Shown here: positions 1-64,000 of the stretch, piece after piece | How the letters are laid out: every line of letters starts with the position of its first letter | How positions within the stretch are numbered: position 1 is the first letter of the stretch | NCBI GenBank assembly: GCA_002269645.1 | Contig: NIVC01001941.1 | Span: 1-64,000, forward strand | Direction: 5' to 3' | Length of the DNA stretch: 64,000 nucleotides | Source: Macrostomum lignano | Lineage: Eukaryota | The notes under the pieces: model-generated | What the model saw: only the letters and a program-made list of their open reading frames with translations | Told to the model about the DNA's origin: nothing | The model's database searches: none | Program-made: the position numbers and the translations under genes

Positions 1-134
1 ACTAGCAATCTTCGCCCCCGTTGGGGGACATCTGTATAGAATCTCTGTCTCTACAAGTAACAAAAATATAGCCAAAAAAGCCTCACAAAGAAAACAGACA
101 AAATACTCAAAGGAAGTCAATGCAGAAAGAAATC

Positions 135-515
135 ATCCCAAGACAGCAAGCATCCCCCAGATAGCAAGCATCCTCTAGATTGCAAGCAACCCTTGATAGC
201 AAGCATCCCCAGATAGCAAGCATCCCCCAGATAGCAAGCATCTCCCCAGATAGCAAGCATCCTCCAGATAGCAAGCATCCCCCAGATAGCAAGCATCCCC
301 AGATAGCAAGCATCCCCAGATAGCAAGCATCCCCAGATAGCAAGCATCGCCTAGATAGCAAGCATCCCTCAGATAGCAAAGCATCCCCAGATAGCAAGCA
401 TCCCCCAGATAGCAAGCATCCCACCAGATAGCAGGCATCCCCAGATAGCAAGCATCCCCCAGATAGCAAGCATCCCCAGATAGCAAGCATCCCCCAGATA
501 GCAAGCATCCACCAG
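135..515. repeat. ~18-19-bp minisatellite (CCCCAGATAGCAAGCAT)n
   Basis: About 20 degenerate tandem copies; the same family recurs at 4180-4680. Confidence 0.95.
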
Positions 516-604
516 ACAATAAGTAGCTAGTGCGACAATTTCCTTAGCATTATAGTGGCTCCTTTAAAATTCGCTTACTTTTACGTTTGAAATTGTGTAA
601 ATTT

Positions 605-3345
605 TATGTTTGACATGGTGGCTCTTTATGTTCTACATGGCAACTCTTTTATGTTTGAAACAATGGCTTTTTTAATGTCTGACATGGTGGCTCTTTTATG
701 TTTTTCATGGTGGCTGTTTTATGTTTGACATGGTGGCTCTTTATTGTTTGACATGGTGGCTCTTTAATGTTTAACCTGGTGGCACTTTTATGTTTGACAC
801 AGTGGCTCTTTAATGTTCGACAAAGTGGCTATTTAATGTTTTGACAAGGTGGCTTTTAAATGTTTTGACATGGTGGCTCTTTAATGTTCGAAATGGTGGC
901 TCTTTAATGTTTACATAAAGACACATATATGTTTGACATGGTGGCTCTTAAATGTTTGACAATGGTGGCTGTTTAATGTTCGACATGGTGGCTCTTTAAT
1001 GTTCTAAATGGTGGCTCTTTAATGTTTGACATGGTAGCTCTTTTATGTTCGACATGGTGGCTCTTTTAGTTTGACATGGTGGCTCTTTAGGTTTGACATG
1101 GTGGCTCTTAAATGTTCGACATGGTGGCTCTTAAATATTTGAGCATGGTGGCTCTTTTAGGTTTGACATGGTGGCTCTTAAATGTTCGACATGGTGGCTC
1201 TTAAATATTTGACATAGTGGCTCTTAAATATTTGACATGGTGGCTCTTTAATGTTTCAAATGATGGCTCTCTAATGTTTTACATGGTGGCTCTTAAATGT
1301 TTGACATGGTAGCTCTTTTATGTTGACATGGTGGTTCTTTTAGGTTTGACATGGTGGCTGGTTAATGTTCGGTATAATGGCCCCCCTTAATGTTCAACGT
1401 AGTGGCTCTTTAATATTCTACATGGTGGCTCTTTTATGTTTAACATGGTGGCTCTTTAATGTTCGAAATGGTGGCTCTTTTGTTTTACATGGTGGCTCTT
1501 TAATGTTTGACATGGTGGCTCTTTAATGTTTGACATAAAGTCCCTTATATGTTCGACATGGTGGCTCTTTATGTTTGACATATTGGCTCTTTTAATGATT
1601 GACATGTTGGCTCTTGTATGTTTGACATGGTGGCTCTTAATGTTTGACATGGTGGCTCTTTTTTGTTCTACATGGTAGCTCTTTAATGTTTGACATGGTG
1701 CTCTTTAATGTTTAACATGGTGACTTTTAATGTTTGACATAATGGCTCTTTAATGTTCGACATGGTGGCTCTTTAATATTCGACATGGTGGCTCTTAATG
1801 TTCGACATAGTGGCTCTTTAATGTTTGACATGGTGGCTCTTTAATGTTTTACATGGTGGCTCTTTTATGTTCGACATGGTGGCTCTTATATTGTTTGACA
1901 TGGTGGCTCTTTAATGTTTGACATGGTGGCTCTTTTTGTTCTATTTTGGCTCTTAAATTTTCGACATGGTGGCTCTTTAATGTTTAACATGGTGACTTTT
2001 AATGTTTGACATAATGGCTCTTTAATGTTCGACATGGTGGCTCTTTAATATTCGACATGGTGGCTCTTTAATGTTTCGACATAGTGGCTCTTTAATGTTT
2101 GACATGGTGGCTCTTTAATGTTTTACATGGTGGCTCTTTATGTTGACATGGTGGCTCTTTATTGTTTTGACATGGTAGCTCTGTTATGTTTGACATGGTG
2201 GCTCTTTAATGTTTGACATGGTGGCTCTTTTATGTTCGACATGATGGCTCTTTAATGTTTGACATAAAGTCACATATATGTTTGACATGGTGGCTCTTTT
2301 TTGTTCTACACGGTAGCTAACTCTTTTATATTTGATACGGTGGCTTTTTTAATGTCTGACATGTTGGCTCTTTTATGTTTGACATGGTGGCTCTTTAATG
2401 TTCGACAAAGTGGCTCCTAAATGTTTGACATAGTGGCTCTTTAATGTTCAAAATGTGGCTCCTAAATGTTTGACATAGTGGCTCTTTAATGTTCGAAATG
2501 GTGGCTCTTTAATGTACGACATAATGGCTAATTTTGAATGGCTTTTAATGTTGACATGGCTCTTTAATGTTCGACATGGTGGCTCTTCTAGGTTTGACAC
2601 GAAGGCTCTTAAATGCTTAACATGTTGGCTCTTTTATGTTTAACATGGTAGCTCTTTAATATTTTACATGGCGGCTACTTTATGTTCGACATGGTGGCTC
2701 TTTAATATTCTTCATGTTATAGCTCTTTCATGTTTGACAAGGTGGCTCTTTAATGTTCGAAATAGTGGCTCTTTAATGTTCGAAATGGTGGCTCTTTAAT
2801 GTTTGACATAAAGTCACATATATGTTTGACATGGTGGCTCTTTATGTTTGACATGTTGGCTCTTTTATGATTGACATGTTGGCTCTTTTATGTTTGACAT
2901 GGTGGCTCTTTAATGTTTGACATGGTGGCTCTTTTTTGTTCTACACGGTAGCTAACTATTTTTATATTTGATACGGTGGCTTTTTAATGTCTGACATGTT
3001 GGCTCTTTTATGTTTGACATGGTGGCTCTTTAATGTTCGAAAAAGTGGCTCCTAAATGTTTGACATAGTGGCTTTTTGATGTTCGAAATAGTGGCTCTTT
3101 TATGGTCGACATGGTGGCTCTTTAATGTTCGAAATGGTGGCTCTTTAATGTTCGAAATGGTGGCTCTTTTATGTTTGACATAAAGTCACTTATATGTTTT
3201 ACATGGTGGCTCTTAAATGTTTGACATGGTGGCTCTTTATGTTTGACATGTTGGCTCTTTTATGTTTGACATGGTGGCTCTTTTATGTTCGATATGTTGG
3301 CTCTCTAATGTTCGACATGGTGGCTCTTCTATGTTTGACATTGCG
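605..3345. repeat. ~23-bp satellite (TTTGACATGGTGGCTCTTTAATG)n
   Basis: More than 100 degenerate tandem copies read directly from the sequence. Confidence 0.95.
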
Positions 3346-4179
3346 CTTCTTTTATGTTTAGCAGTTTTGTTTTTAAGGTGTTTTAATAAAAAAAATCTTT
3401 TTTGCACCACTAAGATTCGAACCCAGGTCGCTACATTAGCATTCCAGTCTGTTCGCATCAAGGCTATCTTTTTTAATTGGAGAACATGAATTGTGGCCCT
3501 TATAATTCAATTCTTACAGCAAGTCAATTGGAGTAAAAAGTTATGACATAATCAATTTCTCAGTCAGCCAGAATCAGTCTCAATTTAAGTTGGCAATATT
3601 GTTACGCAATTTCAATCAAGTTGTGTGTGCATTTCTTTGGCACTGTTTTCAACTTGTTGTGATGCAATCTTTATCAGAATTGAAATTCAGTCAGTCAGTT
3701 TTTTCTCTAGCATTCTTACAATGCATTTCAGATCGAAAGAGCCGCTTGACCTTTGCAAAAAAGCCTGTTTTTCGAATATTTAATCCCTTTAATATTGAGC
3801 AATTTCTTAGCCAAGATGCATGTACCGTGCCAGGAAAATTTCTGATCAAATAGTGCAAGTTTGAAGAAAATCTGTTGAGCCAATTTTTCTGAAATCTATC
3901 GCATACCGACAGACAACTCATTTTTAGTATATAGGAAGCAATCTAGTGCGGCCGCCCTTCGGGGCGCCCAATAAGAAAGGAGCAAAAATAGTTCATGGAA
4001 AACAATAAAAAAACACATTTTCTTAAACACTAATTCCTTCTTCACATTTTAAAAATCACCTTATTCGTGTAAAATTGTCACGGACTAAGATGTTTGCAAA
4101 ATTAAAAAATCACTTTTTCTCTAAAATTAACAAACAGTCAACAAAATATCGTTTCCCTAAATAGAAAATATTCCCAAGA

Positions 4180-4680
4180 CAGCAAGCAACCCCCTCCAAA
4201 AGTGAACAATCGCAGATAGCAAGCATCCTCTAATGCTCATAGCAAGAATCACCACAGATAGCAAGCATCTGCAGATTAGCAAGCACCCCCCAGATATTAT
4301 AGAAGCATCCACCCAGATAGCAAGCATCCACCCAGATAGCAAGCATCCACCCAGATAGCAAGCATTCTGCAGATAGCAAGCATTCTGCAGATAGCAAGCA
4401 CCCCCAGATATTATAGAAGCATCCTGCAGATAGCAAGCACCCCCCAGATATTATAGAAGCATCCTGCAGATAGCAAGCACCCCCCAGATACTATAGAAGC
4501 ATCCTGCAGATAGCAAGCACCCCCCAGATATTATAGAAGCATCCACCCAGATAGCAAGCATCCTGCAGATAGCAAGAATCCCTGAATAGCAAGCATCCCT
4601 GGATAGAAAGAATCCCATGCATGTAGCCAGTACCCCCTCTCCCAAATAGCAAGTATCCCCCTCGAGAGCAAGCATCCACG
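4180..4680. repeat. GATAGCAAGCATCC-family minisatellite
   Basis: Same core as 135-515, with longer variant units. Confidence 0.9.
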
Positions 4681-4811
4681 AGACAGAAAGTAGCTAGTGC
4701 AAATGTTACTTCCGCTAATGCAATAATCGCTTTCTCAGGTTGTGCAACAATCCACGTCTCAGCGAGTGCAATAATCTCTTTTTTAGACAGCGCAGTAATC
4801 AGCTTCTCAGC

Positions 4812-7555
4812 TAGTGCAATAATCCTTGGTTTATTAATAGCAATAATCCTTGATTAATCAAGTGCAATAATCCTTGGTTTATCAAGTGCAATAATCCTTG
4901 GTTTATCAAGCGCAGTAATCCTTGGCCTATCAAGTGCAATAATCCTTGGCTTATCAAGTGCAATAATCCTTGGTTTATCAAGTGCAATAATCCTTGGTTT
5001 ATCAAGTGCAGTAATCCTTGGCCTATCAAGTGCAATAATCCTTGGTTTGCCAAGAGCAATAATCCTTAGTTTATCGAGTGCAGTAATCCTTAGTTTTCCA
5101 AGTGCAGTAATCCTTGGTTTATTAAGAGCAATAATCCTTGGCTTATCGAGTGCAGTAATCCTTGGTTTGCCAAGAGCAATAATCCTTGGTTTATCAAGTG
5201 CAATAATCCTTGGTTTATCAAGTGCAATAATCCTTGGTTTATCAAGTGCAATAATCCTTGGTTTATCAGATGCAATAATCCTTGGCTTATCAACTGCAAT
5301 AATCCTTGGTTTATCAAGTGCAATAATCCTTGGCTTATCAAGTGCAATAATCCTTGGTTTATCAAGCGCAGTAATCTTTGGCCTATCAAGTGCAATAATC
5401 CTTGGTTTATCAAGTGCAATAATCCTTGGTTTATCAAGTGCAATAATCTTTGGTTCATCAGATGCAATAATCCTTGGCTTATCAACTGCAATAATCCTTG
5501 GTTTATCAAGTGCAATAATCCTTGGCTTATCAAGTGCAATAATCCTTGGTTTATCAAGTGCAATAATCCTTGGTTTATCAAGCGCAGTAATCTTTGGCCT
5601 ATCAAGTGCAATAATCCTTGGTTTATCAAGTGCAGTAATCCTTGGCCTATCAAGTGCAATAATCCTTGGTTTATCAAGTGCAATAGTCTTTGGTTTATCG
5701 AGTGCAGTAATCCTTAGTTTTCCAAGTGCAGTAATCCTTGGTTTATTAAGAGCAATAATCCTTGGTTTATCGAGTGCAGTAGTCCTTGGTTTATTAATAT
5801 CAATAATCCTTGAATAATCCAGTGCATTAATCCTTGGCTTATCAAGTGCATTAATCCTTGGCTTATCAAGTGCAACATTCTTTACTATCAAGTGCAATAA
5901 TCCATGGCTTATCAAGTGCAATAATCCTTGGCTTATCAAGTGCAATAATCCTTGGTTTATCAAGTGCAATAATCCTTGGTTTATCAAGTGCAATAATCCA
6001 TGGCTTATCAAGTGCAATAATCCTTGGCTTATCAAGTGCAATAATCCTTGGTTTATCAAGTGCAATAATCCTTTGTTTATCAAGTGCAATAATCCTTTGT
6101 TTATCAAGTGCAATAATCCTTTGTTTATCAAGTGCAATAATCCTTGGTTTATCAAGCGCAGTAATCCTTGGCTTATCAAGTGCAATAATCCTTGGTTTAT
6201 CAAGTGCAATAATCCTTGGTTTATCAAGCGCAGTAATCTTTGGCCTATCAAGTGCAATAGTCCTTGGTTTATCGAGTGCAGTAATCCTTGGTTTTCCAAG
6301 TGCAATAATCCTTGGCTTCTTGAGTGCAGTAATCCTTGGTTTGCCAAGAGCAATAGTCCTTGGTTTATCGAGTGCAGTAATCCTTGGTTTTCCAAGTGCA
6401 GTAATCCTTGGTTTATTAATAGCAATAATCTTTGGTTCATCAGATGCAATAATCCTTGGCTTATCAACTGCAATAATCCTTGGTTTATCAAGTGCAATAA
6501 TCCTTGGCTTATCAAGTGCAATAATCCTTGGTTTATCAAGTGCAATAATCCTTGGTTTATCAAGCGCAGTAATCTTTGGCCTATCAAGTGCAATAATCCT
6601 TGGTTTATCAAGTGCAATAGTCTTTGGTTTATCGAGTGCAGTAATCCTTAGTTTTCCAAGTGCAGTAATCCTTGGTTTATTAAGAGCAATAATCCTTGGT
6701 TTATCGAGTGCAGTAGTCCTTGGTTTATTAATATCAATAATCCTTGAATAATCCAGTGCATTAATCCTTGGCTTATCAAGTGCAACATTCTTTACTATCA
6801 AGTGCAATAATCCATGGCTTATCAAGTGCAATAATCCTTGGCTTATCAAGTGCAATAATCCTTGGTTTATCAAGTGCAATAATCCTTTGTTTATCAAGTG
6901 CAATAATCCTTTGTTTATCAAGTGCAATAATCCTTTGTTTATCAAGTGCAATAATCCTTGGTTTATCAAGCGCAGTAATCCTTGGCTTATCAAGTGCAAT
7001 AATCCTTGGTTTATCAAGTGCAATAATCCTTGGTTTATCAAGCGCAGTAATCTTTGGCCTATCAAGTGCAATAGTCCTTGGTTTATCGAGTGCAGTAATC
7101 CTTGGTTTTCCAAGTGCAATAATCCTTGGCTTCTTGAGTGCAGTAATCCTTGGTTTGCCAAGAGCAATAGTCCTTGGTTTATCGAGTGCAGTAATCCTTG
7201 GTTTATTAATAGCAATAATCCTTGGCTTCTTGAGTGCAGTAATCCTTGGTTTGCCAAGAGCAATAGTCCTTGGTTTATCGAGTGCAGTAATCCTTGGTTT
7301 TCCAAGTGCAATAATTCTTGGCTTCTTGAGTGCAGTAATCCTTGGTTTGCCAAGAGCAATAGTCCTTGGTTTATCGAGTGCAGTAATCCTTGGTTTTCCA
7401 AGTGCAGTAATCCTTGGTTTATTAATAGCAATAATCCTTGGCTTCTTGAGTGCAGTAATCCTTGGTTTGCCAAGAGCAATAGTCCTTGGTTTATCGAGTG
7501 CAGTAGTCCTTGGTTTATTAATAGCAATAATCCTTGGCTTATCGAGTGCAGTAAT
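4812..7555. repeat. 24-bp satellite (AGTGCAATAATCCTTGGTTTATCA)n with a ~910-bp higher-order duplication
   Basis: About 110 tandem units. The blocks starting near 5858 and 6768 are near-identical, with the same ORF start MAYQVQHS at an offset of 910 bp. Confidence 0.95.
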
Positions 7556-8465
7556 CTAAGTGTTTTTATTTAGTCCTTTAATAAAACCTTTTAATAAAAA
7601 ATTTTACACTACTACTTTTAAACTACTTAGATTCGAACCTAGGTCGCTGCATTAGCAGTCTGGTCTGTTCAGCTCTAGGCTAGCTCTCATCGAAGTTATC
7701 AGTGATGTTGTACCACTTATATAATTCAACACTCACACCAAGTCAGGTAGAGTAAAAAGTCTCACGAAGCAGTTATGACATAATCAATTTCTTGGGCAAG
7801 TCAGTACCAGTGTCTATGAAAGTTTACAATATGGTTACGTAATATAAATTCAGTACTGCGCTATGCTTTCACACTCAAAGCTGTGACGCAATTCAATTCA
7901 GTGTCAAAATTCAGCCAGTACACAGACGATAAATAAAGTGTATTGTGATGCAATCTATTTCAGAATCAGAATTCAACCAGTCAGTTTTTTTCTGCTAGCA
8001 TTCTTACGATGCATTTCAAGTCGAAAGAGCTGCTTGACCTTTGCAAAAAAGCATGTTTTTCGAATATTTAATCCCTTTAGCATCAAGCAATTTCTTAGCC
8101 ACGATGCATGTACTGTCACGGGAAAATTTCTGATCGAACAGTGCAAGTTCGAAGAAAATCGGTTGAGCCATTTTTGCTAAAATCGATCACACACACACAC
8201 ATACACACACACACACATACCGACAGACCATTTTTAGTATATGGACTAGCAATCTACGCCCCCCGTTGGGGAGCCAAAGAAATGCAATACACGTTTTTTT
8301 AATAAGCTACATGTATCCTTGAAATCTTAAAAAATCTCCTGTCAAACCTTGTAAGCCTTGACATGTCAGTAATTCCCCCCCCCACAAGCTTTAACTTATC
8401 AACTTCCCCCCTTGACATCACAGCAATGCCCCCAAAAAGCCTTGGAAATCTAAAAACTGTCAACC

Positions 8466-8536
8466 TTCTAACCCTAACCCTAGCCTAACCCTAACCCTAA
8501 CCCTAGCCCTAACCCTAACCCTAACCCTAACCTAAC
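8466..8536. repeat. Interstitial telomere-like (CCCTAA)n tract
   Basis: About 11 units of aaccct with variants; TTAGGG on the minus strand. Confidence 0.85.
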
Positions 8537-9344
8537 ATTGAAATTTCAGTAATTCTCTCTAAGAGTCATTATAGCACTATTACAGCATTATAGCGATTCC
8601 CTGCAAGCCTCGACATCGTAGGGATTCCCAAATGAATCTCTTAACTTCGACATGAAGCTTCTTTTATTTTTTACATTACGCTTTTTTTATCAGCGATCCC
8701 TCCCCTGAGGAGGCATCAAATAATGTAATAAAAAGTTTTCAATAAACTACATGTAGCTTCTGACTTTAGCCTTGAAATCTCATTTATACCCCCGTGAGCC
8801 TTGACATCTCAGCTATTCCCCCCGTAAGCCTTAACATGTCAGCGATGGCCCCATAAACCTTGAAATCTAAAAAATCTTCTGTTATTCTGTTAACCTTGAA
8901 ACCCGATAAAATATAACCCTCAACCCACACCTGACCTAAACCTAACTTTAACCCAACCTAAAGCCTTGAAATCTCAGCAATTCTTCTCCCCTAAGCCTTG
9001 AAATTTTAGTGATTCCTTCTTTAAGAATCACAGCACTATAACGATTTCCACCAAGCTTTGACATCGTAGCAATTCCCAAATGAATCTTTTAACTTCGACA
9101 TGACTTTTCCTTTATGTATACATAGTGCTACTTTTATTTTTTACATGACTCTTCTTCTATCAGCGACCCCCCCCCGTGGCGAGCCAACAAAGAATGCAAT
9201 AAAAAAATTGAGTAAAGTACATGAACTTTGAAGTAGCTTCTGACTTTTGCTTTGACATCTCAGAACCCCCCCCGTAATGTCAGTTATTCTCTGAGAGCCT
9301 TTACGTCTCAGTTTTTCTCCCCAGCACAGCATTATAGCTGCATT

Positions 9345-10610
9345 TAATTTTTACATGACACCCTTCATGTCTGACATGACGCTTCTTTTATTCTACCATG
9401 ATGCTTCTTAATTTTTAAATGACACTTTCATTAGTTTTTAAATGAGGCTTCAATGATTTTTTCTTGACGCTTCTATGATTTTTATATGACGCTTCTATGA
9501 TTGTTTACATGACGCTTCTATGATTTTTTACATGACGCTTCTATGATTGTTTACATGACGCTTTTATGATTGTTTACATGACGCTTCTATGATTGTTTAC
9601 ATGACGCTTTTATGATTTTTTACATGACGCTTCTATGATTTTTTACATGACGCTTCTATGATTTTTTAAATGACGCTTCCATGATTTTAAAATGACGCTT
9701 CTACGATTTTTCACATGACACTTCTATGATTGTTTACATGACGCTTCTATGATTGTTTACATAACGCTTCTATGATTTTTACATGACGCTTCTATAATTT
9801 TTTACATGACGCTTCTATGATTTTTACATGACGCTTCTATGATTTTTAAATGACGCTTATCTGATTTTTTACATGACGCTTCTATGATTTTTACATGACG
9901 CTTCTATGATTGTTTACATGACGCTTCTATGATATTTTACATGACGCTTCTACGATTTTTTTACATGACGCTTCTATGACTTTTTTAAATGACGCTTCTA
10001 TGATTGTTTACATGACGCTCCTATGATTTTTTAAATGACGCTTCTATGATTTTTACATGACGCTTCTATGATTGTTTACATGACGCTTCTATGATTTTTT
10101 AAATGACGCTTCTATGATTGTTATATGATGCTTCTACGATTTTTTACATGACGCTTCTATGATTTTTATATGACGCTTCTACGATTTTTTACATGACGCT
10201 TCTATGATTTTTTACATGACGCTTCTATGATTTTTTACATGGCATTTCTATGATTTTTTACATGACGCTTCTATGATTTTTACATGACGCTTCTATGATT
10301 GTTTACATGACGCTTCTATGATTGTTAACATGACGCTTCTATGATTTTTTACATGACGCTTCTATGATTGTTTACATGACGCTTCTCTGATTTTTTACAT
10401 GACGCTTCTCTGATTTTTTAAATGACGCTTCTATGATTTTTACATGACGCTTCTATGATTTTTTACATGATGCTTCTATGATTTTTTAAATGACGCTTCT
10501 ATGATTTTTACATGACGCTTCTATGATTTTTTAAATGATGCATCTATGATTTTTATATAACGCTACTATGATTTTTTATATGACGCTTCTATGATTTTTA
10601 CATGACGCTT
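9345..10610. repeat. ~22-23-bp satellite (ATGACGCTTCTATGATTTTTTAC)n
   Basis: About 55 tandem units. Confidence 0.95.
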
Positions 10611-11448
10611 CTTTTTAAAAAGTCTTTTAGTTTTCCTGACGTTGAAAAGCTTTAATTAAAAAAATTATACTCTATGAAAATTCGAACCATCGTCGCTGCA
10701 TTTAGCAGCTCAGTTTGTTCACCTCTAGGCTAGCTCTCATCGTTTTGATAACATCAAATTTTGCACTTATATAATTCAACACTTGAAAATCCAAGCATAG
10801 AGTAAATTACACGAAGCAGTTATGACATAATCAGTTTCTCAGTCAGTCAGTATCAGTTAACAATATGCATGGTTACGCAATTTAAATCAAGTCTGGTGCT
10901 ACGCTTCCACACTGCATTTTCAATTCAAGTCGGAGTTACAATTCAGTTATGATGCAATCTATTTCAGAATCAGAATTCAACCAGTCAGTTTTTTCTCTAG
11001 CATTCTTACAATGCATTTCAAGTCGAAAAGTTTGCTTGACCTTTGCAAAAAAGCATGTTTTTCGAATATTTAATGCCTTTAGCATCGAGCAATTTCTTAG
11101 CCACGATGCATGTACAGTCACGGGAAAATTTCTGATTGAACAGTGCAAGTTCGAACAAAATCGGTCCAGCCATTTTTTCTCTAATCGATCACATAGACAC
11201 AGACAGACCATTTTTAGTATATAGGACTAGCAATCTACGCCCCCCGTTGGGGAGCCAAAGAAATGCAATACACGTTTTTTTAATAAGCTACATGTATCCT
11301 TGAAATCTTAAAAAATCTCCTGTCAAACCTTGTAAGCCTCGACATGTCAGTAATTCCCCCCCACAAGCTTTAACATATCAACTTCCCCCTTGACATCTCA
11401 GCAATGCCCCCAATAAGCCTTGGAAATCTAAAAATATCTGTCAACCTT

Positions 11449-11510
11449 CTAACCCTAACCCTAGCCTAAGCCTAACCCTAACCCTAACCCTAACCCTAAC
11501 CTAACCCTAA
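11449..11510. repeat. Interstitial telomere-like (CCCTAA)n tract
   Basis: Copy of 8466-8536 within the duplicated element. Confidence 0.85.
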
Positions 11511-12339
11511 AGCATTTAAATTTCAGTAATTCTCTCTAAGAGTCATTATAGCACTACTACAGCATTATAGCGATTCCCTGCAAGCCTCGACATCGTAGGG
11601 ATTCCCAAATGAGTCTTTTAACTTCGACATGAAGCTTCTTTTATTTTTTACATTACGCTTTTTCTATCAGCGATCCCTCCCCAGAGGAGGCATCAAATAA
11701 TGTAATAAAAAGTTTTCAATAAACTACATGTAGCTTCTGACTTTAGCCTTGAAATCTCATTTATACCCCCGTGAACCTTGCCATCTCAGCTATTCCCCCG
11801 TAAGCCTTAACATGTCAGCGATGGCCCCATAAACCTTCTAATCTAAAAAATCCCCTGTTATTCTGTTAACCTTGAAACCCGCTAAAATATAACCCTCAAC
11901 CCACACCTGACCTAAACCTAACTTTAACCCAACCTAAAGCCTTGAAATCTCAGCAATTCTTCTCCCCTAAGCCTTGAAATTTTAGTGATTCCTTCTTTAA
12001 GAATCACAGCACTATAACGATTTCCACCAAGCTTTGACATCGTAGCAATTCCCAAATGAATCTTTTAACTTCGACATGACTTTTCTTTTATGTATACATA
12101 GTGCTACTTTTATTTTTTACATGACTCTTCTTCTATCAGCGCCCCCCCGTGGCGAGCCAACAAAGAATGCAATAAAAAATTGAGTAAAGTACATGAACTT
12201 TGAAGTAGCTTCTGACTTTTGCTTTGACATCTCAGAAACAACCCCCCCCCGTAATCTCAGTTATTCTCTGAGAGCCTTTACGTCTCAGTTTTTCTCCCCA
12301 GCACAGCATTATAGCTGCATTTAATTTTTACATGACACC

Positions 12340-13190
12340 CTTCATGTCTGACATGATGCTTCTTTTATTGTACCATGATGCTTCTTAATTTTTAAATGAC
12401 ACTTTCATTAGTTTTTAAATGAGGCTTCTATGATTTTTATATGACGCTTCTATGATTGTTTACATGACGCTTCTATGATTTTTACATGACGCTTCTATGA
12501 TTTTTACATGACGCTTCTATGATTGTTTACATGGCGCTTCTATGATTTTTTACATGACGCTTCTATGATTGTTTACATGACGCTTCTATGATTGTTTACA
12601 TGGCGCTTCTATGATTTTTTACATGACGCTTCTATGATTGTTTACATGACGCTTCTATGATTTTTTACATGACGCTTCTATGATTTTTTACATGACGCTT
12701 CTATGATTTTTTACATGACGCTTCTATGATTGTTTACATGACGCTTCTATGATTGTTTACATGACGCTTCTATGATTGTTTACATGGCGCTTCTATGATT
12801 TTTTACATGACGCTTCTATGATTTTTTACATGACGCTTCTATGATTTTTTCATGACGCTTCTATTATTGTTTACATGACGCTTCTATGATTGTTTACATG
12901 ACGCTTCTATGATTGTTTACATGACGCTTCTATGATTTTTTACATGACGCTTCTATGATTGTTTACATGACGCTTCTATGATTGTTTACATGGCGCTTCT
13001 ATGATTTTTTACATGACGCTTCTATGATTGTTTACATGACGCTTCTATGATTTTTTACATGACGCTTCTATGATTGTTTACATGACGCTTCTATGATTTT
13101 TTACATGACGCTTCTATGATTTTGTAAATGACGCATCTATGATTTTTTATATGACGCTTTTTTCTGATATTTTACATGATGCTTCTTTTT
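12340..13190. repeat. ATGACGCTTCTATGATT satellite
   Basis: Same unit as 9345-10610, shorter array. Confidence 0.95.
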
Positions 13191-14004
13191 AAAAAGTCTT
13201 TTAGTTTTCCTGACGTTGAAAAGTTTTAATTAAAAAAATTGTACTCTATGAAAATTCGAACCATCGTCGCTGCATTTAGCAGTTCAGTTTGTTCACCTCT
13301 AGGCTAGCTCTCATCGATCGTTTTGATAACATCAAATTTTGCACTTATATAATTCAACACTTTAAAATCCAAGCATAGAGTAAATCACACGAAGCAGTTA
13401 TGACATAATCAGTTTCTCAGTCAGTCAGTATCAGTTAACAATATGGTTACGCAATTTAAATCAAGTCTGGTGCTACGCTTCCACACTGCATTTTCAATTC
13501 AAGTCGGAGTTACAATTCAGTTATGATGCAATCTATTTCAGAATCAGAATTCAACCAGTCAGTTTTTTCTCTAGCATTCTTACAATGCATTTCAAGTCGA
13601 AAAGTTTGCTTGACCTTTGCAAAAAAGCATGTTTTTCGAATATTTAATGCCTTTAGCATCGAGAAATTTCTTAGCCACGATGCATGTACAGTCACGGGAA
13701 AATTTCTGATCGAACAGTGCAAGTTCGAACAAAATCGGTCCAGCCATTTTTTCTCTAATCGATCACATAGACACAGACAGACCATTTTTAGTATATAGGA
13801 TTCTGGCTGCGCAGTGCTTTACTCAATAAGAAACACTAATACGCAAAAATACATAGTATATGGATTCTGGCTGCGCAGTGCTTTACTCAATAAGAAACAC
13901 TAATACGCAAAAATACAAACAACTAAAGCATGAAGCGGCTATCGTTCGTAGAGATGAGAGCGTTAAAGCGATGAGAGATGCCTGATCCCAAGGTATCAGC
14001 AACT

Positions 14005-14780
14005 CCAATCCCGATCCCAGATTCCAGGTTTCAGATCCTATTCCAGATTACAGATCCTAGATTACAGATCCCAAATCCCAAATCCCAGATCCCAGACTCT
14101 AGATTCCAGATCATAGCATCCCAAATCCCAGATTCCAGACTCTAGATCCTAGATCATAGCATCCCAAATCCCAGATCCCAGACTCTAGATTCCAGATCAT
14201 AGCATTCCAGATCCCAGATCCCAGACTCTAGATCCTAGATCATAGCATCCCAAATCCCAGATCCCAGATTCCAGATTACAGATCCCAAATCCCAAATCCC
14301 AGATCCCAGACTCTAGATTCCAGATCATAGCATCCCAAATCCCAGATTCCAGACTCTAGATCCTAGATCATAGCATCCCAAATCCCAGATCCCAGACTCT
14401 AGATTCCAGATCCCAGATCCCAGACTCTAGATCCTAGATCATAGCATCCCAAATCCCAGATCCCAGATTCCAGATTACAGATCCCAGATCCCAGATCCCA
14501 GATCCCAGATCCCAGATCCCAGATCCCAGATCCCAGATCCAAGATTCCAGATCCCAGACTCTAGATTTCAGATCATAGCATTCCAGATTCCAGATCCCAG
14601 ACTCTACATCCTAGATCATAGCATCCCAAATCCCAGATCCAAGATCCCAGATCAAAGATCCCAGATCCTAGATCCCAGATCCTAGATCCCAGATCAAAGA
14701 TCCCAGATCCTAGATCTTAGAATTTCAGATCCCATATCCTAGTTCTTACTATTTCAAATCCCAAGTCCCAGATCCCAGAT
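14005..14780. repeat. 7-bp (CAGATCC)n-based minisatellite with composite units
   Basis: Tandem cagatcc/cagattc heptamers with recurring gactctagat...catagcatcc inserts. Confidence 0.9.
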
Positions 14781-14915
14781 GACAACCAATAGAAAGCAAG
14801 CGGTTGTACACGATGGTACGAGTTGCATTACGGTATATTACGAGCTAAAATCATTCGAACGAAATAATCAGGCCAGTTGAGCAGCGGTTCTGCAGTCATT
14901 CGGTGAGTCATTCAG

Positions 14916-15333
14916 TCAGTTGTCAGTGCTGGATCTTCTGGGCGTGGAGAATTTGAGACGAAAGGAGAGTTTTTTATCCTTGCAGCTGAGAATCTGCTTC
15001 CAAGCCTCCCTGAGATCCTCGCGCTCGGAGTCCGCTCCCAGGTGGATGACCCCAACGGTCTTCTGGAAGTAGTGCTGCACGCTGCCGACGCTGCCTCGCC
15101 GAAGATTCGCCATGCGGGCCGTGGGCTCCTGCTTGAGCAGCAGCTTCAGGCTGGCGCTCTCCAGACTGCTGGACTGCAGGCTGATGCGCATCTTGTGGTT
15201 GAACACCGGATTGTAGGAGTTCGTCACCGCGGCCGTGCGGTCCGACAGCACGACGTTGTGGCCGCGCAGCAGCATCAGCTTCATGTACAGGCAGGGGGTG
15301 GTGGCCGATACCGGGATGGCCGCGTTGTTCACC
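14916..15333 (-). CDS. Terminal exon encoding a synaptotagmin-like C2 domain
   Basis: Acceptor gaccgcag|GTGAAC. Translation PCLYMKLMLLRG...SYNPVFNHKMRISLQSSSLESASLKLLLKQ...VGVIHLG...WKQIL fits a C2B-type fold. Upstream exons not identified. Confidence 0.7.
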
Positions 15334-15481
15334 TGCGGTCAGTTGATGAGAAATGCTTGTTTGGGATGCGGGACTGATGACTGTCTGTCCATTAAGGTTT
15401 GCAACTCATGAGCTGCCTCAGGGGAGGGGAGGACAGAAGCTCAGAGGAGGGGAGGACAGGAACCCAGAGGAGGGAGGACAG

Positions 15482-15656
15482 TGTAATGACTCAGACTAGC
15501 TATTTAGTTTGGCGAGAGAAACGATGCACTTAAATGAGCCGACTGCTCAATTCAATATATTTATAGGCCCGAGAGCATTGCGTAATAAGAGTATTGCTAC
15601 GAGTTAGTTCATCGACCAAGCCAAGTACATTATTACCGCGCAGAGCGTACACTACA
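15482..15656 (-). repeat. 3' LTR (175 bp)
   Basis: TG...CA termini; 15482-15558 matches 19981-20057. Confidence 0.9.
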
Positions 15657-15906
15657 TCTCTCCTCATTTTGGATTAAAAGTTTTACTGCAAAAGGTTTTT
15701 AAAAAATGAAAATTACCACAAATACGAGTAAAATCTGGCAAAGAAGAAACATTAATAGAGAAAATGTTACTGGTTGTACATGTAATGCCTTAGCTGGAGA
15801 ATGAACAATTTTCTATCCGCAATCTCAAGACGCAAAAGCAAAATCAAACAAGATATTAGCGTCAGTCTGCCAAGCGCGAGTTATAGTTAAACCCTATAGT
15901 TCACTT

Positions 15907-17785
15907 TCACCTTGGCCTCTCGGGGTGTGGTCGCAGCGCAATTGGAGGGGTCGCGGGTTCGCTCCCCGCAGCTTGCAGGATCGGCGGTGCGGTCTCCCCG
16001 ACAGGAAAATCGGGCTCTGCATCTGGCGCTACCCGCTTCAGGTCAGTGCAGTGCCGCCTGCAAACTCTGGCGCCCTGCCGAATGGTCATCGAGTCGCCCT
16101 TGACACTCTCGACCAGCCAGGGTGTCCACTCGAACGGAGTCTCGCCCTTGAGCGGATTTAGTCGGCGCCGGAGCACCGTGTCGCCGACTTTGAGCCCATG
16201 CGGTCTCGCCTGCCGTCGCTTGTCCGTGTAGCGCTTGCCCTTTGCCTTGCTGCTGGCGTCCTGCTGTCGGAGCCTCCTGTCTGCGATGGCCACCGGTCTC
16301 GACGGCCTGATTGACGGGATGGCGTCGTTTGGGACGCGACCCAAGAGCAGCTCGGCTGGTGCCCGGTTGGTGGTTCGCTGCGGCGTGCAACGGTAGGCCA
16401 GCAGCCACTCGTCAAGGGCCGCCCTCCAGTCGCGCTTCTGGGCAATGGCAGCTCGTACAACCTTATTGATGGAGCGGTTCAGGCGCTCAGTGATGCCGTT
16501 GGCCTGCGGATGCAGCGGTGTGATGAGACGCTGCCGGATTCCGTAGCTGTCCAGAAAGCCTTTGAACTGGGCCGAGGAGAATGGCGGGCCGTTATCGGTG
16601 ACCAGTACCTGTGGGATGCCGAATCTGGCGAACGAATTCCTCAGCTTGGGAATCAGCGCTTCGGCCGTTGTGGTCTGGACGATCTCGACTTCAGGGAAGC
16701 GCGAGTAGTGGTCAACGCAGACGAGCAGCATGCTGCCTTGAATGGGGCCTAGCAGGTCTGCCCCTAGTGTTAGCCATGCAGCTTTCGGGATCGGCGTCGG
16801 CTTCAGCGGCGCGGCGGTCACGTCGGCCGCGTGCGACGTAGCTGCACAGGCTCGGCAGGCACGCACGAAGAGCTCTGCTTCTGTCTGCATCCTCGGCCAC
16901 CAGACTTTGGTGCTCAAACGGTCAACCGTCTTGCGCAGGCACTGATGACCGCGGTGTGCCAGGTCCAAAACCAGGCGCCGAAGCGCCATTGGAACTACGA
17001 TTCTCTGGCCCCGCAGGAGCACGCCGTCTGCTGCCGATAGCTCATTCCGTAGGGCGTGGAGCGATCGCGTCTCCGCCGACTCGAGGCTCCATCGTCCTGT
17101 CTCCAGCGATCGAATAGCGGCTTGAATTGTTGCATCTTGCAGCGAACTCTCTTGCACTGAGGACAGCGACAGCGCGTTCGGTATGGCCGCCTGGACGATT
17201 GCAGCGATGCAGAGGGTGTCGAGCTCTTCGCCGACATTTCTTCCTCGTGTTGGCAGCGGCTGCCGGCTCAGCACGTCCGCTGGGTTTAGTGGGCCAGGCT
17301 GGTATTCGACTGTAAATTTCATGTGCTGAATGCGCAGCGCCATTCTTTCGATCCTCGGGGGAGGCCTTGAGCCACTGCTGAACAATGCGATGAGCGGCTT
17401 GTGGTCTGTCACCACCGTAAATGTCGGAGCGCCGTGCAGATAGTACTGAAATTTCAAGCAGCCGTATTTGACGGCCAGCGCCTCCTTCTCAGTCTGGGAG
17501 TAGCGCTGCTCAACATCGGACAGCGTCCGGCTGGCGTACGCGACAGGCCGGTTGGTGCCGTCCGCTTGCGTCTGCGTTAGGATCGCGCCCAGGCCCGCTG
17601 GGCCGGCGTCGACGATGAGTTGCGTCGCTAGGCGGTGGTTGAAGAAGGCGAGGGTGCCGCTGGTCGCAATCCGGGTCTTCACGTCGTCAAAAGCTCGTTT
17701 CTCGAGGTCGGTCCATGCCCAGGGCTCGCCTTTCCTAGTCAGATTGCGCAGTGGCCTCGCTACATCCGCCAGCCCGGGGTGAATG
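15907..17785 (-). CDS. Pol: RNase H plus integrase (frameshift-separated from RT)
   Basis: IVDAGPAGLGAIL and YSQTEKEALAV (RNase H); HRGH...CRAC zinc finger; ADLLGP, VTDNGPPF and QANGITER (DDE core). Confidence 0.93.
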
Positions 17786-18701
17786 AGGCCAGATAGTTGA
17801 CCAGGCCTAAGAACGAGCGCACCTCTGTGGCGGTCTTTGGCTCGGCAAATGCATGGATGGCTTCCAACTTGGACTGGGTTGGTCTGACACCTTCACTGGA
17901 CAGCTGCATCCCCATGAACGTGACCTCGGTACGGGCGAGCTTGCATTTTAACGGATTCAGCGTCAGCCCGTGCTGCGCCAGTCGTCGCAGACATGCCTGC
18001 AGGTTGCTGTGGTGCTCCGCCACGCTGTGCCCATACACGATGATGTCGTCGTGAATCCATTTTACTTTCGGGAGTCCAGCTAGCACGGATGACATGACCG
18101 CCTGGAGAATTTCCTGGGCCGTAGACAGTCCCATACAGAGCCGTGTCAGCCGCCGCAGGCCTCGTGGTGTCGAAAAAGTCAGAAGATGGCGGCATTCGTC
18201 GGCGACTGGGATTTGATAAAATGCCTTCGCGATGTCGAGCTCTGAGAATAGCTGCGCTCCTGCCATGTCTCCCGTCACCTCCTCGAATGTCGGGATGGGA
18301 TGCCGCTCTCTGATGACCGACTTGTTCAGGTCTCTCAAGTCCTGCGTAATCCTGATCTCGCCTGGAGTCTGCTTGGGCACGACGACGATGCGGGCTACCC
18401 ACGGACAGGGGCCTTCCACCGGCTCGATGATGCCTTGGTCCTCGAGGCACTGCAGCTCGGCGTCGACTGCCTGTGCGAGATGTATTGGCACCCTTGATGG
18501 GGGATGACAGATCGGCTTGGCTCCCTCCTCCAGGAAGATGCGGGCGGCATAGTTTTTGAGCCTGCCGATTCCGCTGAAGACTTGTGCGTTCTCCGTTAGG
18601 AGTTCGTGCAGGGCCGGTGCCCCGGCGCATGTAGGACGTCCTTTGGGATCCCTGTTAGCATGCTGTCTAGCGAGACCTCGGGAGACGGACGCAGCTGGCA
18701 T
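17760..18701 (-). CDS. Pol: reverse transcriptase
   Basis: PWVARIVVVPK, RITQDLRDLN, FSELDIAKAFYQIP and WIHDDIIVYG (Mag-type xxDD). Confidence 0.93.
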   Translation of the reverse strand: MPAASVSRGLARQHANRDPKGRPTCAGAPALHELLTENAQVFSGIGRLKNYAARIFLEEGAKPICHPPSRVPIHLAQAVDAELQCLEDQGIIEPVEGPCPWVARIVVVPKQTPGEIRITQDLRDLNKSVIRERHPIPTFEEVTGDMAGAQLFSELDIAKAFYQIPVADECRHLLTFSTPRGLRRLTRLCMGLSTAQEILQAVMSSVLAGLPKVKWIHDDIIVYGHSVAEHHSNLQACLRRLAQHGLTLNPLKCKLARTEVTFMGMQLSSEGVRPTQSKLEAIHAFAEPKTATEVRSFLGLVNYLASFTPGWRM

Positions 18702-19911
18702 GCCACCTTGTTCTCCGGGCCGACTCGCAGAATCTGAAGTCTTTCAGCGCTTCTCCGGCCAATGATGCAAGCGCCCTCACCGTCGAGCACCAAGAACGGT
18801 AGTGTCTCGTGGATCTCGAACACGCTGACTTGCAGGTCTGCCTTGCCCAGCAATCTCAGCGGCTCTTGGCTTCCGTATGGGTAGACCTTGTCGCTGGCGG
18901 GCTGCAGCGCGGCTTTTTGCGGCATCCTGTCGTAGGCCGCCCTGTCGATGATGTTGCAGGCCGCGCCGCTGTCGATGAGCACCTTTGTCTTGAGCCCGTT
19001 AATTGTCGCAGGCGTCCAAGTAGAGCCGTAGTTCCTCAGGGTGAATAGCTCGTGCTCGATGGGGTCGTCTTGCAGATATTCGACTCGACCCGGCGGAGCC
19101 TCCTCCTGCGGTTCGTCAACGGTCCTCAGAGGGACTTTAGCTGCTCCTCGACACGCCCGAGCGAAATGACCCATCTTGCCGCAGCGTCGACACGCCTTGT
19201 TACGGGCTGCCTCGCACGTCTGATGCCCTGGTCGCCCGCAGCGATCGCAGTTGATGCCGCTGTCTCTTGCCGCGGCAGCCGGCCTGGTTGTATGGGATGG
19301 TCGGTTACGAGGTGGACGCAGCGCCGCCACATTCGAAGCGGAAGGATGGCCCGTGTCGGCTGCGGCGCCGATCTCCATGGCCTGGGCCTGCTGCTCCGCT
19401 GCCTCCCTCGCTCGGATTCGCTTCAAAACGTCGTCTAAGGAGACATCGTTGAGCTGCAGGAGTTCCCTCCTGATCCTCTCGGACCGGTAATGAGCCACGA
19501 TCTTGTCCCTGATGAGCGAGTCTCGGAGTTCGCCGAACGTACATTGGTCCGCAGCCTTGCGTAGCCGATGATACCAGGCCTCAATTGACTCTCCTTCCTC
19601 CTGCCGGCATATTTCAAACTGGTACCTGAGGAAGACAACGCTGTTCTTTTGGTCGAAGATACCCTGCAACTTTTTGATGAGCTCCTCCGCGGACTCTCCT
19701 TTCTTGACGCCGTTATCGTCCATGAAGTCTTCCAGCTTCTCGCCCGCAGTGTAAACTAAGAGCTCCAGCTGCTGTGTCGCATCTGTGATGCCAGCTGCGC
19801 GTATGTAGCTGTGAACCTTCGCGTCCAGGTTTTCCATCGCTGAGCTCTTGTCAGAGGATCGCCTTCGAGGTCAAAGGCGTCTGGTGCCGCGAGTTGCAGG
19901 GCCTGTGCCAT
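18596..19911 (-). CDS. Gag (two CCHC knuckles) plus aspartic protease
   Basis: CDRCGRPGHQTC and CRRCGKMGHFARAC knuckles; LIDSGA protease. The probable ATG at 19911 (MAQALQLAAPDAFDLEGDP...RWKTWTRRF) is joined by a 1-nt frameshift near 19815. Confidence 0.9.
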
Positions 19912-20057
19912 ATTTGCTGAATCACCGGTCGTTATCAGTGCGCGGGGGTTGGCCTCACTGAGAGTTTGCTTGCGACGCCATGTAATGACTCAGACTAGCT
20001 ATTTAGTTTGGCGAGAGAAACGATGCACTTAAATGAGCCGACTGCTCAATTCAATAT

Positions 20058-20243
20058 NNNNNNNNNNNNNNNNNNNNNNNNNNNNNNNNNNNNNNNNNNN
20101 NNNNNNNNNNNNNNNNNNNNNNNNNNNNNNNNNNNNNNNNNNNNNNNNNNNNNNNNNNNNNNNNNNNNNNNNNNNNNNNNNNNNNNNNNNNNNNNNNNNN
20201 NNNNNNNNNNNNNNNNNNNNNNNNNNNNNNNNNNNNNNNNNNN
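20058..20243. other. Assembly gap (186 N)
   Basis: Run of N truncating the 5' LTR. Confidence 1.
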
Positions 20244-20572
20244 TCAATTTTGGGTATTGCAGTCAGCCTTGGAGAATGATTTGCAAGATCTGAAATTGAT
20301 CCTCTCGATAGACTTCGAGCCCAGGTTCTAGGAAACAACAGCCCCCAGGCCTCAGAGGCGTCAAGAACATGCTTTCAACTTCGACTGTACTAAAGAGTGA
20401 GTTATTCCAAGGCCAACTAATTCTTCTAAAAGCATTATGAAACTACGTGGGCATCTATGGGCCTCTTCGTGATTAGATTAACAAGTGCACAAGATCTATC
20501 GTTTAAATTTAGAGACGGTCAAATTTATTTTGTTGCCAAACCAAATCTTTGATATTAATCATTCTCGTTATC

Positions 20573-21687
20573 TTATTTTCTGTCTTGATATGGTAGAAGA
20601 AACAGAAACACTGCTGCGTTAAGTCCACTGACAACAAGGTAGCTGATAAAACAAATACTATTTTTCTGTTTAATACAGAACTCAACGCAGTCGAAAAAGA
20701 TCTTAGGGCTTCGTTCACTTCGCCTTGATTGCCTTGGAGAAACAACGGTCAGGAAGTGTGAACGCGATGAGGATGAGCATCTGAGCCATGAGGAAACAGA
20801 CCGATAGCGGGATCGTGTTCATGGACTTCGGAGCCGACTGGGACGCGATCAGCACGTACAGAGTCATGGACATGATGATGGCGATGGACAGTTCACCGGG
20901 TCGCTCTTGTCACCAGCCAGGAACATGATGCTTGCGAGCAGACAGCAGCTCGAACGGACAATCACCGCACAGCGTAGTACATCCACCTGCGCTTCAGGTG
21001 GAACTTGATCTCGGTGCAAGGAAACGATTGACCATTGATAACATTAGTGCGATTGTGCTGCGATAGCTCGTTCAAATTCCACTCCCCAACTTGGTAGGAC
21101 ACTCCGTCTATCTTGTTGATCGATAAGGTGCTTAAGCACTCGAGTCAGAAGTGATGAAATAGTGCAAAGCTGATGTCTGATGTCAACTGCGCATGCAGAC
21201 CGAATCACCAGGTACACGTAGGCGTACACGAGGCCGGAGGGAAACACCGTCACTTCCAAGAGGCCAGAATTTCGAATGTCGTACAAGCTCTCCTCCTTGC
21301 TGTTCCAGAAGCCAATGTCTGGCAGCCACAGGCTGTTCCGCTCCACTCGCAGTTGATCCAATTGGCTTTCGGATGCGTTCCAAGCCAGTCTTGGTCAGTC
21401 CAGCTGATGAAGGTCCAACCGGACCACTCCAGCAGCTCGTTCTCTCCGAGTCCGTAAATGGTCTTGATCGATATGACTATCTCGACGTTCGTATTGTAGC
21501 CAAAGTTTTTGGGAGACAGTATGACGTGGCACTGCGGCAGCGACTGCGGCCCGATGGACTCCGCCAGAGCCCGGCATGCTGCCTTGTCTGCGTTGGAGGC
21601 TGGACTGATGGCGGTCAAGCGTAAAAAAGCGCTGCTCCCCATTACCAGCAACAGTCGAAAGATTACAGACCTAAGACAGGTGAGCAT
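20573..21687 (-). pseudogene. Atypical nAChR-like Cys-loop channel, copy A (disrupted, or low-quality sequence)
   Basis: Homologous to 22265-23434 (CRALAESIGPQSLPQCH, WLPDIGFWNS, M1-M3, M4 CFISYLVVSGLNAAVF). Multiple 1-2-nt deletions and a deletion inside the Cys-loop (CAVDIR-HQLC). Confidence 0.8.
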
Positions 21688-22264
21688 GGCTACGATTTGT
21701 TACTGAATATCCACGACTTTAAAAAAAATTTATAAGCTTAGAGTTTCCTTGCCTTGAGACCTGATTTTTATTCGTATAAATTCGTTAGCTCTGATTCGCT
21801 GCGAAGCCAGCTGACGCAAAACTATCCAGCATCCTTTTTCTTTCTATCTAGCAAAGGAGGTTAGAGCCAATCTCAAATCTTCAAGTTGTATAGCTTATAA
21901 CTCACTTTAAATGGGATTTTCGCAATATGGAAGGCTTTAATTTTTTTGTACAATACGCTGTAGAACAGTTTTGAAACAATAGTTTCTACTACTATTAGTA
22001 GCAATGCAAGTGGTGAAGAGTGATGAAGCTACTTTTATGGTTTAAGTTAAGTAGCATATTAAGAACGCTTGATAAAAGCGAAGCACTGAATAGAAGATGA
22101 GGAGGGCAAAGTTTCCTGATTGGTGCGAATCTGCTGGGCGGCAAACTCTTAACTATATTTGTCACCGTTTAAAGCTACCGAAGCTTCCCACTTCCCAGCA
22201 GCTTTGCATTCGATCCATTTAGAGAAATCCAATTGTCAGACGTTCTGAAGATACTTACTGTAGA

Positions 22265-23434
22265 ATGCAGCACCTGATTCAGCCAGCCAGATTCATTCTG
22301 TTGCACTGTTTTCTGATTGTCGTCCCCCCGCCGTCGGCCACCATCGATCCGGCCTCGAACGTCAACGTAGCCGCGTGCCGCTCACTGGCCGAGTCCATCG
22401 GACCGCAGTCGCTGCCGCAGTGCCACGTCATGCTGTCGCCAAGCCATTTCGGCCACGAAAACAGCGTCGCTGTTAAAATACTACTGAAGACCATCTACGG
22501 TCTGGACGACAAGGAGCTGCTGGAGTTCTCTGCCTGGATTGAGCTGACATGGACCGACCCTCGGCTGGCCTGGAACTCATCAGCTAGAGGCAGTCCACGG
22601 TACATGCGCATCGACAGGAACAGTCTGTGGCTTCCTGACATCGGCTTTCTGAATTCCAAGGGCGAGATGTTCGACATTAGAAACGCGAAATTCTCTGACG
22701 TAGTTCTTAGTGCATCAGGAGAAGCGTTTATTTACGCATTTTGCGTGGTCCAATTCGCATGCGCCCTTGATGTGAGATCCTTCCCGTTTGACAGCCAGGT
22801 TTGCGCAACCCAACTGGCCACAGTTACATCTGACGTAGCTGCACTCAACTTTTCGGCAAGGGTGAGCTACAACTACTCGGAAGACAGTGGACTCGAGCTG
22901 TACCAAGTTGGCGAATGGATCCTGCAGTCTGTTGATCATAAATCATACTTTTTTACTGCAAATGGCGCTATCTACCCGGTAGTCAACATCAAGTTCCACC
23001 TGAAGCGCAGGTGGATGTACTACGCTGTGCTGGTGATTGTCCCGTTCGAGCTGCTGTCGCTGCTCGCAAGCATCATGTTCCTGGCTGGTGACAAGAGCGA
23101 CCCGGTGAACCTGTCCATCGCCATCATCATGTCCATGACTCTGTACGTGCTGATCGCGTCCCAGTCGGCTCCGAAGTCCATGAACACGATCCCGCTAGTC
23201 GGTCTGTTCCTCATGGCTCAGATGCTCATCCTCATCGCGTTCACCTTCATCGCTGCTTTCCCTGGCAGACAGCAGGTTGCGAGCCGTGAAAGTGCAAAGG
23301 TGACGAAAAGCTGCTGGACCTTCTTGTTTCGCCACCGGGCTGTTGTGAGCAGCTGCGCCTACCTGCTGCTCAGCGGGGTGAACGCGCTCGTTTTCATCTA
23401 TGTCTGGCCCGCCCACCTGAGCGCCGATAAGTAG
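22265..23434 (+). CDS. Intronless atypical nicotinic-receptor-like (Cys-loop) ligand-gated ion channel, copy B, 389 aa
   Basis: Signal peptide, WTDPRLAW, WLPD, C-x13-C loop CALDVRSFPFDSQVC, GEW motif, four TM helices with a very short M3-M4 loop; no vicinal Cys in loop C. Confidence 0.92.
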   Translation: MQHLIQPARFILLHCFLIVVPPPSATIDPASNVNVAACRSLAESIGPQSLPQCHVMLSPSHFGHENSVAVKILLKTIYGLDDKELLEFSAWIELTWTDPRLAWNSSARGSPRYMRIDRNSLWLPDIGFLNSKGEMFDIRNAKFSDVVLSASGEAFIYAFCVVQFACALDVRSFPFDSQVCATQLATVTSDVAALNFSARVSYNYSEDSGLELYQVGEWILQSVDHKSYFFTANGAIYPVVNIKFHLKRRWMYYAVLVIVPFELLSLLASIMFLAGDKSDPVNLSIAIIMSMTLYVLIASQSAPKSMNTIPLVGLFLMAQMLILIAFTFIAAFPGRQQVASRESAKVTKSCWTFLFRHRAVVSSCAYLLLSGVNALVFIYVWPAHLSADK

Positions 23435-24336
23435 CTGCACTCTTAGCCACGATTTTTTCTTAAATAGAGCAAAAAGTTTGTCAATTTCTGACAAAAGTGA
23501 GATCGGATATCGATATTAACTTTTTTAACGAACTGTTTGACTTGAAATAGTACTATTGAGGAACTCTCAGCAACAGTAGTCCATTTAGCAAGTTATTGCT
23601 ACTGTGCCGTCAACTACTACGAGTACTACTATACCACTACAATTTAAGCTTGATTGCACCGACAATTGAATTCTCGGTTCGTTCATTTACCCAAAAATAC
23701 AACACTACGAGAGTATGCACCGCGTGCACTAAATCCTACCTACGTTGATTGTCATTGCTGTGCTGTAATAGCTGGTTCTTTGCATGTTATATTGTTTCAA
23801 TTGTTTCAATATGGCCCACCTGTCCGATCAACCAATCAAAGTTTGCAATTACAGTATAGTATTTTGATCTTGATCTATTTTGATCTAAAAAACTGCTGCA
23901 AATATTCAAACAAGCATGCAGCTCTCTACCATTTTACGCGAACAAATAAAGAAACTTTATCTGTTACATAAGAAAACATGCAGCAGGTTCTGACGGGTCC
24001 TTGCATGAATTAGTTTTAGATTTATTTTACTAATCGGGGTCGTATCACTAAAACGTGTATTATTGCAATATTAGTTAGTTAATGCTTTATTCGACTTTGT
24101 ACTAAGTTAAGAAACAGTACAAATGAGATGCGCGCTAACTACGAGCATATTAGCTGAAATATAAATAAGCCATTGGAATCGTGCATTCGAAAAATTATTT
24201 CCGAACTTCAAAGATTGAGTTGACTGAGTTGAAGCATTTGTTTTGCAAAATTCTGTCACCATGATTTCTCATTGAAACATTCACCACTAATTGCCGAAAG
24301 TTTTGGAGTTCAAATTGTCCTTTAAAAGCTACTTGG

Positions 24337-25429
24337 TCATATAAACAAAAATGCGCATGCATTGCAGACACTTGCTGCAATGTAGCAGCCACGTTTCTGT
24401 GTTGCAATAGAACTGTCTTCCAGCCTCGCTTTCTATGCTCAGCCTCCGGTTTGTGAGCAGCTGATCTATCTGTTTTGTTCTGAGCGGCTGCGATGAAGGT
24501 GAACGCGATGAGGATGGACTTCGGAGCCGACTGGGACGCGATCAGCACGTACAGAGTCATGGACATGATGATGGCGATGGACAGGTTCACCGGGTCGCTC
24601 TTATCACCAGCCAGGAACATGATGCTTGCGAGCAGCGACAGCAGCTCGAACGGGACAATCACCAGCACCATATAATACGTGAACCTTCGCTTCAGGTGAA
24701 GGAAAAGCCTCACAATTTTGAATTACTGCCCACCAATAGAGTCGATCATGTCCGTTTGGGAAATATTTTTCAAGTCCCATTCACTGACAGTTGACGAAGA
24801 CTGTTCCGAATCAATATTCTCTTCAAATATATTTTGCACTGTAATATTGAACACAGTCAAGTCCGAAGATATCGTGCCGATTTGAATGGAGCAGACTTGG
24901 AAACTTGAGCAGACTTGCGCGTCGAATGGAAACTTGGCGACTTGTATGATGCAGGCAAATTGGACTACAAAGAAGATAGAGAGCTTAACCTCACAATTTG
25001 GGAACACTGTGGCGTCCTGAAATTTTGTATTTCGTACGTCATACGAAAGCTCTCAGCTTTCCTTCGTATTCCAGAATCCAACATCCGGCAGCCACGAGCT
25101 GTTTTTCTCCACCTTAGCTGCTTCGGTGGACTTTCCGTTGAGTTCCAGGCTAGCCGGGGGTCAGTCCAGGTCATCTGAATACATCCAGAAAACTCCTGAA
25201 GCTCCTCGTCCGGGCCGTATATAGTCTTCACATGGAGCATCAAGTCAACAACACAATATTTGTACCGTAGCCACAGTGCTTGGGTGACAGCTTGACGCGA
25301 CTGCGCACCGATGGACTCCGACAGAGCGCGACAGGCGGCCACTTCAGCGTCGGCAGCCCATTCAGTGCTGGCTGATACCAGCAAGACTGCGTGGCTCAGA
25401 AGAATCCGGAATTGCGCCAGTGAAGACAT
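24337..25429 (-). pseudogene. Atypical nAChR-like Cys-loop channel, copy C (pseudogene)
   Basis: WTDPRLAWN, CIIQVAKFPFDAQVC and EW are present. Several frameshifts, and a 48-bp deletion near 24516 removes MNTIPLVGLFLMAQML (M2-M3 loop and M3). Confidence 0.85.
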
Positions 25430-25689
25430 GGTAAGTTAAAGACTTTCATTCTGGTGTTCTGCTTATAGATGACACGAACGCCAGCCATTACTCTCCCAGT
25501 CTCTAATTCATGCAGGGTCGGCAAAGGTTCCAACTCTCCTCTCCTCTCTCTCCTCTCATGTCGGGCAACATGCGGCCCGCAGAGCCTCTCTATCCGACCC
25601 TCGGATCTTTTGAAACTTCACAATGTACTGCATCCGGCCCACAAGCAATCAAGCAATCCGGCCCACTCAATTTTTATATCGCTTCTCAG

Positions 25690-26400
25690 CACTCTTCTCT
25701 CTAATCTCCTCTCTACTCTCTTCCTCTCTCCTCTCTTCTCTTCTCTATCATGTCTTCTCTCCTCTCTCCTCTCATCTCCTCTCCTCCTCTCTTCTCTCTC
25801 CTCTCTCCTCTCTCCTCTCTTCTCTTCTCTATCATGTCTTCTCTCCTCTCTCCTCTCATCTCCTCTCCTCCTCTCTTCTCTCTCCTCTCTCCTCTCCTCC
25901 TCTCTTCTCTCTCCTCTCTCCTCTCTCCTCTCTCCTCTCATCTCCTCTCCTCCTCTCCTCTCCTCCTCTCCTCTCCTCCTCTCCTCCTCTCTCCTCTCTC
26001 CTCTCTCCTCTCTCCTCTCTCCTCTCTTCTCTCTCCTCTCATCTCCTCTCCTCCTCTCCTCATCTCCTCTCTCCTCTCTCCTCTCTCCTCTCTCCTCTCA
26101 TCTCCTCTCCTCCTCTCCTCTCCTCCTCTCCTCCTCTCTTCTCTCTCCTCTCATCTCCTCTCCTCCTCTCTTCTCTCTCCTCTCATCTCCTCTCCTCCTC
26201 TCCTCATCTCCTCTCTCCTCCTCTCCTCTCCTCCTCTCCTCCTCTCTTCTCTCTCCTCTATTCTCACTCATTTTCTCTCCTCCTGTCCTCTCTTTTCTCC
26301 CTCCTTTCTCCACTCCTCTCTTCTCCTTTATTATCTCACCTCTCCTTTCTCTTACCTCCCTTCTCTCTTCTTTATTTCCTCTCCTCTCTCCCCTCCTCTG
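25690..26400. repeat. CT-rich (CTCTC/CTC) microsatellite
   Basis: Pure pyrimidine low-complexity tract. Confidence 0.95.
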
Positions 26401-28029
26401 GGCCCACAGTCAGTCTCTAGGTTCTCTATCTGGCTCGTCAAATATTTAAATTTCCTATTTGTCACATTATTCATTAAGTTTTCAGTAGAAAATCATCCAA
26501 CAGTAGTTCAGCTTCTGCCCACTTGTTAAGCTTGGTGGCTCTGATGTTTGCAACATGTGATCTGGCCCTGTAGTCTGTGGGCGTGTGTTTGAAAACTGCT
26601 GCATGTTTGACCAGTAGGTTTGCTTTGGCGCAGTCTGCTATGGATGAGGCTGACTGTTGACCAGCACATTCAATAATTGGCATATGGTAAATGGATTAAA
26701 AATTACGAGCGCTATGCTTGGACCTTAGCAACAGAATCCAGTGGAAATAGATGTACAAGCCGTAAGAGCCGTAAGAGTTTTTGCTGCGTCAAAAGTCAAG
26801 ACCATCGGCTAACTTTTTCTTGCGCACCTTCGCAAACGATAATCAAGTCACCAACCCTCCGGACCATCGAGATATTCATAAGCGCCAGTGCATTCAATAC
26901 AGCCCTGTGCGCCAACCAGCGCTGCGCCTCAGCGCAGCCTTGCCAAGCCTCCAAATTTCACCAGCACATCTCTGCATCAGCTCTGACTTCTTTGGTCACT
27001 GGTCTTTACTCAGGCGGATCCTTCCAGGGTGGCACCCGGTGACTATGGACACCCTGTGCAAGTTTCTCTGAGTTCGCTGATCAAGCCTCGGCAGTAGGCA
27101 AGCCTCAACTGCTGGACATCCTCAGCTAGTCTCTCCAGAATTCCGTCATCACCCCGACGCTGTCGGTACCTTCAACAGGTGGCACTGTGGGCAATAGAGC
27201 AATACCTTTAATGAGTAATACGATCAATTACAGTGTATAGCAATCTTTATATTTTACCTATTCGGGCGACGTAAATAATTAATCAGGTTTGAAAAAAGCT
27301 ATAGAAAAGCGAAGACGCACTGCATGATGACTGGGTTCATATGAGCGGCACTTGCTCTGAATTTTAAATCCATACTACTCACCAAATGAGTAGAAAGCTT
27401 TAAAAAATCGGCCACTTTGAGTGTACACGTTTTGGCTTGGGAACACGTCTTTTCAGTTGATACTTTTAAGTTTATATCGGCAAAAGTAGGAAAGTAGATG
27501 ATGAGTTGTAATGCAGGTGATCCCGTAAAAGCTAGTGGAAATTGCGTAGAAGATAAGTATGCATTGAGTTCAGTGAGTGAACAGAAAAGTACTCCTTTCA
27601 ACAAGTAATTCTTTATAGTTGTCAATAGTCTTTGCTTGAAGAACTTTAACCAGACCTGACAAGACATCTCCATTCAAACGGAGCATTTCTTTTGATCGGA
27701 TGGCTGCCGCAACACAGCTGTTATTTGGACATAACCAAACTTGGCAAATAGACTCGTCCTAAGAACACTGTGACAGTAGCATTTAGTGTCTTGAGAGCAG
27801 AACCCGATGCCAGTGCAAATATTGCTAAGACACTGGGATCATATATGACGAGAGAATGAGCTCTGCGCCATCCTGAGCAGATCTTCATCGTTAAGCCCGG
27901 AACTCTTTTCTGTCGCCGTTCATAATTCATATCTCGTGTCATTTATACTAACATAACATGAACATACACCAGCCCCGCCTGTCCCCAAAGGGAAGACTCA
28001 GTTCAATCCACTATCCACTATTGGGAACA

Positions 28030-28375
28030 TTTTTATTAGAGGCAGGCGCTGTGTGCACCTAAGTGACATTGTCACACAACCGGCGAGAGGCATTGCTGCC
28101 CATTCCGCCGACTCCCCTGAGCAGGCACACAAGCGCGGATACGTACACAGTCATACGCGCAGGCACACACTCACACAGGAGTGTACAGCGGCCCTAACTT
28201 TATTTATCGTTAGGCATGTACACTTCACTGTGCCTTGGGGTCGGCCCTCAAGGCCGTTAATTGCACGAGCAGAGCCAAGCCGCGATTCCAATTTAGCCCC
28301 AAATTAATGTGACTGCACTTGGAATCGAACCTGGACCGCTGACACGGGCCAGGCTACGGCCCACTGACTATCGGG
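28030..28375 (-). mobile_element. tRNA-derived SINE copy
   Basis: B-box GGTTCGATTCC (plus ggaatcgaacc at 28321). Body shared with 34670-34830, 39285-39575, 40400-40530 and 62815-63105; tail ...CTCTAATAAAAA. Confidence 0.75.
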
Positions 28376-28932
28376 AATTAACAGAATTTGATCCAATGTA
28401 ATCATATTCTCCATATATTTGGACAATTGGGCAAAACTGGTTTGCAACTGCGAAAAAAAGGCTATTCCATAGAGAATCGTCCTTTAATGTTCATGGAGAT
28501 AGATGTACTCAGCAGACTAAAAAATACTGCGAAAACTAAGGACTCATTATTTGCCAATAGAAATGTCATTAATTGATGGGTGAAACAAGCCGTGACGAGC
28601 TGAGTGCCCCCCCCCCCCCTAGTCTAGAACAACCAGCATGCAGATAATTATTTACCTTGACAACGAGAGCGAGATCTGCAGCTCTGAAATGGAAATGCGG
28701 AAATGTTTTACCAAGCCAAACCTCTCGAGGAAGCTTGTGGAGATGAAAATGCAGCAAATAAAAGTTTAGAACCAACGCGTTAATCCCTCATCTCTATCCA
28801 TATATAGCACTGAGAGCAGAGCAGTTTAGCATGAATTAACTCGGGAAAGCAAAAAACTCTCACAAGACGCAAGATAAAAGCTCGACAAACGCAAATATTT
28901 GAGTTCAATACTTATCTACCGTTAATAAGCAT

Positions 28933-30087
28933 ATGAACCATCCCGGTGGCAACAAAATGTCTTCAACAGCAACATTACTGCTGCCTGTGCTGCTCTTGCT
29001 TGCGACTGTTTCAGAGTCAAACTCAGCAGCCAGCACTGATGCGGCCACTGCTGCGTGTCAAGCGCTGTCGGAGTCCATCGGTCCGCAGTCGCTGGCGCAG
29101 TGCCACACGTTGATGTACCCCAGCCAGTTCGGCTACCAAACGAACGTCAGCGTGCACATCTTGCTGAAAACTATCTACGGCCTGGACGAGAAGGAGCTGC
29201 TGGAGTTCTCCGCTTGGTTCCAGATTTCATGGACTGACCCTCGGCTGGCCTGGAATTCTTCAGCACCAGGCAGCCCACAGTACTTGCGAGTCGACCGGGG
29301 CAGCGTGTGGCTACCAGACGTTGGCTTCCTTAATTCGAAGGGCGAGATGTTTGACCTCCGAAACACCAAGTTCACTGACGCAGTAATTTTTCCTACTGGG
29401 GAAGTCGGCATTTACACATTCGCAGTTGTTCAGTTTGCCTGCGCCATCGATGTGAGATACTTCCCATTCGACACTCAGCTGTGCGCCACCCAACTCGGCA
29501 CCATATCGTCAGACACTTCCGGGTTCAAATTGTCGGTGTCTATCAGCTACAACAAATCAGAGAACCTGGGCCTGGATTTGTACCAGGTCGGCGAGTGGGA
29601 GCTGATAAGCGTTACTCATGAGCTTTCCCGATATGTGGCCGCTGGTGACAGCCTTTATGTCGCCAACATCAAGTTCCACCTGAAGCGCAAGTGGATGTAC
29701 TACGCTGTGCTGGTGATTGTCCCGTTCGAGCTGCTGTCGCTGCTCGCAAGCATCATGTTCCTGGCTGGTGACAAGAGCGACCCGGTGAACCTGTCCATCG
29801 CCATCATCATGTCCATGACTCTGTACGTGCTGATCGCGTCCCAGTCGGCTCCGAAGTCCATGAACACGATCCCGCTAGTCGGCCTGTTCCTCATGGCTCA
29901 GATGCTCATCCTCATCGCGTTCACCTTCATCGCTGCTCTAAAAGTCACTTATTCGTCTGCGACCTCGGAGGCGCCATCTAAACTGAAGAAACTGATTTTG
30001 TTTCTGTCAAAGCACAAAAATGTTGTCTGCTTTATAAGCTACATCAGCCTTACTATCATTAATATTATTGTGTTTGTATACATCTGA
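28933..30087 (+). CDS. Intronless atypical nAChR-like Cys-loop channel, copy D, ~376-384 aa
   Basis: Signal peptide (ATG 28933 or 28957), WLPDVGFLNS, CAIDVRYFPFDTQLC, GEW, M1-M4. Confidence 0.92.
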   Translation: MNHPGGNKMSSTATLLLPVLLLLATVSESNSAASTDAATAACQALSESIGPQSLAQCHTLMYPSQFGYQTNVSVHILLKTIYGLDEKELLEFSAWFQISWTDPRLAWNSSAPGSPQYLRVDRGSVWLPDVGFLNSKGEMFDLRNTKFTDAVIFPTGEVGIYTFAVVQFACAIDVRYFPFDTQLCATQLGTISSDTSGFKLSVSISYNKSENLGLDLYQVGEWELISVTHELSRYVAAGDSLYVANIKFHLKRKWMYYAVLVIVPFELLSLLASIMFLAGDKSDPVNLSIAIIMSMTLYVLIASQSAPKSMNTIPLVGLFLMAQMLILIAFTFIAALKVTYSSATSEAPSKLKKLILFLSKHKNVVCFISYISLTIINIIVFVYI

Positions 30088-30481
30088 CTTCAATTCATTT
30101 CTTTGCGCGCAAGAACCAACTGGTTTTATTGTTCTATGGTTTGGCTGTGAATCAGACGCTGCAACATCTCTTGACTTTGAAATTAAGAGAAAAACATCTC
30201 ATCCCTTCAGCCAAGATTCACTATGCGCTGGATTACTATGCCATGGGTTCTTTTCACAACGCTATTTTCCTCAATGCTTCCTCATTTATTTCGTAGAACG
30301 TGATATAATTAATTTTTTTTATTTTCATAAAGATTCATCATGTGTACATTTATGTAGAGATTCCACATTACTACGATTGTGCTTCAAGGCAATAGTGCAG
30401 CCTCATTAAAGCAGCTATTATCGCTAATGCGTATGTTGAGAAGATAAGTCAACTGACCCTGGGTCTAAAAGATGTGCCTAA

Positions 30482-30953
30482 GGGAACACGAGAATTTCCC
30501 GCCGGAAGTTTTCCCGCCGAGGCTTGCCCGCCGATATTTCCCCGCTGGAGGTTTCCCCGCTGGAGGTTTTCCCGCTGGAGGTTTCCCCGCTGGAGGTTTC
30601 CCCGCTGGAGGTTTCCCCGCTGGAGGTTTCCCCGCTGGAGGTTTCCGCGCTGAAGGTTTCCCGCTGGAGGTTTCCCCGCTGGAGGTTTCCGCGCTGGAGG
30701 TTTCCCGCTGGAGGTTTCCCCGCTGGAGGTTTCCCCGCTGGAGGTTTCCCCGCTGGAGGTTTCCCCGCTGGAGGTTTCCCCGCCGAGATTTCCCCGCAGG
30801 GTTTTTCCTGTCGGAATCTCAAGTCAAATCCAGTCTATAGACAATGCTGGACTAGATTAGAACTAGCCTAAGACTAGATTTCAAATCCAATTGGAAAAAC
30901 CCTGCGGGAAAACCTCCGCGGAAAAACTTCCTGCAGGAAACTCTCATAGACCC
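30482..30953. mobile_element. MITE-like element with an 8-bp target-site duplication and internal 15-bp repeats
   Basis: GTGCCTAA flanks both ends (30474-30481 and 30954-30961). Imperfect TIRs GGGaacacGAGAaTTTCC and GGGtctatGAGAgTTTCC; internal (CCCGCTGGAGGTTTC)n at 30540-30780. Confidence 0.7.
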
Positions 30954-32037
30954 GTGCCTAATAGCCTTCAAAAAACACAGAAATAGTAGCCAGGAGAGCA
31001 AACTGCCTATTTTAAGGCTAACCATAGCTAGAAATTGCCCTTCATTCGCAGCCTCATCGTTTTTTGCTTAACTGGGTGTCACAGATGCCGTTCTGGAAAA
31101 TTCCATCAACTAGAACCTCTAGTTTTTGAGGTAATTTGTATTTAAGCATGCACCATCCTAGGTTGGGCGCAGTTTACGTAACAATAGCATCATCATTAAC
31201 ATTCTTATTATTAATCTAAATATACTAATATTATTACTATTTCTACGATTATTATTGAAAACACGCTGAGGGTACTGGTATTTAATGATATTACTCGAGG
31301 CAAAAATTCAAAAAGCTAGTGAATAAAAATACTTTTCGACCTAACGGGAGTGAAATCTCGTGTTATTCATGCTTGTTTTCTTCTGTAACAATCTGAAGCC
31401 TCATGAAGTTGCTTTCTAGCTTGTGTCATGTCTTTGATGCAGTTTTCTAGGTAGCATTTCCATCATGTCTTCTTGAGTCATTAGGTAAAATATTTAATCT
31501 TCTGCAGTAAGGTTTTTTTAATTCGGAACTTTATCTGGGATTTCCTGTTCAAGTTTATCACGGAGAAGCACGATACAGTAAAAGTTCCAACTGCACTTAA
31601 AAAGTAACTGAACTTCACTTTCTACTCCCCACATGGCACTTTGAGCAGGTCAGCTGTTCTCCTAAGGGATCTTTGGTCTCGCAGTTCTCATTGTGTCGCA
31701 ACCCAGTTCATGGTTCGAACTCTTCTATCGGTAGAGATGTAGAACGTCCTCAATTTTCGGGACCAGAAAACTCTGCATTTGCTATCCGAGTGTTCAGATA
31801 ATAAGAAGCTGTCAATTACATTGCTTAATGACAGGAAAGTGTCATTTATTTTAATGTTGTATGGATGTTGTCTTTAGGCTTACTATGAGTAGTAACTATG
31901 AAATAAACTGCAATTGTACCAAGCAATATTATTATTAATCTGAGTAAGTGTAAAAAACGCTAGTCGAACTCTGTTGGCGGCTGAAGGCCTCAAATTTCTA
32001 AATTTTTATTGCATACTGCGAGACGAGCGCCAGCAAG

Positions 32038-33177
32038 ATGCGAACCTGTAAATGTATTCTGCCTCTGCTTCTACTAGTTCACAGTATCATGCGCTCAAGC
32101 GCCATCGACCCGGCAACAAACGCTGACGTGCCTGCGTGCCGCGCACTGGCGGAGTCCATCAGACCGCAGGCGCTGCCGCAGTGCCACGTCTTGCTGTCTC
32201 CGAGCTACTTCGGCTACCAAACAGACGTCAGGGTGTTGATTTATCTGAATACCATCTACGGCCTGGACGAAAAGGAGCTGCTGGAGTTCTCTGGCTGGAT
32301 TTGGATTTCCTGGACTGACCCTCGACTCGCCTGGAACTCGTCATCGCCGGGCAGCCCGCACCAGCTGCGTCTCCACAGAAACAGCCTCTGGCTACCGGAC
32401 GTCGAGTTCCTCAACTCCAAGGGCGAAATGTTCGCCGATGCTCTATTGTTTCCAACCGGAGAAGCTAGCATTTACACATTCGCAGTGGTGCAGTTCGCAT
32501 GCGCCATCGATGGGAGATACTTCCCCTTCGACAGTCAGCTGTGCGCTATTCAAGTCAGCACAGGAACGTCCGACGTCACGCATTTTAACCTATCGGTGTC
32601 TGTTTACTACAACAGCTCCACGTACGATGGGCTGGAACTTTCCCTGGTTGGCGAGTGGGATCTGGAGAAAGTGACTGGTGAACAGTCCAGAGAAAAGTCA
32701 CTTGACTTCAACTTTTATATGGTGGATTTACAATTCCACCTGAAGCGCAGGTGGATGTACTACGCTGTGCTGGTGATTGTCCCGTTCCAGCTGCTGTCGC
32801 TGCTCGCAAGCATCATGTTCCTGGCTGGTGACAAGAGCGACCCGGTGAACCTGTCCATCGCCATCATCATGTCCATGACTCTGTACGTGCTGATCGCGTC
32901 CCAGTCGGCTCCGAAGTCCATGAACACGATCCTGTTCGGTCTGTTCCTCATGATACAAATGCTCATCCTCATCGCGTTCACCTTCATTTCCGCTCTGAAA
33001 GCACACCCCTCATCTGCGCCCTCGGATGCGCCCTCAACGATCAGAAGACTTGGAAGGTTTTTAGCGAGTCACAAGAATGCAATCTGCTTCATCAGCTACA
33101 TCCTGCTCACGGCTGCAAACATAATCGCGCTTGGTTGGAACGCTGGAGCAGGATTTCCGAGTCAACAGAGGCTTTAA
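32038..33177 (+). CDS. Intronless atypical nAChR-like Cys-loop channel, copy E, 379 aa
   Basis: WLPDVEFLNS, CAIDGRYFPFDSQLC, GEW, M1-M4. Carries a 7-aa ECD deletion relative to D, and TILFG replaces TIPLVG. Confidence 0.9.
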   Translation: MRTCKCILPLLLLVHSIMRSSAIDPATNADVPACRALAESIRPQALPQCHVLLSPSYFGYQTDVRVLIYLNTIYGLDEKELLEFSGWIWISWTDPRLAWNSSSPGSPHQLRLHRNSLWLPDVEFLNSKGEMFADALLFPTGEASIYTFAVVQFACAIDGRYFPFDSQLCAIQVSTGTSDVTHFNLSVSVYYNSSTYDGLELSLVGEWDLEKVTGEQSREKSLDFNFYMVDLQFHLKRRWMYYAVLVIVPFQLLSLLASIMFLAGDKSDPVNLSIAIIMSMTLYVLIASQSAPKSMNTILFGLFLMIQMLILIAFTFISALKAHPSSAPSDAPSTIRRLGRFLASHKNAICFISYILLTAANIIALGWNAGAGFPSQQRL

Positions 33178-33724
33178 AAATATTTGAGTTTGATATCTTT
33201 ATATGCTTTTACTAAAATTCCACATGGTTGCTGAAGCATGATTAGAATGCATGTATATGCATTATTTTTGCACTCAACTCACTCTTTTCGTTGGAGTTGG
33301 AGCTAATTTGGTAAAATGTCCGTAAATTGACTTCTCATGCACTCCCTATTCAGAACATTTCTTTATTAGCTTCTATAATCCATTAACAGCGATGGCTAAG
33401 AGCAATGCACAAAAGACCACTTTCGTTGATAAGCACCGCGGCTGCATGCAATCTCCTAATTAACACTTTGAAAAAAATTTTCGACACTGGCTAGCAAGAA
33501 AAACTGACACTTATCGCTGGGATTGCTACATTTTTAAAACGCGCGTCTCGCGTAAAATATCAATGGTTCCCTATATTAGGGCAGTTATTCGTTCAAATCG
33601 ATTCATGAATTCGAAGACAATAAATGTGTCATTTTGCTTGTTTCCTGGCCTCCAATAATCACGGATAATGTATTAATATATATAATAGTTTATACAGCAT
33701 ATGCATATACGGTATGGTCTGTAG

Positions 33725-34492
33725 ATTGTCCATAGTTTTGGAGGCAGACAATGGTAGACTGTGCCTATGGTTTTGGAGGCAGACAATGGTCGATTGTGTC
33801 TATGGTTTTGGAGGCAGACAATGGTCGATTGTGTCTATGGTTTTGGAGGCAGACAATGGTAGATTGTGTCTATGGTTTTGGAGGCAGACAATGGTCGATT
33901 GTGTCTATGGTTTTGGAGCCAGACAATGGTCGATTGTGTCTATGGTTTTGGAGGCAGACAATGGTCGATTGTGTCTATGGTTTTGGAGGCAGACAATGGT
34001 AGATTGTGTCTATGGTTTTGGAGGCAGACAATGGTCGATTGTGTCAATGGTTTTGGAGGCAGACAATGGTAGATTGTGTCTATGGTTTTGGAGGCAGACA
34101 ATGGTCGATTGTGTCTATGGTTTTGGAGGCAGACAATGGTCGATTGTGTCTATGGTTTTGGAGGCAGACAATGGTCGATTGTGTCTATGGTTTTGGAGGC
34201 AGACAATGGTCGATTGTGTCTATGGTTTTGGAGGCAGACAATGGTCGATTGTGTCTATGGTTTTGGAGGCAGACAATGGTAGATTGTGTCTATGGTTTTG
34301 GAGGCAGACAATGGTAGATTGTGTCTATGGTTTTGGAGGCAGACAATGGTCGATTGTGTCTATGGTTTTGGAGGCAGACAATGGTAGATTGTGTCTATGG
34401 TTTTGGAGGCAGACAATGGTAGATTGTGTCTATGGTTTTGGAGGCAGACAATGGTAGATTGTGTCTATGGTTTTGGAGGCAGACAATGGTAT
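33725..34492. repeat. 35-bp satellite (TTTTGGAGGCAGACAATGGTCGATTGTGTCTATGG)n
   Basis: About 22 highly homogeneous copies. Confidence 0.97.
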
Positions 34493-34669
34493 TCGCACAT
34501 AGCATGCTATTCGCACATTGACTTTTAATTTAGTAACTCTGAAATCCGCGTGCTCCGCACTTTTAGGATGACACGCTAAGCTAGGAATGTAACCAGTTGT
34601 TTTTAATTTGACTCCATTGGCAATACTTTCCAGCTTTCACGCAGAAGAAAAGCACACGTATCGTTAGCT

Positions 34670-34830
34670 ATTTTTATTAGAGGCAGGGGCTCCGTGTACC
34701 TTGGTGCACCTTCAGCGACATTGTCAACAACCGGCAAGAGGCATTACTGCCCATTCCGCCGACTCCCCTGAGCAGGCATACAAGCGCGCGGATACGTACG
34801 AAGTCATACGCACAGGCACACACTCACACG
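34670..34830 (-). mobile_element. 5'-truncated SINE copy
   Basis: Matches 28030-28170 (tttttattagaggcagg...ccattccgccgactcccctgagcaggca). Confidence 0.7.
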
Positions 34831-35309
34831 CTGATGTCTACAGTGCTGATATCTATGGCGCTGGCGCTATAATACACTATTATTTCATAATCCCTTCATC
34901 ATCATCAACCTTCAGTTATTTGGTTTGAAATAACGATAATGACTCTGTATAATCTCTATCCTTAATTCCCCATGTACCGGTATATTATCTGGAGGATATC
35001 ACCAGATACTAGAAACAACAGTGAAGAGCGTTATCGATTTTTTATTCACAATAGTTGACAAAGCATGTGTTTACTAGTTTTTTTTTATTTTTTTTCGACC
35101 AAATAAAAGTACAACAATATAAATAATACGAAGTATACACATGTGATATGTTGTGCACTGAGAGGCAGATTCTAATTTTGATTGAATAATTGATGAGAAA
35201 AATTGAAGAAAAAAGTAAAAACCAGAAAAATCTGAGTACAAAGTTTTTTTAAAGATCTTTCATCCCTTCAAAACTCGCCACTACATCCGCCCATGATTCA
35301 TAATCCTTA

Positions 35310-35725
35310 TATAGTTGTCTTTTCTTCATCCCTTCATCATTCCTCCATGATCCCTTCATCAAACCTTTCATCATCTCTTTAGCATCCCTTCATTCTCCTT
35401 TTATCGTCCTTTCATCATCCATGCATCATCCCTTCATCATCCTTTCATCCTCCTTTCATCACCTCTTCATCATCCTTTTATCGTTTTTTCATCATCCATG
35501 CATCATCCCTTCATCATCCTTTCATCCTCCTTTCATCATCTCTTCATCGTCCCTTCATCATCCCTTCATCATCCTTTCATCATCTTTTCTTCATCCTTTC
35601 GTCCTTTCATCATCCATGCATCATCCCTTCATCGTCCCTTCATCATCCATTCATCATCCATGAACCATCCTTTCATCATCCCTTCATCGTCCCTTCATCA
35701 TCCCTTCATCAGCCCTTCATCGTCC
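35310..35725. repeat. (TCATCCCT)-type low-complexity microsatellite
   Basis: Degenerate tca/tcc repeats overlapping the stop codon of the CUB-LDLa gene. Confidence 0.9.
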
Positions 35726-38700
35726 CTTCCTCAGCCGCAGCTTTCCTCAGCCGATACCAGCGCGGCTCGCGGGGTCTTGTGCAGTAGAAAATGGCGAATC
35801 CCAACGTCAGCAGGACAATCAGACTGCAAGCTAGGGACACGGCCAGGTTCACGTGATAGTAGGTGACAACTGCGGGCAGGTCAAGAGCGCAAGTTATTAC
35901 TGCTGCAGAAATTCCTTCTATGTGTATGTTCTAGATTTTGCGTTGCTGAGCTGCCATGGCTCAATGGGGAGTTGCTGAGATGCCATGGCTCAATGGGGAG
36001 TTGCTGAGATACCATGGCTCAATGAGGAGTTGCTGAGATACCATGGCTCAATGGTGAGTTGCTGAGATGCCATGGCTCAATGGGGAGTTGCTGAGATACC
36101 ATGGCTCAATGGGGAGTTGCTGAGATACCATGGCTCAATGGGGAGTTGCTGAGATACCATGGCTCAATGGGGAGTTGCTGAGATACCATGGCTCAATGGT
36201 GAGTTGCTGAGATGCCATGGCTCAATGGGGAGTTGCTGAGATACCATGGCTCAATGGTGAGTTGCTGAGATACCATGGCTCAATGGTGAGTTGCTGAGAT
36301 ACCATGGCTCAATGGGGAGTTGCTGAGATGCCATGGCTCAATGGGGAGTTGCTGAGATACCATGGCTCAATGGTGAGTTGCTGAGATGCCATGGCTCAAT
36401 GGGGAGTTGCTGAGATGCTATGGCTCAATGGGGAGTTATCATATTGCCCATATCTTTACAAGACTTCTTAGAATTTCTTACAAAATTTATCAATGACTCA
36501 CTCTGGCACTGTCTCAGCTCGTGATTCTCGTCGCTATAATCTCCGCAGTTGTTGTGCCGATCGCACACCAGGCTCTTGCCTACGCACAGGCGCTTGTTCT
36601 TGCATTTGAACATGTCCGGCTTGCACTTCGAGGCTGCAGTGGACGGTGGGGGAGCGACTGAATCTATTGAATCTGTCACACTCTCTAACCCTCATTGAAT
36701 CTGTCACACTCTCTAACCCTCATTGAATCTGTCACACTCTCTAACCCTCATTGAATCTGTCACACTCTCTAACCCTCATTGAATCTGTCACACTCTCTGA
36801 CCCTCATTGAATCTGTCACACTCTCTGACCCTCATTGAATCTGTCACACTCTCTGACCCTCATTGAATCTGTCACACTCTAACCCTCATTGAATCTGTCA
36901 CACTCTCTGACCCTCATTGAATCTGTCACACTCTCTGACCCTCATTGAATCTGTCACACTCTCTGACCCTCATTGAATCTGTCACACTCTCTGACCCTCA
37001 TTAAATCTGTCACACTCTAACCCTCATTAAATCTGTCACACTCTAACCCTCATTAAATCTGTCACACTCTAACCCTCATTAAATCTGTCACACACTCTGA
37101 CCCTCATTGAATCTGTCACACTCTCTGACCCTCATTGAATCTGTCACACTCTCTGACCTTCATTAAATCTGTCACACTCTCTAACCCTCATTGAATCTGT
37201 CACACTCTCTGACCCTCATTAAATCTGTCACACTCTCTAACCCTCATTGAATCTGTCACACTCTCTGACCCTCATTGAATCTGTCACACTCTCTGACCCT
37301 CATTAAATCTGTCACACGCTAACCCTCATTAAATCTGTCACACACTCTGACCCTCATTGAATCTGTCACACTCTCTGACCCTCATTGAATCTGTCACACT
37401 CTCTGACCTTCATTAAATCTGTCACACTCTCTAACCCTCATTAAATCTGTCACACACTCTGACCCTCATTAAATCTGTCACACTCTCTGACCCTCATTGA
37501 ATCTGTCACACTCTCTAACCCTCATTGAATCTGTCACACTCTCTAACCCTCATTGAATCTGTCACACTCTCTGACCCTCATTGAATCTGTCACACTCTCT
37601 GACCCTCATTGAATCTGTCACACTCTCTGACCCGCTTTGAATCAGCCACTCTAACTCTCCATAAGTCTGTCACTCTAACTCTCCATAAGGTTGTCACTCT
37701 AACTCTACATAAGTCTGTCACTCTAACTCTCCATAAGTCTCTCTAATGAATCACGGAATTCTGGCACCCACCCGGGAGAGCGTTGGTGTACACCAACCGG
37801 AAGTGCACATATCGAGGCCCGGTTGTGTGCAGCTGAATCCGGACGAATTTCTCGGACACGATGAACACTTGCTGGTCGCGCACGTGCGAGCAGATCTTGC
37901 GGCTCAGGGCTTTGGTGGTGCTGTTGGACCGCTGGCCTGTCAGTGGCGCCAGTCACTTTAAATAGCTAGGGTGCTGCTTGTACTCATTCTGTTGCAATAT
38001 CAGATACTTCTTAGAGGAATAAAAGTTAGTCAAGAACGCGAGAAGAGAGAAAGAAATCGAAAGGAGAGAGAGAAATGAATATTGGAGAAGAATGTGGGAG
38101 AGAGGAAAGAGATAAGAAACAAATTGATTTGGTGTATTAGTGAGCAGAGCATGAAGCAAAGGAAGGAGGGGGGAGGGGAGGAGAGGAAGAGAGAGGGGAG
38201 GAAGAGAGAGGGGAGGAGGAGAGGGGGAGGTGGAGAGAGGGGAGGTGGAGAGAGGGGAGGAGGAGAGAGGGGAGGTGGAGAGAGGGGAGGTGGAGAGAGG
38301 GGAGGTGGAGAGAGGGGAGGTGGAGAGAGGGGAGGAGGAGAGAGGGGAGGTGGAGAGAGGGGGAGGAGGAGAGAGGGAAGGAGGAGAGAGGGAAGGAGGA
38401 GAGAGGGAAGGAGGAGAGAGGGAAGGAGGAGAGAGGGGGAGGAGGAGAGAGGGAAGGAGGAGAGAGGGGGAGGAGGAGAGAGGGAAGGAGGAGAGAGGGG
38501 GAGGAGGAGAGAGGGAAGGAGGAGAGAGGGAAGGAGGAGAGAGGGAAGGAGGAGAGAGGGGGAGGAGGAGAGAGGGAAGGAGGAGAGAGGGGGAGGAGGA
38601 GAGAGGGAAGGAGGAGAGAGGGAAGGAGGAGAGAGGGGGAGGAGGAGAGAGGGGGAGGAGGAGAGAGGGAAGGAGGAGAGAGGGAAGGAGGAGAGAGGGA

Positions 38701-41700
38701 AGGAGGAGAGAGGGAAGGAGGAGAGAGGGAAGGAGAGAGGAAAGGAGAGAAGGGAGGGAGGAGAGAGGGAAGGAGGAGAGAGGGAAGGAGGAGAGAGGGG
38801 AGGAGGAGAGAGGGAAGGAGGAGAGAGGGAAGGAGAGAGGTAAGGAGAGAAGGGAGGGTGGAGAGAGGGGAGGAGGAGAGGGGGGAGAGAGGTCTATGAG
38901 AATCAGCAGACAGGATTTGAGGCAATAGGAAAAGAATAAGGGAAAGATAGCAAGGATAAAATTAACAAGAGAGAGGAACAAGTGAACAGTGATACACAGG
39001 TCCGTGTGAACTAACCTGCCAGAATCTGTATGTAGTTGTCGCAGCGCCTGTGGAACAGGTGCACATTTCGCACCTGCAGATTCTCTATGGAGAGCACCAG
39101 CTGCCTGCCAGGCATGGACTCTAACAGCAGGTGGCAATCCGCCAGGTGGCCCTCCGTGTATCCCTGCGCGCTGACGATTCCCGTCTCCGTGGGCGCCGGT
39201 ACGCCGCTGCACGAGTTGAGAAGATCGGCTTCAAGGAACAACGAAAGAAAAATCAGTTAAGGGCTCAGCTGAACGATTTTATGTTATTAGAGGCAGCACG
39301 ACTTTGTCACACAACCGGCGAGAGGCATTACTGCCCTGAGCAGGCACACAAGCGCGCGGATACGTACGCAGTCATACGCACAGGCACGCACTCACACAGG
39401 AGTGTACTATCTAACTGACTATCTAACCATGTTAAGCATGCACACTCTCTGCGCCTTGGCGGTTGGTTCTCATGGCTGTGAATTGCCCCGAATTGATGAA
39501 GCTGCGCACAGATTCGAACCAGGGGTCGCGGCGCGAGAGTCGGACGCGTTCACCGCTGAGCTGCCCTGCCCCATTATGTTTCTAGAGTTTACGTTTTAGA
39601 AATATTTGATTCATGCACCATTGCAAAGATAGCATGCACAGTGTTTCATCTCTCGAAAAACTTATAATTTCAACAAACAGCTGGTAGCTTGTGTTTTTGT
39701 AACCCCCCCCCCAAACGGCTCTTTGGGTGCTGAATTTGACCTCGATTACGTAATCTCAACTGTGTAGCGATGTGACCTCGCTACTTTAGCATTGCTCTCG
39801 GCTAAAAAATTCGAATAATATAAACGCTTGTAGAGGCGCAACCTCTCCCGCGGTGCATCAAGTGCAGCTGGGACAGCTCAAGCTCCTCCGCTGCCAAAAT
39901 CTAGTATTTATCAGTAGTGCGACTGTTTCCCGTCTCTCAGCATCTTCAGCTTCATCCTGGCCAGCTCAGCCGGAGCCAACAGGCAGGACGGGGCGATGCA
40001 GCGTCAGCTGGAAGAATTGCAGCTGATTGACACTTTCGGTGAGCGCCGCTTGGAGTCTTTGTTTCAGTCCGATCGAGTCCTGAGACATCGTGTGACATGG
40101 ATTGGTTATACTCTAATGCTTTTATTAAGATTTGAGTCTTTGTTTCAGTCCGATCGAGTCCTGAGACATCGTGTGACATGGATTGGTTATACTCTAATGC
40201 TTTTATTAAGATTTGAGTCTTTGTTTCAGTCCGATCGAGTCCTGAGACATCGTGTGACATGGATTGGTTATACTCTAATGCTTTTGTTAACATTTGAGTC
40301 TTTGTTTCAGTCCGATCGAGTCCTGAGACATCGTGTGACATGGATTGGTTATACTCTAATGCTTTTGTGAAGATTTGAGTCTTTGTGCGGTAAAAATTAC
40401 AATCTTTTCTGTCGCTGACTCCTGAGCACATGGAATCGCGCCAATGCTGTACGCAGGCACGCACTCGTGCACACGCTAACATAGGGTGTACAGCGGCCCT
40501 GACTTTCTAATCGTCTGGCATGTACACTCTCTGAACACTGATATCAAAATTCAATGAAGTTTTGCTAACTGCATGAGCAGAGCCAGAGAATGACAACCGC
40601 AACAGATTCTCAAGCTTTGCCGCTCCGTACAGGCGAGGACGCGGGGCTCGGCAAGCTGCTGCTCAGCTTTCACTACTCAAAGCCGCAGCGGAAGCTCACG
40701 GTGAAGCTGCTCAGGGCAGTCGGACTGCAGCCAAACGACGGCCAGCTCTGCCCCTACGTGACTCTCCGGTTCCTGCCGGTCCAGGCCGAGACCAACCAGC
40801 TGCGTACCCGGGCTCGAATCCTCACCAACCGGCCGGTCTGGCTGGAGGCCTTCGAGTTCAACAAATTCGACGAGTCGCTGCTCACTGCTGATCAGCGGCA
40901 TCTGGCACTGCTGCTGGAGGTGCGCGACGAATGCAACAGCGCTGGCGCCGAGCCTCGGCGCCGCCTACTCGGCCGGATTGTCGTGCCGCTGCGCCGCCTG
41001 CCGCCCGGCAGCCTCCGCGGCGACGGCGTCATGTTCTGGCGCCACTTGGAGGCGCCGGCGGAGGCGGACAGCGAGGCCGACGAAGCAGCCGGCCTGGACC
41101 TCCTGCGCCTGGCGCTGCGCATCGGGCGTCGGTCTGGCCGGCTGTCGGTCGGGCAGCTGCGCTTCTGGCGCCGAAACGGCGGCGAAGCCGCGCAGCGAGT
41201 GCAGCTCCGCCTGCAGCTGGTGCTGCGCGCCACTGGCGAGCTGCTGGCGGACTGGTGGAGCCGGCCGGCGCTTCTGCGGCAGCGGCGCCAACAGCGCCTG
41301 CGTTGGAAACCGGCGCCAGCCTCCAGTCTGCCGACGCCAGTGGCTTCGTGGCGCGACATCGCCCGGCTGGCCATGCCGCATGGCGCGGCGCACACTTGCG
41401 CGCTCAAACTGCGCGCCTACCGGCTGACCGGCACCGCCGGCGACGACGCCAGCGCTGAAGAAGGAAAATCGACGGCCTCAGAGCTGGAGCTGGGCTGGGC
41501 GGAGCTCAGCTGCTCGGCCGGCCGATTGGAATCCTGGCGGTGCGTCTGGAGTCGCCTGGTGGACGGCGGCGACGGCGGCGGCTGGCTGGTGGCTTCTCTG
41601 CCGCTGCTGACCGCCGAGTATCCAAGAGCTTCGTCTTCCTTGAAGTCGTCAATTTAACGTTTAAATGCCCCACTGATTGAGTCGCTCACTGATTGAGTCG

Positions 41701-42735
41701 CTCACTGATTGAGTCGCTCACTAATTGAGTCGCTCACTAATTGAGTCGCTCACTAATTGAGTCGCTCACTGATTGAGTCGCTCATTGATTGAGTCGCTCA
41801 CTGATTGAGTCGCTCACTGATTGAGTCGCTCACTGATTGAGTCGCTCACTGATTGAGTCGCTCACTGATTGAGTCGCTCACTGATTGAGTCGCTCACTGA
41901 TTGAGTCGCTCACTGATTGAGTCGCTCACTGATTGAGTCGCTCACTGATTGAGTCGCTCACTGATTGAGTCGCTCACTGATTGAGTCGCTCACTGATTGA
42001 GTCGCTCACTGATTGAGTCGCTCACTGATTGAGTCGCTCACTGATTGAGTCGCTCACCGATTGAGTCGCTCACTGATTGAGTCGCTCACTGATTGAGTCG
42101 CTCACTGATTGAGTCGCTCACTGATTGAGTCGCTCACTGATTGAGTCGCTCACTGATTGAGTCGCTCACTGATTGAGTCGCTCACTGATTGAGTCGCTCA
42201 CTGATTGAGTCGCTCACTGATTGAGTCGCTCACTGATTGAGTCGCTCACTGATTGAGTCGCTCACTGATTGAGTCGCTCACTGATTGAGTCGCTCACTGA
42301 TTGAGTCGCTCACTGATTGAGTCGCTCACTGATTGAGTCGCTCACTGATTGAGTCGCTCACTGATTGAGTCGCTCACTGATTGAGTCGCTCACTGATTGA
42401 GTCGCTCACTGATTGAGTCGCTCACTGATTGAGTCGCTCACTGATTGAGTCGCTCACTAATTGAGTCGCTCACTGATTGAGTCGCTCACTGATTGAGTCG
42501 CTCCCTAATCTTAATGACAGTTAAAATTTTTCCTTTAGAATTATGATTAATTAAACTAGCGAAATTTTATTTTGAAGCATAAAAATATAATTCAAATTCA
42601 TAATTAATCAATAATGACAGCAGCACAAAGATACTCACTTAGCTGATACCAGCCTTGAACTCCATCAGTACAGAGTAGCAAAGTCAGAGCAATGAGGATC
42701 GCTGCAGCTCGCAGTGGATCTCCCCTGCCAGGCAT
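35709..42735 (-). CDS. Type I membrane protein: signal peptide-CUB-LDLa-TM-short tail (~276 aa; LDLRAD2/MIG-13/NETO-like architecture)
   Basis: Exons: 42735-42639 (MPGRGDPLRAAAILIALTLLLCTDGVQG), 39228-39016 and 37936-37772 (CUB; GIVSAQGY...DCHLLL...CDNYIQI...KIC...FVRIQLHT...FRLVYT), 36663-36502 (LDLa CKPDMFKCKNKRLCVGKSLVCDRHNNCGDYSDE), 35902-35709 (TM). All introns are GT-AG phase 1; total 831 nt in frame. Confidence 0.8.
35950..36430. repeat. 28-bp intronic minisatellite (GTTGCTGAGATACCATGGCTCAATGGGGA)n
   Basis: About 17 tandem copies. Confidence 0.95.
36665..37635. repeat. ~29-bp intronic minisatellite (TTGAATCTGTCACACTCTCTGACCCTCA)n
   Basis: About 33 copies, starting right at the LDLa exon acceptor. 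Confidence 0.95.
38165..38895. repeat. GA-rich purine microsatellite
   Basis: (GGAGGAGAGAGGGAA)n-like. Confidence 0.95.
39285..39575 (-). mobile_element. tRNA-derived SINE copy
   Basis: Minus head GGGGCAGGGCAGCTCAGCGGTGAACGCGTCCGACTCTCGCGCCGCGACCCCTGGTTCGAATC, with A and B boxes; tRNA-Glu-like. Confidence 0.8.
40051..40385. repeat. 81-bp tandem repeat, 4 copies
   Basis: Unit ttgagtctttgtttcagtccgatcgagtcctgagac...; period 81 (40131 to 40212). Confidence 0.95.
40590..41657 (+). CDS. Synaptotagmin-like C2-domain protein, 355 aa, nested in intron 1 of the CUB-LDLa gene
   Basis: LGKLLLSFHYSKPQRKLTVKLLRAVGL...CPYVTLRFLP...PVWLEAFEF...LLLEVRD...LLGRIVVPL (C2). Very GC-rich single ORF. Confidence 0.78.
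   Translation: MTTATDSQALPLRTGEDAGLGKLLLSFHYSKPQRKLTVKLLRAVGLQPNDGQLCPYVTLRFLPVQAETNQLRTRARILTNRPVWLEAFEFNKFDESLLTADQRHLALLLEVRDECNSAGAEPRRRLLGRIVVPLRRLPPGSLRGDGVMFWRHLEAPAEADSEADEAAGLDLLRLALRIGRRSGRLSVGQLRFWRRNGGEAAQRVQLRLQLVLRATGELLADWWSRPALLRQRRQQRLRWKPAPASSLPTPVASWRDIARLAMPHGAAHTCALKLRAYRLTGTAGDDASAEEGKSTASELELGWAELSCSAGRLESWRCVWSRLVDGGDGGGWLVASLPLLTAEYPRASSSLKSSI
41672..42505. repeat. 16-bp satellite (CTCACTGATTGAGTCG)n
   Basis: About 52 almost perfect copies. Confidence 0.98.
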
Positions 42736-44118
42736 TTCTTGACCTTCAATTATCCTGTCGGCTGTCCAGTTTCGAAACTTCTTTTAATCAAGCTCGCAAA
42801 CTTCTTTCTCGAAGCTTCTTATTTGAATAAGTTGCAGAAATTCATAGCACTGAGCAGACGAGATCGGCGCTCCTGTGTTGCCAATAAAAAATGCGTGGGA
42901 AGTTCAGCGCGGAGGTGGGGGATCTTTTCAGCCGGCAGCCGCCCCCTGACCAGAGTGCTGGCAGGAATCGATTTATTCAACTCAAAAGGCTTTCCACTTG
43001 CCGGGTTGGCTTAAACACTGTTTGAGCGGAAACTGAGACGCTTGGGTCCGCAATTTTGGCTACCAATGGCTACTGTGCACAAAGTTTCTGTTTGCGCTGA
43101 AATGTAGCTCAGCGTGGATATGAGATCTACAGAGTGCAGTGAGTGTAGGACTCAACTGCTGTTATTTTCGATTATTCTGTGTGAATGTTTGAGAAGACCT
43201 TTATGTAAAATAAGCAAAAACTCCCTGTTTCTATTCAAACGAACTTTCTAGCAAGTAGCTACTGCATACACTACACTGCATATGTGTACACCAGGTATTC
43301 TGTGCATGTACATGTATAGTTCATCGATCAATTCACAAATTACATGTAAAAGTTTTCTACTCCTTTTATTATCATTGTCATTGAAGATTTTGAAACTAGC
43401 TTGTATCTGATCAAACAAAATAAACCAATCCATACTCTACGACCGACTGATATCGAGAAAGGAACAACATATAAAAATAACTGTGCATACTGCATATTCA
43501 TGCTATTGTTATTGATATTTTGAAATACGAGCCCGTAACAAGACTGACAATTATTACTTTGTCAGTTATTGTTTATAAGTTGCGACTAGACGGCACATTG
43601 TCATATATTTTATACTGCAACCTTTTTAAAATCATTAAGATCAAAATTAAGATAAAAAATTGTGTGATGACGCATTAGAGTTTTAAACGATCTACTCTTT
43701 TTATGTTGTTTGTTTGTCTTCGTCTTGACTTGGTCGTCCTGATCGCTTAACCGAATGTGTCGAATTTTCACGTCGTGCCTTATCTTGAGTGGTTTTAGAA
43801 ATTCATATCGAACAGGAAATTAGACAATTAGAATTAGGTGAGTGGATTTGCGACTGCACGTGTATTTATGATCGAACCCGTCGAATTTGTTTTTGCCTAA
43901 ATAAACAAAATTCACATTTTCGAAGTCTTAAAAATGCTACACATATGCTTTAGCTCTTATTTGGATCTACTATTTAATAAAAATACTGGATTTATATCTC
44001 CAAACTTATTTTTGTTTGGCAAAGTCCCATGACTCCATTGTTGTTTAACAATGGTAACTTGTTAAAATATTCCTGATAAACCAACTATAACCAAATATTT
44101 CAAGGTTATTAAGGAATC

Positions 44119-45300
44119 ATGACTAGTGCAAAAGAATTGGTGAGTAAATACTTGTATTTTTTATCAATTTCGTTACCCTCTAAGATATACGTTGATCGTT
44201 ATTCTAATCTGACAAACTCATATGATTCTGTTGGCTAAAAAGAAACTTTTCCCTGCAATGACTAATAAAAAGGCAGATATTAAAATATACTTAAGTAGAT
44301 TTTAAAATAATGTTTTCTTTAAATTAATAGAAGATGATATCATTTTATCATTTTATTGTCATAAAAATGCTTTAATTCTGTACTTTTCTTGATTGCTTTT
44401 TTAACTTTATTAACTAGCTTTTATTCACCTTTCATCAGCAACTCAGTAGAAGACAATTTTTTATATTTAAATGTTAGAAGTTAAATAGTTCTAAGCTCGT
44501 ATAGTTATACTTTACGAATGTTTTACTTTAAAAAGCGATTTGATTTTAGACAATTTCAGGCTGTTATTATCGAACTTGTAAAAACAAAGTGCATTGTTAG
44601 GTACACAAGTTTAAAAGATCATTGTCTAATTCATTTTGCGAATGAATTCATCAGCATTCTTAATTGAGAATTTAATTTATGCTCATTTTTTAGCATTCTG
44701 CCTGTGTAATGAATTTTTAGCTTTAGTACATGTTTAAAGCTTAGGAATAGCTATAAGCGATGTCTTTTTATAAAAATCAACCAATTAAATTTCAGAGCTC
44801 AAGTGGAAGCGTTATCCTAACGAAGGGCCAGTGGTACTGGAAAGAGGATGATAACACCTTGGACTTTCGACCCAGGTAATTTTGTAACTAGGGAAAGTCG
44901 CTAAGCAGCTTGGTTCAGCATGTTTCACCTTGAAGAGAGTGCCTGAGAATGCAATTAAGCTTGTTTTTACCGTAGAAATCAAAGTGCCACCCTACTCATT
45001 TCTGTCAGCGCTGGCTCCAGCCAGCTGCCAACCCTCGACAAATCGGCTGCGGCAAGGAAACGAGGCGGCGGCGCCGGCAAGGCAGGCGGCAGAAGCGACA
45101 GACGGACGCCGAGCGCCGGCGGGCGCGGCGGAGGCGGCAAGCAGCAGCAGCGGGCGAAGGGCGGCTCAGGCAAGGCGGCTGATGGAGAGGAAGACGATCG
45201 GGAGATCACCCTGGCTGATGTGAAGCGTAAGGAGACTGGATTTTGTCACGCTGCTTTCGCGGGAAAATTGTGAACTATACTACTACTGCTGCTGCTGCTG

Positions 45301-45375
<75 letters not shown>

Positions 45376-45376
45376 T

Positions 45377-45432
<56 letters not shown>

Positions 45433-45433
45433 T

Positions 45434-45495
<62 letters not shown>

Positions 45496-45496
45496 T

Positions 45497-45578
<82 letters not shown>

Positions 45579-45586
45579 GCTGCTAC

Positions 45587-45622
<36 letters not shown>

Positions 45623-48600
45623 TACGCGCTACTTTCACTTCCTACCTGTATAGGCGTTGCGCTGGCCATGATGCAGGAGGCAAATCAGAAAGTGAACTCG
45701 CCGTGGTTTCAAGAAATTCGCCTGTAAGTCAGAGAATTCGAATATTTCAAATCTGATCGAATCCGCACTCTAACTGAGCCTTGATCAATGGCACTCCACT
45801 TCAGCACGAAGGCATTCGACGACTTCCTCATGACGCTGCTGCTGCACTTCCACTGGTTCTTCGAGAAGCGCACCCTGGACTGCAAGGTCTACCCCGCCAA
45901 CGTGCACAAGAGCCGGCACGAGATCCAGGAATACGAGGACATCTGCGTGAAGGTCAGCAGCACCGAGAAGGTGATCGGCCGGTCCTACTGCGCGCTCATC
46001 CTGGGCCAGGGCGTGGCGGACACGCACCACATGGCCGCCGGCGACTCGCGAGTGTCCGCCACCAAGAACGACAGGGAAATGTTCGAGACGCTCTACTCCT
46101 TCTGCAGCTATGTGGTTTGGCTCACCTTCAAGCGAAGGGAGTTTGACAAGATTGAGAAGGAGATGGGCAGGTGAGTCATTGTGCCGGCTGAGGCCGGTAG
46201 CTGGATTAGCAATCCATTCTATTCTTTCATTGATGTTGGCTAGATTAGCAATCCATTCTATTCTTTCATTGATGTTGGCTAGATTAGCAATCCATTCTAT
46301 TTTGTTATTGATGTTGGCTAGATTAGCAATCCATTCTATTCTTTCATTGATGTTGGCTAGATTAGCAATCCATTCTATTTTGTTATTGATGTTGGCTAGA
46401 TTAGCAATCCATTCTATTCTGTTATTCATGTTGGCTAGATTAGCAATTCATTCTATTCTGTTATTGATGTTGGCTAGATTAACCTTCCATTACATATGAA
46501 GGAGGCGACAGTCATAAAATTTTACTAGCATATTTTACCATAAAAGTTTTACTATCGGCAGGATATTCCGGTCGGACACGTTCAACCTGGCCATGCGAGA
46601 GAAGAACTACCAGACAGACGAGAACGGAAACGAGAAAAACAGAAAATTAACGCCAGCTGAGTATCGGCGAATGCACCCGTGAGCTGCTAAGGCCAGTCAC
46701 CATGCTCTTCGCGTACGTTTCATAACTTTTATTGTGCAATGATGTTGCCGATTCCTCTCTGCTTATTTCAGAAAACGACCTGCCATTAACGACATTGTAA
46801 AGTAAGTGGCAATTGGGACTGCATTGCATGGGGAAGTGGGAGCGGAGCTGACAGACTGGGGAAGTGGGAGCGGAGCTGACGGACTGGGGAAGTGGGAGCG
46901 GAGCTGACAGACTGGGGAAGTGGGAGCGGAGCTGACAGACTGGGGAAGTGGGAGCGGAGCTGACAGACTGGGGAAGTGGGAGCGGAGCTGACAGACTGGG
47001 GAAGTGGGAGCGGAGCTGACAGACTGGGGAAGTGGGAGCGGAGCTGACAGACTGGGGAAGTGGGAGCGGAGCTGACGGACTGGGGAAGTGGGAGCGGAGC
47101 TGACAGACTGGGGAAGTGGGAGCGGGGCTGACAGACTGGGGAAGTGGGAGCGGAGCTGACAGACTGGGGAAGTGGGAGCGGAGCTGACAGACTGGGGAAG
47201 TGGGAGCGGAGCTGACAGACTGGGGAAGTGGGAGCGGAGCTGACAGACGAAACCAGTTAAGTTTGGTCATGTAAAGTTGCAAATAAGATTCTCAAAGAGC
47301 AAAGCGCAATGTCTAACCGCAGTCAAAGGTCGCCGGCTCTCGCTTCAATTTTGCCTCGGCCTAAGGAGGGCGCCTCGTGGCTCTACACGGCCAAAAAGGA
47401 TTTCGAAAAGTGAGTTAAAAATATAATTTAAAACGTCTCTTGCGTCTACTTTGAGTAGTAAAACTAGACAATCATTTTTTATCCAGATTTTCCCAGGAAG
47501 CGTCCGGACCCAAGGAGGCAGAGCTGCGGCCGGACCCGGTGAAGTGAGTCGAACTTCCTCTGTGTACTTTTACATGGCCCGCTAGCCAACTAAACATGAC
47601 CTTGGAAAACATCCGCCAGGTTTGGGATTCTGGGCGACATGATGTCGCTTTACAACCCGGATACCCTGACACCTGAAGGCGCAGACGAGGAGGCCGAGAA
47701 GCAGGCGGCCGGCGAGGGCGACGCTGCGGCGACAGGCGGGGGTGAGATTTCTGAGAATGTGGGATTGTCAAGGGGGAGATTTCTGAGAATGTGGGATTGT
47801 CAAGGGGGATATTTCTGAGAATGTGGGATTGTCAAGGGGGAGATTTCTGAGAATTTAGGATTGTCAAGAGTGAGATTTGGAAGGGATTAGCAAGAGTGAG
47901 ATTTGGAAAGGATTAGCAAGAGTGAGATTTGGAAAGGATTAGCAAGAGTGAGATTTGGAAAGGATTAGCAAGAGTGAGATTTGGAAAGGATTAGCAAGAG
48001 TGAGATTTGGAAAGGATTAGCAAGGGTGAGATTTGGAAAGGATTAGCAAGAGTGAGATTTGGAAAGGATTAGCAAGGGTGAGATTTGGAAGGGATTAGCA
48101 AGAGTGAGATTTGGAAAGGATTAGCAAGAGTGAGATTTGGAAAGGATTAGCAAGAGTGAGATTTGGAAAGGATTAGCAAGAGTGAGATTTGGAAAGGATT
48201 AGCAAGAGTGAGATTTGGAAAGGATTAGCAAGAGTGAGATTTGGAAAGGATTAGCAAGAGTGAGATTTGGAAAGGATTAGCAAGAGTGAGATTTGGAAAG
48301 GATTAGCAAGAGTGAGATTTGGAAAGGATTAGCAAGAGTGAGATTTGGAAGGGAGGGGAAGAAGGGAAGGGAAGGGAGAAGAGTGGAAACCCGAAGTTAA
48401 GCCATCTTCAGTTTGTCCTGAGCAGTTCCGCTTTCATATCTCACACGGTTTCCCAAATTTCCCAACCGTCCAGGCGCAGACGGAGAGTCGGGCGCGGCCG
48501 CTGAAGACGACGAAGATGCCGGCGGTGCAGCGGCAGAGTCGGCGGCGGCGGTGGGCGGCGCGGGCGCAGCAGGCGGTCCGATGGAGTCGGACGCGGCGGC

Positions 48601-48655
48601 GGATGGTGGAGCTGAGGATTCTGGAGCAGCTGCAGATGATGGAGCGGCGATGTAG
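44119..48655 (+). CDS. PPP1R36: Protein phosphatase 1 regulatory subunit 36 (multi-exon)
   Basis: YCALILGQGVADTHHMAAG...EMFETLYSFCSYVVWLTFKRR...EMGRIFRSDTFN, KRPAIND, QRSPALASILP and FGILGD...YNPDTL match remembered PPP1R36 motifs. Approximate exons: 44119-44139, 44796-44875, 44976-45226, 45654-45723, ~45806-46171, 46561-46679, 46772-46801, 47323-47409, 47488-47544, 47620-47741, 48474-48655. Confidence 0.85.
45278..45625. repeat. (ACT)n trinucleotide microsatellite (intronic)
   Basis: More than 100 units. Confidence 0.98.
46200..46480. repeat. ~39-bp intronic minisatellite
   Basis: (GATTAGCAATCCATTCTATTCTTTCATTGATGTTGGCTA)n, about 7 copies. Confidence 0.92.
46828..47250. repeat. 29-bp intronic minisatellite (GGGGAAGTGGGAGCGGAGCTGACAGACTG)n
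   Basis: About 14 copies. Confidence 0.95.
47742..48350. repeat. ~29-31-bp intronic minisatellite (GAGTGAGATTTGGAAAGGATTAGCAA)n
   Basis: Begins at the donor site; two related unit types. Confidence 0.93.
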
Positions 48656-48934
48656 AGAGAGAGAGGCTCGACTGACTGCGATCTGGGGCATGCTGTACTG
48701 TACACTCGCATGCGTGTAAATTGCATGTTTGTTATGAGTACTGAATGACACTCATGCAGTACTCTTATTTTATGCGCTGTTTACGGCATCGCCAGATTCT
48801 ATAAATATTTTTCCATGAAAATTTTTGTTTCCTAAAATTACTGCATGAACAGTTCGTTTTTCTGTTTACATTCTTCTGTAATCATCGCTATTTGAGTTTG
48901 AATGAGTTTGATTTTGATTATGAGTTTGATTATG

Positions 48935-49403
48935 AGTTTGAGTGAGTGAGTGAGTGAGTGAGTGAGTGAGTGAGTGAGTGAGTGAGTGAGTGAGTGAGTG
49001 AGTGAGTGAGTGAGTGAGTGAGTGAGTGAGTAAGTGAGTAAGTGATTGAGTGAGTGAGTGGGTGAGTGAGTGAGTGAGTGAGTGAGTGAGTGAGTGAGTG
49101 AGTGAGTGAGTGAGTGAGTGAGTGAGTGAGTGAGTGAGTGAGTGAGTGAGTGATTGATTGAGTGAATGAGGGAGGGAGTGAGTGAGTGAATGAGTGAGTG
49201 AGTGAGTGAGTGAGTGAGTGAGTGAGTGAGTGAGTGAGTGAGTGAGTGAGTGAGTGAGTGAGTGAGTGAGTGATTGATTGAGTGAATGAGGGAGTGAGTG
49301 AGTGAGTGAGTGAGTGAGTGAATGAATGAGTGATTGAGTGAGTGAGTGAATGAGTGAGTGAGCAAGTGGGTGAGTGAGTGGGTGAGTGAATGGGTGAGTG
49401 AGC
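48935..49403. repeat. (GAGT)n microsatellite
   Basis: More than 100 units. Confidence 0.98.
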
Positions 49404-49815
49404 ATATATTTAATGCAAAATATGTTGATACATAGCTACGAATTTCTTAAGTTTCTTAGAAAGCGCTGCTGTGATGATCCAATGGTTAAATATGCGAGCA
49501 GAGTGCTGTGACAAGCAGATTTTATATGTTTCCATTGTTAAAATCGTTTTAAATAAATCAGATATTATAGCGTAACGTTTGCTATTCGACAGCCGCTTCG
49601 GCAAAGCACGGATATGACCTTTCTTGTACTTTTGTACAAAAGTTTTATTTTAGATGCGAAATGCGCGCGAACTGTACATGCTGAAGGAATTCGAGGCAAG
49701 GCATGGTGATGGTGGGAGGAAAATCCCGCTACTGCAATGGGCAAAACACTGATGCAAAAATAGAACCAGCTGGCGGGTGGGGATCTCCCGGGTTCAGTCA
49801 AGGACAAACTCTGGC

Positions 49816-51407
49816 TCAGTCCCTGGGCAGCTCGGTGAACAGAATCCGGTGCTGCTTCGGCTGGTGCACCGCGCCATCCTCGCCGATGAAGATCTCGCTG
49901 AACCTCGGTCGCTCCTTCTCCGGCAGCTCCAGCTGGAAGTTCTGTACCAGGCTGGCCAGGAAGACCAGCATCTCCATGCGGGCGAGGCTCTCGCCCATGC
50001 AGCCCCGCTTGCCGGCGCCGAACACGAGGCCGTCCATGCCCGGGCTGCGGCAGTAGCAGCCCTCGGCGTCCAGGAACCGCGCCGGCCGGAACGTCTCCGG
50101 CTCGGGGAACAGCTCGGCGTTGCGCGACACCGCGTAGGCGTTGGCGCCGACCACCGTGTCGGCCGGGATACGGTAGCCGCCGACGCTGGTCTCTCGGACT
50201 GAGTGGCGCATGTTGAGGGGCACCAGCATGCAGAAGCGCAGCACCTCGTCCCAGAAGGCGCGGGTGTAGTGCAGGCCGGCCTGCTTCTCCAGGATGGTGT
50301 CGCCGAGGTAGAAGAGCTCGGCGCGGACTTTGTCCTGCACGTCCTGGTGCTTGGCCAGTAGCAGGGCGGCCCAGGTGAGCGCCACGGCCGTGGTGTCGGT
50401 GCCGGCCACGAAGAAGTCGGCCACAATGTCGCACAGATCGTCATCAGTGAAGTAGTGCTCCGAGTCGGGGTCCTGGCGCACCTGCTCGCGGAGGAAGGCG
50501 GTGATGAAGTCCTCGGGCTGGTCGGCCTCGTTATTGTTGAAGTCCAGCTTCTCCTTGTGCCAGGCGATCTCGCGCTTGCAGAAGGCCTTGATGAAGGCGT
50601 AGCCCTCGGCGAAGCTGGCGGAGCCCGGCAGGGCCTTCATGACGTCCGGGTGGCCCTCCAGCCAGGGGAACATCATGGGGAAGAACACGAGAGTCAGGCT
50701 GATGTTGGTGACCATGCGGGCGCTGTCCAGCTGCCTGGCGAACTCCGGCTCGCTGTAGTCGAACCGCTTGCCGAACACCAGCTGGTTGATGACGTTGGAC
50801 ACGGCGCAGGACATGGCAGCGCGCGTCTCCACCGGCTCCGAGCATCGCGACCGGAGATCGTCCACCAGGTGAGTTGCCTCACGGAGGATGTTGTCCTGAT
50901 TGGGGAGAGTGGAGTAACAGGGCTTGATTTGGAATGCCTGAATGATTGGATGGGCTGTACCTGAACTCAACCATGATCAGCTGCGTCTCTCACCTGCATC
51001 TGGATCTTGCCGAAGCCCAGGTCTCGCAGGATGCGATGGCTGAACCGGCGGTGCACCTTCCAGCGCTCGTAGTCGGCCATGAAGATTCCTTTGCGGGCGC
51101 CGAAGGTCTTGAGGAATGGCAGGTTGATGTGCTCCTGAAAGTCCTCGTGAGTGAGCACCTGGCGGAACATGGCCGGGTCGCCGACGATCACGAAGGTGGC
51201 CGAGCCGACGCCGAAAGAGTAGACCGGGCCGAACTGGCCGTGCAGCTCCAGGGTGCGGTGCATCGGCAGCTTGCCCGGGTTCGCCAGCGTCCACTTGGTG
51301 GCGGTCGGCAGGTCGCCCAGAATCGCCACTCCGGGTCCCGGGATCTTCTTCTTGAGCTTCTCCGGCTCGTCCGGCCGGCCGAAGATCGAATCCTTGATGA
51401 AGTTCAT
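49816..51407 (-). CDS. Cytochrome P450, CYP2 clan (2 coding exons: 51407-50994, 50895-49816)
   Basis: WKVHRRF (WxxxR), AGTDTT (I-helix), EVLR (ExxR), PETFRPARF and FGAGKRGCMGE (heme). The 98-nt GT-AG phase-0 intron gives MQ|DNILREA. Confidence 0.92.
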
Positions 51408-52059
51408 GCTGGACTGTCTGAGATTGCTTGGCTTGGACTGTAAAGTTTTCTATCGCTGAATGAGCTCCTTGGAGATTTGATGTCGAACGGGACTCCGGCG
51501 AGGCCATTTTTATAGACTTGGCGGTATTTTTCGAACTCTTCGATCTGTTTTGCACCTTAGCAGCTTCGGTTCGATCTAAGAGTTCGGAATTCTGTTGACA
51601 ACGCATTCCGGTGCGTGTTTTGACTGCCAAGGCGCGCAGGAGTGCAGAGAATCCCGACCGGCGAATCAGGAACTGGTTGGATCCATTCCTGCAGCTTTCA
51701 GATGGGGAATCCAGCCTCCGGCAGCTGGGATGCACCGCAGGGTGAACTCCAGTTTGACTTCCAGTAAACATGTTTGTCCGCTTAGACCAGCTGAAGGGTT
51801 CGTTCCGGAAAACTTTAGGGCGCACCGATGCGTTACCTGACGGCCTGTTTTTCGTTCTCTAAGGCCGCACCGGTGCAGTCCGGCAGCCCCAGCGCCTCCC
51901 GCCCGCCCGGAACGGATCGAGGGAGGCAAGAAAACAAAAACAAATTTTTCCGAACCAACAGTTGAAGTTCAATTCCACTTGTTTTTGTTGCCGCAAAAAT
52001 AGGGGTCAATGGCAATTGAAAATGTCCGAAAAAATGTTAACATAATTTTAGCAGTTCCT

Positions 52060-52545
52060 CTAACGCTGCTGGCGCCCCTAAGATGGTGTTCCCAAAAGAG
52101 CGCCCCCAGGTGGCGCACCCAAGACGGCGCTCCCCGAGGTAGCGCCCCCACGACGGCGCCCCTACGACGGCGCCCCTAAGATGGTGTTCCCAAAACGGCG
52201 CCCCTAAGATGGTGTTCCCAAAACGGCGCCCCTAAGATGGTGTTCCCAAAACGGCGCCTCTAAGATGGTGTTCCCAAAACGGCGCCTCTAAGATGGTGTT
52301 CCCAAAACGGCGCCTCTAAGATGGTGGTCCCAAAACGGCGCCTCTAAGATTGTGTTCCCAAAACGGCGCCTCTAAGATGGTGTTCCCAAAACGGCGCCTC
52401 TAAGATGGTGTTCCCAAAACGGCGCCTCTAAGATGGTGGTCCCAAAAAAGCGCCCCCCAGATGGCGCCCTCACGACGGCGCCCCTAAGATCTAAGAGGTG
52501 TTCCCAAAACGGCGCCCCCGCCGAGGTGGCGCCCCACGACGGAAA
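52060..52545. repeat. 28-bp minisatellite (GGCGCCCCTAAGATGGTGTTCCCAAAAC)n
   Basis: About 12 copies plus degenerate flanks. Confidence 0.92.
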
Positions 52546-53984
52546 AAATGAGACTTCAAAAACTTCCTAAGAAACCAATTTTTTCATCCTTATTCTGATA
52601 ACATCGCAGTTTTTTTCTATTGTAGAAACTTCTCATCTCGGCAATGCGTTCCTAGAAAATGCAAGCCTTTTTATAAGGTTTTCTAAGAAAACCAGTCCCA
52701 GTGCGTCAAGAGCACCTTGAAATCTGTACGCATCAGCGCAGATGATATGGCTGCCATAGACAGTCGTTGATTTGAAAATAGCCTAATGATGTGTTCCTTA
52801 TTACCCGACTTTCGATAATCAAGGAACAATCACTTCTAGCTCAACAGCTAGGCAACCCAGTAAGTCAAACGAAGGTATTCAATTACCTTTAATCCGGATT
52901 TGAATTTCTTGAGTAGTTCTCGCTAGGAACTTGTCAGTAGATCTCGTAGATCAGGCGCCTTGATTCTTCAGTTGCTCTGGTCCTGGTTCCTCTTGTACTT
53001 CCGATAAGTTCTTCCGGCCGGTATCTTCCGTCAGGACCAATCAGAGGCCTCGTAGCAACAATGGGTACCCTGCGCCAAACTGCGGTCTAAATTAAGCCTC
53101 CTTCTTCTAGCAGTGCCTCTATGCACTCTAGGTATAGCTCCGGAAACCACTGATAGTCCTCTAAGATCTATCAGGGGCAGTCCTTCTGGAGACTGCAACC
53201 AATGGAGTCTAAACAGACTCAAGAGTCTCAACAGACTCAATTAGACTCAAGTCTCAATAGACTTGAGCGAGACGTCTCTAACACAACGGGCGCAAATAAG
53301 GAAGGCTTACCGCAACAACTCGACCGAGTCTCGATTGACTTGGTAGATCAGGAAGTCCTCCTAAGGCTTCCTCTTCGGAGCGCTCCTCTTCCGTGGGGAG
53401 AATGGCTCCGGTACCGCTTCAGATCGCTTGTATTTATAGACAAGTTTTTGATCCAAAATAGTATCATGACAATTCACGTGTTGCGCTAAAAGGGGAAAAT
53501 GGCTCATGGCGTATTATTCTGGTAACATCTTTTTCTGGTAGCGTGATTCATTCAAAGCTTAGGCGCACATGCGTGTACTTACTTACTTATAGTAGTATTA
53601 TACGATTATCTTCTTTTTTCCTTTTTTAACGGGAGGTAGAACACTCTACACTAAGGTTTAGGTGCTGTTTCTCAGTTACCCTAGACATGCTAAGGGTCGC
53701 TTATGGAACTTCTGTATTTGTTTACAAACAGAATAATGGAAAGAACTTTGGTCTGCTGGCTTCCTTCAGGCGCTACGAGTGTAATCCCACAGCTGAGGCT
53801 ATTTTTAGCTACTGGCTTGCGTCACCAGCGATGGCGCACTTTTGAACAAGGTGAAGGATGAAGATGGACAGAGGTTCAAGGCAGCTGCCGCCACCCACTG
53901 CCTGCCCCTCCCCCCTGCAACAGCCCGGGAAATCACCTGACTGACGAATCTGTGCTGTTCGAGTTAGAATGTTTTCTCGGTTGC

Positions 53985-54020
<36 letters not shown>

Positions 54021-54294
54021 GTCAATCATCAAACTAGCCTACTGACGTCAGAGCTAATTGTTGCCGAGGAGCCAACTTCAAAACAGCTTTGCCTCTGAGA
54101 ATCAGTTTAGGAGAATCTTGCCTGGAGAACATGTCGCTTTCACAAGCTCCAAATTTCGGAGTTTCAGATAGTCGAAAATTCCGGCTAGAATTTCGACCGT
54201 TATTTGAGTCCCATGAAACTTCGAGCTTGGTGAAATTCTGCGTGACGAGGCCAAGCTTAAATGAGGGGGGGAGATCTCTAAGGATGGAATTAAT

Positions 54295-55040
54295 CGGGGA
54301 ATTGCGCTGGGGAAATTTCGGGGAGAATTCTCTGCGGTGGGTATCCTTGAGGGTAATTTTATGCGTAGGGTAATTTTGAGGGACATTCTCTGGGGTGGGG
54401 TATCTTTGAGGGGAATTCTCTGGGGTGGGGTATCTTTGAGGGGAATTCTCTGGGGTGGGGTATCTTTGAGGGGAATTCTCTGGGGTGGGGTAATTTTGAG
54501 GGAACTTCTCTGGGGTGGGGTATCTTTGAGGGGAATTCTCTGGGGTGGGGTATCTTTGAGGGGAATTCTCTGGGGTGGGGTAATTTTGAGGGAACTTCTC
54601 TGGGGTGGGGTATCTTTGAGGGGAATTCTCTGGGGTGGGGTATCTTTGAGGGGAATTCTCTGGGCTGGGGTATCTTTGAGGGGAATTCTCTGGGGTGGGG
54701 TAATTTTGAGGGAATTTCTCTGGGGTGGGGTATCTTTGAGGGGAATTCTCTGGGGTGGGGTATCTTTGAGGGGAATTCTCTGGGGTGGGGTAATTTTGAG
54801 AGAACTTCTCTGGGGTAGGGTATCTTTGATGGGAATTCGCTGGGATGGGTATCCTTGAGGGTAATTCTATGGGTAGGGGTAGGGGTATAAAAAATAAAAA
54901 ATAAAAATTGGTAGGGTAATACTGAGGGGCATTCTCTGACATTGGGGTAATTTTGAGGGGAATTCACTGGGATGGGGATTTTGGGGGGGAATTCTTCGGG
55001 TGGGGTCATTTCAGAGAGAATTCCCTGGGTTGGGGGAATT
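54295..55040. repeat. 30-bp minisatellite (GAGGGGAATTCTCTGGGGTGGGGTATCTTT)n
   Basis: About 17 good copies with degenerate flanks; G-tract rich. Confidence 0.93.
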
Positions 55041-55619
55041 TCCGGTAGAATTCGGTCGACGCATAATTTCTTCATAGTTTCAGACAACTCACAAACAAAA
55101 GTTTTTGAATTTTAAATTTTGGAAGTGAAAATGATTTTTGAAGTTGCAAATATTCAGTTTGTCTACTTCAAGTAGCAATACGCAGGTAATCAGGCAGTGA
55201 CAAGAACTGTGTTTTTGTCAAAATAGGCAGAATCGGCCGCTTCAATCAACCAGCGATTTTATTTATAAAGCTTGATTGAACGGAAACAAAAGCTAGGATT
55301 AACACCAGCAGCCCGATTCAAATATAGCTGGCATATTTGGGAACCAGTCAATCAATTAAAGTCAGTACAATAGGAGTGTACAAAGATATCAAGATATGTT
55401 CATAGGCAATAAATGCAATTTTGCTGTCAAACACAGAAAGAAGAAGCGATTGTGTGCCAGAAGAACAGGTGCCAGACAGTTCAGCATTGAAGCTTATCAA
55501 CGAGAGCAAGCACTATTGTGAAATAGGTGTTTGAATCTAAAACTGACTTGACAAGAAATTTAGTAATATTTTCTGCGGAGCATCAATTGGATTTGGGAAA
55601 GCGTTTCCTTAGAATAGGG

Positions 55620-57478
55620 CCACTAACAGTGTCACAAACAGTGTCACAAACAGTGCCACAAATAGTGCCACAAACAGCGCCACAAACAGTGTCACAAACA
55701 GTGCCACAAATAGTGCCACAAACAGTTCCTCAAACAGTGCCTCAAACAGTGCCACGAACAGTGTCACAAACAGTGCCACAAACAGTGCCACGAACAGTGC
55801 CACAAACAGTGCCACAAACAGTGCCACAAACAGTTCCTCAAACAGTGCCACAAACAGTGCCTCAAACAGTGTCACAAACAGTGCCACAAACAGTTCCTCA
55901 AACAGTGCCACAAACAGTGCCTCAAACAGTGCCACAAACAGTGCCACAAACAGTGCCTCAAACAGTGCCACGAACAGTGTCACAAACAGTGCCACAAACA
56001 GTTCCTCAAACAGTGCCACGAACAGTGTCACAAACAGTGCCTCAAACAGTGCCTCAAACAGTGTCACAAACAGTGCCACAAACAGTTCCTCAAACAGTGC
56101 CACAAACAGTGCCTCAAACAGTGCCACGAACAGTGTCACAAACAGTGTCACAAACAGTGCCACAAACAGTGCCACGAACAGTGTCACAAACAGTGTCACA
56201 AACAGTGCCACAAACAGTGCCACAAACAGTGCCACAAACAGTGCCACAAACAGCGCCACAAACAGTGTCACAAACAGTGCCACAAACAGTACCACAAACA
56301 GTTCCTCAAACAGTGCCACAAACAGTGCCTCAAACAGTGCCACGAACAGTGTCACAAACAGTGCCACAAACAGTTCCTCAAACAGTGCCACAAACAGTGC
56401 CACGAACAGTGTCACAAACAGTGCCACAAACAGTGCCACAAACAGTGCCACGAACAGTGTCACAAACAGTGTCACAAACAGTGCCACAAACAGTGCCACA
56501 AACAGTGCCACAAACAGCGCCACAAACAGTGTCACAAACAGTGCCACAAACAGTACCACAAACAGTTCCTCAAACAGTGCCACAAACAGTGCCTCAAACA
56601 GTGTCACAAACAGTGCCACAAACAGTTCCTCAAACAGTGCCACAAACAGTGCCTCAAACAGTGCCACGAACAGTGTCACAAACAGTGCCACAAACAGTGC
56701 CACAAACAGTGCCACGAACAGTGTCACAAACAGTGTCACAAACAGTGCCACAAACAGTGCCACAAACAGTGCCACAAACAGCGCCACAAACAGTGTCACA
56801 AACAGTGCCACAAACAGTGCCACAAACAGTGCCACAAACAGTGCCACAAACAGCGCCACAAACAGTGTCACAAACAGTGCCACAAACAGTACCACAAACA
56901 GTTCCTCAAACAGTGCCACAAACAGTGCCTCAAACAGTGCCACGAACAGTGTCACAAACAGTGCCACAAACAGTTCCTCAAACAGTGCCACAAACAGTGC
57001 CACGAACAGTGTCACAAACAGTGCCACAAACAGTGCCACAAACAGTGCCACGAACAGTGTCACAAACAGTGTCACAAACAGTGCCACAAACAGTGCCACA
57101 AACAGTGCCACAAACAGCGCCACAAACAGTGTCACAAACAGTGCCACAAACAGTACCACAAACAGTTCCTCAAACAGTGCCACAAACAGTGCCTCAAACA
57201 GTGTCACAAACAGTGCCACAAACAGTTCCTCAAACAGTGCCACAAACAGTGCCTCAAACAGTGCCACGAACAGTGTCACAAACAGTGCCACAAACAGTGC
57301 CACAAACAGTGCCACGAACAGTGTCACAAACAGTGTCACAAACAGTGCCACAAACAGTGCCACAAACAGTGCCACAAACAGCGCCACAAACAGTGTCACA
57401 AACAGTGCCACAAACAGTGCCACAAACAGTGCCACAAACAGTGCCACAAACAGCGCCACAAACAGTGTCACAAACAGC
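55620..57478. repeat. 12-bp satellite (CAAACAGTGCCA)n with a 600-bp higher-order duplication
   Basis: About 155 units; the lines starting at 56281 and 56881 are identical, giving period 600. Confidence 0.97.
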
Positions 57479-57642
57479 ATTCTGTCGGTTTACTTCCCAA
57501 ATCTCACAGCACCTTTAACTGCCATCAGAATCCTCACTCGAGTCCTTTCATCTTCATCTCCCCCTCCGAACAGGAAACACCGCACGTATGAACTGGAGCT
57601 CTAACTGGCTGCTGAGCTCATGCTTAGCCAGACAGGATATCC

Positions 57643-60600
57643 TCAGCCGGCGGAGTACCGACCAGAATTGGGCGTCTTCGGCGCGCTCATGTTGGCGTAC
57701 AGGCTGATGTCCGGCAGCACCAGCCTCTCGCCTCCGTCCTCATCGTCGCAGGCCTCATCGTCGCTGCTTGAGTCGAGACCGACGCCGTTTCTCAAACTAC
57801 TGGAGCCTCTGACTGTCTGCGCGTCCGCCTCGCCTTCCTCCTCCTCCTCTTCTGTGATTGGCTCCGGCCTGGCCCAGTTCTGGCCAATCCCGGCAGCCCT
57901 GGCGTCGGCTAACAAGCGGTCGAGAACTGCGCGATCCAGGGGCGGAACCTGGAATGCAATATGTTGCGGTTTATACTACTAATGTTGACAGTAGACAGAA
58001 TGCGCATCCTAGCACGGATAATTAAAATGCAGGAGTAGAACGGATTGCTAATCTAGCCAATAGCAGAAAACTATTGATACTAATAGAGTAAACAGACTCT
58101 GATAATAATTATTAGATAGTTACTCCCGCTGTTTATTAAAAACAATTGCCAACAGGAAGATCACGGGCGCACCTGAATAGCCAGTTCTCGGCTCGCCTCA
58201 TCGTCTGGCAGCCTGGCGGAGGACAGCGAATCGACGTCACCGCCGGTCTCGCTGGCGGCGCTCGTCGGCCCAGCGGCAGATGCCGTCGACTGCAGGCTGC
58301 GGTGGCTGCCCAGCTGGGAATTCGCGTCCCGGACACTGTGGCTGGCAGCGATAGAGCGGGAGCAGTCGGACAGCAGGGCGGACATGGCCTCGGCCGAGAG
58401 TGGACCCTGGGACGACTGCCGGTGTGAGGGGATGGGGTGTTAATTAAAGTTCATACAGTCCTTAGAGTGTGTTCAACTTGCAGCTACAGTCTGAGATCGA
58501 AGTCCATATGCTAAAACTTTATTTAAATTCTCAAATCCAACATATCAAATCCAACATATCAAATCCAACATATCAAATCCAACATATCAAATCCAGCATA
58601 TCAAATCTAACATATCAAAGCTAACATATCAAATCCAAAATCTCAAATTCGACGTCTCAAATCCAACATCTCAAATCCAACATCTCAAATCCGACATCTC
58701 AAATCCAGCATCTCAAATCCGACATCTCAAATCCAACGTCTCAAATCCAACATCTCAAATCCAACAGCTTAAATCCAACATCTCAAATCCAACATCTCAA
58801 ATCCAACATCTCAAATCCAACATCTCAAATCCGACATCTCAAATCCAACATCTCAAATCCAACATCTCAAATCCAACAGCTCAAATCCAACATCTCAAAT
58901 CCGACATCTCAAATCCAACATCTCAAATCCAACATCTCAAATCCGACATCTCAAATCCAACAAATCCACAAAGCCAGAAATCACCTCATTGCTAATCAAA
59001 GAAAGCCGGCTGTTCAGCTCCTCCAGCCGGTGACTCATCAGTCGCTCCTCTTTGACTTCGGCGAGCGCCTTCTCGCCGAGCCTGTCCAGATCCCAGTCCT
59101 GGCCGGCCGTAGCCCGCTGCAGCGCGGTGGCTCTGTACGCGTCGCTCAGCTCCGACTGTCGCCTTGCCGACGACGGCGACTCCTCCGACCAGGCGGTCAG
59201 CGCCGGCGGCGGCACGGAGCCGAGGCGGGCCAGGCCAGCTTCGATTTCGCGTAGTCGACGCGAATCGGCGTCGGAGACTCGGTAGCCCTCGCCCGGGCTG
59301 AGCTCGGCCAGCTGGTAGCCCGAGCTCGAATCCTGCCGTAGTAGCGGCGGTGGGAGGCGCGAGTGAAATTTTCCGGTGTTGTTTAGTTTTTTACGATGAA
59401 AACACGCCACAGGCGGTGTGCACAGCCAACGAAACCCATGGCAAGTTGATTCAATTCATATAAAGCATAAAGCATGATAAACATGAAATGCAACTTGATA
59501 GACACGCTGATTTAACTCAATAAGCACAATGGCTCGACTCGATAAACACATGATTCGATTTGATAAACAGACGAATCCAATTTATTAACTAACAAATCAA
59601 ATCCATAAACTTACAAGCCAAATCGATAAACACACGAATTAAACCGATAAACAGACGAGCCAAATCGATAAACACACAAATCAATTGATAAACACACACG
59701 CCAAATCGATAAACACACGAATAAAATTCATAAACACACAAGCCAAATCGATAAACACACGAATCAAATCGATAAAAACAAGACTCAAATCGATCAACAA
59801 ACATCAAATTGATAAACACATGAAACAAATCGATAAACACACGAATAAAATCGATAAACATGACATCAAATTCAATAAAGACGCGCAGCATTCTGACACA
59901 TTTGCTTTTCAAACACCAAAAATGAATGAGAAGCACAGCCAATATAAAAAAATGAACAATGGAACTGTCTTACATGGCTTCTGTTGGACTTAATTAAATA
60001 ATTATTTTGTTAAAATGATATTCAACCGTATTTTTGTGCTCCATAGCAATGTTTAAATTAACAGTGTGAACTATTTTTTATTAGAAATTTGTGCCAATTA
60101 AATCTTTACATAATTGCAAACAGCTGTGAAACAATTTTCAGTGACAGCCACTTGTCGGCCTTCATAACTCATGTTAGCAATATGAATGTGTTTCATCTGT
60201 GTAAAATGCGAGAGAGCGCTGTGACAAGCCAAGACCGCTCTCAGCTCCCCAGACACCAAACCAAACAATAAAGAATAAAAAGCCATCAAACTAAATGAAA
60301 AAATACAAAGCAAAATTGGCAACAAACTATTCCAATGCTGAGAACAGTCGATGGTGTTGGTGGTAAGCTGAGCATCTCAGGGTCCAGCTGAAAGCAACAA
60401 CAGGTGAGCGAGTCTGTGTGTCCTCGACGCCCAATATTAGATAGGGGCCTAATTCGAGTTCTAGAAACTAATTCTAGCTACTAATTAGTAGTATTATCAC
60501 TAAATCATTAATTTTTCCTTCATATTCAATACTTGCTATTTTTAAGTAGGCGCAAGACACATGTGTCAATATTTTATCCACTAACTGGTGTTGCTTGGAA

Positions 60601-63600
60601 GCATTGAGCTCTGAAAATGGCAAGTACTTTTTTAGGCGAATAAATTTCTGATTAAAAGCGATTCCGCATCTGCCTACTTATGTAAGTAGGCTAACTTGCG
60701 CACTCAGTACGCACCGTAAACTCCTCGGGCAGTTCCGGAATGCTGTCCAAATCGCGCAGCAACGAGTCAAGCCGCTCTCTCTCCTCGGGCGTCATGGCAA
60801 CGACGTCGTTTGAAGCTGCTGCCAGCTGTGAAATTTAGATTGAGGAATTGTGAAGCTTTTGGCCATGATTTTATTTATTTTAATCTGTCAACCTTATTGT
60901 TGATAAGGACGAATGCAAAAAAGCTGATTCGGTCCGACTACTCATCTTCTGTTGCTAAGGAAGCATCTGACTACTCATCTTCCTGTTGCTAAGGAAGCAT
61001 CCAACTACTCATCTCCCTGTTGCTAAGGAAGCATCCGACTACTCATCTTCCTGTTGCTAAGGAAGCATCTGACTACTCATCTTCCTGTTGCTAAGGAAGC
61101 ATCCGACTACTCATCTCCCTGTTGCTAAGGAAGCATCTGACTACTCATCTTCCTGTTGCTAAGGAAGCATCCGACTACTCATCTTCCTGTTGCTAAGGCA
61201 GCGTCCGACTACTCATGTCTCTGTTGCTAAGGAAGTATCTGACTACTCTTCTGTTGCTAACCTCAATGTTTCGCTTTATAAAATCCTTCGACGAGTCGCC
61301 GCTCGCTGCCGCGCCCGAACCGGCCGCCTGCTTCTTCCGGCCGTCTTTTTGCTGCTGCTGCTTCCGGCTCGTCGTTCCGGACCGGGCGGTTCCGCCACCG
61401 ACTTCGGTGCCTTCCTCGTTGGCCCCAGCCGACTCCTGTGCCTCGTCGAACAGGTACTCGGTGGGGAACACCGGCTCGTGCGGCAGCTCATCGCTGTACT
61501 CATCCTGCAGGGCCGAATCCCCGTCCCGTCTGGTGCCGCCGTCGCTGGGCGTCAGCGCCAGGAACTTCATGGTGTTGCTCATCTCGTCATTTGTCCGCCT
61601 GGAGGTTGCCTCGGCGCGCAGCTGCTCCAGCTCCTCCTTGATCCTGGGAGTGCGGGCGAGGCAGAGGCGACGGTTGGCGGGTGATTTGGGGTGGATTGAG
61701 GGCAGAATAGGGGGAGATGGAGAGCGGATTGAGGGCGGAATATTGGGGATGGAGAGCGGATTGAGGGCGGAATAGGGGGATGGAGAGGGGATTGAGGGCG
61801 GAATATTGGGGATGGAGAGCGGATTGAGGGCGGAATATTGGGGATGGAGAGCGGATTGAGGGCGGAATATTGGGGATGGAGAGCGGATTGAGGGCGGAAT
61901 ATTGGGGATGGAGAGGGGATTGAGGGCGGAATAGGGGGATGGAGAGCGGATTGAGGGCAGAATAGGGGGAGATGGAGAGCGGATTAAGGGCGGAATAGGG
62001 GGATGGAGAGCGGATTGAGGGCGGAATAGTGGGGATGGAGAGCGGATTGAGGGCAGAATAGGGGGAGATGGAGAGCGGATTGAGGGCGGAATATTGGGGA
62101 TGGAGAGGGGATTGAGGGCGGAATAGGGGGATGGAGAGCGGATTGAGGGCAGAATAGGGGGAGATGGAGAGCGGATTAAGGGCGGAATAGGGGGATGGAG
62201 AGCGGATTGAGGGCGGAATAGTGGGGATGGAGAGCGGATTGAGGGCAGAATAGGGGGAGATGGAGAGCGGATTGTGGGCGGAATAGTGGGGATGGAGAGG
62301 GGATTGAGGGCAGAATAGGGGATGGAGAGCGGATTGAGGGCGGAATAGGGGGATGGAGAGCGGATTATGGGTGGAACAGGGGGGAAAAGGGCGGATTGAG
62401 GGCGGATTCGGAGAGTTGTACAGAGCGGACTAAGAATGGAATCGGAGGGGACTTTAGGCCGCATTAGAGATGAAATCTAAGAAGAGCGGATTGGGAGCAG
62501 CATTAGAGGGATGGAGTGCGGAATCGAAGAGGGACTGCACCAATGCGAGTCTCCAACCTTTTCTCCAGCATAGTTCTCTGACGCTTGACCTCGCGCTCTT
62601 TGGCCATCCGTTTCCGCAGAATCTTGTCAAGCTTCAGCATCCGCTGGTAGGCCTCGGTGTACTTGGCGTCCCGCTCCGGCAGCAGGCCGTTGGGGTCTGA
62701 CTGGTCGCGGGCGCTGGAGGCCGCGGATTCAGTCCGGCTGGACAGATTCTTCAGATCGTACCTGGCCAGCTCATCCTGCGGGTGTTCGATTTGATAATGA
62801 TAATTGCCCTGGTCTGACGCAATCCTGCCCATTCCGCTGACTCCTGAGCACACACAAGTGCGCCAATACTGTACGCAGGCACGCGCGCTCACACAGGGTG
62901 TACAGCGGCCCTGACTTTCTGATCGTCAGGCATGTACACTCTCTGTGCCTTGGGGGCTGATCCTCATGGATGTGAATCGCACGAAAGCCTCCCATGCCAA
63001 GTTTAGCGCCAGGCCTTCAAAATAATGTGTTTGCACACGGAATCGAACCAAGGGTTCGTGGCGCGAGATTCGGACGCGTTTACGGCTGAGCTGCTCTGCC
63101 CCTTTGGGTGGTCAGTTCAGGTCACAGCTCATTCGGCCAGGTCAGTTATTACATGTGAACAACAAACATAAGCAAATTTATGCATCAGTTTAAGTGCTTC
63201 AAATACGAACAACAGGATTTTTCAATATCTAGCTATAGCCAGCAGCTGACAATTAAAAAGTTGTGCGATTGGATTACTGACTGCACTAATAGTACACAAG
63301 AAACAGGAAGACTTTTACAGACTAGAGTGATCGCCATTAATTTCATTGTGTTAAAATACGAAGTTAAAGCTTGATTAGAGTACCTACGTAAGCATACTTT
63401 ATTGGATGCCACACTTTACGTAGATTTTACCTTGATATCCTCTCGAACTTTGCGCTTAATTTCTTCCTTCAGCTCCTGGATGATTTCGTTCTCCTCATCG
63501 CTGGTGACATCAGCGGTGGCAGAATCGGGCGCAGTTCCGTTCGGCTTCGCCTGCTGCCTCGGCGTCGCTGACTGAAGCTCCAGCGTCCTGTCGGTCGATG

Positions 63601-63631
63601 CCTCGCTAACGTCCGTGTCTTCTCGCTGCAT
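57643..63631 (-). CDS. FSIP1: Fibrous sheath-interacting protein 1 homolog (multi-exon)
   Basis: Exons 63631-63431, 62775-62558, 61643-61262, 60825-60715, 59332-58985, 58415-58173, 57948-57643, all GT-AG and in frame. DAKYTEAYQRMLKLDKILRKRMAKEREVKRQ, NTMKFLALT, DFIKRNIELA, MTPEERERLDSLLRD and GEGY match remembered FSIP1 motifs. Confidence 0.8.
58540..58965. repeat. 15-bp intronic minisatellite (CAAATCCAACATCT)n
   Basis: About 28 copies. Confidence 0.93.
60930..61260. repeat. ~37-bp intronic minisatellite (GACTACTCATCTTCCTGTTGCTAAGGAAGCATCC)n
   Basis: About 9 copies, running up to the splice donor. Confidence 0.93.
61690..62420. repeat. ~32-bp G-rich intronic minisatellite (GGGGATGGAGAGCGGATTGAGGGCGGAATA)n
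   Basis: About 22 copies. Confidence 0.93.
62815..63105 (-). mobile_element. tRNA-derived SINE copy
   Basis: Minus head GGGGCAGAGCAGCTCAGCCGTAAACGCGTCCGAATCTCGCGCCACGAACCCTTGGTTCGATTCC; body shared with the other copies. Confidence 0.8.
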
Positions 63632-64000
63632 TTTTCCTATTAGTCAACAAATGAACGACTCTGCAAAGTATATTTCTGCTTTAAATAGAGCATAAAAATC
63701 ATAAATAACTAAGTTCGAAGACACTTGATTCAAATTAACAAATGAATCCCTTTAAAGAATAAAAGATCTAGATGATATTTAGATACAGGCCAAATATACT
63801 CAGTTAATGCTACTTATTGGTATTCTTAAACTAATGTGTTAGCAGTATGCAGTGGATGAGAATTCAGATCTTTGTAAATTAAATTGTATAAATAGTCATT
63901 TTTTAAAAAATTTAATCCACTGTCAATACAGTTTATTTGTACAATGATGGATAATTTTCACTTTAAAACAAACAGAAATTAGTATTCTGCTCATTTATAG

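What the first reader, a model, noticed from the sequence alone, without database searches (positions are those of the whole stretch)
20573..33177. Tandem cluster of five intronless, atypical nAChR-like channels: candidate lineage-specific chemoreceptor family
Seen: five paralogs in 13 kb (B, D, E intact; A, C disrupted), single-exon although neighbouring genes are intron-rich. Each has a C-x13-C loop, WxPD, GEW and four TMs. Against alpha7-type subunits, the loop-A Tyr is replaced (GFLN/GFWN), the loop-B Trp is missing (QLATVTSD, QLGTISSD, QVSTGTSD) and there is no vicinal Cys-Cys. Loop C differs in every copy (SYFFTANGAIYP, SRYVAAGDSLYV, SREKSLDFNFYM); the loop-D Trp is kept. Established: octopus chemotactile receptors are intronless, clustered, nAChR-derived, ACh-insensitive sensory channels. 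Inference: this is an independent, analogous sensory-receptor expansion in a non-cephalopod animal.
Basis: partly seen in the sequence, partly recalled or inferred. Interest (0 to 1): 0.88.

Follow-up and report, generated by a model that had tools for sequence, protein, structure and literature searches.

The report
Flatworm nicotinic-receptor-like channel gene cluster
A flatworm genome segment carries three working and two dead single-exon copies of a very divergent nicotinic-receptor-like ion channel; the ligand-binding halves have drifted far apart, the pore-forming part is kept almost base-for-base identical by gene conversion, and what the channels sense is unknown.

Summary
Five nAChR-family paralogs lie at 20573-33177: B, D and E are intact single-exon ORFs of 379-389 aa, and A and C are pseudogenes. 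They have a Cys-loop, WxPD, GEW and four TM helices, and they lack the loop-A Tyr, the loop-B Trp and the vicinal Cys pair.

The closest relatives are flatworm proteins: Macrostomum lignano at 47% identity, then the trematode and monogenean 'AChR-related' Smp_012000-type subunits. The host is therefore a non-cephalopod lophotrochozoan, and the expansion is lineage-specific.

First, vertebrate muscle gamma, delta and epsilon subunits show the same pattern of lost residues, so the pattern marks a 'non-alpha' subunit, not ACh-insensitivity. Second, intronless tandem nAChR expansions are already documented in lophotrochozoans (Jiao 2019).

One thing here is new. A block of about 265 nt encoding pre-M1 through M3 is 95-99% identical between the intact copies (dS 0.02-0.10). 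Its roughly 150-nt core is identical in all five copies, apart from one substitution each in C and E and indels in A. The ECD has dS of about 0.8-1.3 and the M4 tail is saturated. GC3 is 85-88% in the block against about 65% elsewhere, which points to domain-restricted, GC-biased gene conversion.

A sensory role stays plausible but is untested.

The parts
20573..21687 (-). Copy A, pseudogene of the nAChR-like family
   Evidence: tblastn HSPs lie in three frames; the FPFD half of the Cys-loop is deleted; there are several 1-2 bp indels. It lies 330 bp from an assembly gap (N run 20058-20243).
22265..23434 (+). Copy B, intact single-exon gene, 389 aa
   Evidence: ORF; Pfam Neur_chan_LBD 8e-29; 64% aa identity to D.
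24195..25429 (-). Copy C, pseudogene
   Evidence: Two in-frame stops, a frameshift near 25112-25130, an 18-nt duplication after the Cys-loop and a 48-nt deletion removing the M2-M3 loop and the start of M3.
28933..30087 (+). Copy D, intact single-exon gene, 384 aa (reference copy)
   Evidence: ORF; Pfam 3e-32; alpha7 1e-33; AF2 model with 4 TM helices and an M3-M4 linker of about 13 residues; Foldseek top hits are alpha7 and muscle nAChR.
32038..33177 (+). Copy E, intact ORF, 379 aa, with a 7-aa ECD deletion and loss of the conserved M2-M3 loop Pro
   Evidence: ORF; Pfam 2.5e-26; alignments show NTI-LFG in place of NTIPLVG.
22993..23257 (+). Homogenised pore module (pre-M1, M1, M2, M3) in B
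   Evidence: 99.2% nt identity to D against 69% in the ECD and 40% in the tail; dS 0.016; GC3 0.865.
29673..29937 (+). Homogenised pore module in D
   Evidence: Same evidence as for B. The longest identical run between B and D is 192 nt, against a null maximum of 45.
32733..32994 (+). Homogenised pore module in E (mosaic: a patch of about 35 nt in M2-M3/M3 differs)
   Evidence: 95-96% identity to B and D, with a 145-nt identical run.
24499..24702 (-). Pore-module block in pseudogene C (with the 48-nt deletion)
   Evidence: 185-nt arms are 94-95% complementary to B, D and E. The 132-nt core 24517-24648 (GTGCTGGTG...CCGAAGTC), which lies inside those arms, is identical to B and D apart from one C/T difference, even though C is dead.
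20758..21004 (-). Pore-module block in pseudogene A (only indels, essentially no substitutions)
   Evidence: 71-87 nt stretches are 100% identical to B, C and E; the differences are 1-2 bp indels.

Best explanation
This is a lineage-specific tandem cluster in a flatworm genome, most likely a macrostomid; the species could not be determined. [quoted passage not shown]

Shown: three copies (B, D, E) are selectively maintained single-exon genes and two (A, C) are pseudogenes, which is birth-and-death turnover. The paralogs are old (ECD dS about 1). The extracellular domain and the M4 tail evolve independently, with loops C, F and B changing fastest. The roughly 265-nt segment encoding pre-M1, M1, M2 and M3 is repeatedly copied between paralogs, including the dead ones, by GC-biased gene conversion. 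As a result every copy carries essentially the same pore.

Inferred: the proteins assemble as pentamers. They probably assemble as homomers or as mixtures of cluster members, which the identical transmembrane module would make mutually compatible. The channel is probably cation-selective, because the -1' residue is Asp, although the pore is unusual (0' Pro, 9' Met, 20' Gln). The intracellular loop is minimal, about 13 residues.

Inferred: because the principal-face aromatic residues (loop-A Tyr, loop-B Trp, the first loop-C Tyr and the Cys pair) are gone, these subunits cannot bind ACh in the canonical way at their own principal face. I consider it most likely that ligands other than ACh gate them at the variable ECD interfaces. 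Whether the ligands are external chemical cues or internal transmitters is open.

The confidence given (0.7) applies to the shown structural and evolutionary parts. The non-ACh gating step alone I put at about 0.5.
For: - Family and fold.
- Five copies and their state.
- Flatworm affinity: the best exhaustive-search hit is M. lignano A0A1I8I4U5 (47% identity, with a shared N-terminal DPATNADVPACRALA...CH motif). Next come Fasciola, Clonorchis, Opisthorchis, Dicrocoelium, Heterobilharzia, Schistosoma, Paragonimus and Cichlidogyrus. The TM block is 43-48% identical to these, against 30-33% to canonical nAChRs.
- Monophyly of B, D and E: 100% bootstrap.
- Purifying selection: ECD dN/dS 0.20-0.30.
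- Loop-wise pN/pS: loop C 0.79, F 0.50, B 0.43, scaffold 0.18-0.36.
- Gene conversion: block dS 0.016-0.10 against ECD dS 0.83-1.26; sharp edges, with the block present in both pseudogenes; longest identical runs 145-192 nt against a null maximum of 36-45, and 66-73 consecutive identical third positions against a null maximum of 27-28; GC3 0.85-0.88 in the block against 0.64-0.66 in the ECD.
- Pore residues against 220 relatives: 0' Pro in 2/220, 9' Met in 1/220, -1' Asp in 20/220.
- The coupling elements are kept in B and D: FPFD, the pre-M1 Arg and the M2-M3 Pro.
Against: - There is no expression, ligand or assembly evidence of any kind.
- The flatworm clade containing the trio has only 31% NJ bootstrap support, and the trio sits on a long branch.
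- The residue-loss pattern equally fits complementary subunits of ACh-gated heteromers.
- Near-identity of a multi-copy block could be inflated by consensus polishing of a long-read assembly. Copy A, next to an assembly gap, shows indel-only differences that look like sequencing errors.
- E lacks the conserved M2-M3 Pro and may gate abnormally.
Confidence: 0.7

Rival explanations
1. B, D and E are complementary ('structural', non-alpha) subunits. They co-assemble with alpha-type subunits encoded elsewhere, and the resulting channels are gated by acetylcholine. The paralogs would diversify the complementary face (loops D, E, F) and so the pharmacology or kinetics of cholinergic receptors. Loop C would then simply be unconstrained.
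For: Vertebrate muscle gamma, delta and epsilon subunits show exactly the same pattern: loop-A Tyr to Glu, loop-B Trp to Gln or Leu, no Cys-Cys, loop-D Trp kept. These subunits were the top hits of the word-based search. The loop-D Trp is invariant in B, D and E. Loop C has the highest pN/pS, as expected if it is unused.
Against: - The TM module is only 30-33% identical to canonical nAChR subunits and has an unusual M1 (VPF instead of IPC) and an unusual pore. That makes co-assembly with ordinary alpha subunits less obvious.
- There is no orthology to any known non-alpha subunit.
- The minimal intracellular loop lacks the region used for synaptic clustering.
- Loops F and B, not only C, evolve fast.
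Confidence: 0.3
2. The cluster is a chemosensory receptor family analogous to cephalopod chemotactile receptors: ACh-insensitive channels on peripheral sensory cells, gated by environmental (for example hydrophobic) molecules, and evolved independently from nAChRs.
For: - The genes are single-exon, tandemly clustered and show pseudogene turnover.
- The ACh-coordinating residues are lost.
- The pocket loops change fastest.
- The expansion is lineage-specific in a free-living-type flatworm lineage, while the parasitic relatives appear to have few copies.
- The literature shows that this evolutionary route exists (PMC11526382, PMC13174522).
Against: - All of the evidence is circumstantial, and other readings share it.
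- Only five copies are seen, so the genome-wide family size is unknown.
- Overall ECD dN/dS is 0.2-0.3 and no region exceeds 1.
- Similar expansions in bivalves have been linked to development, stress and immunity rather than to sensing (PMC6896357).
- Cephalopod CR structures were not among the 50 best structural matches.
Confidence: 0.25
3. The near-identical pore block is an assembly or polishing artefact. Reads from several paralogs were collapsed into a consensus, so there is no real concerted evolution.
For: - The window has an N gap next to copy A.
- Copy A's block differs from the others only by 1-2 bp indels, typical of long-read errors.
- The M. lignano homolog models all end exactly at the start of this block, as if assemblies break there.
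Against: - Copy-specific variants inside the block were resolved: E's Glu-to-Gln change, its 3-nt deletion and its 35-nt divergent patch; C's 48-nt deletion and C/T difference; the synonymous GGC/GGT difference between B and D.
- The edges coincide in all five copies with codon and domain boundaries.
- GC3 is raised to 0.85-0.88 specifically in the block. That is a long-term signature of biased gene conversion, which polishing would not create.
Confidence: 0.1
4. The copies are decaying retrocopies without function.
For: The genes are single-exon. Two of the five are clearly dead. E lacks a conserved gating Pro.
Against: B, D and E keep full ORFs despite ECD dS of 0.8-1.3, with dN/dS of 0.20-0.30. 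All coupling motifs are conserved in B and D.
Confidence: 0.03

Closest known systems
Expanded intronless, tandemly arrayed nAChR genes of lophotrochozoans (Jiao et al. 2019, PMC6896357)
   Same: Single-exon genes sit in tandem arrays with pseudogenes. Paralogs cluster by lineage, sequences are highly diverse, and the host is a lophotrochozoan.
   Different: That study described molluscs and annelids and analysed no flatworm. The subunits here have a minimal intracellular loop, an unusual pore (0' Pro, 9' Met) and a pore module homogenised by gene conversion. I did not see that last feature in the passages of that paper that I read.
Flatworm 'AChR-related' subunits of the Smp_012000 type (trematodes, monogeneans; PMC9874803, PMC6151654)
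   Same: These are the nearest relatives in both ECD and TMD (35% overall identity, 43-48% in M1-M3). They share the SMT(L/M)YV M2, the SxxAP(K/R)SM M2-M3 loop, Asp at -1' and the VPF motif in M1.
   Different: The trematode proteins keep the loop-B Trp (PWQSS), have Arg at 0' and Leu at 9', and carry a long intracellular loop. Each genus examined contributed only one or a few cluster representatives to the top hits; copy number was not measured. The clade has only 31% bootstrap support. Their function is also unknown.
Cephalopod chemotactile receptors (van Giesen 2020; Allard 2023; reviewed in PMC11526382)
   Same: Both derive from nAChRs, are intronless, lack the canonical ACh-binding residues and have a diversifying binding pocket.
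   Different: The window genes come from a different phylum and a different clade; CRs are a predominantly cephalopod clade (PMC13174522). Sensory expression and hydrophobic-ligand gating are demonstrated for CRs and are entirely untested here. No direct sequence comparison could be made.
Vertebrate muscle gamma/delta/epsilon (non-alpha, complementary) nAChR subunits
   Same: They show an identical pattern of lost principal-face residues with the loop-D Trp retained.
   Different: There is no orthology (about 25% identity). The muscle subunits have long intracellular loops and a canonical pore, are intron-rich and are not tandemly expanded.
Domain-restricted gene conversion in receptor families (e.g. 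vertebrate TLR1/6/10, PMC3125219)
   Same: In both, gene conversion homogenises the signalling or transmembrane module while the ligand-binding ectodomain diverges.
   Different: The protein family and fold are different. My literature searches found no description of this pattern for a pentameric ligand-gated channel cluster.
Alpo4, orphan nAChR-like receptor of Alvinella pompejana (PMC10338036; PDB 8bx5)
   Same: It is a lophotrochozoan orphan nAChR-like subunit without the loop-C Cys pair and with an unknown agonist. It matches copy D at 1e-26.
   Different: Alpo4 keeps the whole aromatic box, including the loop-B Trp. It is not a close relative.

Membership tests
Pentameric ligand-gated ion channels, Cys-loop/nAChR branch | Neur_chan_LBD extracellular domain | tested here: met
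   Pfam PF02931 scores 93-112 bits against a cut-off of 26 for B, D and E.
Pentameric ligand-gated ion channels, Cys-loop/nAChR branch | C-x13-C Cys-loop containing FPFD | tested here: met
   CA(I/L)D(V/G)R(Y/S)FPFD(T/S)Q(L/V)C in B, D and E, also present in C; the FPFD half is deleted in A.
Pentameric ligand-gated ion channels, Cys-loop/nAChR branch | Four transmembrane helices with an M2 pore helix | tested here: met
   The AF2 model has helices at 254-281, 284-305, 315-335 and 349-383. HMMER alignment to alpha7 runs through M3. Pfam PF02932 scores only 21-25 bits, below its 28.1 cut-off, which reflects the divergence.
Pentameric ligand-gated ion channels, Cys-loop/nAChR branch | Closer to nAChR than to the 5-HT3, GABA or GluCl branches | tested here: met
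   The top 60 PDB sequence hits and the top 34 structural hits are all nAChR subunits.
Alpha-type, ACh-binding nAChR subunit | Vicinal Cys-Cys at the tip of loop C | tested here: not met
   It is absent in all copies.
Alpha-type, ACh-binding nAChR subunit | Loop-B Trp (alpha7 W149) and loop-A Tyr (Y93) | tested here: not met
   The Trp is replaced by I, V or G and the Tyr by L.
Cephalopod chemotactile receptors | Membership of the cephalopod CR clade | not tested
   No CR sequence could be retrieved: CRs were not in the top 60 PDB sequence hits or the top 50 structural hits. The nearest relatives are flatworm proteins, so membership is very unlikely.
Cephalopod chemotactile receptors | Intronless, clustered genes lacking the ACh-binding residues | tested here: met
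   However, other nAChR expansions and non-alpha subunits share these features.
Cephalopod chemotactile receptors | Expression in peripheral sensory cells; gated by hydrophobic or environmental ligands and not by ACh | not testable with these tools
   This needs in situ or single-cell expression data and electrophysiology.
Lophotrochozoan expanded intronless nAChR genes (Jiao 2019) | Intronless or intron-poor genes in tandem arrays with lineage-specific paralog clustering | tested here: met
   There are five single-exon copies in 12.6 kb, and B, D and E are monophyletic at 100%.
Lophotrochozoan expanded intronless nAChR genes (Jiao 2019) | Origin by retroposition | tested here: inconclusive
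   No poly(A) remnant or flank homology remains: the flanks are fully diverged. Neighbouring genes also have very large exons, so intron-poverty may be a feature of the whole genome.
Flatworm Smp_012000-type 'AChR-related' clade | Groups with the trematode and monogenean members in a tree, with shared M2 and M2-M3 motifs | tested here: inconclusive
   The trio groups with them in NJ trees, but bootstrap support is 31%. The shared TM motifs and the highest TMD identity support the relationship.
Non-alpha complementary nAChR subunit (functional class) | Principal-face residues lost and the complementary loop-D Trp kept | tested here: met
   The pattern is the same as in Xenopus gamma, fish delta and gar epsilon.
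Non-alpha complementary nAChR subunit (functional class) | Obligate co-assembly with an alpha subunit | not testable with these tools
   This needs co-expression experiments.

The most novel reading that the evidence does not exclude
A flatworm has independently turned nAChR-type channels into a family of environmental chemoreceptors built on a 'variable head, constant pore' plan. Each gene carries its own diverging ligand-binding domain. GC-biased gene conversion between paralogs keeps one shared M1-M3 pore module identical, which would allow free mixing of subunits into heteropentamers with combinatorial ligand specificity.
Probability: 0.18. Interest if true: 0.8.

Novelty: new member of a known kind. 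Interest (0 to 1): 0.42.

Why it matters
If the channels prove to be ACh-insensitive and sensory, this would be a second, independent conversion of nicotinic receptors into chemoreceptors. It would come from a tractable flatworm model group and bear directly on how neurotransmitter receptors become sensory receptors.

Independently of function, the cluster is a clean natural example of modular evolution within one gene. The pore domain evolves in concert, while the ligand-binding domain and M4 diverge. This is relevant to how subunit compatibility is kept in expanding channel families.

It also matters for genome assembly and annotation: identical internal blocks can break gene models, as the truncated M. 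lignano models suggest.

The relatives in parasitic flatworms (Smp_012000 type) are uncharacterised candidate drug targets, so a free-living model for the clade would be useful.

Tried and rejected
- The word-indexed protein search returned only distant vertebrate and mollusc nAChRs and missed the flatworm relatives. Only the exhaustive HMMER search found them.
- The exact-sequence look-up of D and of the M. lignano hit gave no contigs, so the source species and any orthologous locus could not be examined.
- The Logan contig for P0091 (L001) could not be assigned to an organism, nor shown to be genomic rather than a transcript.
- Two metagenome scans, one with the B/D/E alignment and one with the pore-block peptide, found nothing. 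One attempt failed for lack of conserved columns.
- I tried to bring a cephalopod CR sequence into the comparison through PDB searches and the structural search. All failed, because the lists are saturated by vertebrate nAChRs.
- The van Giesen 2020 paper is not held.
- P0154 (M. lignano) turned out to be a fused GluCl/GABA-like protein with a PAR motif and is irrelevant.
- The upstream 200 bp of the five copies share no motif.
- Apart from one 62-nt element, there is no flank homology beyond the CDS.
- No Rfam family or tRNA is present in the window.
- No LTR pair was found for the adjacent retrotransposon.
- The literature searches found no report on Macrostomum nAChR expansion or on gene conversion in pLGIC clusters.

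Full report
**1. What is there**

The region 20573-33177 contains five homologous coding units and no others in the 64-kb window (tblastn). Three are complete ORFs on the + strand:
- B, 22265-23434, 389 aa
- D, 28933-30087, 384 aa
- E, 32038-33177, 379 aa

Each starts with a Met and a hydrophobic leader and ends with a stop after a fourth hydrophobic helix. All three match Pfam Neur_chan_LBD (1e-26 to 1e-32) and align with human alpha7 from beta1 through M3 (E = 1e-33, about 28% identity). An AlphaFold2 model of D (mean pLDDT 78.7, pTM 0.68) has the beta-sandwich, four TM helices and an M3-M4 linker of only about 13 residues. Its best structural matches are alpha7 and muscle nAChR chains.

The two minus-strand copies are pseudogenes:
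- C (24195-25429) has two in-frame stops, a frameshift, an 18-nt duplication after the Cys-loop and a 48-nt deletion that removes the M2-M3 loop.
- A (20573-21687) has lost the FPFD half of the Cys-loop and has many 1-2 bp indels. It lies 330 bp from an assembly gap (N run 20058-20243), so some of its indels may be sequence errors. The Cys-loop deletion makes it a pseudogene in any case.

**2. The residue claims**

In HMMER and MAFFT alignments against alpha7-type sequences:
- the loop-A Tyr is Leu (Trp in A and in the M. lignano homolog);
- the loop-B Trp is Ile, Val or Gly;
- there is no vicinal Cys pair;
- loop C is different in every copy;
- the loop-D Trp is invariant;
- the second loop-C Tyr (alpha7 Y195) is also kept.

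The Cys-loop (C-x13-C with FPFD), WLPD, GEW, the pre-M1 Arg and the M2-M3 loop Pro are all present in B and D. E lacks the conserved Pro of the M2-M3 loop (NTI-LFG in place of NTIPLVG) and has a 7-residue ECD deletion.

One element is weak: the contrast with 'intron-rich neighbours'. The neighbouring P450 has Pfam positions 116-459 in one exon, and the C2-domain gene is one 355-aa ORF. Only the FSIP1-like gene visibly has two or more exons. Large exons may simply be usual in this genome.

**3. Whose genes are they?**

The word-indexed search found only distant vertebrate and mollusc nAChRs at 24-30% identity, with muscle gamma, delta and epsilon subunits prominent. The exhaustive HMMER search of 1.84 billion representatives gave a different picture. 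The best hit was a Macrostomum lignano protein: 47% identity, E = 8e-66, and the same N-terminal DPATNADVPACRALA...CH motif with two extra cysteines.

Next came an unnamed Logan transcript or contig (38%), followed by the 'nAChR subunit' or 'AChR-related' proteins of Fasciola, Clonorchis/Opisthorchis, Dicrocoelium, Heterobilharzia, Schistosoma, Paragonimus and the monogenean Cichlidogyrus. By its Cys-loop sequence, this trematode group corresponds to Smp_012000 (PMC6151654). PMC9874803 notes that Smp_012000 has Asp instead of Glu before M2.

The pore module points the same way. It is 43-48% identical to these flatworm proteins and 30-33% identical to canonical nAChRs.

In neighbour-joining trees of 223-258 domains, B, D and E are monophyletic (100%) and sit in a flatworm-only group. 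That group has only 31% bootstrap support, and the trio is on a long branch.

I conclude that the window comes from a flatworm, most probably a macrostomid. The species could not be determined. The minisatellite-rich sequence is compatible with that group from my own knowledge, but it is not a test.

**4. The new feature: a homogenised pore module**

Codon alignment shows that the segment from FHLKR (pre-M1) to FTFIA (end of M3) is almost identical at the nucleotide level. Its coordinates are B 22993-23257, D 29673-29937 and E 32733-32994.

| Comparison | Pore block | ECD | Post-M3 tail |
|---|---|---|---|
| B-D nt identity | 99.2% | 69% | 40% |
| B-E and D-E nt identity | 95-96% | 67-72% | 40-60% |

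Both pseudogenes also carry the block (C 24499-24702, A 20758-21004). Its core of about 150 nt is identical in all five copies, apart from one substitution each in C and E and indels in A.

Nei-Gojobori estimates are dS 0.016-0.10 in the block against 0.83-1.26 in the ECD, and saturation in the tail. The longest identical runs are 145-192 nt, where permutation gives at most 36-45. For third codon positions alone the runs are 66-73, against at most 27-28 (p < 2e-4).

Purifying selection cannot explain silent-site identity, and it cannot explain identity in dead copies. The pattern is mosaic: E has a divergent 35-nt patch, and in C the identical tract starts about 35 nt downstream of where it starts in the other copies. 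GC3 is 0.85-0.88 in the block against 0.64-0.66 in the ECD. This is the expected footprint of recurrent GC-biased gene conversion, and it also argues against a polishing artefact. Copy-specific variants resolved inside the block argue the same way.

An artefact still cannot be fully excluded without reads. The three M. lignano gene models all stop exactly where the block begins, which may reflect an assembly break at a repeated block.

**5. Selection on the rest of the gene**

B, D and E are old duplicates (ECD dS about 1) that have been kept as coding genes (ECD dN/dS 0.20-0.30). Within the ECD, pN/pS is highest in loop C (0.79). Loops F (0.50) and B (0.43) follow, against 0.18-0.36 for the scaffold and the Cys-loop.

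This fits either relaxed constraint or diversifying selection on the binding pocket. Three sequences cannot separate the two. The flanks share no homology, so nothing can be said about retroposition.

**6. The pore**

M2 reads S(-2') D(-1') P(0') V N L S I A I I M(9') S M T L Y V L I A S Q(20'). Among 220 related domains:
- Pro at 0' occurs twice (K or R in 217);
- Met at 9' occurs once (Leu in 198);
- Asp at -1' occurs 20 times.

The acidic -1' residue suggests cation selectivity; this follows from established knowledge of the selectivity filter, as summarised in PMC9874803. The other features are unusual and their effect is unknown.

**7. How it most likely works, and the rivals**

Shown: this is a maintained, lineage-specific, divergent nAChR-family cluster. 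The ECDs turn over by birth and death, and the pore evolves in concert.

Inferred: the subunits form pentameric, probably cation-permeable channels. The shared TM module would keep cluster members mutually compatible. The missing principal-face aromatic residues rule out canonical ACh binding at their own principal face.

The main rival is that they are complementary subunits of ACh-gated heteromers. Two things count against this rival: the very derived TMD and the missing intracellular loop.

The chemoreceptor reading is compatible with everything seen, but nothing specific supports it. I put it at about 0.2-0.25.

**8. Comparison with what is known**

Intronless, tandem, lineage-specific nAChR expansions with diverse sequences are established for molluscs and annelids (PMC6896357). 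Divergent clades with substituted binding residues are catalogued across Mollusca, with the CRs a predominantly cephalopod clade (PMC13174522). Orphan lophotrochozoan nAChR-like receptors such as Alpo4 have been studied structurally (PMC10338036). The finding is thus a new member of a known kind, in a phylum where my searches found no prior description.

Domain-restricted gene conversion is known in other receptor families, for example TLR1/6/10 (PMC3125219). My searches found no description of it for a pLGIC cluster.

**9. Verdict**

Interest is moderate (0.42). It would rise sharply if expression and electrophysiology showed a sensory, non-cholinergic role.

Noticed in passing
window 15907-19837 (-): An apparently intact Ty3/gypsy-type retrotransposon lies directly next to the cluster, beyond the assembly gap. 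Its ORFs encode gag with a zinc knuckle plus aspartic protease (18596-19837), RT (17760-18701) and RNase H plus integrase (15907-17682). The region is about 60% GC in an otherwise 35-48% GC neighbourhood. No LTR pair was found within 12.5-21 kb.
   Followed up: partly
window 20058-20243: A run of 186 N (an assembly gap) lies 330 bp beyond the 3' end of pseudogene A. The left edge of the cluster, and the quality of copy A, are therefore uncertain.
   Followed up: partly
window, throughout (e.g. 602-3359, 4813-7556, 9374-10612, 12374-13186, 33727-34490, 36666-37643, 41671-42503, 55619-57477): The density of long minisatellite arrays is extraordinary: periods of 12-46 nt and up to 155 copies, many at 90-99% identity. 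The arrays fill much of the intergenic space and create long spurious ORFs.
   Followed up: no
window 28076-28137 and 34727-34788: A 62-nt sequence is repeated at 95% identity, once upstream of D and once downstream of E. It is the only non-coding similarity detected around the cluster.
   Followed up: no
window 49816-50970 (-): A cytochrome P450 gene (Pfam 4.5e-72) has profile positions 116-459 in a single exon of about 1.15 kb. The N-terminal part must lie in GC-rich sequence upstream (about 51 kb).
   Followed up: partly
window 40590-41657 (+); 58937-59410 and 61193-62464 (-): A single-ORF C2-domain protein (355 aa) is present, together with two exons of an FSIP1-like (fibrous sheath-interacting protein) gene. 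The larger FSIP1-like exon is partly overlaid by a 32-nt tandem array.
   Followed up: partly
window 32038-33177 (copy E), residues about 305-315 and about 140: E has lost the highly conserved Pro of the M2-M3 loop through a 3-nt deletion (NTI-LFG in place of NTIPLVG). It also lacks 7 residues between loops A and E. It may gate differently from B and D, or be on its way to inactivation.
   Followed up: partly
window: D residues 42 and 57 (29056-29106), with equivalents in B, E, A and the M. lignano homolog P0068: Two extra conserved cysteines (AAC...QCH) sit in the N-terminal segment before beta1, within a stretch that also has low silent divergence (pS 0.31). This may be an additional disulfide specific to this subfamily. 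The AF2 confidence there is low.
   Followed up: no
P0068, P0218, P0219 (M. lignano UniProt models): All three homologous M. lignano gene models end at the same residue (…LLPFEM), exactly where the homogenised block begins in the window. This suggests that an assembly or annotation break is caused by a repeated pore-module sequence in that genome too.
   Followed up: no

What the first reader, a model, noticed from the sequence alone, without database searches (positions are those of the whole stretch)
22985..32995. Constant pore cassette on variable sensor domains: M1-M3 is near-identical at the DNA level across paralogs
Seen: 22985-23257 (B) and 29665-29937 (D) differ at only about 2 of 273 nt by eye (AGG/AAG, GGT/GGC). 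Their ECDs differ at many amino acids and many synonymous positions. The same block is near-identical in E (about 32735-32920) and in the inverted copies A (about 20760-21010) and C (about 24490-24670). Identity starts at the ECD/M1 boundary and stops at the end of M3; M4 diverges again. Purifying selection alone would not freeze silent sites. Inference: domain-restricted gene conversion homogenises the pore and assembly module while ligand-binding domains diversify, a variable/constant design that could keep subunits compatible for combinatorial heteropentamers.
Basis: partly seen in the sequence, partly recalled or inferred. Interest (0 to 1): 0.85.

Follow-up and report, generated by a model that had tools for sequence, protein, structure and literature searches.

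The report
Shared pore block by gene conversion
Five neighbouring ion-channel genes of a Macrostomum flatworm share an almost letter-identical 150-270-base stretch coding the channel pore while the rest of each gene has diverged to saturation; repeated copying between the genes (gene conversion) explains this best, a process well known in other receptor clusters that I found no report of for this receptor family.

Summary
22985-23257 and 29665-29937 differ at exactly 2 of 273 nt. The same block occurs in gene E and in two inverted, broken copies (A, C). Between B and D, synonymous divergence is 0.015 in M1-M3, against 1.29 in the extracellular domain and saturation after M3. Non-coding flanks share no similarity. 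The tract groups B with D (16:2:0 informative sites), whereas the ECD and M4 group D with E. Small patches inside the block in E and C keep background-level divergence. Pseudogenes carry the tract too. A related tandem array in a nematode has a protein-identical M2 with freely diverged silent sites. No Rfam match and no unusual RNA fold were found.

Best explanation: repeated, short-tract interlocus gene conversion among five linked, intronless nAChR-like Cys-loop subunit genes, three intact and two decayed. The genome is Macrostomum lignano or a sibling (a neighbouring P450 is 97% identical).

Its adaptive reading (a constant pore kept for combinatorial heteropentamers) is untested, and the pseudogene copies weaken it. 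Regional conversion of this type is documented for protocadherins and TLR1/TLR6, so this is a clean new member of a known kind. Raw-read verification is still needed.

The parts
20591..21687 (-). Copy A: decayed or error-laden Cys-loop subunit gene. It has frameshifts and an in-frame stop, and the FPFD core of the Cys-loop is missing. It lies about 350-500 nt from the N gap at 20058-20243.
20753..21009 (-). Tract in A. There are 0 substitutions against B over the five-copy core, but 5-7 one-base deletions, which are probably consensus errors.
22265..23434 (+). Gene B: intact intronless ORF of 389 aa. Neur_chan_LBD E = 8e-29. Cys-loop at 22760-22804.
22985..23257 (+). Tract in B, from pre-M1 to the end of M3: M1 about 23012-23086, M2 about 23099-23173, M3 about 23195-23257. 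It differs from D at 2 of 273 nt.
23026..23178 (+). Five-copy core (M1 through M2 to the start of the M2-M3 loop), near-identical in A, B, C, D and E.
24195..25429 (-). Copy C: pseudogene with at least 1 frameshift, 2 in-frame stops and a 48-nt in-frame deletion that removes the M2-M3 loop and the start of M3.
24487..24698 (-). Tract in C. The core, about 24514-24668, has 2 substitutions. The 3' piece is 24487-24516. The 5' part, 24669-24698, is at background divergence. C forms a 185-nt inverted repeat with B, with 1332 nt between the arms.
28933..30087 (+). Gene D: intact intronless ORF of 384 aa. Cys-loop at 29440-29484.
29665..29937 (+). Tract in D.
32038..33177 (+). Gene E: intact intronless ORF of 379 aa. 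Cys-loop at 32500-32544.
32734..32987 (+). Tract in E. It has 1 substitution over about 200 nt, then an unconverted patch at about 32933-32958 (6 substitutions plus a 3-nt indel), then about 27 more near-identical nt.

Best explanation
The 12.6-kb cluster (20.6-33.2 kb) holds five old paralogs of an orphan, intronless, short-loop nAChR-type Cys-loop channel subunit. Three are intact (B, D, E) and two are decayed (A, C). Their orientation is A(-) B(+) C(-) D(+) E(+). The genome is Macrostomum lignano or a sibling species. The M1-M3 coding block is kept near-identical by repeated short-tract interlocus (ectopic) gene conversion, that is, homologous-recombination repair that uses a neighbouring paralog as template. 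Shown: the tract is roughly 100-fold younger at silent sites than the rest of the genes. Its genealogy differs from that of the flanks. Individual copies retain unconverted patches. Pseudogenes take part. Non-coding flanks share nothing. Inferred: the tract ends are set mainly by heterology, because the loop-C/beta10 segment upstream and the M3-M4 loop downstream are the most diverged and indel-rich parts of the genes. The TM block evolves slowly at the protein level and so kept enough identity for conversion to sustain itself, while the other parts escaped. Selection against conversion of the ligand-binding loops may add to this but is not needed. By alignment to nAChR beta4/alpha7, the pore carries an acidic -1' residue, so it is likely cation-selective. 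The subunits lack the loop-B Trp and the loop-C Cys-Cys, so they are unlikely to bind acetylcholine as alpha subunits do.
For: Silent-site contrast: dS 0.015 against 1.29 for B/D, and 0.125-0.144 against 0.79-1.05 for pairs with E. Same-codon counts are 81/1 against 71/54, p = 2e-13, and the identical run is 192 nt against at most 47 in 10,000 shuffles. Discordance: informative sites BD|E: BE|D: DE|B are 57:50:79 in the ECD, 19:20:49 after M3, and 16:2:0 in the tract (p = 2e-6). Patchiness: E has 6 substitutions plus a 3-nt indel within 29 columns, inside otherwise identical sequence. The C 5' part has about 10 differences in 32 columns. So the block is not intrinsically slow at the DNA level. 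Pseudogenes A and C carry the core with 0-2 substitutions. There is no similarity in the 5' or 3' non-coding flanks of B, D and E. Control: in the Mesorhabditis spiculigera tandem array of a related subfamily, the M2 exon is 90-100% identical as protein, yet same/different synonymous codons are 456/457. GC3 is 0.83-0.88 in the tract, 0.61-0.69 in the ECD and 0.49-0.76 after M3 in the same genes. The geometry favours conversion: copies lie 1.3-12 kb apart, in direct and inverted orientation. Family: Neur_chan_LBD E = 1e-26 to 1e-32; the best solved relatives are nAChR beta4, beta2 and alpha7, E about 1e-35. Organism: P450 97% identical to M. lignano A0A1I8I3R8.
Against: Raw reads could not be examined. 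If the window comes from Mlig_3_7, that assembly was Canu PacBio polished with Pilon using short reads (PMC5730564). Such polishing can erase small differences between near-identical repeats, so 99.3% identity may be somewhat inflated. Copy A shows uncorrected one-base deletions inside the tract, so local consensus quality is uneven. The GC3 rise is weak evidence for biased conversion, because other genes in the window reach GC3 0.81-0.91. No orthologous cluster from a second species was available to show concerted evolution directly. The 5' and 3' tract limits nearly coincide in four copies, which heterology explains but which selection, or a single ancestral chimeric event followed by spread, would also explain.
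Confidence: 0.85

Rival explanations
1. Conversion supplies the mechanism, but the restriction to M1-M3 is adaptive. On this reading, selection keeps one pore and membrane module on variable sensor domains so that subunits co-assemble freely.
For: The tract limits coincide with domain limits (pre-M1 to the end of M3) in A, B, D and E, within about 10 nt. dN is highest in the loop-F/loop-C part of the ECD, at 0.46-0.55. Similar arguments were made for TLR1/TLR6 (PMC2077338) and for protocadherins (PMC1852091).
Against: Two of the five carriers are pseudogenes. ECD dN/dS is 0.1-0.6, with no positive-selection signal. The N-terminal ECD also shows reduced dS of 0.39-0.86. The flanking segments are the most diverged and indel-rich parts of the genes, so heterology alone predicts the same limits. 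There are no expression or co-assembly data.
Confidence: 0.2
2. Assembly or polishing artefact: reads from paralogs were mixed, so the identity is not in the genome.
For: The window has a scaffold gap (20058-20243). Copy A has one-base deletions typical of an unpolished consensus. M. lignano assemblies were Pilon-polished with short reads. The UniProt fragments P0003, P0153 and P0154 all stop at the start of the tract, as if assemblers break there.
Against: Short reads cannot cross-map between sequences that are about 25% diverged, so polishing could only sharpen identity that already existed. The tract is in frame in three intact ORFs. Its limits and internal patches differ between copies, and private substitutions survive in D, E and C. 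The neighbouring two-exon P450 is free of frameshifts.
Confidence: 0.05
3. The block is conserved at the nucleic-acid level without conversion, because it is an embedded RNA element, an antisense gene, a small-RNA target or a mutational cold spot.
For: An antisense ORF of 64-75 aa runs through the tract. The inverted copies B/C and A/B could form long hairpins if co-transcribed.
Against: There is no Rfam match at E <= 1. The RNA fold z-score is 0.02. The antisense ORF has no significant Pfam match. Unconverted patches in E and C show background divergence inside the block. The tract genealogy conflicts with that of the flanks. Pseudogenes share the block.
Confidence: 0.04
4. One-off chimeric origin: each gene acquired the common TM block once, through unequal crossing-over or segment shuffling, and the block is simply young. 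There would be no ongoing conversion.
For: The outer limits are nearly the same in four copies.
Against: Divergence levels within the tract are graded: B/D 2 differences, A 0 substitutions, E 16, C about 21. Patches are nested in E and C. These point to several events of different age and extent. In any case this is mechanistically a form of gene conversion.
Confidence: 0.06

Closest known systems
Regional gene conversion in clustered protocadherin variable exons (fugu and zebrafish; PMC1852091, citing Noonan et al. 2004)
   Same: Both are tandem receptor paralogs with a divergent distal ligand or recognition part. In both, a membrane-proximal part is >99% identical at the DNA level, silent sites included, and GC3 is raised in the converted part. 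Both are interpreted as repeated regional conversion.
   Different: The protein family differs (cadherins). The protocadherin tracts cover EC4-EC6 through TM and are longer. Protocadherins also have truly shared constant exons joined by splicing. Here every gene has its own copy within one continuous ORF.
TLR1/TLR6 gene conversion (PMC2077338)
   Same: Conversion is confined to the part that encodes the transmembrane and signalling module, while the ligand-binding part diverges. Conversion limits nearly coincide across independent events.
   Different: TLR1/TLR6 involve two genes and a roughly 900-nt tract, and conversion was shown across nine species. Here there are five copies, two of them pseudogenes, a 150-270-nt tract and a single genome.
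Intronless, tandemly arrayed nAChR-like expansions in lophotrochozoans (PMC6896357)
   Same: Both are intronless Cys-loop subunit genes in tandem arrays, and both include inactive copies.
   Different: That study reports no gene conversion or concerted evolution ('gene conversion' 0 hits). It states that intronless nAChR genes were found only in molluscs. The present family has a very short M3-M4 loop, and its closest named relative is a Macrostomum protein at 43-44% identity.
Cephalopod chemotactile receptors (review PMC11526382)
   Same: These are nAChR-derived cation channels that no longer bind ACh and form homo- and heteropentamers, with variation in the ligand pocket. They are a plausible functional analogy for orphan subunits that lack the loop-B Trp and the loop-C Cys-Cys.
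   Different: No phylogenetic link was tested. Diversifying selection is documented for CRs and is not detected here. I found no report of TM-restricted conversion for CRs.
Mesorhabditis spiculigera tandem pLGIC array (locus L002, P0004)
   Same: It belongs to a related subfamily (profile E = 1e-64) and has the same M2/M2-M3 motif, ...SIA..MSMT....I..Q..PK....PL.G. About 9-10 tandem paralogs share a very conserved M2 protein sequence.
   Different: Silent sites in M2 are freely diverged (456 same and 457 different codons; 75-90% nt identity), and the genes have introns. The array serves as the negative control.

Membership tests
Cys-loop / pentameric ligand-gated ion channel superfamily | Extracellular ligand-binding domain (Pfam PF02931) above the curated cut-off | tested here: met
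   B 101 bits, D 112 bits and E 93 bits, against a cut-off of 26.
Cys-loop / pentameric ligand-gated ion channel superfamily | Cys-loop C-x13-C containing the FPFD motif | tested here: met
   CALDVRSFPFDSQVC (B), CAIDVRYFPFDTQLC (D), CAIDGRYFPFDSQLC (E). Copy A lacks the FPFD core.
Cys-loop / pentameric ligand-gated ion channel superfamily | M1-M3 membrane domain homologous to that of known channels | tested here: met
   PF02932 is only sub-threshold (24.7 and 21.1 bits against 28.1). However, the profile alignment to nAChR beta4 (6pv7_B) runs through M1-M3, profile positions 67-350, E = 1e-35.
Cys-loop / pentameric ligand-gated ion channel superfamily | C-terminal M4 helix | tested here: inconclusive
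   Hydrophobic C-terminal stretches of 20-23 residues are visible in the B, D and E tails. No TM predictor or structure model was run.
Acetylcholine-binding nAChR alpha-type subunit | Loop-B Trp and vicinal Cys-Cys in loop C | tested here: not met
   the position aligned to the loop-B Trp (beta4 FRSWTYD) reads ATVTSD, GTISSD or STGTSD. There is no CC pair in the loop-C region.
Cation-selective branch of pLGICs | Acidic -1' residue at the cytoplasmic mouth of M2 and no P-A-R anion motif | tested here: met
   S-D-P aligns with G-E-K of beta4, giving Asp at -1'. Ion selectivity itself is not testable here.
Interlocus gene conversion / regional concerted evolution | Tract with strongly reduced synonymous divergence relative to flanking coding sequence | tested here: met
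Interlocus gene conversion / regional concerted evolution | Genealogy of the tract discordant with that of the flanks | tested here: met
   16:2:0 for (B,D) in the tract, against (D,E) favoured in the ECD (79 against 57 and 50) and after M3 (49 against 19 and 20).
Interlocus gene conversion / regional concerted evolution | Raised GC3 in the converted region (GC-biased conversion) | tested here: inconclusive
   0.83-0.88 in the tract against 0.49-0.76 elsewhere in the same genes. Unrelated genes in the window reach 0.81-0.91.
Interlocus gene conversion / regional concerted evolution | In the tract, paralogs within a species are more alike than orthologs between species | not testable with these tools
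   No second Macrostomum genome could be reached. Searches found nothing.
Interlocus gene conversion / regional concerted evolution | Identity confirmed in raw reads that span unique flanks | not testable with these tools
   No read data available.
Protocadherin-type variable/constant gene organisation (shared constant exons) | One shared constant exon set spliced to many variable exons | tested here: not met
   B, D and E are each a single continuous ORF holding its own copy of the block.

The most novel reading that the evidence does not exclude
The M1-M3 block is a selected 'constant region'. On this reading, conversion is tolerated or favoured only there, so that a repertoire of variable-ECD subunits shares one pore and membrane interface and can co-assemble combinatorially as chemosensory channels. 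That would be a pLGIC counterpart of protocadherin or immune-receptor V/C design. The pseudogene copies would act as sequence reservoirs.
Probability: 0.15. Interest if true: 0.75.

Novelty: new member of a known kind. Interest (0 to 1): 0.45.

Why it matters
This is an unusually clean case of domain-limited concerted evolution: silent-site divergence differs about 100-fold across boundaries sharp to within about 10 nt, in five copies and in both orientations. It appears to be the first such case noted for a Cys-loop receptor cluster, since three full-text searches found none.

There are practical consequences. Trees or orthology calls built on the TM region of such families will be wrong. Short reads and transcript assemblers will break or mis-map at the block. 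The cluster seems unannotated: an exhaustive search of 1.84 billion representative proteins found nothing closer than a truncated paralog at 43-44% identity.

Biologically, B, D and E are natural chimeras, with different extracellular domains on the same pore. That makes them a ready-made set for studying ECD-TMD coupling and ligand specificity in an orphan flatworm channel family. The pseudogene participants show that conversion can also import defects into working genes.

Tried and rejected
1. Embedded structured RNA: no Rfam hit at E <= 1 over 20-34 kb, and the fold z-score of the tract is 0.02. Rejected.
2. Antisense ORF as the conserved unit: no significant Pfam match, and a protein constraint would not freeze all three codon positions anyway. 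Rejected.
3. Whole-gene recent duplication with a fast-evolving ECD: the non-coding flanks of B, D and E share nothing, and M4 is saturated too. Rejected.
4. Protein-level constraint alone: rejected by the Mesorhabditis control and by the unconverted patches.
5. GC3 as proof of biased conversion: the tract is higher than the rest of the same genes, but other genes in the window are equally GC3-rich. I keep it only as weak support.
6. Looking for the tract or the genes elsewhere: an exact 45-mer in metagenome contigs gave 0 hits. A protein-pattern scan of metagenomes confirmed none. D and P0003 are not on record in the contig index. Word-index protein searches found only distant nAChRs plus one truncated M. 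lignano paralog. This led nowhere.
7. Positive selection on the ECD: pairwise dN/dS is 0.1-0.6. With three sequences no site test is possible.
Full report
**What is in the window.** The window is eukaryotic. It holds a Ty3/gypsy-type retroelement (gag-protease-RT-RNaseH-integrase, 15907-19837, minus strand), a scaffold gap (N run 20058-20243) and very many mini- and microsatellite arrays. A two-exon cytochrome P450 at 49819-51407 is 97% identical to Macrostomum lignano A0A1I8I3R8. The sequence therefore comes from that free-living flatworm or a sibling species.

Between 20.6 and 33.2 kb lie five copies of one gene family, and there are no others in the window:
- A: minus strand, about 20591-21687.
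- B: 22265-23434, 389 aa.
- C: minus strand, about 24195-25429.
- D: 28933-30087, 384 aa.
- E: 32038-33177, 379 aa.

B, D and E are continuous, intronless ORFs. They match the neurotransmitter-gated channel ligand-binding domain well above Pfam's cut-off. They have a canonical C-x13-C Cys-loop with FPFD. Their profile aligns through M1-M3 to nAChR beta4, beta2 and alpha7 structures at E about 1e-35. The M3-M4 linker is only about 25-30 residues. The -1' position of M2 is Asp, which suggests a cationic pore (inference from the alignment). The loop-B Trp and the loop-C Cys-Cys are absent. These are therefore orphan, non-alpha-like subunits.

A and C are broken. C has a frameshift, two in-frame stops and a 48-nt deletion in the M2-M3 loop and M3. 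A has several frameshifts and a stop, and lacks the FPFD core.

**Closest relatives.** The closest named relative is a truncated M. lignano UniProt protein at 43-44% identity. An exhaustive search of 1.84 billion representative proteins found nothing closer, so the cluster appears to be unannotated. Similar short-loop, intronless genes exist on two Logan contigs.

**Checking the observation.** The two stated intervals differ at exactly 2 of 273 nt.

| Pair | dS, ECD | dS, M1-M3 | After M3 |
|---|---|---|---|
| B/D | 1.29 | 0.015 | saturated |
| B/E | 1.05 | 0.125 | saturated |
| D/E | 0.79 | 0.144 | saturated |

These are Nei-Gojobori estimates. I then restricted the comparison to codons that encode the same amino acid. 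B and D use the same codon 71 times and a different one 54 times in the ECD, but 81 times against 1 in the tract (Fisher p = 2e-13). The longest identical run is 192 nt, against at most 47 in 10,000 shuffles of the mismatches.

In a five-copy alignment every one of the ten pairs reaches 0.97-1.00 identity over the core and 0.3-0.87 elsewhere.

**What it is.** Five lines of evidence point to interlocus gene conversion rather than any form of constraint.

1. The tract has a different genealogy from its surroundings. Informative sites favour (D,E) in the ECD (79 against 57 and 50) and after M3 (49 against 19 and 20). In the tract they favour (B,D) by 16:2:0, p about 2e-6.
2. The block is not intrinsically slow at the DNA level. 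E keeps a patch at about 32933-32958 with 6 substitutions and a 3-nt indel in 29 columns, flanked on both sides by identical sequence. The 5' part of the block in C has about 10 differences in 32 columns. Both are background-level divergence. This mosaic is what several short conversion events of different extent would leave.
3. The decayed copies A and C carry the core with 0-2 substitutions. Homogenisation therefore does not depend on selection on the protein.
4. The 5' and 3' non-coding flanks of B, D and E share no detectable similarity. The genes are old and only the tract is young.
5. A natural control exists. The nematode Mesorhabditis spiculigera has 9-10 tandem paralogs of a related subfamily whose M2 exon is 90-100% identical as protein. 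Their silent sites are half diverged (456 same against 457 different codons) and nucleotide identity is 75-90%. Protein constraint on this very segment does not freeze silent sites.

GC3 is higher in the tract (0.83-0.88) than in the rest of the same genes (0.49-0.76), as expected under GC-biased conversion. Unrelated genes in the window are equally GC3-rich, so I count this as weak support only.

**How it most likely works.** The copies lie 1.3-12 kb apart in both orientations. For example, the B and C tracts form a 185-nt inverted repeat with 1332 nt between the arms. This geometry favours intrachromosomal repair from a paralogous template.

The outer limits nearly coincide in A, B, D and E. 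They fall at pre-M1 (NIKFHLKRR) and at the end of M3 (FTFIAA). The segments just outside, the loop-C/beta10 region and the M3-M4 linker, are the most diverged and indel-rich parts of the genes. I infer that heterology stops heteroduplex extension there. I also infer that the slowly evolving membrane block kept enough identity for conversion to sustain itself while the rest escaped. This is inference, not demonstration.

Selection for a common pore remains possible. Three results argue against needing it:
- Two of the five carriers are pseudogenes.
- ECD dN/dS is 0.1-0.6 throughout, with no sign of positive selection.
- The N-terminal ECD has reduced dS as well (0.39-0.86, against 1.2-2.3 further on). 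This hints at older exchanges there, so the sensor is not uniformly variable.

**Rivals.**

*Nucleic-acid-level function.* This finds no support. There is no Rfam match, the RNA fold z-score is 0.02, and the antisense ORF has no significant Pfam match.

*Assembly or polishing artefact.* This cannot be excluded without reads.
- For it: the published M. lignano assembly was Canu PacBio polished with Pilon and scaffolded with SSPACE (PMC5730564). That fits the odd-sized N gap. It also fits the one-base deletions, without any substitution, in copy A close to that gap.
- Against it: short-read polishing can only sharpen identity that already exists. It cannot create identity from sequence that is about 25% diverged. 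The copy-specific limits, patches and private substitutions argue that the pattern is real.
- Consequence: the true identity may be a little below 99.3%.

**Comparison with what is known.** Regional gene conversion that homogenises the membrane-proximal part of tandem receptor genes, while the distal recognition part diverges, is well documented. Fugu and zebrafish protocadherin variable exons show >99% identity in the 3' region, raised GC3 and divergent EC1-EC3 (PMC1852091). TLR1/TLR6 are converted over LRR16-19, the TM segment and TIR in nine mammals (PMC2077338). Further cases came up. Intronless tandem nAChR-like expansions are known in molluscs, but that study does not mention conversion (PMC6896357). 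Cephalopod chemotactile receptors are a possible functional analogy (PMC11526382). Full-text searches that combined gene conversion with ligand-gated channels, nicotinic receptors, chemotactile receptors or Macrostomum found no prior report for this family.

**Verdict.** The adaptive 'constant pore, variable sensor' design is untested. This is a clean new member of a known kind and of moderate interest. Its value is as a natural chimera set and as a caution for phylogeny and assembly. Read-level confirmation and a sister-species comparison are the decisive next steps.

Noticed in passing
window 20753-21009 (copy A tract), next to the N gap at 20058-20243: Inside the shared tract, copy A shows no substitutions but 5-7 one-base deletions relative to B and D. 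This looks like unpolished long-read consensus near a contig end rather than neutral decay, so some of A's frameshifts may be errors.
   Followed up: partly
proteins P0003, P0153, P0154 (M. lignano UniProt A0A1I8I4U5, A0A1I8HUS3, A0A1I8HYE3): The three closest annotated relatives are fragments. All of them stop at ...YYAVLILLPFEM, exactly where the shared core begins. One possibility is that transcript or genome assemblers break at a repeated block, which would mean more family members carry it.
   Followed up: no
L002 (Mesorhabditis spiculigera CATQJA010002634.1:332212-362893): About 9-10 tandem pLGIC paralogs are fused into two gene models (for example P0004, 1215 aa with 9 matched stretches). 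The M2 protein is near-identical, yet silent sites are freely diverged. I used this array as the negative control.
   Followed up: yes
window 22370-22560, 29050-29240, 32130-32320 (N-terminal ECD): Synonymous divergence is lower in the N-terminal ECD (dS 0.39-0.86) than in the mid and C-terminal ECD (1.2-2.3). All ten copy pairs, pseudogenes included, are 76-87% identical over the ACRALAESIGPQSLPQCH segment. This may be an older or partial conversion tract.
   Followed up: partly
window 15907-19837, minus strand: A Ty3/gypsy-type retroelement with gag (zinc knuckle), aspartyl protease, RT, RNase H and integrase ORFs lies immediately upstream of the gap and the channel cluster.
   Followed up: partly
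window 49819-51407, minus strand: A two-exon CYP2-like cytochrome P450 with a short intron near 50.9 kb. It is 97% identical to M. lignano A0A1I8I3R8 and 86% to a second M. lignano P450. This identifies the source organism.
   Followed up: yes
window 40590-41657 (+) and 61193-62464 (-): There is a C2-domain ORF and an FSIP1-family ORF. The FSIP1-family ORF overlaps a 32-nt tandem array (61693-62406), so part of that ORF may be repeat-derived.
   Followed up: no
window-wide, e.g. 602-3359, 4813-7556, 9374-10612, 25705-26327, 30498-30797, 33727-34490, 55619-57477: There are dozens of mini- and microsatellite arrays with periods of 3-92 nt. Several sit between the channel genes, and they create long spurious ORFs on both strands.
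   Followed up: no
window 22997-23181 vs 24514-24698; 20805-20891 vs 23111-23197: The tracts of neighbouring genes form inverted repeats (185 nt at 95% complementarity with 1.3 kb between the arms; 87 nt at 100% with 2.2 kb). Crossing-over between them would invert the intervening DNA and swap the M4 and 3' ends. Read-through transcripts could fold into long hairpins.
   Followed up: no
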